A stretch of DNA of 64,000 nt, taken from assembly GCA_002269645.1 (NCBI GenBank), contig NIVC01002499.1, positions 62,001-126,000 of the forward strand, written 5' to 3'. Positions 1 through 64,000 of the stretch are shown in pieces. The notes beneath the pieces are model-generated. The model did no database searches. It was given only the letters and a program-made list of their open reading frames with translations, and was not told the origin of the DNA. This stretch comes from Macrostomum lignano. Taxonomy: Eukaryota. The number at the start of each line of letters is the position of its first letter. Position 1 is the first letter of the stretch. The translations under genes and the position numbers were made by a program.

Positions 1-61
1 GTCTGCGGGGTTCCATTGGGGTGGGCGAAGCGGTGCGATGGGACTTTGAGCAGCCGGAGGG

Positions 62-372
62 TATTTTTTATCAGAGGCAGGGGCTGTGTGCAGCCTGGCG
101 CACTCTAAGCGACATTGTCGCACACAAACGGGGAGGGGCATTGCTGCCCATTCGCCGACTCCACTGAGCAGGCACACAAGCGCGCGGATACGTACGCAGT
201 CATACGCACAGGCACACCCTCACACAGGAGTGTATTTATCATTAGGCATGTACACTTCACTGTGCCTTGAGGGTTGGCCCTAAAGGGCGTTAATTTCACG
301 AGCAGAGTGAACCTGAGATTTCCATTTAGCTTCGAATTAATAGGACTGCACTTGGAATCGAGCCTGGGCCTG
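62..372 (-). mobile_element. Dispersed repeat, copy 1; probable 3' end of a LINE/SINE family (minus strand ends CAGCCCCTGCCTCTGATAAAAAA)
   Basis: Collinear blocks shared with 46630-46852: AGAGGCAGGGGCTG, TAAGCGACATT, CTGAGCAGGCACACAA, TTAGGCATGTACACTTC, CTGCACTTGGAATCGAGCC. Both copies end in an A-rich tail on the minus strand. Confidence 0.6.
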
Positions 373-396
373 ACACATGATCATGCTAGACCACTG

Positions 397-765
397 GGCT
401 GGCGAGTATGAGCTGGTGGGTACGAACTGGCGGGTATGAGCTGGCGGGTATGAGCTGGCGGGTACGAACTGGCGGGTATGAGCTTGCGGGTATGAGCTGG
501 CGGGTATGAGCTGGCGGGTACGAACTGGCGGGTACGAACTGGCGGGTATGAGCTGGCGCGGTATGAGCTGCGGGTACGAACTGGCGGGTGAGTTGGCGGG
601 TATGAGCTGGCGGGTATGGGCTGGCAGGTATGGGCTGCAGGTATGGGCTGGCGGGTATGGGCTGTTGGGTATGGGCTGGCGGGTATGGGCTGGCGGTATG
701 GGCTGGTGGGTATGGGCTGTGGGTATGGGCTGGCGGGTATGGGCTGGCGGGTATGGGCTGGCTGG
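397..765. repeat. Minisatellite, ~14-bp unit (TATGAGCTGGCGGG grading to TATGGGCTGGCGGG), in the intron after the claudin-like exon
   Basis: Direct tandem repetition starting just past the donor at 795. Confidence 0.95.
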
Positions 766-795
766 CGCAGCTGTTAGTGGCGGGCCAGCAGCTAC

Positions 796-1129
796 CTGGC
801 ACGAAGTGCTCGCAGCTGATGTGCTGCAGCTCGTGCGGCACGGTTTTGTTAAAGGCCAGCAGAAAGCAGGCGTCCCACAGGCCGGACCAGGCGGAGCCGC
901 GGCCGCTGCCTTCGCCGCCGCCGCCGCCAGCCGGCCCGGCCGTCCAGTGGGAGGCCGGGTGCAGCATGTTGGCGTACAGGATGAGCGCCAGGACGGAGGC
1001 TCCGGCGCCGCTGCAGCGCCAGCGCAGCCGCCGCTTCTCCTGGAAGCAGAAATCTTCGGTGTAAACGCGCTGCTCGTAGGCGCTGTTGTCCGGCACCTTG
1101 AAGCTCAGGAAATTCTTCAGCGACTTCAT
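796..1129 (-). CDS. Claudin/PMP22-superfamily 5' coding exon (module B): N-terminus, TM1 and first extracellular loop; gene continues left of the window
   Basis: MKSLKNF...SVLALILYANMLHPASHW...AWSGLWDACFL...ISCEHFVP: hydrophobic helix, W, then GLWxxC claudin signature. Donor CAG|GTAGCT at 796/795, phase 1. Confidence 0.65.
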
Positions 1130-2965
1130 CCGGCGGCGGGTGCCGACTGCGCCGGCGGCCGCTCATGGCAGCGGCGGCACCGGAGGCGGCGGCAGAGGCA
1201 GCGAAAGCGTCGGCAACATCGCTGCAGGTTGACTCGCTGGATGGCGGGGGGCCTTCAGTCGCCCGGAAGTCGGTCGGAAGCTCCGGCGCGGGAAATTCGG
1301 GCGAGGGCAGCGGGTCGCGACAGAGAGAAGGGGAATCTGTGGGAAACTGGGCTCCGCCCGTCTTGACTTTTCCCTCACGAGAGCCCCGGGGGGCCTCCAC
1401 TTCGGGTTGGCCGCCCGGCTGCCAGCCACTGGGCGGCCACCCGCTGCCGCCCTCCGCAGAGATGAGGCTTCCAGCTTCCAGCTTACTCTCCGCGACTCCG
1501 CTTTCGCCTCTTCCCGCGGCGGGGGAGGGTGTGGAGGCAACGGCTCCTCCCCGCGGATCCTCGAAGTCCTGCGACACCTCAGACGGAGGAGGCTGGGGGA
1601 GGCCGTGGCATCCACGGCGAGCTCAGATCAGCTCTCGAGGCCGGCAGGGGAGAGGAATGAAGGCGGAGAGAAAGTACAGCCTGCAGGTGAGCCCGCGCCT
1701 TAATCCGCCGCCGCTGCCCCTTCCGATGCCCCAGCCCCATCTCACTCAGGCTGCCCAGCATCCCTGTCCCTCATGCCTCATCACTTCCCACTTCCCACTC
1801 ACAGCAGCGGCATTTGCCTCGGCCAGTTCTGCAAATTCCCTGCCTGGCCGGGTGTCCGGCGAGGGCGAAACAAACGGCGGCTCAACGGGCCACCGGGAGA
1901 CCAGCCGCCTCCAGCGCCTCCTCCATTGCGGCGCGCTGCCTCGCGTGCCGCGGCCCCGCCAGCAGCTGCATCTGCCCGCTGGAATTTTGGCACCGGCTCA
2001 GCTGGGGCGGGGCAGCCCGCTTTGGAAGCGACAGCCTCAGCTGAGCAGAGCGCGCCATCAATCTGATGCCCCGCCTTATAGAGCTCCCCTCTCAGTTTCA
2101 TTTTCTTTGCACTCCACTTGCCTATCCAGCCTCTCCGTTCTTCATCTCTACTCTTCGGGCGGAGAGCCTTCTGTCTCGGATTTCCCCAGTCTCCCAGAAC
2201 CCCCCCCCCAGCTCGGCGCATGAATAATTCCTGCGCGATCCCGGATGAGGCTGGTGGCGCCCTTCGCAGCCCGCCTCCCCGGAACTGGCGTCCCCGGCTG
2301 CCAGTGATTGCTCCTTCCTGTGATTCAATTCACCACTGCGGCACGAGGCCACCAGCTGCAGCAGCAGTGGTAGTGGGCGGGGATAAATGAGTTGACGGGA
2401 TGAGGCCAGCTGGCGATGCAGCCGCTGCCCCCCTCCGCCCTCCGCCCAGCCAGCGCCTGCGGGAGGCCGCCTGCCCGGCCGGCTGTTCGCGAATTCCGGG
2501 CTGGCGGAAACGCCAAGCGGTCGGCCAGAAGCAGAAGGCGGATCGAAGCGGCCGCCGGATCAAACCAGCTGAGATCCCCCTTCCTTCCCCCTGCCGGCCT
2601 GCAGCTCCGCGACGCTGGCAGGGTTTGGGCAGCGGGTCCTCACTGCTACCCCTTGCTCCTATCCTCATCGGTCTTCCCAATCCCAGTCTCGGGGTTTCCC
2701 CTCTGCTGAGTTTTCCCTGGTCCGGGTGTCTGTCTCCCTCCCCCCAACTCTCCTCCCACTTCTGTCCCCTCGCATCCGCCCACATTTCTTTCCATCGCAG
2801 TTTCTCTGCCTCATTCATTTTCCAACTTCTGCCCTCCTTGCGCTACCAACTCCGTCGAGCCGCCCGGCTGGAGGCGGGGAGCTGCTGGGCGGCTGCCACC
2901 CCTCTCGGCTGCGCGCTCGATCAAGTGATGCGGGCTGCACTTTCCCCTGCACCCCGGGTCTCATG

Positions 2966-3655
2966 GCCTGCCTGTGTCTGCCTGTGTCTGCCTGTGTCTG
3001 CCTGTGTCTGCCTGTGTCTCCCTGTGTCTGCCAGTGTTTGCCTGTGTCTGCCTGTGTCTGCTTGTTTCTGCTTGTTTCTGCCTGTGTCTGTCTGTGTCTG
3101 CCTGTGTCTGCCTGTCTTCCTGTGTCTTAGCGTTTGTCTGTATCTGCCTGTGTCTGCCTGTGTCTGCCTGTCTTAGCGTCTGCCTGTGTCTGCCTGTGTC
3201 TTAGCGTCTGTCTGTATCTGCCTGTGTCTGCCTGTGTCTGCCTGTCTTAGCGTCTGCCTGTGTCTGCCTGTCTTAGCGTCTGCCTGTGTCTGCCTGTCTT
3301 AGCGTCTGCCTGTGTCTGCCTGTCTTAGCGTCTGCCTGTGTCTGCCTGTCTTAGCGTCTGCCTGTGTCTGCCTGTCTTAGCGTCTGCCTGTGTCTGCCTG
3401 TGTCTTAGCGTTTGTCTGTATCTGCCTGTGTCTGCCTGTGTCTGCCTGTCTTAGCGTCTGCCTGTGTCTGCCTGTGTCTTAGCGTCTGTCTGTATCTGCC
3501 TGTGTCTGCCTGTGTCTGCCTGTCTTAGCGTCTGCCTGTGTCTGCCTGTCTTAGCGTCTGCCTGTGTCTGCCTGTCTTAGCGTCTGCCTGTGTCTGCCTG
3601 TCTTAGCGTCTGCCTGTGTCTGCCTGTCTTAGCGTCTGCCTGTGTCTGCCTGTCT
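2966..3655. repeat. Minisatellite, 10-bp unit TGTCTGCCTG with ~25-bp higher-order variant containing TCTTAGCG
   Basis: Direct tandem repetition. Confidence 0.95.
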
Positions 3656-4021
3656 TAATGTCCTTAGCGAATCCAGTTCACCACCGAAGGGCCGGAGGAG
3701 GCGGCACCGCAGGAAGCCGCGGAGCTGCAGTCACTCGCAGCCGGGGAATCCACTAGAAGGGAGCTCTGGCGAGGCTGGAGAACTTTTAGCTGGTGCAGAC
3801 AGGAAGGCAGGCCGGGCTGTGAGCGGGCGGCTTGGAGGCCGGCCACCCCTGCACTCGCACTGTTGAGCCGGGGGCGGCAGGGGCGGTGGCTGCGCACCAA
3901 GCAGATGGGAGAAACGGGAAGCCCAACGCCTTTCCTGACTGACTGGCGGAAGTTTTCTGCTCCTCAGACTGGCAGGGGCGGCAGCTGAGCCCTCTCGGTT
4001 TTTTTAGCGCAACCTCCTCAC

Positions 4022-6345
4022 CGTGAGCATCGATGTAGAGCGAGTGCAGCTGGAAGTTGTGCACGCACGTGCCGTTGGCCAGGAAGCAGGTGTCCCACAG
4101 GCCGGACATCACCTGGGTCGAATTCTCTGCGGGTCGGACAAAATCTATTTTCAAGCGAAAGCGTTTTCTTAAGCATAAATTTAAAATAAAATAATTTGCT
4201 CGCTACTCTACTGATGAGTAGTCGGCTGCAGAAACTTTTGTTGAATTGAGGCTTAAATGAACATTTGAACCTGGCTCTTTAGCATTCAGCTTGCTGACTG
4301 TCAGCTCTGAGAGCTTGCCGCATGACCCATCAGTTCGCCGACTGTCAGCTCTGAGAGCTTGCCGCATGACCCATCAGTTTGCTGACTGTCAGCTCTGAGA
4401 GCTTGCCGCATGACCCATCAGTTTGCTGACTGTCAGCTCTGAGAGCTTGCCGCATGACCCATCAGTTTGCCGACTGTCAGCTCTGAGAGCTTGCCGCATG
4501 ACCCATCAGTTCGCCGACTGTCAGCTCTGAGAGCTTGCCGCATGACCCATCAGTTTGCTGACTGTCAGCTCTGAGAGCTTGCCGCATGACCCATCAGTTT
4601 GCTGACTGTCAGCTCTGAGAGCTTGCCGCATGACCCATCAGTTTGCCGACTGTCAGCTCTGAGAGCTTGCCGCATGACCCATCAGTTTGCCGACTGTCAG
4701 CTCTGAGAGCTTGCCGCATGACCCATCAGTTTGCTGACTGTCAGCTCTGAGAGCTTGCCGCATGACCCATCAGTTTGCCGACTGTCAGCTCTGAGAGCTT
4801 CCCGCATGACCCATCAGTTTGCTGACTGTCAGCTCTGAGAGCTTGCCGCATGACCCATCAGTTTGCTGACTGTCAGAATGTGCAGCAGAGTCTCCCAGTG
4901 GCCTCAACAGCTGACAACTTGAGTCTCTGGCCCTGTTCGAGTTTCTGCTTCGCCTCGTTTTCGGTTTTTCGGGCGTTAAAATTTTTAACTTCTTTGAGGG
5001 GAAACAAAAATTGCTAAGTTTTCCTTGTTAGGGCCAAAATCGAGGTCAGCGAGCGTGTCAGAATACGCGGAATATTAATCCTGGGTGCACTGCCGGCTGG
5101 AGCGGAGGCTGGGACCGCCACCCCAATTAGGCGCCACTCTGAGTCTGCATCCATTTTCCCGCGAACCGCCCACTGAAATTCCTTTTTCGGTGGCGTCAGA
5201 TACAATGGCTTCGAGAGGGGGCGGGAACTGGTCCTGGCTGGGACAATTTCCCCCGAGAAATCGGTGAGGAAGGGGCGACACGAGCCGGTTGCGGTGCTGG
5301 CCTGCTGCTGGCCAGTTGAAGCGAATGGGAGGCGGTCTGGAGTTGGTGGTGGAGTAGATTGTTGAGTAGGTTGTAAAGTAGATTGAGAAGTAGATTGTGG
5401 AGTAGATTGTGGAGTAGATTGTGGAGTAGATTGTTAAGTAGGTTGTGAAGTAGATTGAGAAGTAGATTGTGGAGTAGATTGTGGAGTAGATTGTGGAGTA
5501 GATTGTGGGGTAGATTGTGGAGTAGATTGTGGAGTAGATTGTGGAGTAGATTGTGGAGTAGATTGTGGAGTAGATTGTGGAGTAGATTGTGGAGTAGATT
5601 GTGAAGTAGATTGAGAAGTAGATTGTTGAGTAGACTGTGGAATGCATTGCGGAATAGACTGTATAGTAGACTGGAAATAAGATTTGTTGAGTACAATCAG
5701 CAACCACAAGTACGAGGGAATGAGCTCAGCAGAGTGCAGAGCAGAGAACGCATTTAAATCCCTGGCGAGTCGGAGCTGCTAGTCCGCTCACCCAGCATGT
5801 AGAAGGCCCAGGACCGGCTGCTGAGGCTGGTGACGCCGGTGACAACGGCCAGCGCCAGCAGCAGCAGCGCCAGCTGGCGGGAGCGGACGAAGAACGGGTG
5901 CTGCCAGAAGGCCAACAGGCGGCTCCACTGCGCCGGCGTCAGCTCCGGCTCGTCCGGCTTGTGGTGCCGACGCTGCTTCCGCCCGCCGCGCCCGCCTCGG
6001 CCGGAATTTTTCCGCGCCGCCGGCTTTTTCTTGTGCACCGGCGGCGGCAGCGTCGGGATCGCCTCCTCATCGATCGACGCCTCGGTGTCGCAGCGCCGCC
6101 GGTCGCGCGACCACTCCAGCCAGCCGACCTCGTCGCGGAGACCCGCTGTCGGCGTCGGCTGCGGTGGAGGCGGCGGCGCGAACGGCGACCTCGGCGGCGC
6201 CGCCTCGTCGCCAGGCGTCAGGCCCGCCGCCGCCGCTGCTGCTGACGACGATGCCGCCAGCGGTGACAACGGCTGCGGCGGCAGCAGCAGGTCGAGATGC
6301 CGCGGCTGGCCGGCGCACCGACCTTGAGACTTCTGAGCGTCCAGT
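4022..6345 (-). CDS. Claudin/PMP22-superfamily 5' coding exons (module A): exon ~6345-5792 and exon 4126-4022; possible upstream exon near 6980-6720
   Basis: Exon ending ...QLALLLLALAVVTGVTSLSSRSWAFYML G|GTGAG (5792, phase 1) splices in frame to cgcag|AG AAT TCG ACC, giving ENSTQVMSGLWDTCFLANGTCVHNFQLHSLYIDAH G|GTGAG (105 nt, phase 1). GLWxxC motif and an NST sequon. Start codon not resolved. Confidence 0.7.
4293..4875. repeat. Minisatellite, 44-bp unit, ~13 copies, intronic
   Basis: Unit GCTGACTGTCAGCTCTGAGAGCTTGCCGCATGACCCATCAGTTT. Confidence 0.97.
5352..5640. repeat. Minisatellite, 12-bp unit AGTAGATTGTGG, intronic
   Basis: Direct tandem repetition; explains the spurious IYST/LLHN/STPQ ORFs. 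Confidence 0.95.
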
Positions 6346-6377
6346 GTGAAGGCTGGGATCGGCCGGGTAGTTGATTA

Positions 6378-6575
6378 TTTCAATCTGTGGGCTGTGAGCA
6401 GCTGGGGATATCAATCTGTGAGCTGTGAGCGGCTGGAGATTTCAATCTGTGAGCTGTGAGCAGCTGGGGATTTCAATCTGTGAGCTGTGAGCAGCTGGGG
6501 ATTTCAATCTGTGAGCTGTGAGCAGCTGGGGATTTCAATCTGCGAGCTGTGAGCAGCTGGGGATTTCAATCTGAA
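6378..6575. repeat. Minisatellite, 31-bp unit, ~6 copies
   Basis: Unit GAGCTGTGAGCAGCTGGGGATTTCAATCTGT. Confidence 0.93.
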
Positions 6576-7132
6576 GGGCTGGAAGCGGCTCAACAGCTGA
6601 GGATCTCAATTGCCTGACCCCCCCGGCCTGCCGCTGCATCCACCGCTGCAGCAGCAGCAGCTCAGCGCAATCAATTATTGATGGCCAGCAGGCTGCTCAG
6701 AGCGGGCCAGGTAACTCAGACGTGCAGCTGGGGGGGGGGGGCTCCTGGACCGCTGCGGGCCAGCCAGTCCTGCAGAGATAAAAGGGGGGGCAGCTGCCAC
6801 CCCAACTGCCAACTGCTGCCGCTGCTGATGCTGCTGCTGCTGCTGATCTCTCAGCCTTGGCTGAGTCATTGCCCGTTTTCCTGCGCGCAGTCCAGAGTCC
6901 AGCCCGACTGTCAGGCTGTGATGCCCTGCTGTTTCTGCAGGTGGGCTCAGCTTTCTGCTTAATGAGCTGATGAGCTCCATCTGGATTGTGGATATTGCCA
7001 GTCATTTTCCATTGGTAAAGTGGGCAGTAAGAAACATCTGCATAAAATTTGCTTCGATTCATTTGAAGCACGTATTTATACCTGACCTGGGGACAGCGAC
7101 TGATGGGTACGTCACTGCATGAGGCCTGGGGT

Positions 7133-7309
7133 TCCTGCAGGCTGTGGTGGGTCACTAAGGTTTGGGATTACTGCAGGCTGTGGTGGGTCACTGAGGTTTG
7201 GGATTCCTGCAGGCTGTGGTGGGTCACTGAGGTTTGGGATTCCTGCAGGCTGTGGTGGGTCACTGAGGTTTGGGATTCCTGCAGGCTGTGGTGGGTCACT
7301 GAGGTTTGC
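7133..7309. repeat. Minisatellite, 36-bp unit, ~5 copies
   Basis: Unit CTGCAGGCTGTGGTGGGTCACTGAGGTTTGGGATTC. Confidence 0.95.
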
Positions 7310-7708
7310 GATTATACTCATTGAGGCTAACACGAGTCAGTTTGCTTTGGAAGCAGTGCCTCGTTTATCTATCCTTCACCGCTGTTTGAGCAGCTCGCAG
7401 AATTCCCAACATGGGATCCAGCGATTCGGCGAGCAAGAGCACTAAAAGGCCCCCAATTATCTGGTGGGCTGCCTGTCGGGGCGGTCTGGCCCGAATCCAT
7501 ATCGAATCAAGACCAGCAGGCTGACCTGAGCGCTGCACCCAAGCTGACACTTAATGCTTTTTGGCACTGCCGGTCTGCGGCGAGATGAATTGTCAATTTT
7601 ATGAGTAAATGCAGATTTTCTGAGCCTCTGCAAACGCCATTGACTTTATTCGCAGTACTGCAGTGACATTGTCTGGTAGCAATAAATGGGCTAAAAATGT
7701 ATGCACCC

Positions 7709-9356
7709 GTCTGGACTGTGTCCTGAAGCTGAGCGGTGTGGACTCATCTAACACTGTCTGGACTGTGTCCTGAAGCTGAGCGGTGCAGACTCATCTAACA
7801 CTGTCTGGACTGTGTCCTGAAGCTGAGCGGTGTGGACTCATCTAACACTGTCGGGACTGTGTCCTGAAGCTGAGCGGTCTGGACTCATCTAACACTGTCG
7901 GGACTGTGTCCTGAAGCTGAGCGGTGTGGACTCATCTAACACTGTCGGGACTGTGTCCTGAAGCTGAGCGGTGTGGACTCATCTAACACTGTCGGGACTG
8001 TGTCCTGAAGCTGAGCGGTGTGGACTCATCTAACACTGTCTGGACTGTGTCCTGAAGCTGAGCGGTGTGGACTCATCTAACACTGTCGGGACTGTGTCCT
8101 GAAGCTGAGCGGTGTGGACTCATCTAACACTGTCTGGACTGTGTCCTGAAGCTGAGCGGTGTGGACTCATCTAACACTGTCTGGACTGTGTCCTGAAGCT
8201 GAGCGGTGTGGACTCATCTAACACTGTCGGGACTGTGTCCTGAAGCTGAGCGGTGTGGACTCATCTAACACTGTCGGGACTGTGTCCTGAAGCTGAGCGG
8301 TGTGGACTCATCTAACACTGTCGGGACTGTGTCCTGAAGCTGAGCGGTCTGGACTCATCTAACACTGTCGGGACTGTGTCCTGAAGCTGAGCGGTGTGGA
8401 CTCATCTAACACTGTCTGGACTGTGTCCTGAAGCTGAGCGGTGTGGACTCATCTAACACTGTCGGGACTGTGTCCTGAAGCTGAGCGGTCTGGACTCATC
8501 TAACACTGTCGGGACTGTGTCCTGAAGCTGAGCGGTGCAGACTCATCTAACACTGTCTGGACTGTGTCCTGAAGCTGAGCGGTGTGGACTCATCTAACAC
8601 TGTCGGGACTGTGTCCTGAAGCTGAGCGGTGCAGACTTATCTAACACTGTCTGGACTGTGTCCTGAAGCTGAGCGGTGCAGACTCATCTAACACTGTCGG
8701 GACTGTGTCCTGAAGCTGAGCGGTGTGGACTCATCTAACACTGTCGGGACTGTGTCCTGAAGCTGAGCGGTGTGGACTCATCTAACACTGTCGGGACTGT
8801 GTCCTGAAGCTGAGCGGTGCAGACTCATCTAACACTGTCGGGACTGTGTCCTGAAGCTGAGCGGTGTGGACTCATCTAACACTGTCGGGACTGTGTCCTG
8901 AAGCTGAGCGGTGTGGACTCATCTAACACTGTCGGGACTGTGTCCTGAAGCTGAGCGGTGTGGACTCATCTAACACTGTCTGGACTGTGTCCTGAAGCTG
9001 AGCGGTGTGGACTCATCTAACACTGTCTGGACTGTGTCCTGAAGCTGAGCGGTGTGGACTCATCTAACACTGTCTGGACTGTGTCCTGAAGCTGAGCGGT
9101 GTGGACTCATCTAACACTGTCTGGACTGTGTCCTGAAGCTGAGCGGTGTGGACTCATCTAACACTGTCTGGACTGTGTCCTGAAGCGTGCGGACTCATCT
9201 AACACTGTCGGGACTGTGTCCTGAAGCGTGCGGACTCATCTAACACTGTCGGGACTGTGTCCTGAAGCGTGCGGACTCATCTAACACTGTCGGGACTGTG
9301 TCCTGAAGCTGAGCGGTGCGGACTCATCTAACACTGTCGGGACTGTGTCCTGAAGC
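7709..9356. repeat. Minisatellite, 47-bp unit, ~35 copies
   Basis: Unit CTGGACTGTGTCCTGAAGCTGAGCGGTGTGGACTCATCTAACACTGT; internally deleted units near 9180-9290. Confidence 0.97.
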
Positions 9357-10174
9357 AGACGTTTCACAAGGGACCTTACCTTGTTAAAACGGTTGCAAAA
9401 GCGCAGAATTTACTGCTTATCTGGAAGCCAAGCAAAAGCAGTTATTTGCAATAGCCGTCGGTTCAGTCTCCAGTAGATCATCGCCAGCCAGCCACTGCAC
9501 TGGCTGATATGCACTTGATTCGCTGCAGGGCCACTTGGCAAATGGCGGAGCAGCACCCGCAACTCTGCATGCGCCGCGGTTGGCTCATCACGCTTGGCTT
9601 TTGTTGTTACAAAGGCTCAACTGTTTTTAACCGTTTTGATGTGCTAAGCCTCTTTATTTGACTTCTCCCATGTTTGCTACTGAGTAGCGTGCACTGTGTG
9701 TGGCTGATATTATCGAACAGAGAAAATTTAAATTGGTCAAAAGCGACTTTCAAAGCAGAGTTGTTTTAAAACTTCACAGCGGTTTGCGAGTCCAATCGAA
9801 CAACAAAGTCGCACGCCGTTCAAGGTTAATTCGGCGGCTTTCATATGCTTTGATAAAGTCCGTTCCTTTGAATAAATAGCCATCTAGCCCCCCCCCGCTG
9901 GCTGAGTCTTGAAGGCGGGGCACAAAGCCAGCACGCAGCTGGAGCCCGCATCTTTCCATCCATGGCTGTTGAGTCGGGCCTAAAGGTTCTATGCTTGGGC
10001 TAATGAGCATCGAATTTTGGTGCCACATGCCATGACGTACTCCGACTCAAAGCAATGGGGGACGGTGACGGCAGGGAGACGCCATAGCGACGGAAGCAAC
10101 GAATATTGGCCTTCAAGCAAAATCAGTTTTGCAACTGTCATTCCTTTTAATCTATATTACAAAATCTGAAATAT

Positions 10175-10180
10175 TTTATT
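10175..10180 (-). terminator. Polyadenylation signal AATAAA of the vWA gene
   Basis: TTTATT on the plus strand ~120 nt past the stop at 10300. Confidence 0.5.
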
Positions 10181-10299
10181 CATTTTTATCAGGAATGCTT
10201 ACGGTTTCATGCGATCGATATACAAATATGTCGAAATATCAACTCAAAGCCATAAAAAAGTTCACGACTATCACGAAGCGGCAGGAGTCGCTCGCGCGC

Positions 10300-11742
10300 T
10301 CAGCCCCGCAGGCTCCTCTCCGACACGGACACGAAGACGCCGCCGCACCTCGCCGAGCGGCCGCTGTTCCACGCGTAGCTCGCCGCCTTGGCCAGCCGGG
10401 GCCGCGGGCTCGCGGGAGCAGCGCCGGCCACCCTGGCGAACACCCGCATGCCCTGGCGCAGCACCCGCTCCAGTTGGGCCCGGACAGCCGGCCGGCCAGC
10501 CAGGAGGCTCTTCACGCTGACCACCGGCAGGCCGCGGCGTCGGCTGCTGTCGGCCGAGAGGACGCGGCCGAACAGCGGGAAGCGCCGGGCGCCGGGCCGC
10601 GGCTGCACGGCGAGCTCCACGACTTGCTGGCCGCCACCGCCGCCGCGGCTGAACAGCGACTTGCGCACCGAGCCGCTTCCAAAGCGTTGCCATGACAACC
10701 GGGACACGCTTCCGGGCTGACCGACCAAGCGCCAGGGAGACCAGGTGAGAGCGGCCAGCCCAGCGGGCAGGTGCCTGTTGGAGCAGGTCTCCCGGCGAGT
10801 TCGGACCGCCCTGGCAGCCCGCGCCCGCGAAATTCTCGCAGCTGCCATGACGGGCTTCGTGACGGGCTTCGTGACGGGCTTCGTGACGGGCTTCGTGACG
10901 GGCTTCGTGACGGGCTTCTTCGCCTTTCCTGAAGTTCCGGCGGTCACCGCTTTGGCAGTCTTTGTTCGCCTCGCCGCAGTCTTTGTCCCAGTGGCTGCCC
11001 CGGACGGGTCGGCGGCGACGCTGCTGGCCGCCAGGGTGGCCGCCGACGATCGGCGCACGAGGCCCAGCATGGCGCTCACGTCGCCGGCCAGCGCGGCGCC
11101 GTCCCTGGCGCGCACCTCGCGCTCGTAGCCGTCGCGAAGGACGTCGTTGCCGCCCTCCCGGTAGGCGATGGCCATGAGGAAGTCGCGAACGCCCCGGAAC
11201 TCAGCCAGGGGGAGCCGCAGGCCGCCGGTCACCTTGGCGACGTGGTCCATGAAGCTCTGCGAGTTCTTGCTGCTGCCGCACTGCACGCAGTACACGGTGA
11301 CTCCCAGCTGGTGCAGCAACTCGGTCTCCGCCTTCCAGTCGATCTTGTACTTGTTCCTGGCGCTGCCCACCTCGTGCGGGAAGGCGTCGCCAACCAGCAC
11401 CAGAGCGCGGCTGCTGTGCGGGCGCCAGCTGAGGCGGGTGCGGGCCTGCTGCAGCACCAGCTCGTAGCACTCGGGCTCGTCCCTGCCGTGCGTGCCCTGC
11501 ACAGTCTTGGCGAACCGCACCAGGTCCGCTGTGGAGGTGCCGAAGTCGCGGATCTCCGTCTCGTACCTGTCCCCGTAGTCTCCGTGAGCGATGAGAGCCA
11601 CGCTCAGGTCCGGGATGTCGGTGGCGAGCCGCTGCAGCATCTCGGCGATGTTGCCGCGCACCTCGTTGATGACGGAGCCCATTGAGCCGGTCGTGTCGAA
11701 AGAGAAGGCCAAGTCCAGCGGCTGAGCTCCAGGGAGTGCCAT
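10300..11742 (-). CDS. Intronless 480-aa vWA-domain protein with a Lys/Thr-rich (PVTK)n linker and a C-terminal ET/GIY-YIG-like domain
   Basis: N-terminal LDLAFSFDTTGSM (MIDAS-type), LIAHGDY, EPECYE, LVLVGDAFPH: vWA type seen in vwkA-like proteins. C-terminal WSPW...VVELAV...SYAWN. GC-rich coding bias. Confidence 0.88.
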   Translation of the reverse strand: MALPGAQPLDLAFSFDTTGSMGSVINEVRGNIAEMLQRLATDIPDLSVALIAHGDYGDRYETEIRDFGTSTADLVRFAKTVQGTHGRDEPECYELVLQQARTRLSWRPHSSRALVLVGDAFPHEVGSARNKYKIDWKAETELLHQLGVTVYCVQCGSSKNSQSFMDHVAKVTGGLRLPLAEFRGVRDFLMAIAYREGGNDVLRDGYEREVRARDGAALAGDVSAMLGLVRRSSAATLAASSVAADPSGAATGTKTAARRTKTAKAVTAGTSGKAKKPVTKPVTKPVTKPVTKPVTKPVMAAARISRARAARAVRTRRETCSNRHLPAGLAALTWSPWRLVGQPGSVSRLSWQRFGSGSVRKSLFSRGGGGGQQVVELAVQPRPGARRFPLFGRVLSADSSRRRGLPVVSVKSLLAGRPAVRAQLERVLRQGMRVFARVAGAAPASPRPRLAKAASYAWNSGRSARCGGVFVSVSERSLRG

Positions 11743-11833
11743 GTCTTTATTTAGAAAGCGTTCGGTTCAGAGTCAGAAGCTTGGCAAGGTTTTGCTCTGT
11801 GTCTGAGCAGCTGGCCGGAGTCCGGAGGCTCCG

Positions 11834-11841
11834 CTTATATA
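11834..11841 (-). promoter_or_regulatory. TATA box of the vWA gene
   Basis: TATATAAG on the minus strand ~95 nt upstream of the ATG at 11742. Confidence 0.55.
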
Positions 11842-12431
11842 GACTTTTGCTGCGCGGGCGCCGCGTGTGGCGACACGCCGACTCAGTTTCTCTGCCTTCC
11901 TCCCTGATTGAACTCAACCCGTCCCGAAGCTAAAAATAGAAAAGCGGTGAGCTCCGCTGCCAGAGGTAGGGTTGGGGGCTGTACTCTGCTGCAGGTCTTT
12001 TCTCTGTAAAGAGAAAGCGCAGGCAAGCCAAAATCTTGCTGCGTGTGGCCACATGCGGATGATTTTAAGCATCAGAAATAAGTTAATTAAAAAAGAAACC
12101 GATCAAGTACTCGTACATGTATACGTTGATTAAAACAAAAGCTGAACAAACGTTTAGCTTGAAGCGACTTGAGAAGCTGCGGCACACTGCATGTTTATTT
12201 CTGGCCGCTTCAAAAGATAAGAAACAGCGAGGGCAGTTTTTTTACAAAATTTTGAAAACTCTCTGCTACATGTAATGTACATGCAGTTGTGTTTAGAGCT
12301 GGGTTATGATCACTAAATCTATCTAGCTGCATTTATGAACGAATAAGAGTTATTTATAAATAGCTTCAACCTCTATTACTTGTAGTTAGTACTGGTAGTA
12401 CAGAGCGTCCTTTTACTTCAGCTGTTCATGG

Positions 12432-13029
12432 TCAGCATTCCAAGGAGGCCAGCTCGGCCTCCGCCTTCGGCTTCTCTTCTTCTTTTCGTTGCTTCTGCTT
12501 CTTGCAGAGGTAGCAGCAGCAGGCGGTGATGAGGACGCTGCAGCCGGCACAGCAGGTGCAGAAGGCGATGGAGAAGTTGAGCACCAGCAGGGCGATGCGC
12601 ATGAGCAGGGTGAACCTGGCGAACAAGAACATGGGCTTGTAGCAGTAGCTGCCTGCGCTGGCGGGGATGGCGGTTGCGTTGCCAACGGGCGGCACCGAGG
12701 GCAACTCCGGCAGGGTGAACACCGGGTCGGTGCCGAAGACCCAGACGCAGCCGCAGATGAACCAGATGACGACGAACAGGTCCAGCAGCAGCAGCAGGCA
12801 TCCGCAGCAGGTGACTTCGTTCTTCCCGCCGGCTCCGGTTCGTCAGCAGGCTGGCCAGGTTGCTCACGGTCAGGACGATGCCAGTGCAGCCGGCCACCAC
12901 CAGGTAGACGGGCACCTTCGGCTGGGCCGGACAGTCGTACAGGTACATGGAGCCGACGACGATCTCGGCGACGCTGAGGCCCACGTCAGCCAGGATCAGG
13001 CAGAAGATGACAAAATTTCTGCAGCTCAT
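12432..13029 (-). CDS. TMEM272-like 4-TM protein, intronless, with an apparent 1-nt frameshift near 12830 (sequence error or pseudogene)
   Basis: Frame 1: VGSMYLYDCPAQPKVPVYLVVAG. After the shift: NEVTCCGCLLLLLDLFVVIWFICGCVWVFG...YCYKPMFLFA...ACCCYLCKK...SLEC*. Both halves carry TMEM272-family motifs. Confidence 0.8.
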
Positions 13030-16000
13030 GGCGGCGGCGGGAGGCGGGCACGTGGGGCTGCTTCACACTTGCAGCCAGGGCGCCCTAGCTGCTGACTTTT
13101 ATTTGGCATTTAGCAACCAGAGTGCGTATAAAGGCAGGGTCCATATGAAGGCAAGGTGCGTAATATAAAGGCAAGGTGCGTATAACAGGGTGCGAAACAG
13201 GCTGCTTTTTTCCAGAATTCAAACGGGGATATTTGTGTGCACTGTTTGATCCCGCGCTTGGCTTCGTTAAATGGAGCCTGGAACCTTCAACTGCCGCACC
13301 CTCATGGCCTGGCGCTGGGTGCGCTCTGGCAGCGTGCAGGGGACTCTTGAGCTGCGTTGGTTTGACTCTGGCTACTGTGAGCTGTTGTTTGACTCAAGGA
13401 TAGCGGTAACTTCCGGATAGTGGTCCTTGTCTCTATTCCTTCCGCCAAACTGTATAATATACATACATTGATCGATTTTGTAGCATAATAAAAGCTTTTG
13501 AATTACACCTACACATTTTATTTGATTAGCTGGGCTAAGCTGAGATGGGCAAGAATGATTTCAGTGATGTTAAGTTGTAACAGATTATTCTTTATACTTG
13601 CATGTCTACTGTGTAAGTGTAATATTCGAATGTGCAAGTATAATGTTAGCGAGTGAATGCTGCAATTACCCAAACATTTAAATTTCGTTTGCGGGATTTT
13701 TGGTGTTTAAACGTAACGTTTAACTTTAAATTATATACAAGTGGCAAACTATGCTGTCTACGCTACTATAACAACTAAATGGTTAAAAAGAATGTAAGAC
13801 GTAAGACTTCAAGTTCCATGCACAGACACGAAGTTCCACAAAACAACTTCCGGCTTCTTAATTTTAAAATCATTATAACTATTCTTCATTTCTACTAGCT
13901 ATTAAAAACGTACATACACTAATTAAAATTAATTACCCTTAAAAAATTAGGTAAAGATATCATTTGCTATATGATTTTGCGCGTTTTGCGGAAGGTAACA
14001 TACAGTTTTACTGCTCTTCTTTCGCCGAAATAGCTTTCGCTGATGTTGTCGTCTTTTCTATGAACGTCAGCCAGCCATCATCCATGAGCTCCATTTCATC
14101 CATGACCATGATATGCCATCTATGATATCACGAACCAGAGCCGTATATGTAATTCTAATATAAAAAACATTTTTGTTTAATAAGTAGATTCCCCCATATC
14201 CCAGACCCCAGCAGCCTAGTCAGTGTCAACAAACTAAACACTAGCGCGACTAGCTCCATTTTAGCGCCGCAATATTTTGAATGAAAGTGCCAAATTATTT
14301 ATTTAAAAATGCAAGAAATATTTTTGTATTCATTTACTATCAGTTTACTTATCAAATCACTTTAAAACCATAAAAAATCAATATATAAATATTCTTATCA
14401 AAGTTATAATATTGCAATAGGCTAATTTTTTGTCTTTAGTTTTTTATGTTTATTTATTTGTTAGATAAGAATGATAGGGCCTGCCCTATCAGAAAAGTCT
14501 TCATTTTGCATCGGGCATCCAGTGCACCTAAGAAAATTTAGCAAGAATAGCTATAGGCAGATGTGCACATGTGCTGGTGCACATTTAGCCAGAGCCTCAA
14601 GGGCCATTGCTTCCATCCCACTTGGCCCCCCACAATGCGGGCACAAGCAGAGCCAAGAAAGAGACAAGTCAGCCGCATCTTCAAAACCTATAGGAAATAA
14701 GTACATATGCATGTATATGCATATACATATGCTATAGCTAGGAAAGTGACAGTTTTTGGTGAACTTTCTGGCGCAAATTGGCCCTTTTTGGTACACATGG
14801 CGCACATGGGATACAAGGAAAAATTGGAAATGCTCTGGCGGTGCACATGGCGCATGGCGCTGAAAAAATATATAGTTAGGCCCCCTACACTTCGTTATAC
14901 TTTGCAAAATATATAGTGTCAGGCCTAATTCCATAATTCATAAAATAAAATGTTATATTATCAGAGTACTAAAATTATGTAAATCACAATATAAAATACA
15001 TAAAATGAAATTCAAATTTGTCTACCATAAATTCAAATTTGTTTACCAGTGAATTATTAATTACCTTACCTTACCTTATCATGGCGCGTTGCGGTGCACA
15101 AAATATTTTCTTCACGGCGCACGGCGCACAGTGCTCAAAAGCCATCAAAATAGTTCCGGTGTACACTGTGCCACCTTCCCGACTATAGTACACATGCACA
15201 CTTAGCCTATAAGCAAATGGCATCAAATGTGTCAACAATTTATCTAGAAATGTAGGCCTAGGTTTAACTTAGGTCTAGTTAAACTATATTATACTTTATT
15301 TGAACTTGCATATTAACCATGAAAAATTTTAAGGCAAAGAAAATTGAACAAAGTGTTACAAAGAGCTCATATACACATATTGTAATTGAAAAAATTCAAA
15401 CAATTAATGAAGAAAAAAGTTGATAATATAATTTTAAGATGCTATTTGCTAACTAGATCAGAGATTCTAATATACACAGTATATAACATTTGGTCAATTA
15501 TAGTTTGTTCCACTATAGCCATAGCTATGGCTATGTGATCCTATAGCAAATATGGTAAAATAGATGCCTCTGGCAGTTACAAATATGCCTATGGTAGCTA
15601 GTTGCTCTTATGGCTATGACTACGGAAATATGGTAGTTGCTGTCACATTTCATAGATTCTTGTAGCTATAGTTGTTAATTTAAAAAAATTGAAAAAAATA
15701 TTAGAAACAGGTAGAGTAAAACAAAGATACTTTAGTAAACTGTATTATCAAAGTAGAAACTTATAGAATATACCTAATAAAGTACAATAAAACACTAGCA
15801 AATTCTAATTTTTATCAATGTGAAAAAAGTTTAGCATTAGTACTTTTAGTAACAATTAAGCATTGTTGCTTTATAAAAAGATGAAATATAATCTTACAAA
15901 GGCAATCAAGTGTTTCTTATATTTTCTAACTTAATTTGCAGTTGTTTAAGCACCAGGTTATCCTCTTGATTTAAAATATTTTGTTTTCTAGACTTTTTGT

Positions 16001-16276
16001 TAAAACTACAGCTATGGCTATGGGAACTATGGGAATATGGTAATTTTGAGGTCCTTACGGCTACAGAATATAGAGAATTAGAATAACCCATAGTTTTGCT
16101 TATGGCTACAGCTACAGTACATGGACCCTCCTTATGTCAAAACACTAAATTATAAGATGTCTTGGGTGTATATATTTGACTCATCTGGAAATTAAAATCG
16201 ATTGGTTAAAACTACTTTTAAACAAGTTAAACACATGCATGTGTTCTGTTATTTTTTCTTTAAAGTTTGTTCACAT

Positions 16277-16445
16277 ACATGCTTGGGCGCAACCTAGGGA
16301 TTCACCTGGCCTGTTTCTATTGGCAACACAAATGTAAGTTGCTATTAGACGGAATAGTAGTCACATGACTGCTCTCAGCCAATAGCGACTTATATGTGTG
16401 TTTGCCAATAGAAATGGCTAAGTAATTCCCAAGGTTGCGCATGTA
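16277..16445 (+). mobile_element. ~170-bp palindromic MITE-like element, copy 1
   Basis: Long imperfect inverted arms (GCGCAACC..GGGA..TGGCC..TTTCTATTGGCAA / TTGCCAATAGAAA..TCCCAAGGTTGCGC); reverse complement of 19011-19180. Confidence 0.85.
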
Positions 16446-17697
16446 TTTTTGCACATCCTTTTGGAGCATGTCAATTAGGCCTAATTCATATTATATTATT
16501 CTCACTTGTTACCAAAGTGGCTATTCCTGAAATAGCTGTTACCAAAGTGGACTATTACTGTTCTAGATATCATAGAACATTGATGCCTTGCTATATGTTT
16601 GACCATTTGCTAACAATAGGCTAATTAGATGATAAGTTATTTGCCTATCTAAATAGTTATAATTATTCCCACCATTTACCTAGTTGTATATGCACATAAC
16701 TGTATATTATCTACAGCTTTTTTGTCTTTGATTCTATTCCCTGCTGCAAAATATGGTTGTTTCTTTGGCTGATTCCAAGCGGAAACACTGATGCTTCCAC
16801 ACACAAATCCTGCCCACACATAAAACCCTTCCAATGAGACGATTCTAGGTGCAAAAAACTGCCAAAAAACCCACCCAGTAAGAAAACAACCAAAAAACCA
16901 CAAAGAAAAGAGTTTCCAACCGAAAAGACCACCAAACACTTGGTGGTTTCTTTCAGAGATTCCAGCCATGTTGGAAATCGGAATTGACAAAGGAACCCAC
17001 CAAAAACTTTGGCAGGTTCTCACAAAGCTTTGGATGATTCCTGCAGAATCCACCATTTACTCTCTTTCAGGAAACTGCTAAGAGAATCAAATTTCATTTC
17101 ATTTTAGAGGCCATTCATTTGCTTGAAATGTTTACATGAAATATATGCTTATATGAAATGCTTAGCTATAATGCTTAAATGCTTAGCTATATGAAATATA
17201 TATAGCAAGTATGATTCAACTACATTTTCTTACTATACTGCTTATCAAAAGTTGTACTTCTTTTCTTCCATTTATTTATGCTGCCAAATTGAGACAACCT
17301 TTAGGCTCATTTTTGTTATTTTTGTAATGAAATTAATCTTTACTGATTACAGGACTAGTTTCCGCGATAATTCGACGTGATTTAGTCACTAGTTTGCAAG
17401 CAAGTTACTCCATACCATATAGTCAATTTTAGGCCTAGTTTCTTGACTTGTTTTTTATTCTGGCTGATGTAATGCAGTACATTTATATTTCTACGTCATA
17501 GATGGTCCCCAAAAAATTCAGCTAAATGAGCAACCGACTGCCGAGTTGTTTCATTTTGTAATTCGAAGGTTTTTGAATAAAAAGCATGCAAAGTAAACTT
17601 TAAACACAAATTCATTAAACTATATGTTGACTTTTCCCAGCAGATCCTTGTCAAAAAAACTCCTTTGGTTATTCCATCGGAAGATTTCATACATTCA

Positions 17698-18125
17698 CTA
17701 TGAGAGGAGAGAAGTGAGAGGAGATGGAAGAGAGGAAGGAGAGAGTAAAGAGGGGCAAGAGAAGCAGGAGGAAAGAGTAGAGGTGAGAGGAGGGAGAGAT
17801 GAAATGAGAGGAGAGAGTAGATAGGAGAAAGTAGAGAAGTGATAGAGGAGAGTAGAAGTGGGAGAGTAGAGAGATGAGAGAGGAGACAAGAGAGATTATA
17901 GAGTGGAGATGAGCGAGCAGAGAGAAAAGATGAAAGAGAGATAGAGATAGAGCTATGAAAGAGGAGAAAGGAAAGAAGAGAGAGCATAGATGAGATATGT
18001 GAGAGTAGACAACAGAGGAGATAGAAGAGAAATATGTAAGAGCAGAAAGGAGAGGCAATGGGAGAGAGAAGTGGAGTGAGGAGAGAGGATACAAGAATAA
18101 GTAGAATCGAGAGGATGTATTGCAT
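17698..18125. repeat. GA-rich low-complexity tract
   Basis: Purine-rich degenerate (GAGAG)n. Confidence 0.9.
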
Positions 18126-19010
18126 TATGGATGTAGTGTTGACTATGTAGTGCATTTATGCACGAGTTTTTTATGCCATCTGCTATAATCACATGTTATG
18201 TTCCATTTTTTACAACTTTGGTTTGGTCTACTAAAAATATAATATACTATTTTAATAATAAAAAGTGCACTATATTTTTGGCTTTAGCCTTGGAAAATGT
18301 GAACTCATGTTTTTTTACTGTTTGCACTTATTTGGATCATATTAAAATGCTTCAGGCTACCCTTGACTGTTGTAGTCTTTGTAATCAATGATTATTGAAG
18401 TAGGTGTTTTTTACAGATATAGTACACTTCTATGTTACTCATATTTTAACAATAAATTTCAACATTAACATGTATATTAAAATAGCATTAACCATTAATG
18501 CAATAATTGTGCTCTACAAAGGATCTGCAGAATAATTAGATTTCAATCATCATTCAATCATTGAAACAAAATCCACCCAGGAAACAGCCTAATGGCTGGC
18601 AGGTTCTTTGGCAGTTTCTGAAATGAAATCCACCCAAGAAACAGCCTAATGGCTAGCGGGTTCTTTGGCAGTTTCTGAAACGAAATCCACCCAGGCAATA
18701 TCCAAGTGTTAGGTGGGTTATTTGGCGGATTCAGCACATTTTATGCATTACATCCAGCTGATTATCGGCAGTTTCCTCTACACTACAGAGGTAGGCCTTC
18801 TTTGGCTGGTTTTCGCAGTAAAATTCCCGCCCAAAAAACCACCATATTTTGCAGAAGGCTAATAAAGTTAAAATACTACTCATGATTTTATCAACTGGCC
18901 ATTTTGTCAACTTGTACACAAATAAAATAGGATATTCATTTGTTTGGTTCTCTATCAATTCAATTTGTAATTGGGCAATTGAATTATATAGTGAATAAAA
19001 TCAATCATCA

Positions 19011-19180
19011 TACATGCGCAACTTTGGGAATCACCTGGCCGTTTCTATTGGCAACATACACATGTAAGTCGCCAATGGCTGAGAGCAGTCACGTGACTAC
19101 TATTCCGTCCAATAGCAACTTACATGTGTGTGTTGCCAATAGAAACGGCCAAGTGAATCCCAAGGTTGCGCCCAAGCATG
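19011..19180 (-). mobile_element. ~170-bp palindromic MITE-like element, copy 2 (inverted relative to copy 1)
   Basis: Reverse complement aligns end to end with 16277-16445; centred on GTCACGTGAC. Confidence 0.85.
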
Positions 19181-19403
19181 TCAATCATAGTATAGCTTTG
19201 GTAGGTTGCTATGCCTAACAGCCTAATATTAATTAGTAGTAAGAAAAACAACTTTATCATAATTATCACAATATGTTTTGTTATATAAGTGACATTATTA
19301 GGCAATTAGTATTAACAGATTAAATGAAAACTGTGCAAAAATATATGTGGGATATGAGAAAAAGGATAAAGGTTAACAAAAGTAGTAATAGATAAATGCA
19401 TAG

Positions 19404-20189
19404 GGGCCATTCCATATAATTATGGTTGTAACATAACAGACTATTTTTACTTACAAAATGAAATCTAATAATAGAATATACTAAACCTATATTTTGAATG
19501 AAAGATTATTTTGTCAGGAATATGTTTGTAAAGTTTCATATAGATATCATCATTAGTATAGATGCTATTAAACCTTGAATGGCACTTATGGTTGTAACAA
19601 TAGGATTTTTGACATATAGAAACTAAAAGGTAAAAGTCTTATAACATTTTTCATTTTTGATATTTTGCAAAAAAATTTTTTAAATTTGACTAAGAACATC
19701 TTTAGAAGTCATACTCTTTTATTAGAATATATAAACTCAAAAAGGCAACAAAGATACAAAAGAAAAGGCAGCCTTATGGTTGTAATTTTATGGTTGTAAC
19801 ATATTTTTTTCTGTCAATTCAGTAACTTTGAAGTACTAATATATTAAAAATATAATAGATTATATGGTTGCTAATGATTTTATCTGATGATGCAAGTACT
19901 ATAATTTTATATATAGTTTGTTTTAACCTTCAAAAGCTTTCTATTTGTTTTTAAAAGGTACATAAACTTAATGATGTCTTTCGCTTAGAAAATGTCCAAT
20001 TTTTGACAAAAATAACTTTTTGCCAATTGATAACATACTAATCCAACATTTTATCATTTATTTATTATTAGATTGTATACATTATATACAAAAAAGATTT
20101 GGTAAAAAAATGGCTGATAAGGCAATGACAAACAAAAATATTGACTTTTTTCTATTTTCCAAATATGTCTATCTTATATGGAATGGGCC
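19404..20189. mobile_element. ~790-bp non-autonomous DNA transposon with ~16-bp TIRs
   Basis: Left GGGCCATTCCATATAA and right TTATATGGAATGGGCC (1 mismatch); internal TATGGTTGTAA motif four times; no ORF; TSD unclear. Confidence 0.65.
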
Positions 20190-21227
20190 ATAGAATAAGA
20201 AAAGACAAGTTAGAAAATCTTAAAATGTACACTAGTGCCTTTGTTAAATATCTGGCTATTGAGGATAGGTTTAAGCTCTTTTATATACAATGCTTATAAA
20301 GTTAGTACTGTTGTCAATAATACTAAATTGGTCAATATGCTTGCATTGGGTATATTAGTTGCATATAAGAAGGTGATCATATACAGTAGACACTTTTGAA
20401 ATGCTCCTTTACTCTTATGTATAGGTGTCATTCTGTTTATCAATGTAAAACTGGCTCTGCTTAGCAACACACAAAAATTTGTAAATGACACTAGCACACT
20501 GTGGCATAAAAATAGTACATTTGAGGATTTAAGTAAATTGACCAACTTTCATAGTAGAAAAGTTTATGTTAATGTCAGTTTGCTAGTTTTATAGATAGCA
20601 TTTTGAAGTTTTTGTTTAAATTTAATGTGGATGGCTTCCCAAATAAATAGCAGAGTAAAATTGATTGTACTTTGTTTGGTTTTAAGCTAAACTTTTGGTT
20701 GATGAAGTTGTAGACCTTGGTTTTAAAAAACTTTTTAGGGTATTTAAAAAACAATTACCCAATATATATTATATCTTAGGGAATAGAATTATATCTATTA
20801 TTGCTCAATAGATATAATAGATAGATATAATAGAATTATATCTATTCCCTATTGGAGCAATAGATTTTTTATATGGATTACATCCTGCATAGATAAAGAA
20901 ATCAATTGGTGTACCTGCATGCTTAAACATGTTTAAAATCCTAAATTTCAAACTAATTCATAAGGCTTCTTAAAAGCCTGAAAGAATTCACTATACCTTA
21001 GTCGATAGATAGTTAAGATTAGAAAGGTGAGAGGACATGAGTACAGAACAATTTTTTTGCTATTTATTGACCCTATTGTTGTATACTTGTAACATGTAAC
21101 ATTACTTGTATCATTAAAGCACTATTTTTGTATTAGTGCCACCTTCTAATGCGACACTTGGCTGGCTATATCTCTAATGTAAGATTTATGTATGAATTCA
21201 TATATGGTAGTCTCTGCAATTCATTGC

Positions 21228-24200
21228 ATGCCAATGAGCAGCTGCTGTTGTTGGTCGCTTGCCGCAGGCGCTGCGATCCTCCTGGCCCTCGTTGCCGCTC
21301 TGCTGCACGTGGCCCGCAAGCGCGGCTTTTTCTCTCTGCTGGTGTACAGTGTGGACAAGGACTCCACCCGCTGCGGTGGAGACCTGGTGGCCGAGGTGCT
21401 CAAATCCCACGGCGTCAAGTTCGTGTTCACCCTGTGCGGCGGCCATGTGTCTCCGATTCTCGTCGCCTGCGAGAGGCTCGGCCTGCGCGTGGTGGACACC
21501 CGGCACGAGGTCACCACCGTGTTCGCCGCTGATGCCGTCGCCCGCATCTCCGGCGGTCTGGCAGCCGCCTGCGTGACCGCCGGCCCGGGCCTCACCAACA
21601 CGGTCACCGCGGTGAAGAATGCGCAGATGGCCGAGTCGCCGCTGCTGCTGCTCGGCGGAGCCGCTGCCGGCATTCTGAAGGGCCGGGGCGCTCTGCAGGT
21701 ACGGCCGGGCCGGCTGTTCATATTAGTTTCTGGTGGGGCGCCGCCACCCTTCCCTCTGGTCCTTTGGTGAGCGCCGCTTCCTTCCCCTCTGGTCCTTTGG
21801 TGAGCGCCGCCACCCTTCCCTCTGGTCCTTTGGTGAGCGCCGCTTCCTTCCCCTCTGGTCCTTTGGTGAGCGCCGCCACCCTCCCCTCTGGTCCTTTGGT
21901 GAGCGCCGCCACCCTCCCCTCTGGTCCTTTGGTGAGCGCCGCCACCCTCCCCTCTGGTCCTTTGGTGAGCGCCGCCACCGTCACCTCTGGTCCTTTGGTG
22001 AGCGCCGCCACCCTCCCCTCTGGTCCTTTGGGGAGCGCCGCCACCCTCACCTCTCTGGTCCTTTGGTTAGCGCCGCCACCCTCACCTCTCTGGTCCTTTG
22101 GTGAGCGCCGCCACCCTCCCCTCTGGTCCTTTGGTGAGCGCCGCCACCCTCCCCTCTCTGGTCCTTTGGTGAGCGCCGCCACCCTCACCTCTCTGGTCCT
22201 TTGGTGAGCGCCGTCACCCTCCCCTCTGGTCCTTTGGTGAGCGCCGTCACCCTCCCCTCTGGTCCTTTGGTGAGCGCCGCCACCCTCCCCTCTGGTCCTT
22301 TGGTGAGCGCCGCCACCCTCCCCTCTGGTCCTTTGGTGAGCGCCGTCACCCTCCCCTCTGGTCCTTTGGTGAGCGCCGCCACCCTCCCCTCTGGTCCTTT
22401 GGTGAGCGCCGCCTCCCTCCCCTCTCTCTGATCCTTTGGTAGGCGCTCTTACTCTTGTAGTTCCGTTGTCACTGGCGCTGCTCCCCTCTTGTTCCTTTAG
22501 GGCGGTGCGCCGGTGCTGTCTTAATAATTAACTAAGCCTACAATCCTATTGCATGCCTCTGAACCCGTAACACCCCTGAAGGACATCGACCAGCTGGCCC
22601 TGCTGAAGCCGCTCTGCAAGTTCAACGCCACCGTCACAGCCGTCCGGGACATTGTGCCGACCCTGCGTCGCGCCATCCAGGCCGCCCACTCCGGCACGCC
22701 CGGCCCGGTGTTCGTGGAGCTGCCCATCGACACCCTGTACCCCATCGGCCTGGTTGCCCGCGAGATCGGCGTCAAGGAGGCGCCCGGACTCAGCGCACGC
22801 ATCGTCAAGTTCATCGTGGACGCCTACATTCACAATCTGTTTGGCGACGCGTTTCGCAAACGCGACGTCTCGCCGCTGCCGCCGGTCGTGCCGATGCCCA
22901 GCAACGCCCAGGTGGACCGGCTGGCCGACATGATCCGACAAGCCAAGCGGCCCGTGGTGGTGCTGGGCAGCCAGGCCGTGCTGCCCCCTGTGCCAGCTGA
23001 CCGCACCCGGGCCAGCCTGGAGGCCATGGGCCTGCCCTGCTTCCTGGGCGGCATGTCGCGCGGGCTGCTCGGTCAGGACTCGGAGATCCAGGTGATTGCC
23101 CCAGTTTCCATTGAAAATAATTTCTCTGCATATCTCGGTAAACTGCCTCCTAGCCGCTCTCAATTTCCTTCGAGAAAGTTCCCCTGAAGAGAATCACCCT
23201 CCCCGAATTCCCTTAAAGAGAGAATCACCCTCCCAAATTCCCCTGAAGAGAATCACCCTCCCAAATTCCCCTGAAGAGAATCGCCTTCCCCAAATTCCCC
23301 TGAAGAGAATCGCCCTCCCAAATTCCCCTAAAGAGAATCGCCCTCCCAAATTCCCCTGAAGAGAATCGCCTTCCCAAATTCCCCTAACGAGAATCACCCT
23401 CCCAAATTCCCCTGAAGAGAATCACCCTCCCAAATTCCCCTGAAGAGAATCGCCCTCCCCAAACTCCCCTGAAGAGAATCGCCCTCCCAAATTCCCCTAA
23501 AGAGAATCGCCCTCCCAAATTCCCCTAAAGAGAATCGCCCTCTACTTAATTTCCCAATCCAATTCAATCCAATCACTCCTTGCCCCTTCAGCTCCGCCAC
23601 TGCCGTCGCGACGCCCTGCGCGAGGCCGACTTCGTCCTGCTGGCCGGCACCGTCTGCGACTTTCGCCTCAACTACGGCCGGTCGCTGAGCCGCCGCAGCC
23701 GCATCGCCGCCGTCAACCGCTCCGAGGCGCAGCTGCGCCGCAACTCCGACCTGTTCTGGACACCCGCCCTGGCCGTCGTTGCGGACGTCGGCACCACGCT
23801 GGAGCGCGTCGCCCAGCGCTTGGCCGGCCACCGGCCGCCCGAGGACTGGCTGGCCAGCCTGCGCACACTAGACTCGGACAAGTCCCGGTCGAACTCGGCC
23901 AAAGCGGCCGAACCGCTGGCCGCCAGCGGCAAATTGAATCCGCTTCACGTCCTCACCAAGCTGGAGGCCGCCATGTCCGACCGCACCGTCCTTGTGGCCG
24001 ACGGCGGCGATTTTGTCGGCTCGGCCGCCTACCTGCTCCGGCCGCGTGGGCCGCTCCGCTGGCTGGACCCCGGCGCGTTTGGCACCCTCGGGGTCGGGGC
24101 TGGCTTTGCTCTGGGCGCCAAGCTCTGCCTGCCGGATCACGACATTGTAGTGGTGTGGGGCGACGGCTCGCTGGGCTACTCGCTGGTCGAGTTCGACACC

Positions 24201-26211
24201 TTCAAGCGGCACGAGCTGTCCGTGTTGGGCATCGTTGGCAACGATGCCTGCTGGACTCAAATTGCCAGGGAGCAGGTGCGGTATTTGACTTTGAGGCAGG
24301 GCTGATAGCGGGGCAGTTAGCAGTGCTGATAGCGGGGCAGCTAGCAGAGCTGATAGCGGGGCAGCTAGCAGGGCTGATAGCGGGGCAGCTAGCACGGCTG
24401 ATAGCGGGGCAGCTAGCACGGCTGATAGCGGGGCAGTTAGCAGGGCTGATAGCGGGGCAGTTAGCAGGGCTGATAGCGGGGCAGTTAGCAGGGCTGATAG
24501 CAGGGCAGTTAGCAGGGCTGACAGCGGGGCAGCTAGCAGGGCTGATAGCGGGGCAGTTAGCAGGGCAGTTAGCAGGGCTGATAGCGGGGTCGTTAGCAGG
24601 GCTGATAGCGGGGCAGCTAGCACGGCTGATAGCGGGGCAGTTAGCAGGGCTGATAGCGGGGCAGTTAGCAGGGCTGATAGCGGGGCAGTTAGCAGGGCTG
24701 ATAGCAGGGCAGCTAGCACGGCTGATAGCGGGGCAGTTAGCAGGGCTGATAGCGGGGCAGTTAGCAGGGCTGATAGCGGGGCAGTTAGCAGTGCTGATAG
24801 CGGGGCAGCTAGCAGAGCTGATAGCGGGGCAGCTAGCAGGGCTGATAGCGGGGCAGTTAGCAGGGCTGATAGCGGGGCAGCTAGCACGGCTGATAGCGGG
24901 GCTGATAGCGGGGCAGTTAGCAGGGCTGATAGCGGGGCAGTTAGCAGGGCTGATAGCAGGGCAGTTAGCAGGGCTGACAGCGGGGCAGCTAGCAGGGCTG
25001 ATAGCGGGGCAGTTAGCAGGGCTGATAGCGGGGCAGTTAGCAGGGCTGATAGCAGGGCAGCTAGCACGGCTGATAGCGGGGCAGTTAGCAGGGCTGATAG
25101 CGGGGCAGTTAGCAGGGCTGATAGCGGGGCAGTTAGCAGTGCTGATAGCGGGGCAGCTAGCAGAGCTGATAGCGGGGCAGCTAGCAGGGCTGATAGCGGG
25201 GCAGTTAGCAGGGCTGATAGCGGGGCAGCTAGCACGGCTGATAGCGGGGCTGATAGCGGGGCAGTTAGCAGGGCTGATAGCGGGGCAGTTAGCAGGGCTG
25301 ATAGCAGGGCAGTTAGCAGGGCTGACAGCGGGGCAGCTAGCAGGGCTGATAGCGGGGCAGTTAGCAGGGCAGTTAGCAGGGCTGATAGCGGGGTCGTTAG
25401 CAGGGCTGATAGCGGGGCAGCTAGCACGGCTGATAGCGGGGCAGTTAGCAGGGCTGATAGCGGGGCAGTTAGCAGGGCTGATAGCGGGGCAGTTAGCAGG
25501 GCTGATAGCAGGGCAGCTAGCACGGCTGATAGCGGGGCAGTTAGCACGGCTGATAGCGGGGCAGTTAGCAGGGCTGATAGCGGGGCAGTTAGCAGGGCTG
25601 ATAGCGGGGCAGTTAGCAGTGCTGATAGCGGGGCAGTTAGCAGGGCTGATAGCGGGGCAGTTAGCAGTGCTGATAGCGGGACAGTTAGCAGGGCTGATAG
25701 CAGGGCAGTTAGCAGTGCTGATAGCAGGGCAGTTAACAGGGCTGATAGCGGGGCAGTTAGCAGGGCTGATAGCGGGGCAGTTAGCAGTGCTGATAGCGGG
25801 GCAGTTAGCAGGGCTGACAGCGGGGCAGTTAGCAGTGCTGATAGCAGGGCAGTTAACAGGGCTGATAGCGGGGCAGTTAGCAGGGCTGACAGCGGGGCAG
25901 TTAGCAGTGCTGATATGCTGAATTGCATTATGCAGTGAAGGAAGTCCCGCAGTTGCTAAAGCTCGCGCATTCCCCACGCCTCGCAGATTCCCCTGTTCGG
26001 CAGCAGCGTGGGCTGCGAGCTGAGCTACAGCCGCTACGACCAGGCCATGTCCGCCTTCGACTGTCGCGGCATTCTGGTGGACGAACCGGACGCCGGCCGC
26101 CTGTCCGAGGTGTTCGCCGAAGCCCTGCAGGCCACGCGCGGAGGGACGCCCTGCCTTGTGAACTGTCTGATTGGCAAGACCGACTTCCGTGAGGGCAGCG
26201 TCAGCGTGTGA
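21228..26211 (+). CDS. ILVBL: Acetolactate synthase-like / 2-hydroxyacyl-CoA lyase 2 (TPP enzyme with N-terminal TM anchor); exons 21228-21698, 22582-23091, 23592-24275, 25987-26211
   Basis: [61 protein letters not shown] motif GDGS...GND, C-terminal [13 protein letters not shown]. All three introns GT-AG, phase 0. Alternative in-frame starts at 21192 and 21234. Confidence 0.95.
21748..22430. repeat. Minisatellite, 33-bp unit, ~20 copies, ILVBL intron 1
   Basis: Unit CTCTGGTCCTTTGGTGAGCGCCGCCACCCTCCC. Confidence 0.97.
23170..23545. repeat. Minisatellite, ~28-bp unit, ILVBL intron 2
   Basis: Unit CCTCCCAAATTCCCCTGAAGAGAATCGC. Confidence 0.95.
24300..25915. repeat. Minisatellite, 24-bp unit, ~65 copies, ILVBL intron 3
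   Basis: Unit GCTGATAGCGGGGCAGTTAGCAGG; source of the spurious [16 protein letters not shown] and CPAISPAN ORFs. Confidence 0.97.
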
Positions 26212-26789
26212 AAGTGCTCGGCGCTTTGAGCATTACAATAATCGCAATACTGGGTACTGGTTGCTATGGGGCTGGGATGCGGAGGATTCGGTAACTGTAG
26301 GCTGGGATTCAGTTTACCTGTGTAATTGTTCTGTTTTAGCATGCCTGCACTGTGCTTCTAATTGACACTCCTGGGCTTCATATTCATAGAATTTGTCATT
26401 TCTTTCATACGAGCTCTCAGACTCAGAGCTCCGGGGCTGATTGGACTCAAGCTCCGACTATTCGAACCAATTTGTGACTGGCCGCAGTTTTTTATTCCAG
26501 CCAGAGTAGACATTATAAGTATGGATTGCGCTGATTGTTAAATTTCACATATTTTTGCAGCTTTATTATTTTTCACAGCGTATTGATTATTAGATTATTC
26601 CGCTCCCTGCTATCGACTGGCACTTTCAATTCTTAATGCGATTTTTTCATTTCATTGCGAATCAACCCAGCGGGATAAAATCCAACAACTTAACAACTTT
26701 TGGGATACCTGTTTTCTATGTTGTTCTTCGTCTCAGCATTATTTGGCTCTTTCATTTTGTTTGTTTCTTTGGAGACGCTAGATGTCTGG

Positions 26790-27245
26790 TTTCCCAGATC
26801 TCCCAGCAACTGGCACCTGAGGTTCAGCTCCCAGATCTCCCAGCAACTGGCACCTGAGATTTAGCTCCCAGATCCCCCAGCAACTGGCACCTGAGATTCA
26901 GCTCCCAGATCCCCCAGCAACTGGCACCTGAGATTCAGCTCCCAGATCTCCCAGCAACTGGAACCTGAGATTCAGCTCCCAGATCCCCCAGCACCTGAGA
27001 TTCAGCTCCCAGATCTCCCAGCAACTGGCACCTGAGATTCAGCTCCCAGATCCTTAGCAACTGGCACCTGAGATTCAGCTCCCAGATCCCCCAGCACCTG
27101 AAATTCAACTCCCAGATCCCCCAGCACCTGAGATTCAGCTCCCAGATCCCCCAGCACCTGAGATTCAGCTCCCAGATCTCCCAGCAACTGGCACCTGAGA
27201 TTCAGCTCCCAGATCTCCCAGCAACTGGCACATGAGATTCAGCTC
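26790..27245. repeat. Minisatellite, 37/27-bp units, immediately upstream of the SUFU main exon
   Basis: Unit GAGATTCAGCTCCCAGATCTCCCAGCAACTGGCACCT with internal deletions. Confidence 0.95.
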
Positions 27246-28911
27246 CCGACTCTCGCTCCCGCAGCAGTCGGCCGCAGCCCCAGTCGCAGCGCCAGTGGCG
27301 GCGCCAGTCGCGGCGCCAGACGAGGCCGTTCCGCCCGGCCTTGAGCTGCTGCGCACAACCTGCCTGGCGCTCTACCCCAGCCAGACCTGCCCGCTGCACT
27401 TTTACTCTGTGCTCAAGTACTGGCAGGGCGGCCCCGACCCGCTGGACTGCGTGCTCGCCTTCGCCCACCCGGGCGATTCCGAGGTGTCACCGCACTGGCA
27501 CTTCGTCACCGCCGGCCTCTCCGACCTCCATGGCGACGGCCGCGTCCACGAGCGGGCAGCCGGGCCCGGCGACGCCTCCGGCTTCGGCTTCGAGCTGTCG
27601 TTCCGGGTGCGCCGCGAGGACCCGATCTCGCCGCCGCCGCAGTGGGCGGCCCGCCTGCTGCAGTCGCTGGCCCGCTACGTGTTCGCCACCGGCTGCCTCA
27701 TCAGCGCCGGCGACTTCGTGCCCTGGCCCGGCCCGCTTGACGGCAGCCGCGATTCCCGGCTGCAGCACCTGCTGCTGGCCTCCGACCCGCGCCTGCCGCC
27801 CTGCGCCCAGGGCCCGCTGGGCAGCGTCCGCTTCCCCCTGCTGCTCGGAGCAACTGCGGACGAGCTGGCGGCCGCCCAGGCCTGGTCTGTGCCGGCCATC
27901 GCCAGCATGCTGCCCATCGTCACTGACATGCGCCGGGGCGAGTCCCTGTTCGACCTGCACCCCGAGCTGCGCGAGATGGTGCGCGATCAGCAGGTCTGTG
28001 GCGACTGACTTCCTACTTGTCTTATTTCTATCATCATTGACAATGTCTCTGCTGTAGATCCGAGATCCCTAAGATAGCAACCCGGATCCCAAAGCCAGCA
28101 TACCAGATCCCTAAGATAGCAACCCGGATCCCAAAGCCAGCATACCAGATCCCTAAGATAGCAACCCGGATCCCAAAGCCAGCATACCAGATCCCTAAGA
28201 TAGCAACCCGGATCCCAAAGCCAGCATACCAGATCCCAAAGCCAGCATCCCAGATCCCAAAGCCAGCATCCCATGTCTCAGATGCCAGCATCCCAGATCC
28301 CAAAGCCAGCATCCCAGATCCCAAAGCCAGCATCCCAGATCCCAAAGCCAGCATCCCATGTCTCAGATGCCAAACGCAACGTGCCAAATCCCGCGTCCCA
28401 GATCTCAAAGCCAGCCATCCCGGTTTTCTTCTCCCAGGAGCAGCACGGCAGCGGCCTGGCGGCGGTCACGTGCCGCCTGATGTGGCTGGACGAGGACGGG
28501 CCATCCGGTGGCGCCGCCGAGGTGACCACGGTGTCCCGGCCGCACATCCACGTGTCGCACGAGGCCGGCCTGGCGCTGCCTGACGCGCTGGAGTCGCGGC
28601 TCCGCAAAGGCCGCCATTTCACCCTCGTGTCGGCCGGCGGCGGCGGCCACGCCGTTTCCCTGGTGCCCAGCGCCGTCCGCGGCGTCGTGGTGACGGAGGA
28701 GCTTCCGTACGCGGCCAGAGGCCTGTGGCTGCACGCGCTGATCTCGGACGAGCTGCTGGAGCAGATGGACTACGAAATGCACTGCCTGCGGCTGCCGCCA
28801 GACCGGCAGGAGTGGCCGCGCTGCTTCCGCTGGGAGTCCAAGGGCCTCGCCATCACCGTCCATGGGCCCGGCGCCACCCTGCCCGATCCGCCGCCCGACT
28901 CTCCGATTTGA
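27232..28911 (+). CDS. SUFU: Suppressor of fused (Hedgehog pathway); exons ~27232-27993 and 28438-28911
   Basis: PPGL, KYWQGGPDPLD, HWHFVTAGLSDLHGDGRVH, SGFGFELSFR, LQSLARYVF, VTDMRRGESLF. C-domain: RLRKGRHFT, TEELPYAARGLWL, ending PDSPI. Phase-0 GT-AG intron. Start codon uncertain. Confidence 0.95.
28065..28415. repeat. Composite minisatellite (42-bp then 21-bp units) in the SUFU intron
   Basis: CCAGATCCCAAAGCCAGCATC core. Confidence 0.93.
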
Positions 28912-28914
28912 GAC

Positions 28915-29222
28915 TTAAATCCCCATGATAGCTGAGCTCGAATCCCCATGATAGCTGAGCTCGAATCCCCATGATAGCTGAGCTCGAATCCCCAAGTTAT
29001 CTGAGCTCGAATCCCCAAGTTAGCTGAGCTCGAATCCCCAAGTTAGCTGAGCTCGAATCCCCAAGTTAGCTGAGCTTGAATCCCCAAGTTAGCTGAGCTC
29101 GAATCCCCAAGTTAGCTGAGCTCGAATCCCCAAGTTAGCTGAGCTCGAATCCCCAAGTTAGCTGAGCTCGAATCCCCATGTTATGAGCTCGAATCCTCGG
29201 TTAGATGAGCTCGAATCCCAAA
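28915..29222. repeat. Minisatellite, 23-bp unit, starting right after the SUFU stop codon
   Basis: Unit GCTGAGCTCGAATCCCCAAGTTA. Confidence 0.95.
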
Positions 29223-29898
29223 CCAAGCCTGTACTGGCGCAACCACTGCTCGCTCATTTCTATCTTCAATACTGTCAATAAGTATTGTATTTGCTCTGTT
29301 AATTAGCTTTTTACAGACACTATCAGGCGTTTGTACTGCAGATGTTTTATCAGTGGCAACACTGTTCGTACACTCGAACTCTACTCGGCGCATGCCTGTT
29401 TTGCACTTTTTTATCCCATTGTTTACACCGCATGTGCTTCCTGGGTGCCTGTCGGCGCACCCTGCTACTCAATGCCTACCTTACCTGCCCATGGTGCGGC
29501 AGACTCATGCCACGCTTAACGCAACTGACTTTCTGTGTCTATCATTTTCAAGCTTTGTAGCCGGAATTTCAATTTTTTAAATCAATAATCAATTAGCAAA
29601 AGTACAAAGAATTGCTTGTGGTTTTATTGCTATTTGTGAGAACTTGAAAGGTTGCAAAGTTTTCTTTGAAATTTTGGGTCGGCCTTGGTGAAATTCTTTC
29701 TCATGCAACTGAACTGCTTTCGCTAAGCTGTTTTCTAGATAAGATTCCCAATGATTAGCTGAGCTGCTCAGCTTGGAGGGGCCGTCTGTTATCTTGGCGA
29801 ATTTAAGATACGAATTCTCTTATCTGGCTTTAACCCTACCGCTGCTCAGCCTAGCATGTCTTATCTATGCTGATTGCTCTCAGTTCATTTTTCAACTG

Positions 29899-30612
29899 GC
29901 CATTCCATTTCCCACCCTGTCATTCCATTTGCCATCCTGTCATTCCATTTCCCACCCTGTAATTCCATTTCCCACCCTGTCATTCCATTTCCCACCCTGT
30001 AATTCCATTTGCCATCCTGCCATTCCATTTGCCATCCTGCCATTCCATTTGCCATCCTGTCATTCCATTTCCCACCCTGTAATTCCATTTCCCATCCTGT
30101 CATTCCATTTCCCATCCTGTCATTCCATTTCCCATCCTGCCATTCCATTTCCCATCCTGTCATTCCATTTCCCACCCTGCCATTCCATTTCCCATCCTGT
30201 CATTCCATTTCCCATCCTGTCATTCCATTTCCCATCCTGTCATTCCATTTGCCATCCTCCCATTCCATTTCCCATCCTGCCATTCCATTTCCCATCCTGC
30301 CATTCCTTTTCCCATCCTGTCACTCCATTTCCCATCCTGTCATTCCATTTGCCATCCTGCCATTCCATTTCCCATCCTGCCATTTCATTTCCCATTCTGC
30401 CATTCTATTTCCCATCTTGCCATTCCATTTCCCATCCTGTCATTCCATTTCCCATCCTGCCATTCCATTTGCCATTCTGCCATTCTATTTCCCATCCTGC
30501 CATTTCATTTCCCATTCTGCCATTCTATTTCCCATCCTGCCATTCCATTTGCCATTCTGCCATTCTATTTCCTATCCTGCCATTCCATTTGCCATCCTGC
30601 CATTCCATATTC
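29899..30612. repeat. Pyrimidine-rich minisatellite, 20-bp unit, ending at an AG 15 nt before the USP ATG
   Basis: Unit CATTCCATTTCCCATCCTGT. Confidence 0.96.
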
Positions 30613-30630
30613 CAGCCACAGCGCGCCGCC

Positions 30631-31140
30631 ATGTCCAGCCCTGCAGCCGTGACCGCTGGCGCAGCGGAGAAGTCCATGAAGGTGGTGCTGCTGGCGGTAG
30701 ACAGCTCGCCGCACTGCAAGCGCGCATTCGACATGTACCTGAAGCAGGTGCGCCAGCCCACGGACGTCCTGCTGCTTGTCCACGCCGTGGAGCCGCCCAG
30801 CCAGCCGGTGGCGCTGAGCGTCAGCGACAACTTCTTGAAGCGGCACACGGAGCTGATGGAGGAGCAGCTGGCGGAGGCTGAGCGGCTCAAGCAGCGCTGG
30901 AAGGACGCCTGCCACCAGCTGGGCATCAAGAAGTTCTCCTTCGTGAATGTGTCCGGCGAGCCTGGCGAGGCCATCGTGCAGGCGGCCGAGGAGCACGAGG
31001 CGGACCTGGTGGTGATGGGCAGCCGCGGCCTCGGCACCCTGCGGCGCACCTTCCTGGGCTCCGTGAGCGACTACGTGCTGCACCACGCCTACAGGCCGGT
31101 GCTCATCTGCCCGCCGTCCAAGCGGGAGGCCACTGAGTAG
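30631..31140 (+). CDS. Universal stress protein (UspA family), 169 aa, single coding exon
   Basis: KVVLLAVDSS, LLLVH, GEPGEAIVQAAEE...ADLVVMGSRGLG...FLGSVSDYVLHHA..PVLICP (G-2x-G-9x-GS ATP motif). Kozak context GCCGCCATG. Confidence 0.95.
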   Translation: MSSPAAVTAGAAEKSMKVVLLAVDSSPHCKRAFDMYLKQVRQPTDVLLLVHAVEPPSQPVALSVSDNFLKRHTELMEEQLAEAERLKQRWKDACHQLGIKKFSFVNVSGEPGEAIVQAAEEHEADLVVMGSRGLGTLRRTFLGSVSDYVLHHAYRPVLICPPSKREATE

Positions 31141-31801
31141 CCTGCGGGTTTCTTGTAATCCCGAAAATTTGAGACTTTTGCAAGAGAGGTCAGTAGCTTT
31201 TCAGTAGTATAAAATGCACATCGTTGCCAATTAAGAGATGAGAAAACTGGAGTTTGGGTTCTTTGCAGTTAATTGCTGCGCTCTAAAATTATAGTGTTAA
31301 TGTCCTCAAAAACTACTGAAAAGTTTCGATGTCAGTAGCTTGATTGCGGAGTGGCCCTTTATTAAATAAAACTGTTTGAACTCGCCTACTCATAGTAGCG
31401 TAAAACGCGCGAATTTTTTTTCCAAAGCCGACCTTGATAAATTTCTGATCGCCTGGCAACGCAAGCAGCTTTTCTGATGTTTTTCTGCTTCATTATAACC
31501 CCCTTTGTTAGCCATTTCTACTGTGTTTGCCCGTAATCCATGTTCGCTTGGCTCGGTAAGCTTTCCTAAGTTAAACTAATTAATTAACTTATTACTCACC
31601 TACAGTAAGTATTGCGCCATGGCGTTCTCGCTCATTTTCTCTGATCTGCGCGCGCACTTTTTCTACTGTACTTTGGGTCAATTTTGCTTGATTAAAAATA
31701 TAATCGTATCAATCATAATGTTATTTCCTTGAGTTCGCCTTTGTCATCAAACATTTTGGCATCGGATAAGCCTTCGTGTAGTTCTATTGCGCTGCGCTGA
31801 G

Positions 31802-31863
31802 CAGTCACGTGACCTGTCGGATCCCGGATCACGTGACTCGGATTATGGCCATAAAATGGCGGG
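31802..31863. promoter_or_regulatory. Promoter-like cluster: two CACGTG E-boxes (GTCACGTGAC, TCACGTGAC) plus a YY1-like AAAATGGCGG
   Basis: Motifs at 31804-31813, 31829-31837 and ~31853-31862; target gene not identified. Confidence 0.4.
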
Positions 31864-31976
31864 TTGCCTACATCATCTGGCTGAGCAGTTTCGACCAAAT
31901 TACGCTAAATGAGAGCTAACCGCAGGTGCATGTTACTGTACACGCCAGGACAGGTGTACTTAGCATATCTGCATGA

Positions 31977-34565
31977 TTGATCACAAACCACAATCTCCGA
32001 TCACAAACCACAATCACCGATCACAAACCACAATCTCCGATCACAAACCACAATCTCTGATCATAAACCACAATCTCTGATCACAAACCACAAGCTCCGA
32101 TCACAAACCACAATCTCTGATCACAAACCACAAGCTCTGATCACAAACCACAATCTCTGATCACAAACCACAATCTCTGATCACAAACCACAATCTCTAA
32201 TCACAAACCACAATCTCTGATCATAAACCACAATCTCTAATCACAAGCCACTAGCTCTGATCACAAACCACAATCTCTGATCACAAACCACAATCTCCGA
32301 TCACAAACCACAATCTCTAATCACAAACCACAATCTCTAATCACAAACCACAATCTCTGATCACAAACCACAATCTCTAATCACAAACCACAATCTCTGA
32401 TCACAAACCACAATCTCTGATCACAAACCACAATCTTCGATCACAAACCACAATCTCTGATCATAAACCACAAGCTCCAATCACAAACCACAATCTCTGA
32501 TCACAAACCACAATCACCGATCACAAACCACAATCTCTAATCACAAACCACAATCACCGATCACAAACCACAATATCTAATCACAAACCACAATCCCTGA
32601 TCACAAACCACAATCTCTGATCACAAGCCACTAGCTCTGATCACAAACCACAATCTTCGATCACAAACCACAATCTCTGATCATAAACCACAATCACCGA
32701 TCACAAACCACAATCTCTGATCATAAACCACAATCACCGATCACAAACCACAATCACCGATCACAAACCACAATCTCTGATCACAAACCACAATCTTCGA
32801 TCACAAACCACAATCTCTGATCACAAACCACAATCACCGATCACAAACCACAATCTCTAATCACAAACCACAATCACCGATCACAAACCACAATCTCTAA
32901 TCACAAACCACAATCCCTGATCACAAACCACAATCACCGATCACAAACCACAATCTCTAATCACAAACCACAATCTCTGATCACAAACCACAATCTCTGA
33001 TCACAAACCACAAGCTCTGATCACAAACCACAATCCCTGATCACAAACCACAATCTCTAATCACAAACCACAATCTCTGATCACAAACCACAATCTCTAA
33101 TCACAAACCACAATCTCTAATCACAAACCACAATCACCGATCACAAACCACAATCTCTAATCACAAACCACAATCACCGATCACAAACCACAATCTCTAA
33201 TCACAAACCACAATCCCTGATCACAAACCACAATCACCGATCGCAAACCACAATCTCTAATCACAAACCACAATCTCTGATCACAAACCACAATCTCTGA
33301 TCACAAACCACAAGCTCTGATCACAAACCACAATCCCTGATCACAAACCACAATCTCTAATCACAAACCACAATCTCTGATCACAAACCACAATCTCTAA
33401 TCACAAACCACAATCTCTAATCACAAACCACAATCACCGATCACAAACCACAATCTCTGATCACAAACCACAAGCTCTGATCACAAACCACAATCCCTGA
33501 TCACAAACCACAATCTCTAATCACAAACCACAATCTCTGATCATAAACCACAATCTCTAATCACAAACCACAATCTCTGATCACAAACCACAATCTCTGA
33601 TCACAAACCACAATCTCTGATCACAAACCACAATCTCTAATCACAAACCACAATCTCTGATCACAAACCACAAGCTCTGATCACAAACCACAATCCCTGA
33701 TCACAAACCACAATCTCTAATCACAAACCACAATCTCTAATCACAAACCACAATCTCTAATCACAAACCACAATCTCTAATCACAAACCACAATCTCTGA
33801 TCACAAACCACAATCTCTAATCACAAACCACAATCTCTGATCATAAACCACAATCTCTAATCACAAACCACAATCTCTAATCACAAACCACAAGCTCCGA
33901 TCACAAACCACAAGCTCCGATCACAAACCACAATCCCTGATCACAAACCACAATCTCTAATCACAAACCACAATCCCTGATCACAAACCACAATCTCTGA
34001 TCACAAACCACAATCCCTGATCACAAACCACAATCACCGATCACAAACCACAATCTCTAATCACAAACCACAAGCTCTGATCACAAACCACAATCTCCGA
34101 TCACAAACCACAAGCTCTGATCACAAACCACAATCCCTAATCACAAACCACAATCCCTGATCATCAACCACAATCTCTGATCACAAACCACAATCCCTGA
34201 TCACAAACCACAATCCCTGATCACAAACCACAATCTCTGATCACAAACCACAATCCCTGATCACAAACCACAATCACCGATCACAAACCACAATCTCTAA
34301 TCACAAACCACAAGCTCTGATCACAAACCACAATCTCTGATCACAAACCACAATCCCTGATCACAAACCACAATCACCGATCACAAACCACAATCTCTAA
34401 TCACAAACCACAAGCTCTGATCACAAACCACAATCTCTGATCACAAACCACAATCACCGATCACAAGCCACAATCTCCGATCACAAACCACAAGCTCTGA
34501 TCACAAACCACAATCTCTAATCACAAACCACAAGCTCTGATCACAAACCACAATCTCTGATCACA
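31977..34565. repeat. Minisatellite, 20-bp unit, ~129 copies
   Basis: TCACAAACCACA plus a variable 8-mer (ATCTCTGA, ATCTCTAA, AGCTCTGA, ATCACCGA, ATCCCTGA). Confidence 0.98.
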
Positions 34566-34964
34566 CACATCACAAGCTCCAATCTCAAAACTTGTACATC
34601 TCAAAATCTTGCAATAATTAATGGGGACCCCATTGGGAAAAGTTTGCTTACAGCACTACTTATGTCGATTTGGTTAGTATTGCAATACAAGCTAGTGTGT
34701 CTTAGTTATAGGCTGATTAAAATTTCAATGTTTTCATTGCAATATTGCAATGGTTTCAAGTTATATTTCCGAGTACAATTTGTTCAACTTGATTTGAATA
34801 GAATAAATTGTTAATCACGCTGAACAAATCGCGCAGGAAGATACGAAGCAGTACGCAGCTACAGGTGATCAGAGACAGCATAAAAAGCGTAAATTTTTAG
34901 GATTTCTGTTTGCGCAATTTTCCACAATTTGCATCATAAATGTCAAATATCAGTTTTTTATGGC

Positions 34965-35840
34965 TCCTAGCTTTCTTTGGAACTCCTAGCTGTCCTTGGA
35001 ACTCCTAGCTGTCCTTGGAACTCCTAGCTGTCCTTGGAACTCCTAGCTGTCCTTGGAACAATTAGCTGTCCTTGGAACTATTAGCTGTCCTTGGAACTCC
35101 TAGCTGTCCTTGAACCTCCTAGCTGTCCTTGCAGGAACTCCTAGCTGTCCTTGAAACTTTTAGCTGTCCTTGGAACTATTAGCTGTCCTTGGAACTATTA
35201 GCTGTCCTTGGAACTATTAGCTGTCCTTGGAACTATTAGCTGTCCTTGGAACTATTAGCTGTCCTTGGAACTATTAGCTGTCCTTGGAACTATTAGCTGT
35301 CCTTGGAACTCCTAGCTGTGCTTGGAACTATTAGCTGTCCTTGGAACTCCTAGCTGTGCTTGGAACTATTAGCTGTCCTTGGAACTCCTAGCTGTGCTTG
35401 GAACTATTAGCTGTCCTTGGAACTCCTAGCTGTGCTTGGAACTATTAGCTGTCCTTGGAACTCCTAGCTGTGCTTGGAACTATTAGCTGTCCTTGGAACT
35501 CCTAGCTGTGCTTGGAACTATTAGCTGTCCTTGGAACTCCTAGATGTGCTTGGTACTATTAGCTGTCCTTGGAACTCCTAGCTGTGCTTGGAACTATTAG
35601 CTGTCCTTGGAACTCCTAGCTATGCTTGGAACTATTAGCTATCCTTGGAACTATTAGCTGTCCTTGGAACTCCTAGCTGTGCTTGGAACTATTAGCTGTC
35701 CTTGGAACTCCTAGCTGTGCTTGGAACTATTAGCTGTCCTTGGAACTCCTAGCTGTCCTTGGAACTCCTAGCTGTCCTTGGAACTCCTAGCTGTTCTTGG
35801 AATTCTTAGCTGTTCTTGCAGGAACTCAGGTAGCTGTCCT
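34965..35840. repeat. Minisatellite, 19-bp unit, directly downstream of the nAChR stop
   Basis: TAGCTGTCCTTGGAACTCC / TAGCTGTGCTTGGAACTAT alternating variants. Confidence 0.96.
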
Positions 35841-35857
35841 TGAACCATGGCTGCCGG

Positions 35858-38800
35858 TCAGGAGTGGTCTTCGAAGAAGGCGGGGTAGGCGACCCAGCAG
35901 ACGACCAGGAACATGCAGGCGGTCAGCAGGCTGAAGGTCCAGAAGAAGATCCGGTCCAGGGCGAAGGCGGCGAACTTCCAGTCCTCCGAGTAGTCTGTCA
36001 ATGTCGTGATCGGGGCCGCTGATGGCGCGGCCTCTTCGGCGCCACCATTGTCCGGCCAGAGGCAGCCGACGGGGTCGCTGCTTGCGGATGGCAGACAGCC
36101 GTTGCCGCGGCTGGCGGCGGCGGAGGCAGCTTTGGCGGCGGCCAGCGCGCCTTTGAAGTACAGCGCCGAGGGCGGCACCTCACCGATGCCGCCGCCACCG
36201 GCGCCGATCTCGAAGGAGTCGAGGCTGACGGCGTCCACATCAACGCGGCGCATCCTGGCGATTCCCTTCTGCGCTCGGAGGCCTCGCGGCGGCTGTGGCG
36301 GCGTCGGCGGCTTCAGGCGGGTCCAGCGACGGTAAAGGCGGGAGAGGCGCATGGCGTAGCCCGGCGGGCGCTCCTGCGGCTGGGAGAAAAACACCTGCGT
36401 GACGATGACGGCCATCACCACGCCCAGGGCCACCATCGTCATGGTGACGGTGAACAGCAGGCCTGCGGGAAGGAGAGTCAGAGTAGCGGGTGTGAGAGTC
36501 AGAGTAGCGGGTGTGAGAGTCAGAGTAGCGGGTGTGAGAGTCAGAGTAGCGGGTGTGAGAGTCAGAGTAGCCGGCTAGAGAGTCAGAGTAGCGGGTGTGA
36601 GAGTCAGAGTAGCGGGTGTGAGAGTCGGAGTAGCGGATGTGAGAGTCAGAGTAGCGGGTGTGAGAGTCGGAGTAGCGGGTGTGCTCAAGAATGTGCTCAG
36701 TTGCAGCGGAGAGCTCACCCAAAATTGGGATGGCATCCGGGGTGGGCGGCATGGTCTCGCTGACCATGAGCAGGAACACCACCAAAGCCAGCAGCACGGT
36801 GATCTCCAGGTTGACCTTCTCGCCGGACTCGATGGGCAGGTAGAAGGCCAGGAAGGACACGAAGTAGATGAGCAGGCAGGGGCAGATCAGGTTGATCACG
36901 TAGAACAGGCAGCGCCGGTACATGTGGATGGTGAAGTGGATCACGGGGAACGGCGACTCGCAGCAGGGGTACTTGTTGAACTGCTGGTAGGGCGTGATGC
37001 CCGTGACCTTCCACTCCTGGTTGCGGGCGTTGTAGTACACCTTCTGGTCCGCCTGGCCAGTGTGGTTCAGCGCCACCTGAAAGCCATCGTAGGTCCAGGA
37101 CACGAAGGTCATGTTGCACTCCTGCGTGTCGAAGGGGAAGTAGCGCACGTCCAGAGTGCAGTACATCTTCACCACGATGGGGAAGGTCCACATCACATTG
37201 CCGTTCTTCTCCACGATGGCGTTGGTGTTCATGTAGTCCGAGTACTCGTCATTGGCGCTGCGGGTTCGAGTCCGCGATGGAGGCTGGGATCCGGGAGCTG
37301 GGATAGGGAGCTGGGATCAGGGAGCTGGAATCAGGGAGCTGGAATCAGGGAGCTGGGTTCAGGGAGTTGGGATCAGGGAGCTGGGATCAGGGAGTTGGGA
37401 TCAGGGAGCTGGGATCAGGGAGCTGGAATCAGGGAGCTGGAATCAGGGAGCTGGAATCAGGGAGCTGGAATCAGGGAGCTGGGATCAGGGAGTTGGGATC
37501 AGGAAGCTGGGATCAGGGAGCTGGGGTCAAGTAGCTGGGATCAGGGAGCTGGCATCAGGGAGCTGGGATCAGGGAGCTGGCATCAGGGAGCTGGCATCAG
37601 GAAGCTGAGATCAGGGAGCTGGAATCAGGGAGTAGGATGAAGAGTCCAAGTCAAGGGTGGCGTTCTATTGTCAGGGGATCAGAACGATGTCAACGGCTCA
37701 CAGCAGTGAACTCAGTTGCGCCTGACTCACTAGTTTGTTATAATGAGATCCGGCCTCCAGATGCTCTTGGCGGGAATCCAAAACTTTTTTATGGGGAAAA
37801 CGCTCGAATCCCATTTCAGATATTCGTCCCACCAGTGCTGCAAAAGAGGGTGACATGGGGAATATAATTAAGCGGCTGCTTTATCCTGATACACTGGTGA
37901 TGCAGCTATGAAAGTCACTGCTCACCACCCTGATGGACACCTGAGCTGAGATCGTCTGGTGTCGCTCGTTCTGAAATGATTGCCAAAGATTATCTTCAAC
38001 CTGTCTTCAAGCGAGTGCTGATTCGCAGCTCGCCGAGTTTTCCAGACCAGCTACGATTTTCTTTCTGATTAAACGGATGATGCGGTGCATGTAAATTAAT
38101 GGGTTATTGAATCGGTCACGAATCCCAGTGATGCAAATCTTTGAGAGCTGCGAGTGCAAACGAGTAATATAATTGAACTGTTGGAGTGGCGGATGCGAAT
38201 ATGACAGTTATGTAACTCATCTAGAGAAGAGAAGAAGAGGGGAGAGAGGAGAGAGAAGAGAAAAGAGAAAAGATAGGAGAGAGGAGAGGGGGGAGAGGAG
38301 AGATGGGAAGGGAGAGGGGAGAGAGGAGAGAGGAGAGAGGAGAGAGGAAAGGGAAGAGAGGAGAGAGGAGAGAGGAGAGAGGAAATACAAGAGAGGAGAG
38401 AGGAGAGAGGAAAGGGAAGAGAGGAGAGAGGAGAGAGGAAAGGGAAGAGAGGAGAGAGGAGAGAGGAAATGCAAGAGAGGAGAGAGGAGAGAGGAAAGGA
38501 AAGAGAGGAGAGAGGAGAGGAGAGATGGGAAGGGAGAGGGAAGAGAGGAGAGAGGAGAGAGGAGAGAGGAAAGGGAAGAGAGGAGAGAAGAGAGAGGAGA
38601 GAGGAGAGAGGAGAGGGAAGAGAGGAGAGAGGAGAGGAGAGACGGGAAGGGAGAGGGAAGAGAGGAGAGAGGAGAGAGGAAATGCAAGAGAGGAGAGAGG
38701 AGAGAGGAGAGAGGAGAGAGGAGAGGAGAGACGGGAAGGGAGAAAAAAGAGAGGAGAGAGGAGAGAGGAGAGAGGAAAGGGAAGAGGGGAGAGAGGAGAG

Positions 38801-40003
38801 AGGAGAGAGGAGAGAGGAGAGAGGAAATGCAAGAGAGGAGAGAGGAGAGGAGAGACGGGAAGGGAGAGGGAAGAGAGGAGAGAGGAGAGAGGAGAGAGGA
38901 AAGGGAAGAGAGGAGAGAAGAGAGAGGAGAGAGGAGAGAGGAGAGGAGAGAGGAAAGGCAAGAGAGGAGAGAGGAGAGGAGAGAGGAAAGGCAAGAGAGG
39001 AGAGAGGAGAGAGGAGAGAGGAGAGAGGAAATGCAAGAGAGGAGAGAGGAGAGAGGAAAGGGAAGAGAGGAGAGAGGAGAGGAGAGACGGGAAGGGAGAG
39101 GGAAGAGAGGAGAGAGGAGAGAGGAGAGAGGAAAGGGAAGAGAGGAGAGAAGAGAGAGGAGAGAGGAGAGAGGAGAGGAGAGAGGAAAGGCAAGAGAGGA
39201 GAGAGGAGAGGAGAGAGGAAAGGCAAGAGAGGAGAGAGGAGAGAGAAGAGAGGAGAGAGGAGAGAGGAGAGAGGAGAGGGAAGAGAGGAGAGAGGAGAGA
39301 GGAAAGGGAAGAGAGGAGAGAGGAGAGACGGGAAAAGACAGGGGAGAGAGGAGAGGAGAGAGAAGAGGGGAGAGCGGAGAGGATTTACACTCAACCAGGA
39401 CTTTTACCCATTCCTTTAAAAAATCGGAAATCATCGAAAATTTTCTGCAGCCGCCGGCATTCTTCTGCCTATCAATGCGGAGCTATTTTTAGAAACAAAG
39501 CGGTCCGGGTCTGCCTGCCTTCGCTGATCGGCCATTTCTATTTTTCCAGTGTTCATCGGTCTGGCTCAATGTTGAGCTCAGTGTCTTTTCAGAATGGATG
39601 AATTCGGCTACTTTCAAAGTCAGAGCTTCATCGCTTAAGCCTTTTGCACACTGCTCAACTGGTCTCCTTATTAATGATGAGGCGCTCCCGTGTCCACCAG
39701 GGAATCACGCGAGGCCGCTCAAATTGCCATGGGTGGGGTGGGGAGCGGGACAGGCCTCTAAAAGTTCAAAGGGAGACCAGAGGTGCCGCCACGGCGCCGG
39801 CGTCCCAGTGCGGCCGCACCGCGCCACCAGCTGGCGCCACCGATGAGCAGCCCAGCTTTGCTGAGTCTCTGGGACTCGGGGCTGCCGGATTTTGGGGATT
39901 CTTGGCCGCGGCTCGTCATCTAATCAGGCATTTTGGAGCTATGGAGCTGCCCGCTGTGCATACTAATCGGAGCTGGCAGATTAAAAGGACAAGAAGGACT
40001 TTT

Positions 40004-40096
<93 letters not shown>

Positions 40097-40139
40097 CACA
40101 CACACACACACACACACAGACAGACAGACAGACAGACAC

Positions 40140-40186
<47 letters not shown>

Positions 40187-40223
40187 CACACACACACACA
40201 CAGACAGACAGACAGACAGACAC

Positions 40224-40277
<54 letters not shown>

Positions 40278-40466
40278 CGACGCCAATCCCGCTCACCGTG
40301 TCCAGTATGTGGAACAGAGACATGCCAATTTTTGTCTCCACCGGGGTGGCGTCCTGGCGCACCGGCCTGCTGGTGATGTCATAGCCCTTGAGCAGGTGCT
40401 GCTTGAGCAGATACTCAACTGAGGCGTTGCCGTGCGGCCGGTCGTTGGTCCAGGCGTACGAGTTGC
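35858..40466 (-). CDS. Nicotinic acetylcholine receptor alpha-type subunit; exons 40466-40297, 37970-37926, 37837-37731, 37257-36719, 36462-35858 (signal-peptide exon further upstream)
   Basis: Cys-loop [15 protein letters not shown], loop B SWTY, loop C YPCC, GEK before M2, M4 FALDRIFFW. Canonical 45-nt exon ([15 protein letters not shown]). All junctions GT-AG and phase-consistent. Confidence 0.95.
36472..36682. repeat. Minisatellite, 21-bp unit, nAChR last intron
   Basis: Sense unit ACACCCGCTACTCTGACTCTC runs directly into the acceptor. Confidence 0.95.
37285..37632. repeat. Minisatellite, 14-bp unit GGGAGCTGGGATCA, nAChR intron
   Basis: Direct tandem repetition. Confidence 0.95.
38222..39380. 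repeat. GA-rich (GAGAG)n composite repeat, nAChR intron
   Basis: Almost pure purine tract. Confidence 0.96.
40008..40277. repeat. (CAGA)n/(CA)n microsatellite, nAChR intron
   Basis: Direct tandem repetition beside the donor at 40296. Confidence 0.97.
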
Positions 40467-40867
40467 CTGGGTGGGATTTGGGATTTGTCAATCAACTTTT
40501 TTTCAGTGTCGGGCAAAAAATGATTTCAATTTTCGCGAATTTCAATCGCTCTGTCAGTTCAACTCGATGGACCATCCGGATGAGGCCGCCTCTACGGGAC
40601 GAAAGCCCGCCAGCTGCCAGCGACAACCGGTCCAACCCGTCCCATTTTGTGACAGGGTGCAGCGAGCCGAATGCCAAATGATTCGAATTCAAACTGGAGT
40701 GGCTGCTCGTGCTTCTGTCAGTCTGCCAGTGTCTTGTTTCCAACAGACTCAAAGCTGTGCTCAAGTGGGCTTTAAAACCGAAAACAAAGATTTAAGGAAA
40801 CGCATCCTCTGTCTCAGATGGATCTCCGAAATCTGCTGGGGAGCCATGGGAACTCGGGCTGCGGTTG

Positions 40868-41590
40868 CAGGGAATTGGAGTTTCTACTTTCTGGGAATTG
40901 GAGTATCTATTTTCTAGGAATTGGAGTATCTACTTTCTAGGAACTGTAGTTTATACTTTCTAGGAATTGGAGTATCTATTTTCTAGGAATTGGAGTATCT
41001 ACTTTCTAGGAATTGGAGTATCTATTTTCTAGGAATTGGAGTATCTATTTTCTAGGAATTGTAGTTTATACTTTCTAGGAATTGGAGTATCTATTTTCTA
41101 GGAATTGGAGTATCTATTTTCTAGGAATTGGAGTATCTATTTTCTAGGAATTAGAGTATCTACTTTCTAGGAATTGGAGTATCTATTTTCTAGGAATTGG
41201 AGTATCTACTTTCTAGGAATTGTAGTTTATACTTTCTAGGAATTGGAGTATCTATTTTCTAGGAATTATGGTATCTAATTTCTAGGAATTGGAGTATTTA
41301 TTTTCTAGGAATTATGGTATCTAACTTCTAGAAATTGAAGTTTCTAATGAAGTTACTACTTTCTAGGAATTGGAGTCTCTACTTTCTATAAATTGGAGTA
41401 TGTAATTTCTACTAGTAGGAATTGGAGTATCTGCTTTCTAGGAATTAGAGCATCTGCTTTCTAAGAATTGGAATATCTGCTTTCTAGGAATTGGAGCATC
41501 TGCTTTCTAAGAATTGAGTATCTGCTTTCTAGGAATTGGAGCATCTGCTTTCTAAGAATTGGAGTATCTGCTTTCTAGGAACATTTCTAG
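40868..41590. repeat. Minisatellite, ~23-bp unit CTAGGAATTGGAGTATCTATTTT
   Basis: Direct tandem repetition, degenerate at the right end. Confidence 0.93.
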
Positions 41591-42064
41591 GATTTCTACG
41601 CATCGTTAGAATTGATCATTAGAATTGGCACCTTTTCTCTTGATGGGATTTGAATTTCTGCCTTCCCATCACGCCACCTCCAAATCCCCACAACCCAGTT
41701 TTCCCGAAAAAAGTTATGGAGAACCAAGTACGAGCTAGAGACTTCTTCGAAGTGCCTCTCAGCTCTTTATTTTTCAGCATTTTTCTGGATTGGCAAGCAG
41801 ACAAAAGTGCTTCCAGAAGCGAGACAGGCAGCGGCAGCCGCAGCTTCCAACACGTAGCGCTTCATCATCATCCAGTAAAAAATGCTAGGCGAGTCCTGGG
41901 CCTCGAGCTCGAATAGCAAATTCGATTCGGACTGGGGCGGAAGACCGCTAAATATTTTCCCGGCCTCGCCACAGCTGCCTCAATGCTCTCATTATGGAGG
42001 CGGCAACTTCAGCCCAGCGCAGCTGATCAGCCCGGCTGCTCGGGGGGTCCCGGGGCTGAGCTGG

Positions 42065-42337
42065 GAGGAGGGCTGTGGAGTGGGGAGGTCAGGCAGAAGG
42101 GATTTGGAGTGGAGAGGTCAGGTAGAGGGAAGGCTTTGGAGTGGGGAGGTCAGGTAGAGTGGAGCCTTGGAGTGGGGAGGTCAGGTAGAGGGAGGCTTTC
42201 GAGTGTGGAGGTCAGGTAGAGTGGGGCCTTGGAGTGGGGAGGTCAGGTAGAGGGAGGCTTTCGAGTGTGGAGGTCAGGTAGAGTGGGGCCTTGGAGTGGG
42301 GAGGTCAGGTAGAGTGGGGCCTTGGAGTGGGGAGGTC
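42065..42337. repeat. G-rich minisatellite (TGGAGTGGGGAGGTCAGGTAGAG core)
   Basis: Direct tandem repetition of ~31-bp units. Confidence 0.9.
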
Positions 42338-42962
42338 ATTTGACACAGGATTCGGAATGATGATTTGACACAGGATTCGGAATGATGATTTGACACAGGA
42401 TTCGGAATGATGATTTGACACAGGATTCGGAATGATGATTTGACACAGGATTCGGAATGATGATTTGACACAGGATTCGGAATGATGATTTGACACAGGA
42501 TTCGGAATGATGATTTGACACAGGATTCGGAATGATGATTTGACACAGGATTCGGAATGATGATTTGACACAGGATTCGGAATGATGATTTGACACAGGA
42601 TTCGGAATGATGATTTGACACAGGATTCGGAATGATGATTTGACACAGGATTCGGAATGATGATTTGACACAGGATTCGGAATGATGATTTGACACAGGA
42701 TTCGGAATGATGATTTGACACAGGATTCGGAATGATGATTTGACACAGGATTCGGAATGATGATTTGACACAGGATTCGGAATGATGATTTGACACAGGA
42801 TTCGGAATGATGATTTGACACAGGATTCGGAATGATGATTTGACACAGGATTCGGAATGATGATTTGACACAGGATTCGGAATGATGATTTGACACAGGA
42901 TTCGGAATGATGATTTGACACAGGATTCGGAATGATGATTTGACACAGGATTCGGAATGATG
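42338..42962. repeat. Perfect minisatellite, 25-bp unit, ~25 copies
   Basis: Unit TTTGACACAGGATTCGGAATGATGA with no visible variants. Confidence 0.98.
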
Positions 42963-43734
42963 CTCCAGGCAAAAACTGCTTGCCAAAATTTCAGTTTTCA
43001 ACTCGCTGGAGATTCGCCACTCTGTTGGCGCCGGGCAAGCAGCGATCGGCTGGAAGCTCTGCTTCAATTTCTTCCTGACTGACACCCGAAGAGCAAATCC
43101 TCCCTCAATGTTTGCCAGCTCTGCAGCTTTGATTGCCGACAGACAGTTTGAGCTGTCCGGATGAGGTGCCACTCGGGGGGGGGGGTGGGAGGCTGCTCAT
43201 ATTGAAATTGCTGGCTGCGAAAAATTTCATTAACTGCTCCGCTCGGGTCGTAGAAGATGGGATGGGACTTCTCTGAGCTGTCAGGCCATCCATCCAAGAG
43301 TGCGCCTGCACTCCGGCCAGCAACAAGTGTCCTGCCGAGTCCGAACTTCCAGAGCGCCCCCGGGCCCAGCGGGGGGGGGTCGCCCAGCTTATCTGCCTCC
43401 CCATCGCCTGACTGAGCACGGCTGCTGCACTGCGGTCAGGAGGGGCGGCGGCTTTCTCCGATAGCCCTCAACTGGAGTCAGCTCGGATGTGAGCTGAGGT
43501 GGACCGGCTAACACCGGGATTAGGGGACCTGTCTGTTTTAATCGCTATAGTCGAGCTCGAAGATACGGCTGGCCGCTGCTCATTGAACTGCACGGGACTC
43601 TCAAGATGGGGCGGGGGAGCTGGACTTCGCCGCGAATAACAGGCAGGCCCGCTGACTCCCGGCTTGGTAAATAGCGGGGCTTTTCAAGTGGGAATTCGGG
43701 GAATGAGAATTCCCGACTCTTGCAATTGCCGCGG

Positions 43735-43975
43735 GGAATTCAGAGTGAGAAACTGCCCTCCCGCGGATTAGTGTTCGGGGGAATTCAGAGTGAGAACTGC
43801 CCTCCCGCGGATTAGTGTTCGGGGGAATTCAGAGTGAGAACTGCCCTCCCGCGGATTAGTGTTCGGGGAAATTCAGAGTGAGAACTGCCCTCCCGCAGAT
43901 TAGTGTTCGGGGGGAATTCAGAGTGAGAACTGCCCTCCCGCAGATTAGTGTTCGGGGGGAATTCAGAGTGAGAAA
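43735..43975. repeat. Minisatellite, ~45-bp unit, ~5 copies
   Basis: GGGGGAATTCAGAGTGAGAACTGCCCTCCCGCGGATTAGTGTTC. Confidence 0.92.
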
Positions 43976-44178
43976 TACCCCTAAGAGAATTGCTCGCGAA
44001 GAATTGCCAAGAAATTAGGGAGTTCTCAAGCCGGGCCGGGCAAAAAACTTGGTGGTCTCGTTTTTGAGAGTTAAGAGACAAAAGCGGCGGACGCTTCGAA
44101 CTCAGTTTGACCCGGCGAGCCCCCCGGCCTGCGCAGAAATTCATACAGACATGATTTTTATTAGATCGAGCATCCCAC

Positions 44179-44254
44179 ACAGCATCAAAAAAAGCAACAG
44201 CAGCCGCAGCAAAAAAGCGCGGAAGAGGCGGCCCGCAGATCCCCTGAGCTGCAT
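44179..44254 (-). CDS. Candidate signal-peptide (first) exon of the nAChR subunit
   Basis: MQLRGSAGRLFRAFLLRLLLLFLML; a weak phase-1 donor (T|GTGGGA) would join exon 40466 as ...[12 protein letters not shown]. End coordinate approximate. Confidence 0.35.
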
Positions 44255-44604
44255 GCAAAATCCCCGGACTCGAATTGATTGAGTGCGGCCGGGCCGGGGC
44301 CTCAGCGCTCCATGAATGCGGGAGTGCGGGCCTGAATTATGCAGGGAAAGCTCTCTCACTGAAGGTCTCACTAGAGCTGATGCGGCTGCAAATAAATCTT
44401 CTAGAAGAGGAAATCCTATCGGCTTTCTTCAGAGCGATTTTCTGTTTTCCTTCCCTCTTCCTTGTCTGACTCGATTGCCTTGTTCATCAAATGTTTTGTT
44501 TAATCTTAACTGCAATTTAAAAGTTTAGGAAAACATTTTAGGCGACTGTTGGAGAAACAATAGCTGAGGTTTATCTTACCTGAAGGCTTTTCCCTTATTT
44601 ACTG

Positions 44605-44668
44605 TGGCCACACCTGGGAATCGAGCCCAGGACCTCTGGGACGAGAGAACAATGCGATCCCACAACCA
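44605..44668 (-). other. tRNA-derived (SINE-head-like) remnant
   Basis: Minus strand GAGGTCCTGGGCTCGATTCCCAGGTGTGGCCA: perfect 5-bp T-stem and B-box-like loop; D and anticodon arms not recoverable. Confidence 0.3.
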
Positions 44669-45681
44669 ATTCTTGCATATGCAATGATGCTTACCTTCAA
44701 CGAGGCCAATCAAAGTTCTCTGCGTCCACAGAAAGCAAATGGCTAAGCAAATCTGCTTCATTTCTTGTTGCAGTTGAGTTTGAACTAAATTTCTTGGTAA
44801 AATGATGTTTAAAACTGAGAGGCGATCGAGCCCATAAGAGCTGTTTTGGAACTCGAATAGGGCCGGGACGTTAGTTCGTTCATGTAATCTTTACCAACTT
44901 AGACCTGGTTGGTTAGAATAGCTGATTGGCTGGTGGCAGTCGCATAGGATCTGATTCTCTGATGATTACTCGCTGGGAACGCTGTCAAAAAATAAACGAG
45001 CTTATCAAGTGCTAGAAATTGTATTCATATGCAAATAAATAATAAAAAGTCTTGGTATTTATCATAAAACACTATCTAAAATAGCCATAAATTATACAGC
45101 CCGCGTACGCCTTAATAATTTCAGATGAGGTGGTTGTACCGCACTAAGCATTACATTCGCCTAAACTTTTTAGCGTATCAAAGCTTTGAAAACAGTGGAC
45201 CGAGAGCATATCAAAATTAGTTGCATAATATATCAGTGTAGTGACCTTCGCGAATTGTGCCTAAAAATACAAAAACTCTCATTTTTGTACCAAAATCAAT
45301 AAATAAAATCAGTACCAAAGTAAGAAATTTTGTAATGGGGAGATATGCCTCGAGATACACTGCAGCTTACGCGTATTAAAATTTATTAAACTCTTATTGT
45401 CTATAATTTCCGGGAGTTGTCATTCAAGTTCATTCAAACAAAAATCAAGAAAATAAAAAAGATTTTTATGATAAATCCCTTTTAGGAACAAAATTAATTT
45501 CAATTTTTTTTGTTCAAAGAATATAAAATTTAAGCAGAGTGTTTTGCGCCACGAAATCTGTCGAGGTGCTGTTTCAATTGCTTTTAAATTGCCGATTTTA
45601 AATTGACTTCAGCACGCTGGTCCCGACTCAGTTGCGTGAGTCTGGCTTGATTCGTGATTCATCGAAATACGTCTTTGGCAA

Positions 45682-48600
45682 ATGCCAAGGCTGAATGCGG
45701 ATTCTGGGTATGTTTTTATTCATAAAGGATGTGTAAAAAGTATAAAATTAAAACTTTCCAGATCATATAGAGTGTTCTAAAGTAGTTTTATTATTCTATT
45801 TACAATTGATGGAAGCGATGGCAAGCAATTGTTTGTTAATTATTTATTTATTATTTAATTTTAACATTTTTAATGTTGAATTCCAATAAGAAAAGAAAAT
45901 AATAGCTATGTAATGTTTATCTAACTTTTTTAAACAGTTTATATTCGATGAGTTGTCAATTTTTTTCTAAAATATATAATCATATGAACAAAGTGTATTT
46001 TCATAAATTGTTGGTATAGTGTACTTTGTTTAGTTATATTAAAGTTATATACGAGCGTACAATAATTTTTAGTTTATCTGTTTATTTCTTAATGTTTTTA
46101 TTGAAAAATTATGGTCATTTAAGTCAATACATTTTTACTGGTAATATCCAGATTTATTGATATAAAATATTTCTATTATTTCTGTTCTACTTTCAACCAA
46201 CAGGTTGTTGGCATATCAAGCCAGTCCGCACGATGCGCCACTGTCAGTAAATAACTTAAACAATCGCAGCAAGAGGCAGAATCTCGAGCGAGCCGGTCTG
46301 GTAATCATTTAATTTCCTTTTTTGTTTCGTTTTTGCCTCCTGATATGCTGCAAGAAGCAAAGCCAAGCTGTACAAGTATTGAACAATGTCCCACTGCTGA
46401 CCACGCAGATCGCTGACCTGGCGCCAGAAACTTTGCCAGCACGTCGGCCGCAACCGCCGCCAGTCGGCGCCCAGACCAACGCAACCGGCTGGCGGGCGGG
46501 GGCCACCCGCAGGACGCCCCGATGCTGCGACGCTCGAAAGTGAGCCGGGGGCAGTTGCGCTCAAGAAGGACTGAAAGTCGATTATTGATTTTTCTTTATC
46601 CCTTTGGTCCAGTGTCTTGACTCTTGATATTTTTATTAGAGGCAGGGGCTGCATGCGCACTGGTGCATTTAAGCGACATTACTCCCCTGAGCAGGCACAC
46701 AAATCAACTTTATTTAACGTTAGGCATGTACACTTCGCTGTACCTTGGGGTTGGGCCTCTTCAAGGACGTTAATCGCACGAGCAGACCCACGCCGAGACT
46801 CCCATTCAGCCCCAAATTAATGCGGCTGCACTTGGAATCGAGCCCGGGCCGATGGCAAATCAGAGCGCCGCACTGGAGCACTGGGCCCCCTTGGTTTCCA
46901 CTCGGTGTTCCACGAAAATCGGCCTGGGGCTGTCGGGCATGATTCATGATTTATGAGTGCCAGTCTCCCAAGGCACAGAGAGAGAAGCGAGTGTGTACTC
47001 AGGGGTAATAAGCTAAATCTGCTATGCGAATGCCGCATTGCCGCATCGTCACGCAGACGTCGCTCGGCGCGCACCAGGTTGATGAGGAGCGCCGGATTCT
47101 GGGCAACCGGCGGCCGCCCAGCCGGCCGGGACCGGGCCGCGCCAGCTCGGCGCTGCTGGATGAGAAGGTGAGTCTCGATGCCAACCAATCCGAACAGCAG
47201 AGTAGCCTTGGCAACACCGCACACACATGAATTCCAGGTGTCTCTGATCCCCCAGCCGGGCTCCAGAAGGCAGTCGCCGCAGCAGCCTCCGCGCGGTCCG
47301 CGCCGGCCAGTCTGGTCGGCCGCATCGGCGTCCGACGGCACGTCGAGCTCGTCAGCCTCGCTGCCCTCCTTGGACTCCAGCGACGGCTTCAGCGGCGGCG
47401 GGCGCAACTCCAGGGACGAGAGGCAAAGCCGGCAGCCCAGCGGCAGGCCCGGCTCGTCCTGCCGGGTGACGCTGCGCTTCTTCGGCAGCGGTGGTGGGGA
47501 GGCGCGTGAGCAGCAGGTGACGGTGATGCAGCAGCACTCGGGAGGCAACACGCTGCGGGTGTTCAGCGGCTTCGTGCAGCCCAACGGTGCGCACCCGGCT
47601 TATGGCTGCGGGGTGGCGGGTGCTGCTCGTGGGAGGGGTATCTGAGGTCCTGAAGCACTGAGGGGTATCTGAGGTCCTGAAGCACTGAGGGGTATCTGAG
47701 GTCCTGAAGCACTGAGGGGTATCTGAGGTCCTGAAGCACTGTGGGGTATCTGAGGTCCTGAAGCACTGTGTGTATCTGAGGTCCTGAGGCACTGTGGGGT
47801 ATCTGAGGTCCTGAGGCACTGTGGGGTATCTGAGGTCCTGAAGCACTGTGTGATATCTGAGGTCCTGAAGCACTGTGTGTATCTGAGGTCCTGAAGCACT
47901 GTGTGTATCTGAGGTCCTGAAGCACTGTGTGTATCTGAGGTCCTGAAGCACTGTGTGTATTTGAGGTCCTGAAGCACTGAGGGGTATCTGAGGTTCTGAG
48001 GCACTGTGGGGTATCTGAGGTCCTGAGGCACTGTGAGGTATCTGAGGTCCCGAAACACTGAAAAGTATCCGAGGTTCTGAAGCACTTTGGGGCTACGTAA
48101 AGGGGGCATCCAATGGCCTGAAGCTCCATAGTGGGGCATCTGAGGGCCTGAGGCTCCATAGAAGGGTAGCTGAGGACCTGAGCCCCCGTAGTGGTATCTC
48201 AGAGACTGAGGCTACTTGGGTATTGGGGGTGCTCTTTAGAGGAGCAGATGCTGCAGATGGCTTTGGTGAAAACATGCTTATTACTCATTACAGAGAATGA
48301 AGCAAATTGAAAAATGATTTCAATGCCACCGACCGCCGCACATCTGCAAACAGCGACAGCCACCTGCTGCCACCCCCGTCAACTGCTCCGTACTTTTTTG
48401 GGACTCTCCTCAGCGGCTTAGTCGGCATGTAGTAGAGAAAATGATTTATGAACTCTCAGATGAAAGTAGAAAAACTGAGCACAGGGCTTCTCTGGTTGCC
48501 ACTGACAACTTGCCACTGCTGCTGGGATGCTGGGGCTGCGGCTTTTCTATTGCTGGGGCAGCTGAGGGGCAGTCAGGGGGTGGGCGACTTCCCCCGCTCC

Positions 48601-51600
48601 GGCCTCAGCTAAACAATGGGCCATAATAGGCTTTATGTCAGAGTGCAAAATTCAACACGTGACTATTTCGTCTACTGCAAGTAGCAAGCTGCGTTTTGCA
48701 TCGGATTCCTTTGAAAAATTGCAGAGGATTTCACTTTCGTTAGCCGGCGCCACCGCGGGTTCCCATTCTCTCTGTCGTTGTACATCAGCGGCGTTATGGA
48801 CTCGCGGTTGAGCACCTGCTGTGAGTTCCGGCACACCCCGGGGGCGCGGCTCGGCTCCCAGACCGGCCACTTCGGCTTTGTAGGAGCCGTCAACGCTGCG
48901 CCCTGCTTCAAGTGAGTGTGCTAGACTTCTACAGTGTGCTGGACTTCTAGAGTGTGCTGGACTTCTAGAGTGTGCTGGACTTCTAGGGTGTGCTGGACTT
49001 CTAGAGTGTGCTGGACTTCTAGAGTGTGCTGGACTTCTAGAGTGTGCTGGACTTCTAGAGTGTGCTGGACTTCTACAATGTGCTGGACTTCTAGAGTGTG
49101 CTGGACTTCTACAGTGTGCTGGACTTCTACAGTGTGCTGGACTTCTAGAGTGTGCTGGACTTCCCTAAGTGCTCCAGGCAGTTTGCATAGTGTGCCAGAC
49201 TCCAGACTGCCAAAAAAGTCCGGAACCATTTCAACCAGCAATCGTTTCCCTTTAACAGGTGCCAAATCGAGCAGAGGACTCGAACCTCGGACCGTCTAGC
49301 CAAGGGCACGGCCGCTGAGCGCAGCGAGCCGCGCCAGCCCCACCACCCTCCCTGGCCGTCCCAGCAGCAGCTTCCTGCAACTCCTCGAGGTACATTTCGA
49401 ATTCTGAGTTTGCTTGACATCAGCTGGTCTGAACTGCAGAATTTCTATTTTTATTGAAATTTTGAAATGGAAAATTCCTGCAGGCCAAACAGCCGCCGCC
49501 ACTCGGAGCCGCCACCAGCCGCCGCCACTGGTCCTGGACCCCATCTTCGCGGACTCCCCGGCCGCCGGGACTCAGTCCGCTGCCGGCAATTCAGCCAGAG
49601 CTGGTGAGTCATCGGTTGCCATAGCAACCTAAGACGCATCTTGCTCAGAGATAGCGCGCCTGACTCTCATTGCGCTAAAGTACATTTACTTGGTATTCGT
49701 GTGCGGAACTCAACTTGTGGAGCAACGATGAGAAGTCAGGGCCGCTGTACGCCCTGCGTGAGCGCATGCCAGAGTGCTCAGGGTCAGCTCAACGGCCTGA
49801 CTGCTCAGGGTCAGCTCAACGGCCTGACTGCTGGCCTCCTCGCTGGCTCCGGGTCGGCAGTGCCCAAAGTCCCCCTGCACATTAATGATGGACAATCGGT
49901 TGCCATGGTAACCAGGTGTTTTCTTTGATTACATCGTACGAAAGTTCGTAGGCTGTAGAGACACTTCGTGTAAAAATGGGTTAAAATTAATGAATAGTTG
50001 TCATGGATACTGACTAGGCGTGCCGTATCGTCGATAGACCTAAAGAACACGCGCAGACAGCAATGATTGGACAATGGACTTGGGGATTTGGGATCTTTGC
50101 TCAGCCCCTGGCCATCGGTGCAAATTGGAAATCTGAGCACAATTGCTCCCTATCACCTATTATCCCCATGGGGATCGCCAGGATTAGGCTGCAAGCCGTC
50201 AACCTGTTTCGCGAGCAGGCGTCGCTCCGTGAGCTCATTGATTCGCGAGAGCCCGGGGGAAACTGAGCCACGTGTGAATAAGAGAGAAGGGAGAATGCAA
50301 GGTTGAGAAGCGATGAAGCAGCTCGGCAGCTGGGAATTCGGAATTCGATGATTGCCGGCCTTGACGGAGGGGGTGGCGGCCCGGCGAACTGCGAGAGGCC
50401 GAGGCGGGTCGATGCGGCCCCACCGGACCCGCCCCCGGGGGAGGGCAGAATGGGAGAATAGATTTTTGTTGCCGGGCACGCAGGTGCACCCGACAGGCAA
50501 TTAGCTGATGGAGCCTGGAAGATGGAGGCTGCGTCCAGCCGAGCCGAGCAGAAGAAGAACAAGGGCATTCGAGCCTTCCAATCTTCTTTCACTGGCCACA
50601 AGGCTCACCCTTAACGACTGTTTCATTCTGTCTGAGCAGATGGCTTTCACTCAGTGCAGCAGCTGTGCAAGCTGAGTGAGACCGGGGGGAGCTAGTGCTG
50701 CGTCACGGGGCAGCTCGGGCCTTCGACAGAGCGCGGCTGCACCCACAGCTGGTGGGAGATTATTTCAGCGATTAAAAATGAACTGGGAGAGAATGGCAAC
50801 GAGTTGGAGAAATTCGACACGCATTGGAATTCAGTGTGAGATCTCAAATCTGAGTTTGAGATCTCAGAAGTGAGTGTGAGATCCCAGAAGTGAGTGTGAG
50901 ATCTCAGAAGTGAGTGTGAGATCTCAGAAGTGAGTGTGAGATCTCAGAAGTGAGTGGCAGATCTCAGAAGTGAGTATGAGATCTCAGAAGTGAGTGTGAG
51001 ATCTCAGAAGTGAGTATGAGATCTCAGAAGTGAGTATGAGATCTCAGAAGTGAATATGAGATCTCAGAAGTGAGTGTGAGATCCCAGAAGTGAGTGTGAG
51101 ATCTCAGAAGTGAGTGTGAGATCTCAGAAGTAAGTGTGAGATCTCAGAAGTGAGTGTGAGATCTCAGAAGTGAGTATGAGATCTCAGAAGTGAGTGTGAG
51201 ATCTCAGAAGTGAGTATGAAATCTCAGAAGTGAGTATGAGAAGCAAGTGTGAGATATGAGGCGAGTGAATGCAAAAACCTGAATGTGAATTATGCAGCAA
51301 GTGGGATGCCCCAGCATTGAGCAAAGTGTAGATGGGAGAGCAGCAGCACATTAGGAGTAGCAGGTTGATGAGGCGTTCCAGGCAGCCTCCCTGCCCCCCC
51401 CCGGCTCATTAGCTGCACCGCCCGATTAGCCAATCAAAGCGGGCCGCGGCTCCAACTCGCACTAAACTGGCCCTGAAAAGGCGGCCTTAGCGGCAGAAAT
51501 CGCTCAGGCTTGATCAGCGAAGTCGAGCGGCAATCATCGACCCGCACTCGCGACAGCCCCGAGCGCTCGATCGATCCACGAGAACCGCCGCTGCCCCCCT

Positions 51601-54600
51601 CCTTCCGCTGCTTGGGGCGGCGCCGCTTGAAACTCCTCAGCCATGCGCCCCGCTGCCAAGCAGGCGCTGGTGGAGCAGCTGCTGCACCAGGCCGCCCAGT
51701 TCCACGCCAGCCGCGGCCGGCCTGTGGCAGCCGATAAGCTGGAGAGAGATCTCTGGGAGACTGAGAAGATTCGGGGTGAGACTCTGTCTGAGAGTCATTT
51801 TCACCTTTTACTGCTCGACCTATCAGTCTGAGCACTCCCTGACACTCATCAATCTGACCACTCCCTGACACTAATCAATCTGAGCACTCCTGACACTCAT
51901 CAATCAAAGCACTCCCTGTCAACCATCAATCTGAGCACTCCCTGTTACCCATCAATCTGAGCACTCCCTGACACTCATCAATCTGAGCACTCCCGACACT
52001 CATCAATCTGAGCACTCCCTGACACTCATCAATCTGAGCACTCCCTGACACTCATAAATCTGAGCACTGCCTGTCACTCATCAATCTGAGCACTCCCTGA
52101 CAACCATCAATCTGAGCACTCCCTGACAACCATCAATCTGAGCACTCCCTGTCACCTATCAATTCTTGGCACTCGGGTCATTGACATCTTCCCTGTCACC
52201 CATCGATCTGAGCAGTCTGGTCATCCAAAGACATCCTGAAGCTCGCACAGCAACAAGAACCAGTATTTGAGCTGGCCAAACAGATAAGCGCCTGGTGCAT
52301 AGCTACTCAGAAAAGGGACTCAGACTGTGGAGCGAGCGGACAGAAATGGAGAAGGCTGAGGGATGCTGGGGAGGCCATCTGCCGCTGGCTGTGTTGGCCG
52401 GCAGACCCCCGGCCAGACTCATAAAATTTTCATTCACTTCGACAGTCGTGGGGATCTCCGTGAGCTAATGCCTTCGCCTCCGCACCGGCTGCTCGGCCGT
52501 TGCAAGTGGAGCTCGCTAATGCCCCCGCCCGCCTCATCTCCCGCTCCTCAGCGTGGCAACTGTGCCGATTTTGTTGTTTTTGAGTGCTTCCCAAATCTGC
52601 TGAGAGCCTTGGCGCCTGGAAACTTATGAACTGAGCCCGGGACCTGGTGAGGCCTGAAGTCGTCTTCCCGTACTTCGACTGTTGCCTTTGCAACAACACG
52701 CGCCTCTAAAGAATGTTAAAGAACTTTTATTTCCTCAATATTTTTCTCAATTTCCTGGATGCTAGCCGTTGTGTAGTTAAATCGAACATCCTCGGGAAAA
52801 TTCGGCAGCTCGATGCTATTGTTTAGGCTTTCAGCCTTGCTGAGGAACTCTATGGCTAAGGCAGCTGAGGAGCTCTGGGGCAGGTGAGCATTGATGCTGA
52901 GGAACTCTAGGGCTAAGGCTGGGATGCTGAGGAATTCTAGGGCTAAGGCTGGGATGCTGAGGAATTCTAGGGCTAAGGCAGCTGAGGAACTATAGGGCTA
53001 AGGCATGGATGCTGAGGAACTCTAGTTCTAAGGCTGGGATGCTGAGGAATTCTAGGGCTAAGGCAGCTAAGGAACTCTAGGGCTAAGCTGGATGCTGAGG
53101 AACTCTAGGGCTAAGGCTGGGATGCTGAGGAATTCTAGGGCTAAGGCTGGGATGCTGAGGAATTCTAGGGCTAAGGTAAGGGTTAAGGCATGCGCTGAGT
53201 GAGAAGTGAGGCTCTGGAGCCTAAAGAATGACAAAAAGTGCGCTGGCTCCGAGTTGAGTCCGACTGCAAGCCAGCAGGCGCGAGTCTCCCGCCATTAATT
53301 AGCTAATTAGCATAGGTAATTTCCGCTCGGAGAGCGCCGGGCCAGTGCGGCAATAAAGAAGTGCCGATCTGCCCCGGTGTGAAACAGGAGACGGTTGCGC
53401 CCTGGCAATCGATGCGCCTGGAATTGAGGCAAAGCCAGCTGCTTCATGCCGGATCACGGAAGTGAATCGTAAATATCTCTTGGATTATTGTTCCCTCAAC
53501 TCCGCAGAGTCGGCTTCATCGTCCTCCGGCCCCAGCCGCTCTGAGTCGCCGGGTATCGACCAGGTAGGTCAGGCTCACTGCTCTGGCTTGTGTGTGACAT
53601 GCAGACTGAGTTGCAGTGCTTTGCAGCCACTCCGCCTCGCTCTCCATAATCCTAAGGGGTCATCCGCTGCCGACAACCGACACGCGGCCCTGCGGAACTC
53701 GCCGCGGCAGGACAAGCGGCAGAAACAACAACAAAAGCAACTGCAACAAGACAAACAACAGGACAAACAGCAAGAGCAAAACAAACAGCAACAACAGCAA
53801 GACAAACAGCAAGAGCAAAACAAACAGCAAGAGCAAAACAAACAGCAACAACAGCAAGACAAACAGCAACAAGAAGACAAACAGCAACAACAAGACAAGG
53901 AGCAACAACAACAGGACAAACAGAAACAACAACAAGACAAACAACAGCAGCAACAAGACAAACAGCAACAGCAAGACAAACAGCAGCAACAAGACAAACA
54001 GCAACAGCAAGACGAACAGCAACAACAAGACAAACAGCAACAGCAAGACAAACAGCAACAGCAAGACGAACAGCAACAACAAGACAAACAGCAACAACAA
54101 GATAAACAGCAACAACAAAACGAACAGCAACATCAACAACAAGACAAACAGCAACAGCAGGACAAACAGCAGCAACAAGACGAACAGCAACAGCAAGACG
54201 AACAGCAACAACAAGACAAACAGCAACAACAAGACAAACAGCAACAGCAAAACGAACAGCAGCAGCAGCTCGATGAGTCGATGCCGAGTGTACACATCAG
54301 CATCCAACAGAAGCCGCCAGCGGCTCAGTCCCTGAGTGGTAGGCCGCATTTTGCCGGCTGTTTATGGATGCCAGTGTCTGGACAAAATTCGCCCATTTTC
54401 AATTTCAGACGGCGAGTCAACTGAGCTGTCGGACGACGACCAGGAGTTCGAGGAGGCCATCGCGGCAGCTTTGGCGGTGCTGCAGCTGGACGGTGAGAGT
54501 CGGCTGGTGCTGTTCTGAAGTGCTCATTTTGCTGGCAATGTTTGGAATTCAGTTCAAGCTGCCATTTTGAACTGCTTTTTATAGAGAATCAGGTTCTCCA

Positions 54601-57600
54601 CGGACTGCTCAGCGATGAAGATCCAGAGGAGGAACTTAACGAGAGTGAAAGTGCGTTTCAATTTCGTTCTGGAATTAAAAAATCATTCTGAATTATTCTG
54701 GATCATTTGGGATCATTCGGGATCATTGGGAATCATTTGGGATCATTCGGGATCATTGGGAATCATTTGGGATCATTCGGGATCATTGGGAATCATTTGG
54801 GATCATTCGGGATTATTCTGGATCATTTGGGATCATTCGGGGTCATTCGGAATCATTAGGGATCATTCGGGATTATTCTGGATCATTTGGGATCATTCGG
54901 GGTCATTCGGAATCATTCGGAATTATTCGGGATCATTCGGGATCATTCGGAATTATTCGGGATCATTGGGGATCATTCGGAATCATTCGGATCATTCGGA
55001 TTATTCGGGATCATTCGGGATTCGGATCATTGGGATCATTCGGATCATTCATCATTGGGATCATTCGGGATCATTCGGATCATTCGGGATCATTCGGGAT
55101 CATTCGGGATCATTCGGATCATTCGGGATCATTCGGGATCATTCGGGATCATTCGGGATCATTCGGGATCATTGGGGATCATTCGGAATCATTTGGAATC
55201 ATTCGGGATCATTCGGGATCATTCGGGATTATTCGGGACCATTCGGGATTATTCAGGATCATTCGGGATCATGGGATCATGGGATCATTCGAGATCATTC
55301 GGGATCATTCGGGATCATTCGGGATTATTCGGGATCATTCGGGATTATTCAGGATCATTCGGGATCATGGGATCATGGGATCATTCGAGATCATTCGGGA
55401 TCATTCGGGATCATTCGGGATCATTTGGGATCATTCGGGATCATTGGGGATCATTCGGAATCATTTGGGATCATTCGAGATCATTCGAGATCATTCGGGA
55501 TCATTCGGGATCATTTGGGATCATTCGGAATCATTGGGGATCATTGGGGATCATTCGGAATCATTTGGGATCATTCGAGATCATTCGGGATCATTGGGGA
55601 TCATTCGGGATCATTTGGGATCATTCGAGATCATTCGGGATCATTCGGGATCATTCGGGATCATTTGGGATCATTCGGGATCATTTGAAATCATTCGGGA
55701 TCATTCGGGATCATTCGGGATTATTCGGGTTCATTCGGGATTATTCGGGATCATTCGGGATCATGGGATCATTCGGTATCACTTTCAACTTAAAGAAACG
55801 GGATTCCATCCCACAGAATGACTCAGGTATCTCCCTCTGAGGCATTCCATCTGCTGTGCTCAAGCTCCATAGCTACCCGGCCCCAGTTTATTTGTGACTC
55901 GTATTCCCCAGCCTTTAATCCTCTGAGTCCATCCCAAATTTATTTGCCCATTAGAGGGGCCTATGGCCGCGCCAACCGCACTGCAACATTATCCCATCGC
56001 ATTAAGGCATTGAAGCATCCCCATGCCAAACCCGCTCGCCTCTCCTTTCAGTGCATTCACGGAAACTGCCGTCTCAACCATCTCACCTGAGTTTTCTTGA
56101 ATCCTTTGCTCCACTTTTCCCCTCAGACCCTCCCCTGTTTACCATCCCAGTCAGTCGCGACTCCCCCCGCTTTTCCCCTCCATCCTTTTGTCCCGCGCTG
56201 GCCGCCGGAGCCCCGATTTGCACTCGCTGGCAGCGGGGCGGCGGGCCGACCTCCCAGCCCCGCTGGGGAGTTTCTTGTTGGAGTGGGCGATTCCTGGGGA
56301 GCGCCTTCCGCAGCTGGGGATCTCGAAACTCTCTTTTTTCTCACTGGCTTTTTGCTACAAAACCTGCATTCTTCTGCGCTTCACTTTCCTGAAATGTTAT
56401 AGGGGCGGAGGCTGAGCCTGGAGACGATGCTCAGGATGGAGCTCCGGAGACTGGGCGTTTGGAGCATCCAGAAGGAGGTGAGCGATGGCTGGCTGAGAAG
56501 TCTGGGCTAATGGTGATGAACTCGAGTGGAACACACAAACCCCTGCTCCTCCTTCCAGCTGCCTACAAACTGCGCTTCGTTACCGCTAGAGCAGGAGTCG
56601 AACCCGCGACCACTACCGATGGGCAATCCGAAACTGACACAGGTTGGCCGGGGTCAGTTCGGGTCAACCTGGTGGGCGAGCGAGGCCAGTCAGGCGAGAT
56701 GGGCTTTGAATGCTCAGAGCATGGGGCCCGGCTGGCGCCTGGAAGGTGAGATGCACTCGCGGTGGGCTGGGAGAAATGGGAAGACTGAGAGAGGGATAGA
56801 AAGACTGAGAGAGGGATGGGAAGACTGGAAGAGGGATGGGAAGACTGAGAGGGAAATGGGAAGACTGGGAGATGGATGGGAAGACTGGGTGAAGAAAAGG
56901 CAGAATAGGAGGGACACGAAAAGGTGTGGGGAGACATAGGAAGGGGTGGGGAGACACGGGAAGGGGTGGGAGACATGGAAAGGGGTGGGGAGACACGGGA
57001 AGGGGTGGGGAGACACGGGAAGGGGTGGGAGACATGGGAAGGGGTGGGGAGACACGGGAAGGGGGGGAGACACGGGAAGGGGTGGGGAGACACGGGAAGG
57101 GGTGAGGAGACACGGGAAGGGGTGGGGAGACACGGTAAGGTGTTGGGAGACACAGGAAGGGGTGAGGAGACAAGGGAAAGGGTGGGGAGACACGGGAAGG
57201 GGTGGGGAGACACGGGAAGGGGTGGGGAGACACGGGAAGGGGTGAGGAGACACGGGAAGGGGTGGGGAGACACGGGAAGGGGTGGGGAGACACGGGAAGG
57301 GGTGGGGAGACACGGGAAGGGGTGAGGAGACACGGGAAGGGGTGAGGAGACAAGGGAAAGGGTGGGGAGACATGGGAAGGGGTGGGGAGACACGGGAAGG
57401 GGTGGGGAGACACGGGAAGGGGTGAGGAGACACGGGAAGGGGTGGGGAGACACGGGAAGGGGTGGAGACGCGGGAAGGGGTGGGGAGACACGGGAAGGGG
57501 TGGGGAGACACGGGAAGGGGTGAGGAGACACGGGAAGGGGTGGGGAGACACGCGGGAAGGGGTGGGAGACACGGGAAGGGGTGTGAGACACGGGAAGGGG

Positions 57601-59399
57601 TGGGGAGACACGGGAAGGGGTGGGGAGACACGGGAAGGGTGGGGAGACACGGGAAGTGGGGAGACACGGGAAGGGGTGGGAGACACGGGAAGGGGTGGGG
57701 AGACACGGGAAGGGGTGAGGAGACACGGGAAGGGGTTGTGAGACGCGGGAAGGGGTGGGGAGACACGGGAAGGGGTTGTGAGACGCGGGAAGGGGTGGGG
57801 AGACACGGGAAGGGGTGGGGAGACACGGGAAGGGGTGGGGAGACACGGGAAGGGGTGGGGAGACACGGGAAGGGGTGAGGAGACACGGGAAGGGGTGGGG
57901 AGACACGGGAAGGGGTGGGGAGACACGGGAAGCGGTGGGGAGACACGGGAAGCGGTGGGGAGACACGGGAAGGGGTGAGGAGACACGGGAAGGGGTGGGG
58001 AGACACGGGAAGCGGTGGGGAGACACGGGAAGGGGTGGGGAGACCCAGACTGCAGCAAATTCGCAATTTTTTAGCACTGTCGAGTTCCCCCTCTCCATTC
58101 CGGAGCTGGGCCGCTTGCTGAGGCTGCGAGTTCGAATCCCAGAGGAGAATTTCCGTCCCGCCCAGGCCGCTGATGATGGAATCGAGAAGGAGGCCTCCGA
58201 TTCCGCCTCATCAGGGAGCTGGATTCTGGACAGGGTAAGCTGAGCTGACAGCTGGTTGATGGAGCGCCTGCCATATGGAGTGTTGGCCTGGACCTGTGGC
58301 AGGGCGGACTTTCATAATTGTCTATATTATTAATAACCAGTGCGGGCTGCCAGTGTTGACTCAAAGCTGCCGCAGTTGGTAAACAGCTGCCCGCTTTGTC
58401 GAGTGACGCCCCAGTTTGCTGCCAGCCCCCGCAGCCGCTCAGTCACTCAGCTGGCCGCAACTCCCCCCCCCATAGCGAATTCTCCCAGATTCCTCTTCCA
58501 TTGTTCGCTGGCTGGGAGACCCTGCGGCGCAGGGGATGAAGGAGGCCAGAGCTCAAAAAAAGTTTCCAACTTTTGCATCGCCCTGACAGCGGATTCCGGG
58601 CCGCGCGCCGAGCCATTGAGGATTAATTTCCTGCTCACCCGGCGGGAGAGGGGCCGGGGATGAAGCCCGGAGACTGGGGGACAATGGAGAGGCTGCGGGC
58701 TGGGGATTTGTCCGGCAGAGAGCAGCTCAGCGAGCTCAGGCACTGGGGGCTGGCTCGGGATCTCCAGCTTCCGGTCCCCCAGCCTCCCTGCCAGTGCCTC
58801 ATCGCCTGCACCCCTGAGTCCCCCCAAAAATGCCGCATTGTCTCACCTGCTCAGACGGAGTTTTATGGTGTTGGAGGAAAAATGTTGTTCAATTTTTGTA
58901 CTTTAGCATCTCCAAGACGGAATCGGACTGCAAACTGTGTGGCATTCAAACTGTGCTCGAATTGGTAACAGAAATTATTTAACAGCACTGAGCCATTCCG
59001 TTTGACCGCCAGTCGCCGCTATCGCTGGGCCCAGCGAGATAAGCAGCTAATCTTCCTGCTGCTGTGCCTCCAGTTTTATACTACTGGCTCAAGGCTGAAA
59101 TCAGTAGTAGAAAGCGGGCTTGGAAGTCGTTTATGCCGATGCAGTAGGACTGACGTTGGTTCGAGTCCCGCTATTGCCTAAGTTCTTTTGCATAAATTTC
59201 TATTCTGCAATGCAAAACATCAACTCGACATATCGCGTCATACGAATCTCCATGGAAACTAAAAACGGAAAAACTTTTCGATTTCAATTTGCTGCAGGTG
59301 GAGATCGTCAATGCAGCCAGCGGCGCCACCGTCAGCTTCAGGTGCGGGCAGGCGCTCACTGAGGACTTCCCGGGCCGGACTCTGCGGGCTGATGACTGA
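45682..59399 (+). CDS. Large gene model: ERICH3-type N-terminus, DUF4590, Gln-rich tract and C-terminal PLAT/LH2 domain; exons 45682-45707, 46204-46300, (unresolved 46.3-47.2 kb, including 47024-47167), 47238-47586, 48725-48911, 49259-49389, 49484-49603, 51641-51775, 53508-53563, 53627-54338, 54409-54492, 54585-54650, 56403-56477, 56559-56745, 58075-58234, 59298-59399
   Basis: MPRLNADSG-LLAY...NN...LERAGL resembles the ERICH3 N-terminus. DUF4590 motifs QQHSGGNTLRVF, FTFVSRRHRGFPFSL, RLSTCCEFRH, PCFKC. PLAT: YKLRFVT..VRVNLVGERGQSG, LGRLLRLRV..WILDR-VEIV..FRC. Exons from 47238 onward are phase-compatible, but further exons may exist and single-gene continuity is inferred. Confidence 0.72.
46630..46852 (-). 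mobile_element. Dispersed repeat, copy 2 of the 62-372 family (internally deleted), inside the ERICH3-like gene
   Basis: Same collinear blocks as copy 1; lacks roughly 80-90 bp present in copy 1. Confidence 0.6.
47632..48200. repeat. Minisatellite, 26-28-bp unit TATCTGAGGTCCTGAAGCACTGTG(GG), intronic
   Basis: Direct tandem repetition with a decaying right end. Confidence 0.94.
48915..49165. repeat. Minisatellite, 18-bp unit TGTGCTGGACTTCTAGAG, starting at the donor
   Basis: Direct tandem repetition. Confidence 0.95.
50845..51245. repeat. Minisatellite, 20-bp unit GAGATCTCAGAAGTGAGTGT
   Basis: ~19 copies, nearly all containing AA|GTGAGT. Confidence 0.96.
51825..52215. repeat. Minisatellite, ~26-bp unit ACTCCCTGACACTCATCAATCTGAGC, intronic
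   Basis: Direct tandem repetition. Confidence 0.93.
52890..53177. repeat. Minisatellite, ~30-bp unit GATGCTGAGGAACTCTAGGGCTAAGGCTGG
   Basis: Direct tandem repetition; near-copy of unique sequence at 52838-52880. Confidence 0.92.
54690..55775. repeat. Minisatellite, 10-bp unit GATCATTCGG, ~105 copies, intronic
   Basis: Direct tandem repetition. Confidence 0.97.
56765..58045. repeat. G-rich minisatellite, ~21-bp unit GGGGTGGGGAGACACGGGAA, intron inside the PLAT domain
   Basis: Direct tandem repetition with G-runs. Confidence 0.96.
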
Positions 59400-59402
59400 A
59401 TT

Positions 59403-59533
59403 GAGCACTCGGGGAGCTGGCACTCGGGGAGCTGGCACTCGGGGAGCTGAGCACTCGGGGAGCTGAGCACTCGGGGAGCTGAGCACTCGGGGAGCTGAGC
59501 ACTCGGGGAGCTGAGCACTCGGGGAGCTGAGCA
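59403..59533. repeat. Minisatellite, 16-bp unit GAGCACTCGGGGAGCT, directly after the PLAT stop codon
   Basis: Direct tandem repetition. Confidence 0.95.
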
Positions 59534-59914
59534 CCCGAGTCATCCTCATCTGCTCCTGAGTTTGCTGATGCTTTCTTTCTTAACTTTGTCAGCTACTTTT
59601 TGCAATTCTGTTTTCTCTGGACTTTCGCGCTTTTAGATTTGAATATAATAATTTTTATAAAGTCGTTCTCAAAACTAAAACTATTGCAAACTCCGCTTAC
59701 CTTGGATTAGCTGATGTTAAGAGATTAACAATGGCCTACTCACAAAGCATACTCAAAATAAATACAAGACAATTCATCTCACCTTATTTGTACTTTGTGC
59801 TTCAAACAATTTTGAATTTTGAATTTGTTTTTTGCGTTTGTCAATTTTTAGGAAATTTTTTAAAAACTTAGGCCGCCGCAGCTGCGTTTTTTATAAGACC
59901 TGTGCATCCATCTG

Positions 59915-60290
59915 CATGTACAGCTGCTGTAGTCTGGATGTACAGCTACTGTAATCTGGATGTACAGCTGCTGTAGTCTGGATGTACAGCTGCTGTAGTC
60001 TGGATGTACAGCTACTGTAATCTGGATGTACAGCTACTGTAATCTGGATGTACAGCTACTGTAATCTGGATGTACAGCTACTGTAATCTGGATGTACAGC
60101 TACTGTAATCTGGATGTACAGCTACTGTAATCTGGATGTACAGCTACTGTAATCTGGATGTACAGCTACTGTAATCTGGATGTACAGCTACTGTAATCTG
60201 GATGTACAGCTACTGTAATCTGGATGTACAGCTACTGTAATCTGGATGTGCAGCTACTGTAATCTGGATGTACAGCTACTGTAATCTGTA
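59915..60290. repeat. Minisatellite, 22-bp unit TGGATGTACAGCTACTGTAATC
   Basis: Direct tandem repetition. Confidence 0.96.
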
Positions 60291-60401
60291 TTGAACACAT
60301 GTCCATAGACCATCATGAGTAAAAACTAAATAAACAAAAAGATTAGACAGACAAAGTGCCCGGTTGCAGCAGGTCAAAATGTACACCGCGGCCCCCAGCT
60401 G

Positions 60402-61572
60402 TCACTCCAGCCGCACGCAGGCGGTCTCCTGATCGGACTTGGTGCACACGCACTCCAGGCTGACGCTGCGGCCGTTCAGCAGCAGGGTGCGCTTGTAGGC
60501 GGCTCCGAGGGCCACCCGAGCGCCGGCCTCGTCCTGGCATCCGTCATCGTCGCGCAGGTCGTCCTGGCTGGCGCAGTTCACGTAGTGGCCATTGGCGTCG
60601 CATTCGCAGAAGAGCGACTCGCCGCCCGATGTCTCCACGGAGACGCGCTGGCCGGGCTGGCGGAGGCTGCCGTCGGCATCCACACAGCCCGTCTGGTTGC
60701 CGCTGCGGCGGCTGGCGCAGAAGAAGCTCATCTCGTGGCTGCCGCGGCGGGGGGGGTCAGGCAGCTGGGGCAGGTAGCTGGGGGGATCAGGCAGCTGGGG
60801 TCTGGTAGCTGGGGGTCAGGTAGCTGGTAGTCAGGTAGCTAGGGGGTCAGGTCAGATAGCTAGGGGGTCAGGTAGCTGGGGGTCAGTAGTGGGGTTCAGT
60901 AGTGGGGGTCAGGTAGTTCGGGGTCAGGTAGCTGGGGGTCAGTAGTGGGGGTCAGGTAGATGGGGTCAGGTAGTTGGATTCAAGTAGCTGAGGTCAGGTA
61001 GCTAGGGGGTCAGGCATCTGGGGGTCAGTAGTGGGGGTCAGGTAGCTAGGGGGTCAAGTAGCTGGGGGTCAGTAGTGGGGGTCAGGTAGCTAGGGGGTCA
61101 GGCATCTGGGGGTCAGTAGTGGGGGTCAGGTAGCTGGGGGTCAGTAGTGGGGGTCAGGTAGCTGGGGGTCAGTAGTGGGGGTCAGGTAGCTGGGGGTCAG
61201 AATTGGGGGTCAGGCATCATCTTGAAAAGCCTTTTATAACGTCACCATTCCGTGCTGCCTGCTCCGTACTCACCTGCCCTCCAGGTCCTCCACGCACTTG
61301 CACTCCAGAGTGCGGACCAGCGCAGAGCCCTGCTGGCTGTCGGCCTCAGCCTGGCGCTGCTCGTTGACCTTGGCCAGCACGGACTTGCGCTCCAGCTCGA
61401 AGCGGCAGCGGTCCCAGGACTCGCAGCGGCAGACCCGGTCGAAGCAGGCGTCTCCACTCGGGTTGGGCAGCAATCCGCCATTCGGCACCATGCGGCCTTC
61501 GTGCACGCACTGGGTGGCGACAAGGGCTGGCAGCAGGCAGATGAACAGCCACGAACTACGGCTGGCTGGCAT
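60402..61572 (-). CDS. Secreted Cys-rich protein (~211 aa) with four 4-Cys FN1/VWC-like modules; exons 61572-61274 and 60738-60402
   Basis: Signal peptide MPASRSSWLFICLLPALVATQ. Phase-2 GT-AG intron (AG|GTGAGT ... cag|C). Repeated C-x(n)-CxC-x(5-14)-C modules. Confidence 0.85.
60755..61215. repeat. G-rich minisatellite (GGGGGTCAGGTAGCT / GGGGGTCAGTAGT) filling the intron of the secreted protein
   Basis: Direct tandem repetition. Confidence 0.93.
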
Positions 61573-61989
61573 GGCTGGGATCTGGGATTCGGATTGCGGC
61601 TCTGGGACTAAAAGAAAAATGAAGCTTCGCTACCTTGAAGCAAGCGACTGCGCATTTATCCCATCCTGATCCTCTGCTGCGGGGCTGGGGCTGGTTCGCA
61701 GTTCACAGGGATAGGGAGGCAGGGAGATTACTGCGCAGCTGGGCTGTACACAACCCCATCCTCTCGCTGCCCTCTCGCCTTCCATTTTAAGCTAGGATTG
61801 CGGCAGGGAGGCGATGCAGCCCCCCCCCCTCCTTCCAGTGTGTGCTGCGGATGGTTCTGCATTGCAGGCGCAATCGTCCTTGCTGCACTTGCACTGGGCC
61901 TGCCGTTATGCGTAGTTGCTTGAGCGCTGGATGATCAAGTTGAAGTTAATTTTGTCAGTTGTCCGAATTCTGAAGCTCGTGTACGTGCC

Positions 61990-62313
61990 AAGCTCTTTTG
62001 ATCATAATATGGAAATGTGTCAGCTCTTTTGTCCTTTGAAGGAAATGTGTCAGCTCTTTTGTCCTTTCAAGGAAATGTGTCAGCTCTTTTGTCCTTTGAA
62101 GGAAATGTGTCAGCTCTTTTGTCCTTTCAAGGAAATGTGTCAGCTCTTTTGATCATAATATGGAAATGTGTCAGCTCTTTTGATCATAATATGGAAATGT
62201 GTCAGCTCTTTTGTCCTTTCAAGGAAATGTGTCAGCTCTTTTAATCATAATATGGAAATGTGTCAGCTCTTTTGATCATAATATGGAAATGTGTCAGCTC
62301 TTTTGTCCTTTCA
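61990..62313. repeat. Minisatellite, 30-32-bp units AAATGTGTCAGCTCTTTT(GTCCTTT[C/G]AAGG or GATCATAATATGG), interrupted by the retrotransposon
   Basis: Direct tandem repetition ending abruptly at 62315. Confidence 0.94.
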
Positions 62314-64000
62314 AGGGCCGGGGCTGTTGCCCCCAGGACCCCGGGTCCTGCACGTAATGGCGTGGTGAACTATCTGTGCAGTATGAGACTGGTATGGCCT
62401 TTATCCCAGCCAGCGATGCTCACACCTGCCTCCCCTGGCGGGCTGATAGCTCAAGAGACTCTGTCTCCTGATTTTCACCTTGCAAGGCGCACTTCGAAGG
62501 GTACTCGTCCCGTGGGTGTTAAGGCAGGCCCCCTTGGGCCCTGCCGAGCTGATTCGTTGGCGCCGGGTCCTGGTGTGACCATAAACGCACCCTCTAATGT
62601 CCCAGTGTAACTCCGTGCTGATGGACGCTTGGCCAGGGAGTAGTCTGGTCGCTAACGGTTCCCCTTGCGCTTTTGGGTCCCCCCGCAGGGTGGTATTTTG
62701 CTTTTTGGGGGCCTGCCGCTTGGTTTGGGGTTGCGGCCTTGCGGCTCTTTGCCTGTGTTCTGCAGGAAGTCCCACCTTTTTACTTCCAGCCAATGGCTTC
62801 TAACCGAAGAAATCAACCGGCTGTGGATGACACAGTGCCTCCGGCCTCGGCTGGGGCCGTGGACTCCTCGGCCATACCACCTGCTACCATCGGGGACGCC
62901 TCGGCGAGACCCGTGGAGCCAACTCTGAGCGGTGCCTCCGAGAAGACACCTGCTACTCCAGCTGCTAAGAAACGCAGCACCACCTCTGGAGCTGCCCGCC
63001 GTCGACTTAACAAGGCGAGGCGGGCCAAGGAGGGCGGAAGCCAAACCGGTGCCAGGGGCCAACGGCCCGCGGCAGCGGAAGCTTCCCAGTCTGGGGCGGT
63101 GGCGGAAGAGGGCCTCGAGCCCACGGAAGCCCCTGCCCAGGATAGGGAGGCCGATGCAGCCGGGAGGGTGGACAGCCCACCTGAAGAAAGCTCCACTGAC
63201 CCCCGGGCCTCCTACGCTGATGCGGCAAAGAGGCAACCGGCGGTTGTCATCCTGGGAAAGGACGCGCGCCTGTCTCCCGATCAGCTGAAGCAGGTGAGAA
63301 GTGCCGTTGATGGCCTCCTGTGGAAGCAAACTCTGAAGGGCACGCCTCTGAACATTCATTCGAATGCGACGAGGGACTCGTGCCTTCTCATTTGGCCCAG
63401 TGATGCTGACTCGGGTCGGCGGCTCCTTGAGCTGCTGCCCGAGCAGAGCTGGGACCTCAACCTAGCCTTCTGCAGAGAGGACGAGCGCCCCCGGACCAAG
63501 AGGCATCGAATCTGGGTCCCGGCCAGGAGCGTTGTTACCTCTGCTGACGAGCTCCGGAAAGGACTGCTAGCAGTCAACCGGGAGCTTCCCGCCGCGGGCC
63601 TAGTGGTGCATGACACCCTTAAGCGCACCGACGGCACTGGCTTCACAGCCATCCTGGGGCTGTCGGACGCCTGGATGAGGCGTTATCCACACGGCAGCTT
63701 CATCAACGTCGGCCTTTGGAAGCTGCGCATCCGCTCCTACGAGGCCGACCCTCCCCGTGGCAGTGAGCAGGGCGGGCGGGATGCGGAGGCGGCCGGGGCC
63801 GAGGCGCAAGCCTCTGCTCAGACTGCCAAAGCAAACCGCCCTGCCCGGCAGCACGGCCGCGCGGGCAAAGCTCAGCGCGCTGCTGAGGGCGGAGGCGACC
63901 GACGCCCGGCGCGCAGCACCAAGCGGCGCGGCCTGTACCAGCGTGCAGCTGAGGCAGTCCGTACCGCCAAAATCTCCCAGCTGAGGCGAGAGGTCGCCGG
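62314..64000 (+). mobile_element. 5' part of a non-LTR retrotransposon: ~480-nt structured 5' UTR and an uninterrupted ORF1 (62793 to beyond 64000), DUF4780/gag-like
   Basis: Hand translation is open from ATG 62793 to the window end (not listed in the track because there is no stop). Motifs SGAARRRLNKARR, SYADAAKR, RHRIWVP..LLAVNRELP as in DUF4780-type LINE ORF1 proteins. RT not in the window. Confidence 0.7.

What the first reader, a model, noticed from the sequence alone, without database searches (positions are those of the whole stretch)
796..6345. Two alternative claudin TM1+ECL1 modules that may share one downstream set of exons (variable-first-exon locus)
Seen: two paralogous segments (23/24 nt identical across GLWD[A/T]CF) lie in tandem on the minus strand. 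Both end in a phase-1 donor at the homologous point after the first-loop cysteines (4022 and 796). I found no TM2-4 exons between 4022 and 1129. Inference: both may splice to common exons left of the window, like UGT1A or protocadherin variable exons, swapping only the adhesive/selectivity loop and N-terminal tail of a junction protein.
Basis: partly seen in the sequence, partly recalled or inferred. Interest (0 to 1): 0.72.

Follow-up and report, generated by a model that had tools for sequence, protein, structure and literature searches.

The report
Two claudin-like 5' modules, flatworm gene
In a flatworm (Macrostomum lignano) contig, two diverged copies of the first-helix-plus-first-loop part of a claudin-family membrane protein lie in tandem with no other exons between them, so they may be alternative front ends of one gene as in human claudin-10 and -18, but the shared exons lie outside the window and the joint was not shown.

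Summary
On the minus strand, module A (1129..796) and module B (B1 ≤6374..5792 plus B2 4126..4022) share a 25/27-nt island encoding SGLWD[A/T]CFL. Both end in phase-1 GT donors, and both carry the extreme GC3 (~0.9) of this genome's exons.

The window is Macrostomum lignano contig NIVC01002499.1, record positions 62001-126000.

A UniProt model (A0A1I8GV57) joins module A at exactly 796 to 131 residues (TM2-4 plus tail) that are encoded nowhere in the window. The product passes Pfam PMP22_Claudin (43 bits, cut-off 26.7). The claudin-superfamily call and A's donor are therefore supported.

No TM2-4 exon for B exists between 4021 and 1130, by hydropathy or by tblastn. No AATAAA or ATTAAA lies on that strand from 6400 to 1. 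A B-type paralogue from another locus (A0A1I8F356) shows that B-type modules are conserved coding sequence.

Whether B splices to A's downstream exons could not be tested, because the left flank was unreachable. B1 has no in-frame ATG, so it needs an upstream exon or the AUG that ends the M. lignano spliced leader.

The closest precedent is CLDN10a/b and CLDN18.1/18.2, not UGT1A or protocadherin. Verdict: plausible but unproven, and of modest novelty.

The parts
796..1129 (-). Module A coding exon. ATG at 1129..1127; N-tail, TM1 (CSGAGASVLALILYANML) and ECL1 with W-GLW-C-C (SAWSGLWDAC...ISC) and an NKT glycosylation site. Last base G796, phase 1.
   Evidence: In-frame stop 12 codons upstream of the ATG. 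GC3 0.90 and codon log-odds 0.70 only in this frame, starting right at the ATG. Identical to residues 97-207 of UniProt A0A1I8GV57.
794..795 (-). Donor GT of module A (CCAG|GTAGCT), a weak match to the M. lignano GT[G/A]AG consensus.
   Evidence: The junction VP|D(WQK...) is used in A0A1I8GV57, and the Pfam PMP22_Claudin alignment runs across it. Donor consensus is from PMC8629364.
1130..1451 (-). Leader of module A as used in the UniProt model, with a 34-nt GT..AG gap at 1180..1147 that removes an out-of-frame ATG. It has no coding signature and is probably 5'UTR. The mini-intron may be a modelling artefact.
   Evidence: Window 1451..1181 plus 1146..796 translates exactly to residues 1-207 of P0121. 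No coding-like segment between 1162 and 4002.
1..793 (-). Start of the intron after module A. It contains a 14-bp minisatellite (398..762) and no exon, and it runs off the window.
4022..4126 (-). Module B exon 2 (105 nt), encoding (E)NSTQVMSGLWDTCFLANGTCVHNFQLHSLYIDAH. Acceptor CCCGCAG|, donor CACG|GTGAGG, phase 1 in and phase 1 out.
   Evidence: GC3 0.91 and log-odds 0.82 in this frame only, and the coding signature stops at the donor. 57% identical to A0A1I8F356 residues 212-241.
5792..6374 (-). Module B exon 1, shown as the maximal open frame: long Ala/Pro/Arg-rich N-tail plus TM1 (LALLLLALAVVTGVTSL) and SRSWAFYML. Donor CTGG|GTGAGC, phase 1. No in-frame ATG, so the true 5' end is unknown. 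Phase-0 AG sites lie at 6332, 6272 and 6158.
   Evidence: It is the only strongly hydrophobic minus-strand segment in 1..7000. Colinear with the N-tail and TM1 of paralogue A0A1I8F356, 58% identity over 73 residues across the B1/B2 junction.
4127..5791 (-). Intron between B1 and B2, holding 12-bp (5338..5670) and 44-bp (4286..4876) minisatellites.
1452..4021 (-). Spacer between B2's donor and A's leader. It has no exon-like segment, no TM-like frame and no AATAAA/ATTAAA. It holds a 10/26-bp minisatellite at 2968..3657.
860..886 (-). Conserved island in A (SGLWDACFL).
4080..4106 (-). Conserved island in B (SGLWDTCFL), 25/27 identical to the island in A.

Best explanation
This is the 5' end of a Macrostomum lignano gene for a four-helix PMP22/EMP/MP20/claudin-superfamily membrane protein.

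Shown:
- Module A is a first coding exon with its own ATG.
- In a deposited gene model, A splices from 796 to exons for TM2-4 that lie outside the window.
- Module B (two exons) is an old, still coding-like paralogue of the same TM1+ECL1 part, about 2.9 kb upstream on the same strand.
- B ends in a donor of the same phase as A, and nothing is available for it to splice to before A.

Inferred:
- Transcripts that start at B skip A's exon and join the same TM2-4 exons.
- This would give two isoforms that differ in cytoplasmic N-tail, TM1 and most of the first extracellular loop, as CLDN10a/b and CLDN18.1/18.2 do.
- B's initiator Met would come from an unseen upstream exon, or from the AUG at the 3' end of the M. 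lignano spliced leader trans-spliced onto a phase-0 acceptor in B1.
For: - Window identity. Positions 300..12000 are 100% identical to NIVC01002499.1 of GCA_002269645.1.
- Both modules look like coding sequence. Their GC3 is 0.89-0.91 and their codon log-odds are positive only in the proposed frames, matching confident exons of the window (GC3 0.91). They are the only such non-repeat segments on this strand between 1 and 10,000.
- A's splice. A0A1I8GV57 equals window 1451..1181 plus 1146..796, followed by 131 residues absent from the window.
- Family. Pfam PMP22_Claudin scores 43.3 bits against a cut-off of 26.7.
- B fits the domain. A hypothetical B plus the same C-part scores 48.0 bits with HMM positions 7-154; the C-part alone scores 30.4.
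- No private exons for B. There is no TM-like or homologous exon between B2 and A, and no canonical poly(A) hexamer on the strand from 6400 to 1.
- Conservation. The paralogue A0A1I8F356 keeps the B-type N-tail, TM1, exon junction and ECL1 at 58% identity. Its TM4 plus tail is 54% identical to the C-terminus of the A-type protein, although A and B modules align over only 21 residues. That pattern fits a C-part that belongs to B-type as much as to A-type products.
- Start codon. The M. lignano SL ends in ATG and about 30% of genes are trans-spliced (PMC8629364).
Against: - No junction from 4022 to any exon was seen, and the shared acceptor lies outside the window.
- No protein carrying this window's module B was found in the collections searched. 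The Mlig_3_7 NCBI annotation calls no gene at all between window 300 and 10300.
- B1 has no ATG, and none of its phase-0 AG sites matches the [T/C]TNCAG trans-splice motif.
- The C-terminal similarity argument is confounded by unequal rates along the protein, and the middle of A0A1I8F356 looks mis-modelled.
- If the 34-nt mini-intron acceptor at 1147 is real, B2's donor could also join A's exon in frame, which a clean variable-first-exon locus should not allow.
Confidence: 0.55

Rival explanations
1. Module B is a relic of a partial tandem duplication of the gene's 5' end, or of a tandem paralogue that lost its TM2-4 exons. It may be transcribed little or not at all, and it makes no functional isoform. 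Only the A-type protein is real.
For: - B1 has no in-frame ATG.
- No protein with this window's B module was found in the public collections searched.
- No gene is annotated here in the Mlig_3_7 NCBI annotation.
- M. lignano is a recent polyploid with many redundant copies (PMC10468722).
Against: - Both B exons keep open frames, consensus GTGAG donors, a CAG acceptor and GC3 of about 0.9-1.0.
- The SGLWDxCFL motif and the glycosylation site are kept while the rest has diverged beyond alignment from A. This implies constraint on both lineages for most of their history.
- A B-type paralogue at another locus is 58% identical and also lacks an N-terminal Met in its model.
- The A-type protein is equally missing from the NCBI annotation, so absence there says little.
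Confidence: 0.25
2. B and A are two separate genes. B's own TM2-4 exons lie further left, inside A's first intron or beyond A's gene (interleaved or nested genes), or they were lost from the contig by mis-assembly of this repeat-dense region.
For: - The B-type paralogue A0A1I8F356 has a C-terminus of its own (54% identical, not identical, to the A-type), so full B-type genes exist.
- The contig is packed with minisatellites.
Against: - An interleaved arrangement would require A's exon to splice across B's exons, or the reverse, which is less parsimonious than sharing.
- The paralogue is at another locus, so its private C-terminus says nothing about this one.
- There is no sign of an assembly break between 4021 and 1.
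Confidence: 0.12
3. B2 splices in frame to the acceptor at 1147 just upstream of A's ATG, giving one long protein with two TM1+ECL1 modules in series.
For: B2's donor is phase 1, and the acceptor used in the UniProt model (1147|1146) accepts phase 1. The read-through ...IDAH-VGTRRR-MKSLK... is open.
Against: - The product would have five helices, with A's loop (glycosylation site, cysteines) and all later parts in inverted topology.
- The 34-nt intron has a poor donor (GTGCCG) and no pyrimidine tract. It looks like a device of the gene predictor to keep an ORF open through a leader with no coding signature.
Confidence: 0.05

Closest known systems
CLDN18 (exons 1a/1b giving claudin-18.1 and 18.2) and CLDN10 (claudin-10a/10b)
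   Same: A claudin-family gene with two alternative first exons joined to common downstream exons. The claudin-10a and -10b variants form paracellular pores of opposite charge selectivity (PMC9153115, PMC9184838). From general knowledge, not checked in the passages read here, the alternative exons encode the N-terminus, TM1 and most of ECL1. The layout in the window matches: two paralogous modules, same strand, same donor phase, nothing between.
   Different: Here the sharing is inferred, not shown. The modules are far more diverged from each other: only a 21-residue alignment, against 92% overall identity for CLDN18.1/18.2 as stated in PMC9153115. Module B is itself split by an intron and has a roughly 160-residue N-tail and no ATG of its own. 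The organism is a flatworm, and the protein is a superfamily member, not a classical tight-junction claudin.
PMP22/EMP/MP20/claudin superfamily (Pfam PF00822; also TARP/Claudin_2 PF13903 and LHFPL PF10242)
   Same: Four helices and a GLWxxC signature just after TM1, with a second loop cysteine and an N-glycosylation site. PF00822 is passed by the A-type product.
   Different: There are no significant sequence hits to any solved claudin, TARP or other structure. Claudin_2 and LHFPL score below their cut-offs. The Cys-Cys spacing is 17 residues in A and 6 in B. From memory, classical claudins have about 8-10. The C-terminus ends QPV, not the usual claudin YV.
UGT1A / clustered protocadherin variable-exon loci
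   Same: Tandem paralogous 5' exons, each ending in a donor that would be cis-spliced to constant exons, with the downstream variable exon skipped.
   Different: Only two modules are visible. One is two exons and lacks a start codon. Own promoters and the lack of acceptors on the variable exons are untested.
Flatworm spliced-leader AUG as initiator
   Same: The M. lignano SL ends in ...TTGCATG and about 30% of its genes are trans-spliced (PMC8629364). An SL-donated AUG would explain an open, conserved B1 frame with no ATG.
   Different: No SL read was available. The phase-0 AG sites in B1 do not fit the enriched [T/C]TNCAG motif. Use of the SL AUG as initiator in other flatworms is recalled from memory, not checked here.

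Membership tests
PMP22/EMP/MP20/claudin superfamily (PF00822) | Whole product scores above Pfam's gathering cut-off | tested here: met
   A-type product (Met-start, 242 aa) scores 43.3 bits, E 4.7e-11, against a cut-off of 26.7. A0A1I8GV57 scores 42.1 bits. The isolated modules give no hit, as expected for a third of a domain.
PMP22/EMP/MP20/claudin superfamily (PF00822) | Four transmembrane helices with cytoplasmic N- and C-termini | tested here: met
   For the A-type product, TM1 is in the window. TM2-4 (AIIGLLFFSVLFAAIGSVLAVCGL, EIFFVSAVATTIAVGVYPYVV, LGWVTAGLLYLASLSMML) come from the UniProt model. The AF2 model has low confidence but shows the helices. For the B-type product this cannot be tested, because its downstream exons are not known.
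PMP22/EMP/MP20/claudin superfamily (PF00822) | ECL1 signature W...GLWxxC...C after TM1 | tested here: met
   Read directly from the sequence. A has HW...SAWSGLWDAC(x17)C and B has SRSW...SGLWDTC(x6)C. In context, the modules add 13 and 18 bits to the PF00822 score.
Classical tight-junction claudins | Close sequence relation to claudins, ECL1 Cys spacing of about 8-10, C-terminal PDZ-binding YV | tested here: not met
   No claudin among PDB sequence hits at E <= 10. Spacings are 17 and 6. The C-terminus is ...DHPQPV. It is therefore not filed as a classical claudin.
Variable/alternative-first-exon locus (CLDN10/CLDN18 type) | Two or more paralogous 5' modules in tandem on one strand, each ending in a donor of the same phase | tested here: met
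Variable/alternative-first-exon locus (CLDN10/CLDN18 type) | No private downstream exons between the modules | tested here: met
   Hydropathy scan, codon scan and tblastn.
Variable/alternative-first-exon locus (CLDN10/CLDN18 type) | Both donors join the same acceptor of the constant exons | not testable with these tools
   The constant exons lie left of the window (record NIVC01002499.1 before 62001). No transcript data were available, and no look-up reached that stretch.
Variable/alternative-first-exon locus (CLDN10/CLDN18 type) | Each module has its own transcription start and start codon | tested here: inconclusive
   A has an ATG with an upstream in-frame stop. B1's 583-nt open frame has no ATG. 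An upstream exon or an SL-donated AUG is possible (PMC8629364), but neither was seen.

The most novel reading that the evidence does not exclude
A flatworm claudin-superfamily locus uses cis-alternative TM1+ECL1 cassettes. These would be an ancient pair, conserved in at least one paralogous locus, that swaps the extracellular loop, the first helix and a long cytoplasmic tail on a constant TM2-4 body. The upstream cassette would take its initiator AUG from the trans-spliced leader. That would place the CLDN10/CLDN18 type of isoform switch in the claudin superfamily well outside vertebrates, either by convergence or as an old trait.
Probability: 0.4. Interest if true: 0.45.

Novelty: new member of a known kind. 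Interest (0 to 1): 0.3.

Why it matters
If both modules feed one set of TM2-4 exons, a flatworm would change the adhesive or selectivity loop and the cytoplasmic tail of a junction-type tetraspan protein by choice of first exon. Vertebrates use this device in claudin-10 and claudin-18, where it changes pore charge selectivity and tissue specificity. That would make the isoform switch testable in a transgenic, RNAi-amenable invertebrate.

On the practical side, this locus is missing from the current NCBI annotation of Mlig_3_7, and module B was found in none of the protein collections searched. The finding therefore marks an annotation gap. Otherwise this is an ordinary gene family member with an ordinary kind of gene structure.

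Tried and rejected
- Pfam on the isolated modules gave no hits. This is uninformative, because each module is only about a third of the domain.
- Word-indexed searches of the 5.8-billion-protein collection with B and with A found nothing. The third search went to the neighbouring VWA gene and identified the organism and contig.
- PDB sequence searches with A, B and the full A-type protein gave only chance hits.
- Rfam and tRNA scans of the window were empty.
- The homeologous locus L002 (NIVC01000195.1) has retrotransposon ORFs filling the 10 kb downstream of the VWA gene, and the modules are out of reach.
- Paralogous VWA loci L003 and L004 are not syntenic and carry no GLWDxCF motif.
- Exact-product look-ups for A0A1I8GV57 and for long ORFs near the left end found nothing, so the left flank stayed out of reach.
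- AlphaFold2 on A0A1I8GV57 without an alignment gave pLDDT 44, too poor for a fold search.
- The other hits of the profile search (P0122-P0124) are repeat proteins matching the FNxT/GLW-like stretch and are judged spurious.
- Gene conversion as the cause of the 25/27-nt island was rejected: codon bias plus conserved residues suffice.
- A coding function for the + strand ORFs across 506..2223 was rejected, as they carry no codon signal.
Full report
**What is in the sequence**

Read on the minus strand, the region holds three exon-like pieces.

- Module A (1129..796) starts at an ATG that has an in-frame stop 12 codons upstream. It encodes a 40-residue tail, a hydrophobic helix and a loop containing SAWSGLWDAC...NKT...ISC. 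It ends CCAG|GTAGCT in phase 1.
- Module B is two exons. B1 is an open frame 6374..5792 ending CTGG|GTGAGC. B2 is 4126..4022, entered after CCCGCAG and left at CACG|GTGAGG. Spliced together they read ...SRSWAFYML-ENSTQVMSGLWDTCFLANGTCVHNFQLHSLYIDAH, again ending in phase 1.
- The two modules share a 27-nt island with 2 mismatches. It is unique in the 64 kb and never arises in shuffles. At protein level only 21 residues align.

The correction is that B is split by a 1.7-kb intron and that B1 has no in-frame ATG other than the one three codons before its donor.

**Are these real exons?**

Confident exons elsewhere in the window have GC at codon positions 1/2/3 of 0.68/0.46/0.91. These are a nicotinic-receptor subunit, SUFU, a TPP enzyme, a universal stress protein and a VWA protein.

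A codon log-odds table trained on them gives positive scores only in the proposed frames:
- A scores 0.70 with GC3 0.90.
- B2 scores 0.82 with GC3 0.91.
- The last ~110 codons of B1 score 0.4-1.1 with GC3 0.93-1.0.

A sliding scan of both strands over 1..13,500 flags, on the minus strand below 10,000, only A, B2, B1 and two minisatellite artefacts. In A the signal begins at the ATG. In B2 it stops at the donor.

**Where the window comes from**

The neighbouring single-exon VWA gene (11742..10300) is 96% identical to a Macrostomum lignano protein. The locus that encodes that protein is 100% identical to window 300..12000. The window is therefore NIVC01002499.1 (GCA_002269645.1, Mlig_3_7), record positions 62001..126000, and 62 kb of the contig lie to its left. 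The NCBI annotation calls no gene between window 300 and 10300.

**What the protein is**

The isolated modules hit nothing in Pfam, in the PDB or in the word-indexed protein collection. An exhaustive HMMER search with an alignment of the two modules found two M. lignano UniProt entries.

- A0A1I8GV57 (338 aa). Residues 1-207 are exactly window 1451..1181 plus 1146..796. Residues 208-338 (DWQKAIIGLLFF... through three further hydrophobic helices and a Cys-rich tail) match nothing in the window. From the Met, this product passes Pfam PMP22_Claudin at 43.3 bits against a cut-off of 26.7, with the alignment running across the 796 junction.
- It is not a classical claudin. No claudin, TARP or other solved relative is detectable by sequence. 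The loop cysteine spacings are 17 and 6, and the C-terminus is QPV.
- As a compatibility check only, B1+B2 joined to the same 131 residues scores 48.0 bits with the model covered from position 7. The 131 residues alone score 30.4. Both modules therefore read as the missing N-terminal part of this domain.

**The B-type paralogue**

A0A1I8F356 (348 aa) comes from another locus.
- It is colinear with B1's long tail (LAA.S.SS.AAG, WL.WSR.RR, AI..LPPP, QWSRLLAFWQHP).
- It is 58% identical to B over 73 residues spanning the B1/B2 junction.
- It ends in a TM4 plus LVRESSRP tail that is 54% identical to the C-terminus of the A-type protein.
- Its middle is rich in AT-type residues and lacks TM2 and TM3, so it looks mis-modelled.
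- Its model also starts without a Met.

Two inferences follow. First, B-type modules are conserved coding sequence, not noise. Second, the A-type C-terminus is about as close to a B-type protein's C-terminus as B is to its own paralogue, although A and B modules barely align. That is what a shared C-part would predict. The argument is weak, because different parts of the protein may evolve at different rates.

**Does B share A's downstream exons?**

The exons lie left of position 1, and no tool could fetch that stretch.

In favour:
- B2's coding signal ends at a consensus donor that must join something.
- Nothing exon-like, TM-like or homologous to TM2-4 lies between 4021 and 1130 or in 795..1.
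- The donors have the same phase.
- No AATAAA or ATTAAA occurs on this strand from 6400 to 1.

Against, or open:
- No protein carrying this window's module B was found in the collections searched.
- B1 lacks a start codon.
- The UniProt model's 34-nt mini-intron would place a phase-1 acceptor at 1147 that B2 could also use in frame. That mini-intron has a poor donor and crosses a leader with no coding signal, so it is probably an artefact.

**B's missing start codon**

The M. lignano spliced leader is CGGTCTCTTACTGCGAAGACTCAATTTATTGCATG, and about 30% of genes receive it (PMC8629364). A trans-splice onto a phase-0 AG in B1 (candidates before 6332, 6272 and 6158) would supply an in-frame AUG. 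None of these sites fits the enriched [T/C]TNCAG motif, so this remains a hypothesis. An upstream ATG exon between 6375 and 10300 is the alternative.

**Comparison with what is known**

Alternative first exons are already known inside the claudin family.
- CLDN18 exons 1a/1b give the lung and stomach forms (PMC9153115).
- Claudin-10a and -10b form anion- and cation-selective pores (PMC9184838).

That is a closer match than UGT1A or protocadherin clusters. Only two modules are visible here.

**Verdict**

| Reading | Probability |
|---|---|
| Alternative 5' modules on shared exons | about 0.55 |
| B is a decaying or unused relic | about 0.25 |
| B has private exons further left, or the contig is mis-assembled | about 0.12 |
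| B and A joined in series | about 0.05 |

The finding is real, and the family call is right at superfamily level. If true, the proposed mechanism is a new member of a known kind, in a flatworm and at an unannotated locus. Interest is modest.

Noticed in passing
window 1147..1180 (minus strand): UniProt model A0A1I8GV57 removes a 34-nt GT..AG stretch from module A's leader. The stretch holds an out-of-frame ATG, and its removal opens the frame upstream. It is either a very short real intron or a gene-predictor device. Its acceptor would accept B2's phase-1 donor in frame.
   Followed up: partly
window 10300..11742 (minus strand); L001, L002: A single-exon VWA-domain gene sits 4 kb upstream of module B. 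The annotated protein (463 aa) differs from the plain ORF (480 aa), and the homeologue's ORF is longer (527 aa), with copy-number change in a KPVT repeat. Its next-closest relatives outside Macrostomum are annelid and mollusc proteins, followed by many unnamed or bacterial metagenome proteins.
   Followed up: partly
whole window, e.g. 398-762, 2968-3657, 4286-4876, 5338-5670, 7709-9356, 24296-25915, 31978-34565: Introns and intergenic DNA hold dozens of minisatellite arrays (units 7-47 bp, up to 129 copies), while exons have GC3 of about 0.91. This contrast makes exons easy to find by composition. It also creates many long spurious ORFs in repeats and GC-rich spacers.
   Followed up: partly
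window 35858..37232 (minus strand): Exons of a nicotinic-type Cys-loop receptor subunit with the vicinal YPCC of alpha subunits. A 21-bp minisatellite (36473..36683) lies inside the ORF between the transmembrane region and the cytoplasmic loop.
   Followed up: no
window 21192..24305 (+), 27232..28911 (+), 30670..31140 (+), 12418..13056 (-): Other genes in the window: a TPP enzyme (ILVBL/HACL1-like) in at least 3 exons, SUFU in about 2 large exons, a universal stress protein domain, and a small multi-pass membrane protein with no Pfam hit. The membrane protein at 12418..13056 lies inside the 21-kb stretch returned for L001, where only the VWA gene is listed.
   Followed up: partly
L002 11783..13314 and 19625..21373: In the homeologous contig, the 10 kb downstream of the VWA gene carries reverse-transcriptase-like and integrase-like ORFs. 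These are retrotransposon insertions absent from the window's copy, so the two copies differ structurally just upstream of where the claudin-like modules should be.
   Followed up: no
P0124 (278 aa, source not looked up): The profile search also pulled a protein made of repeats of ...SRIWDGCFIKHLNSTKTLANGM.... This resembles the GLWDxCF-NxT stretch but has no flanking helices. It was judged a chance or low-complexity match.
   Followed up: no
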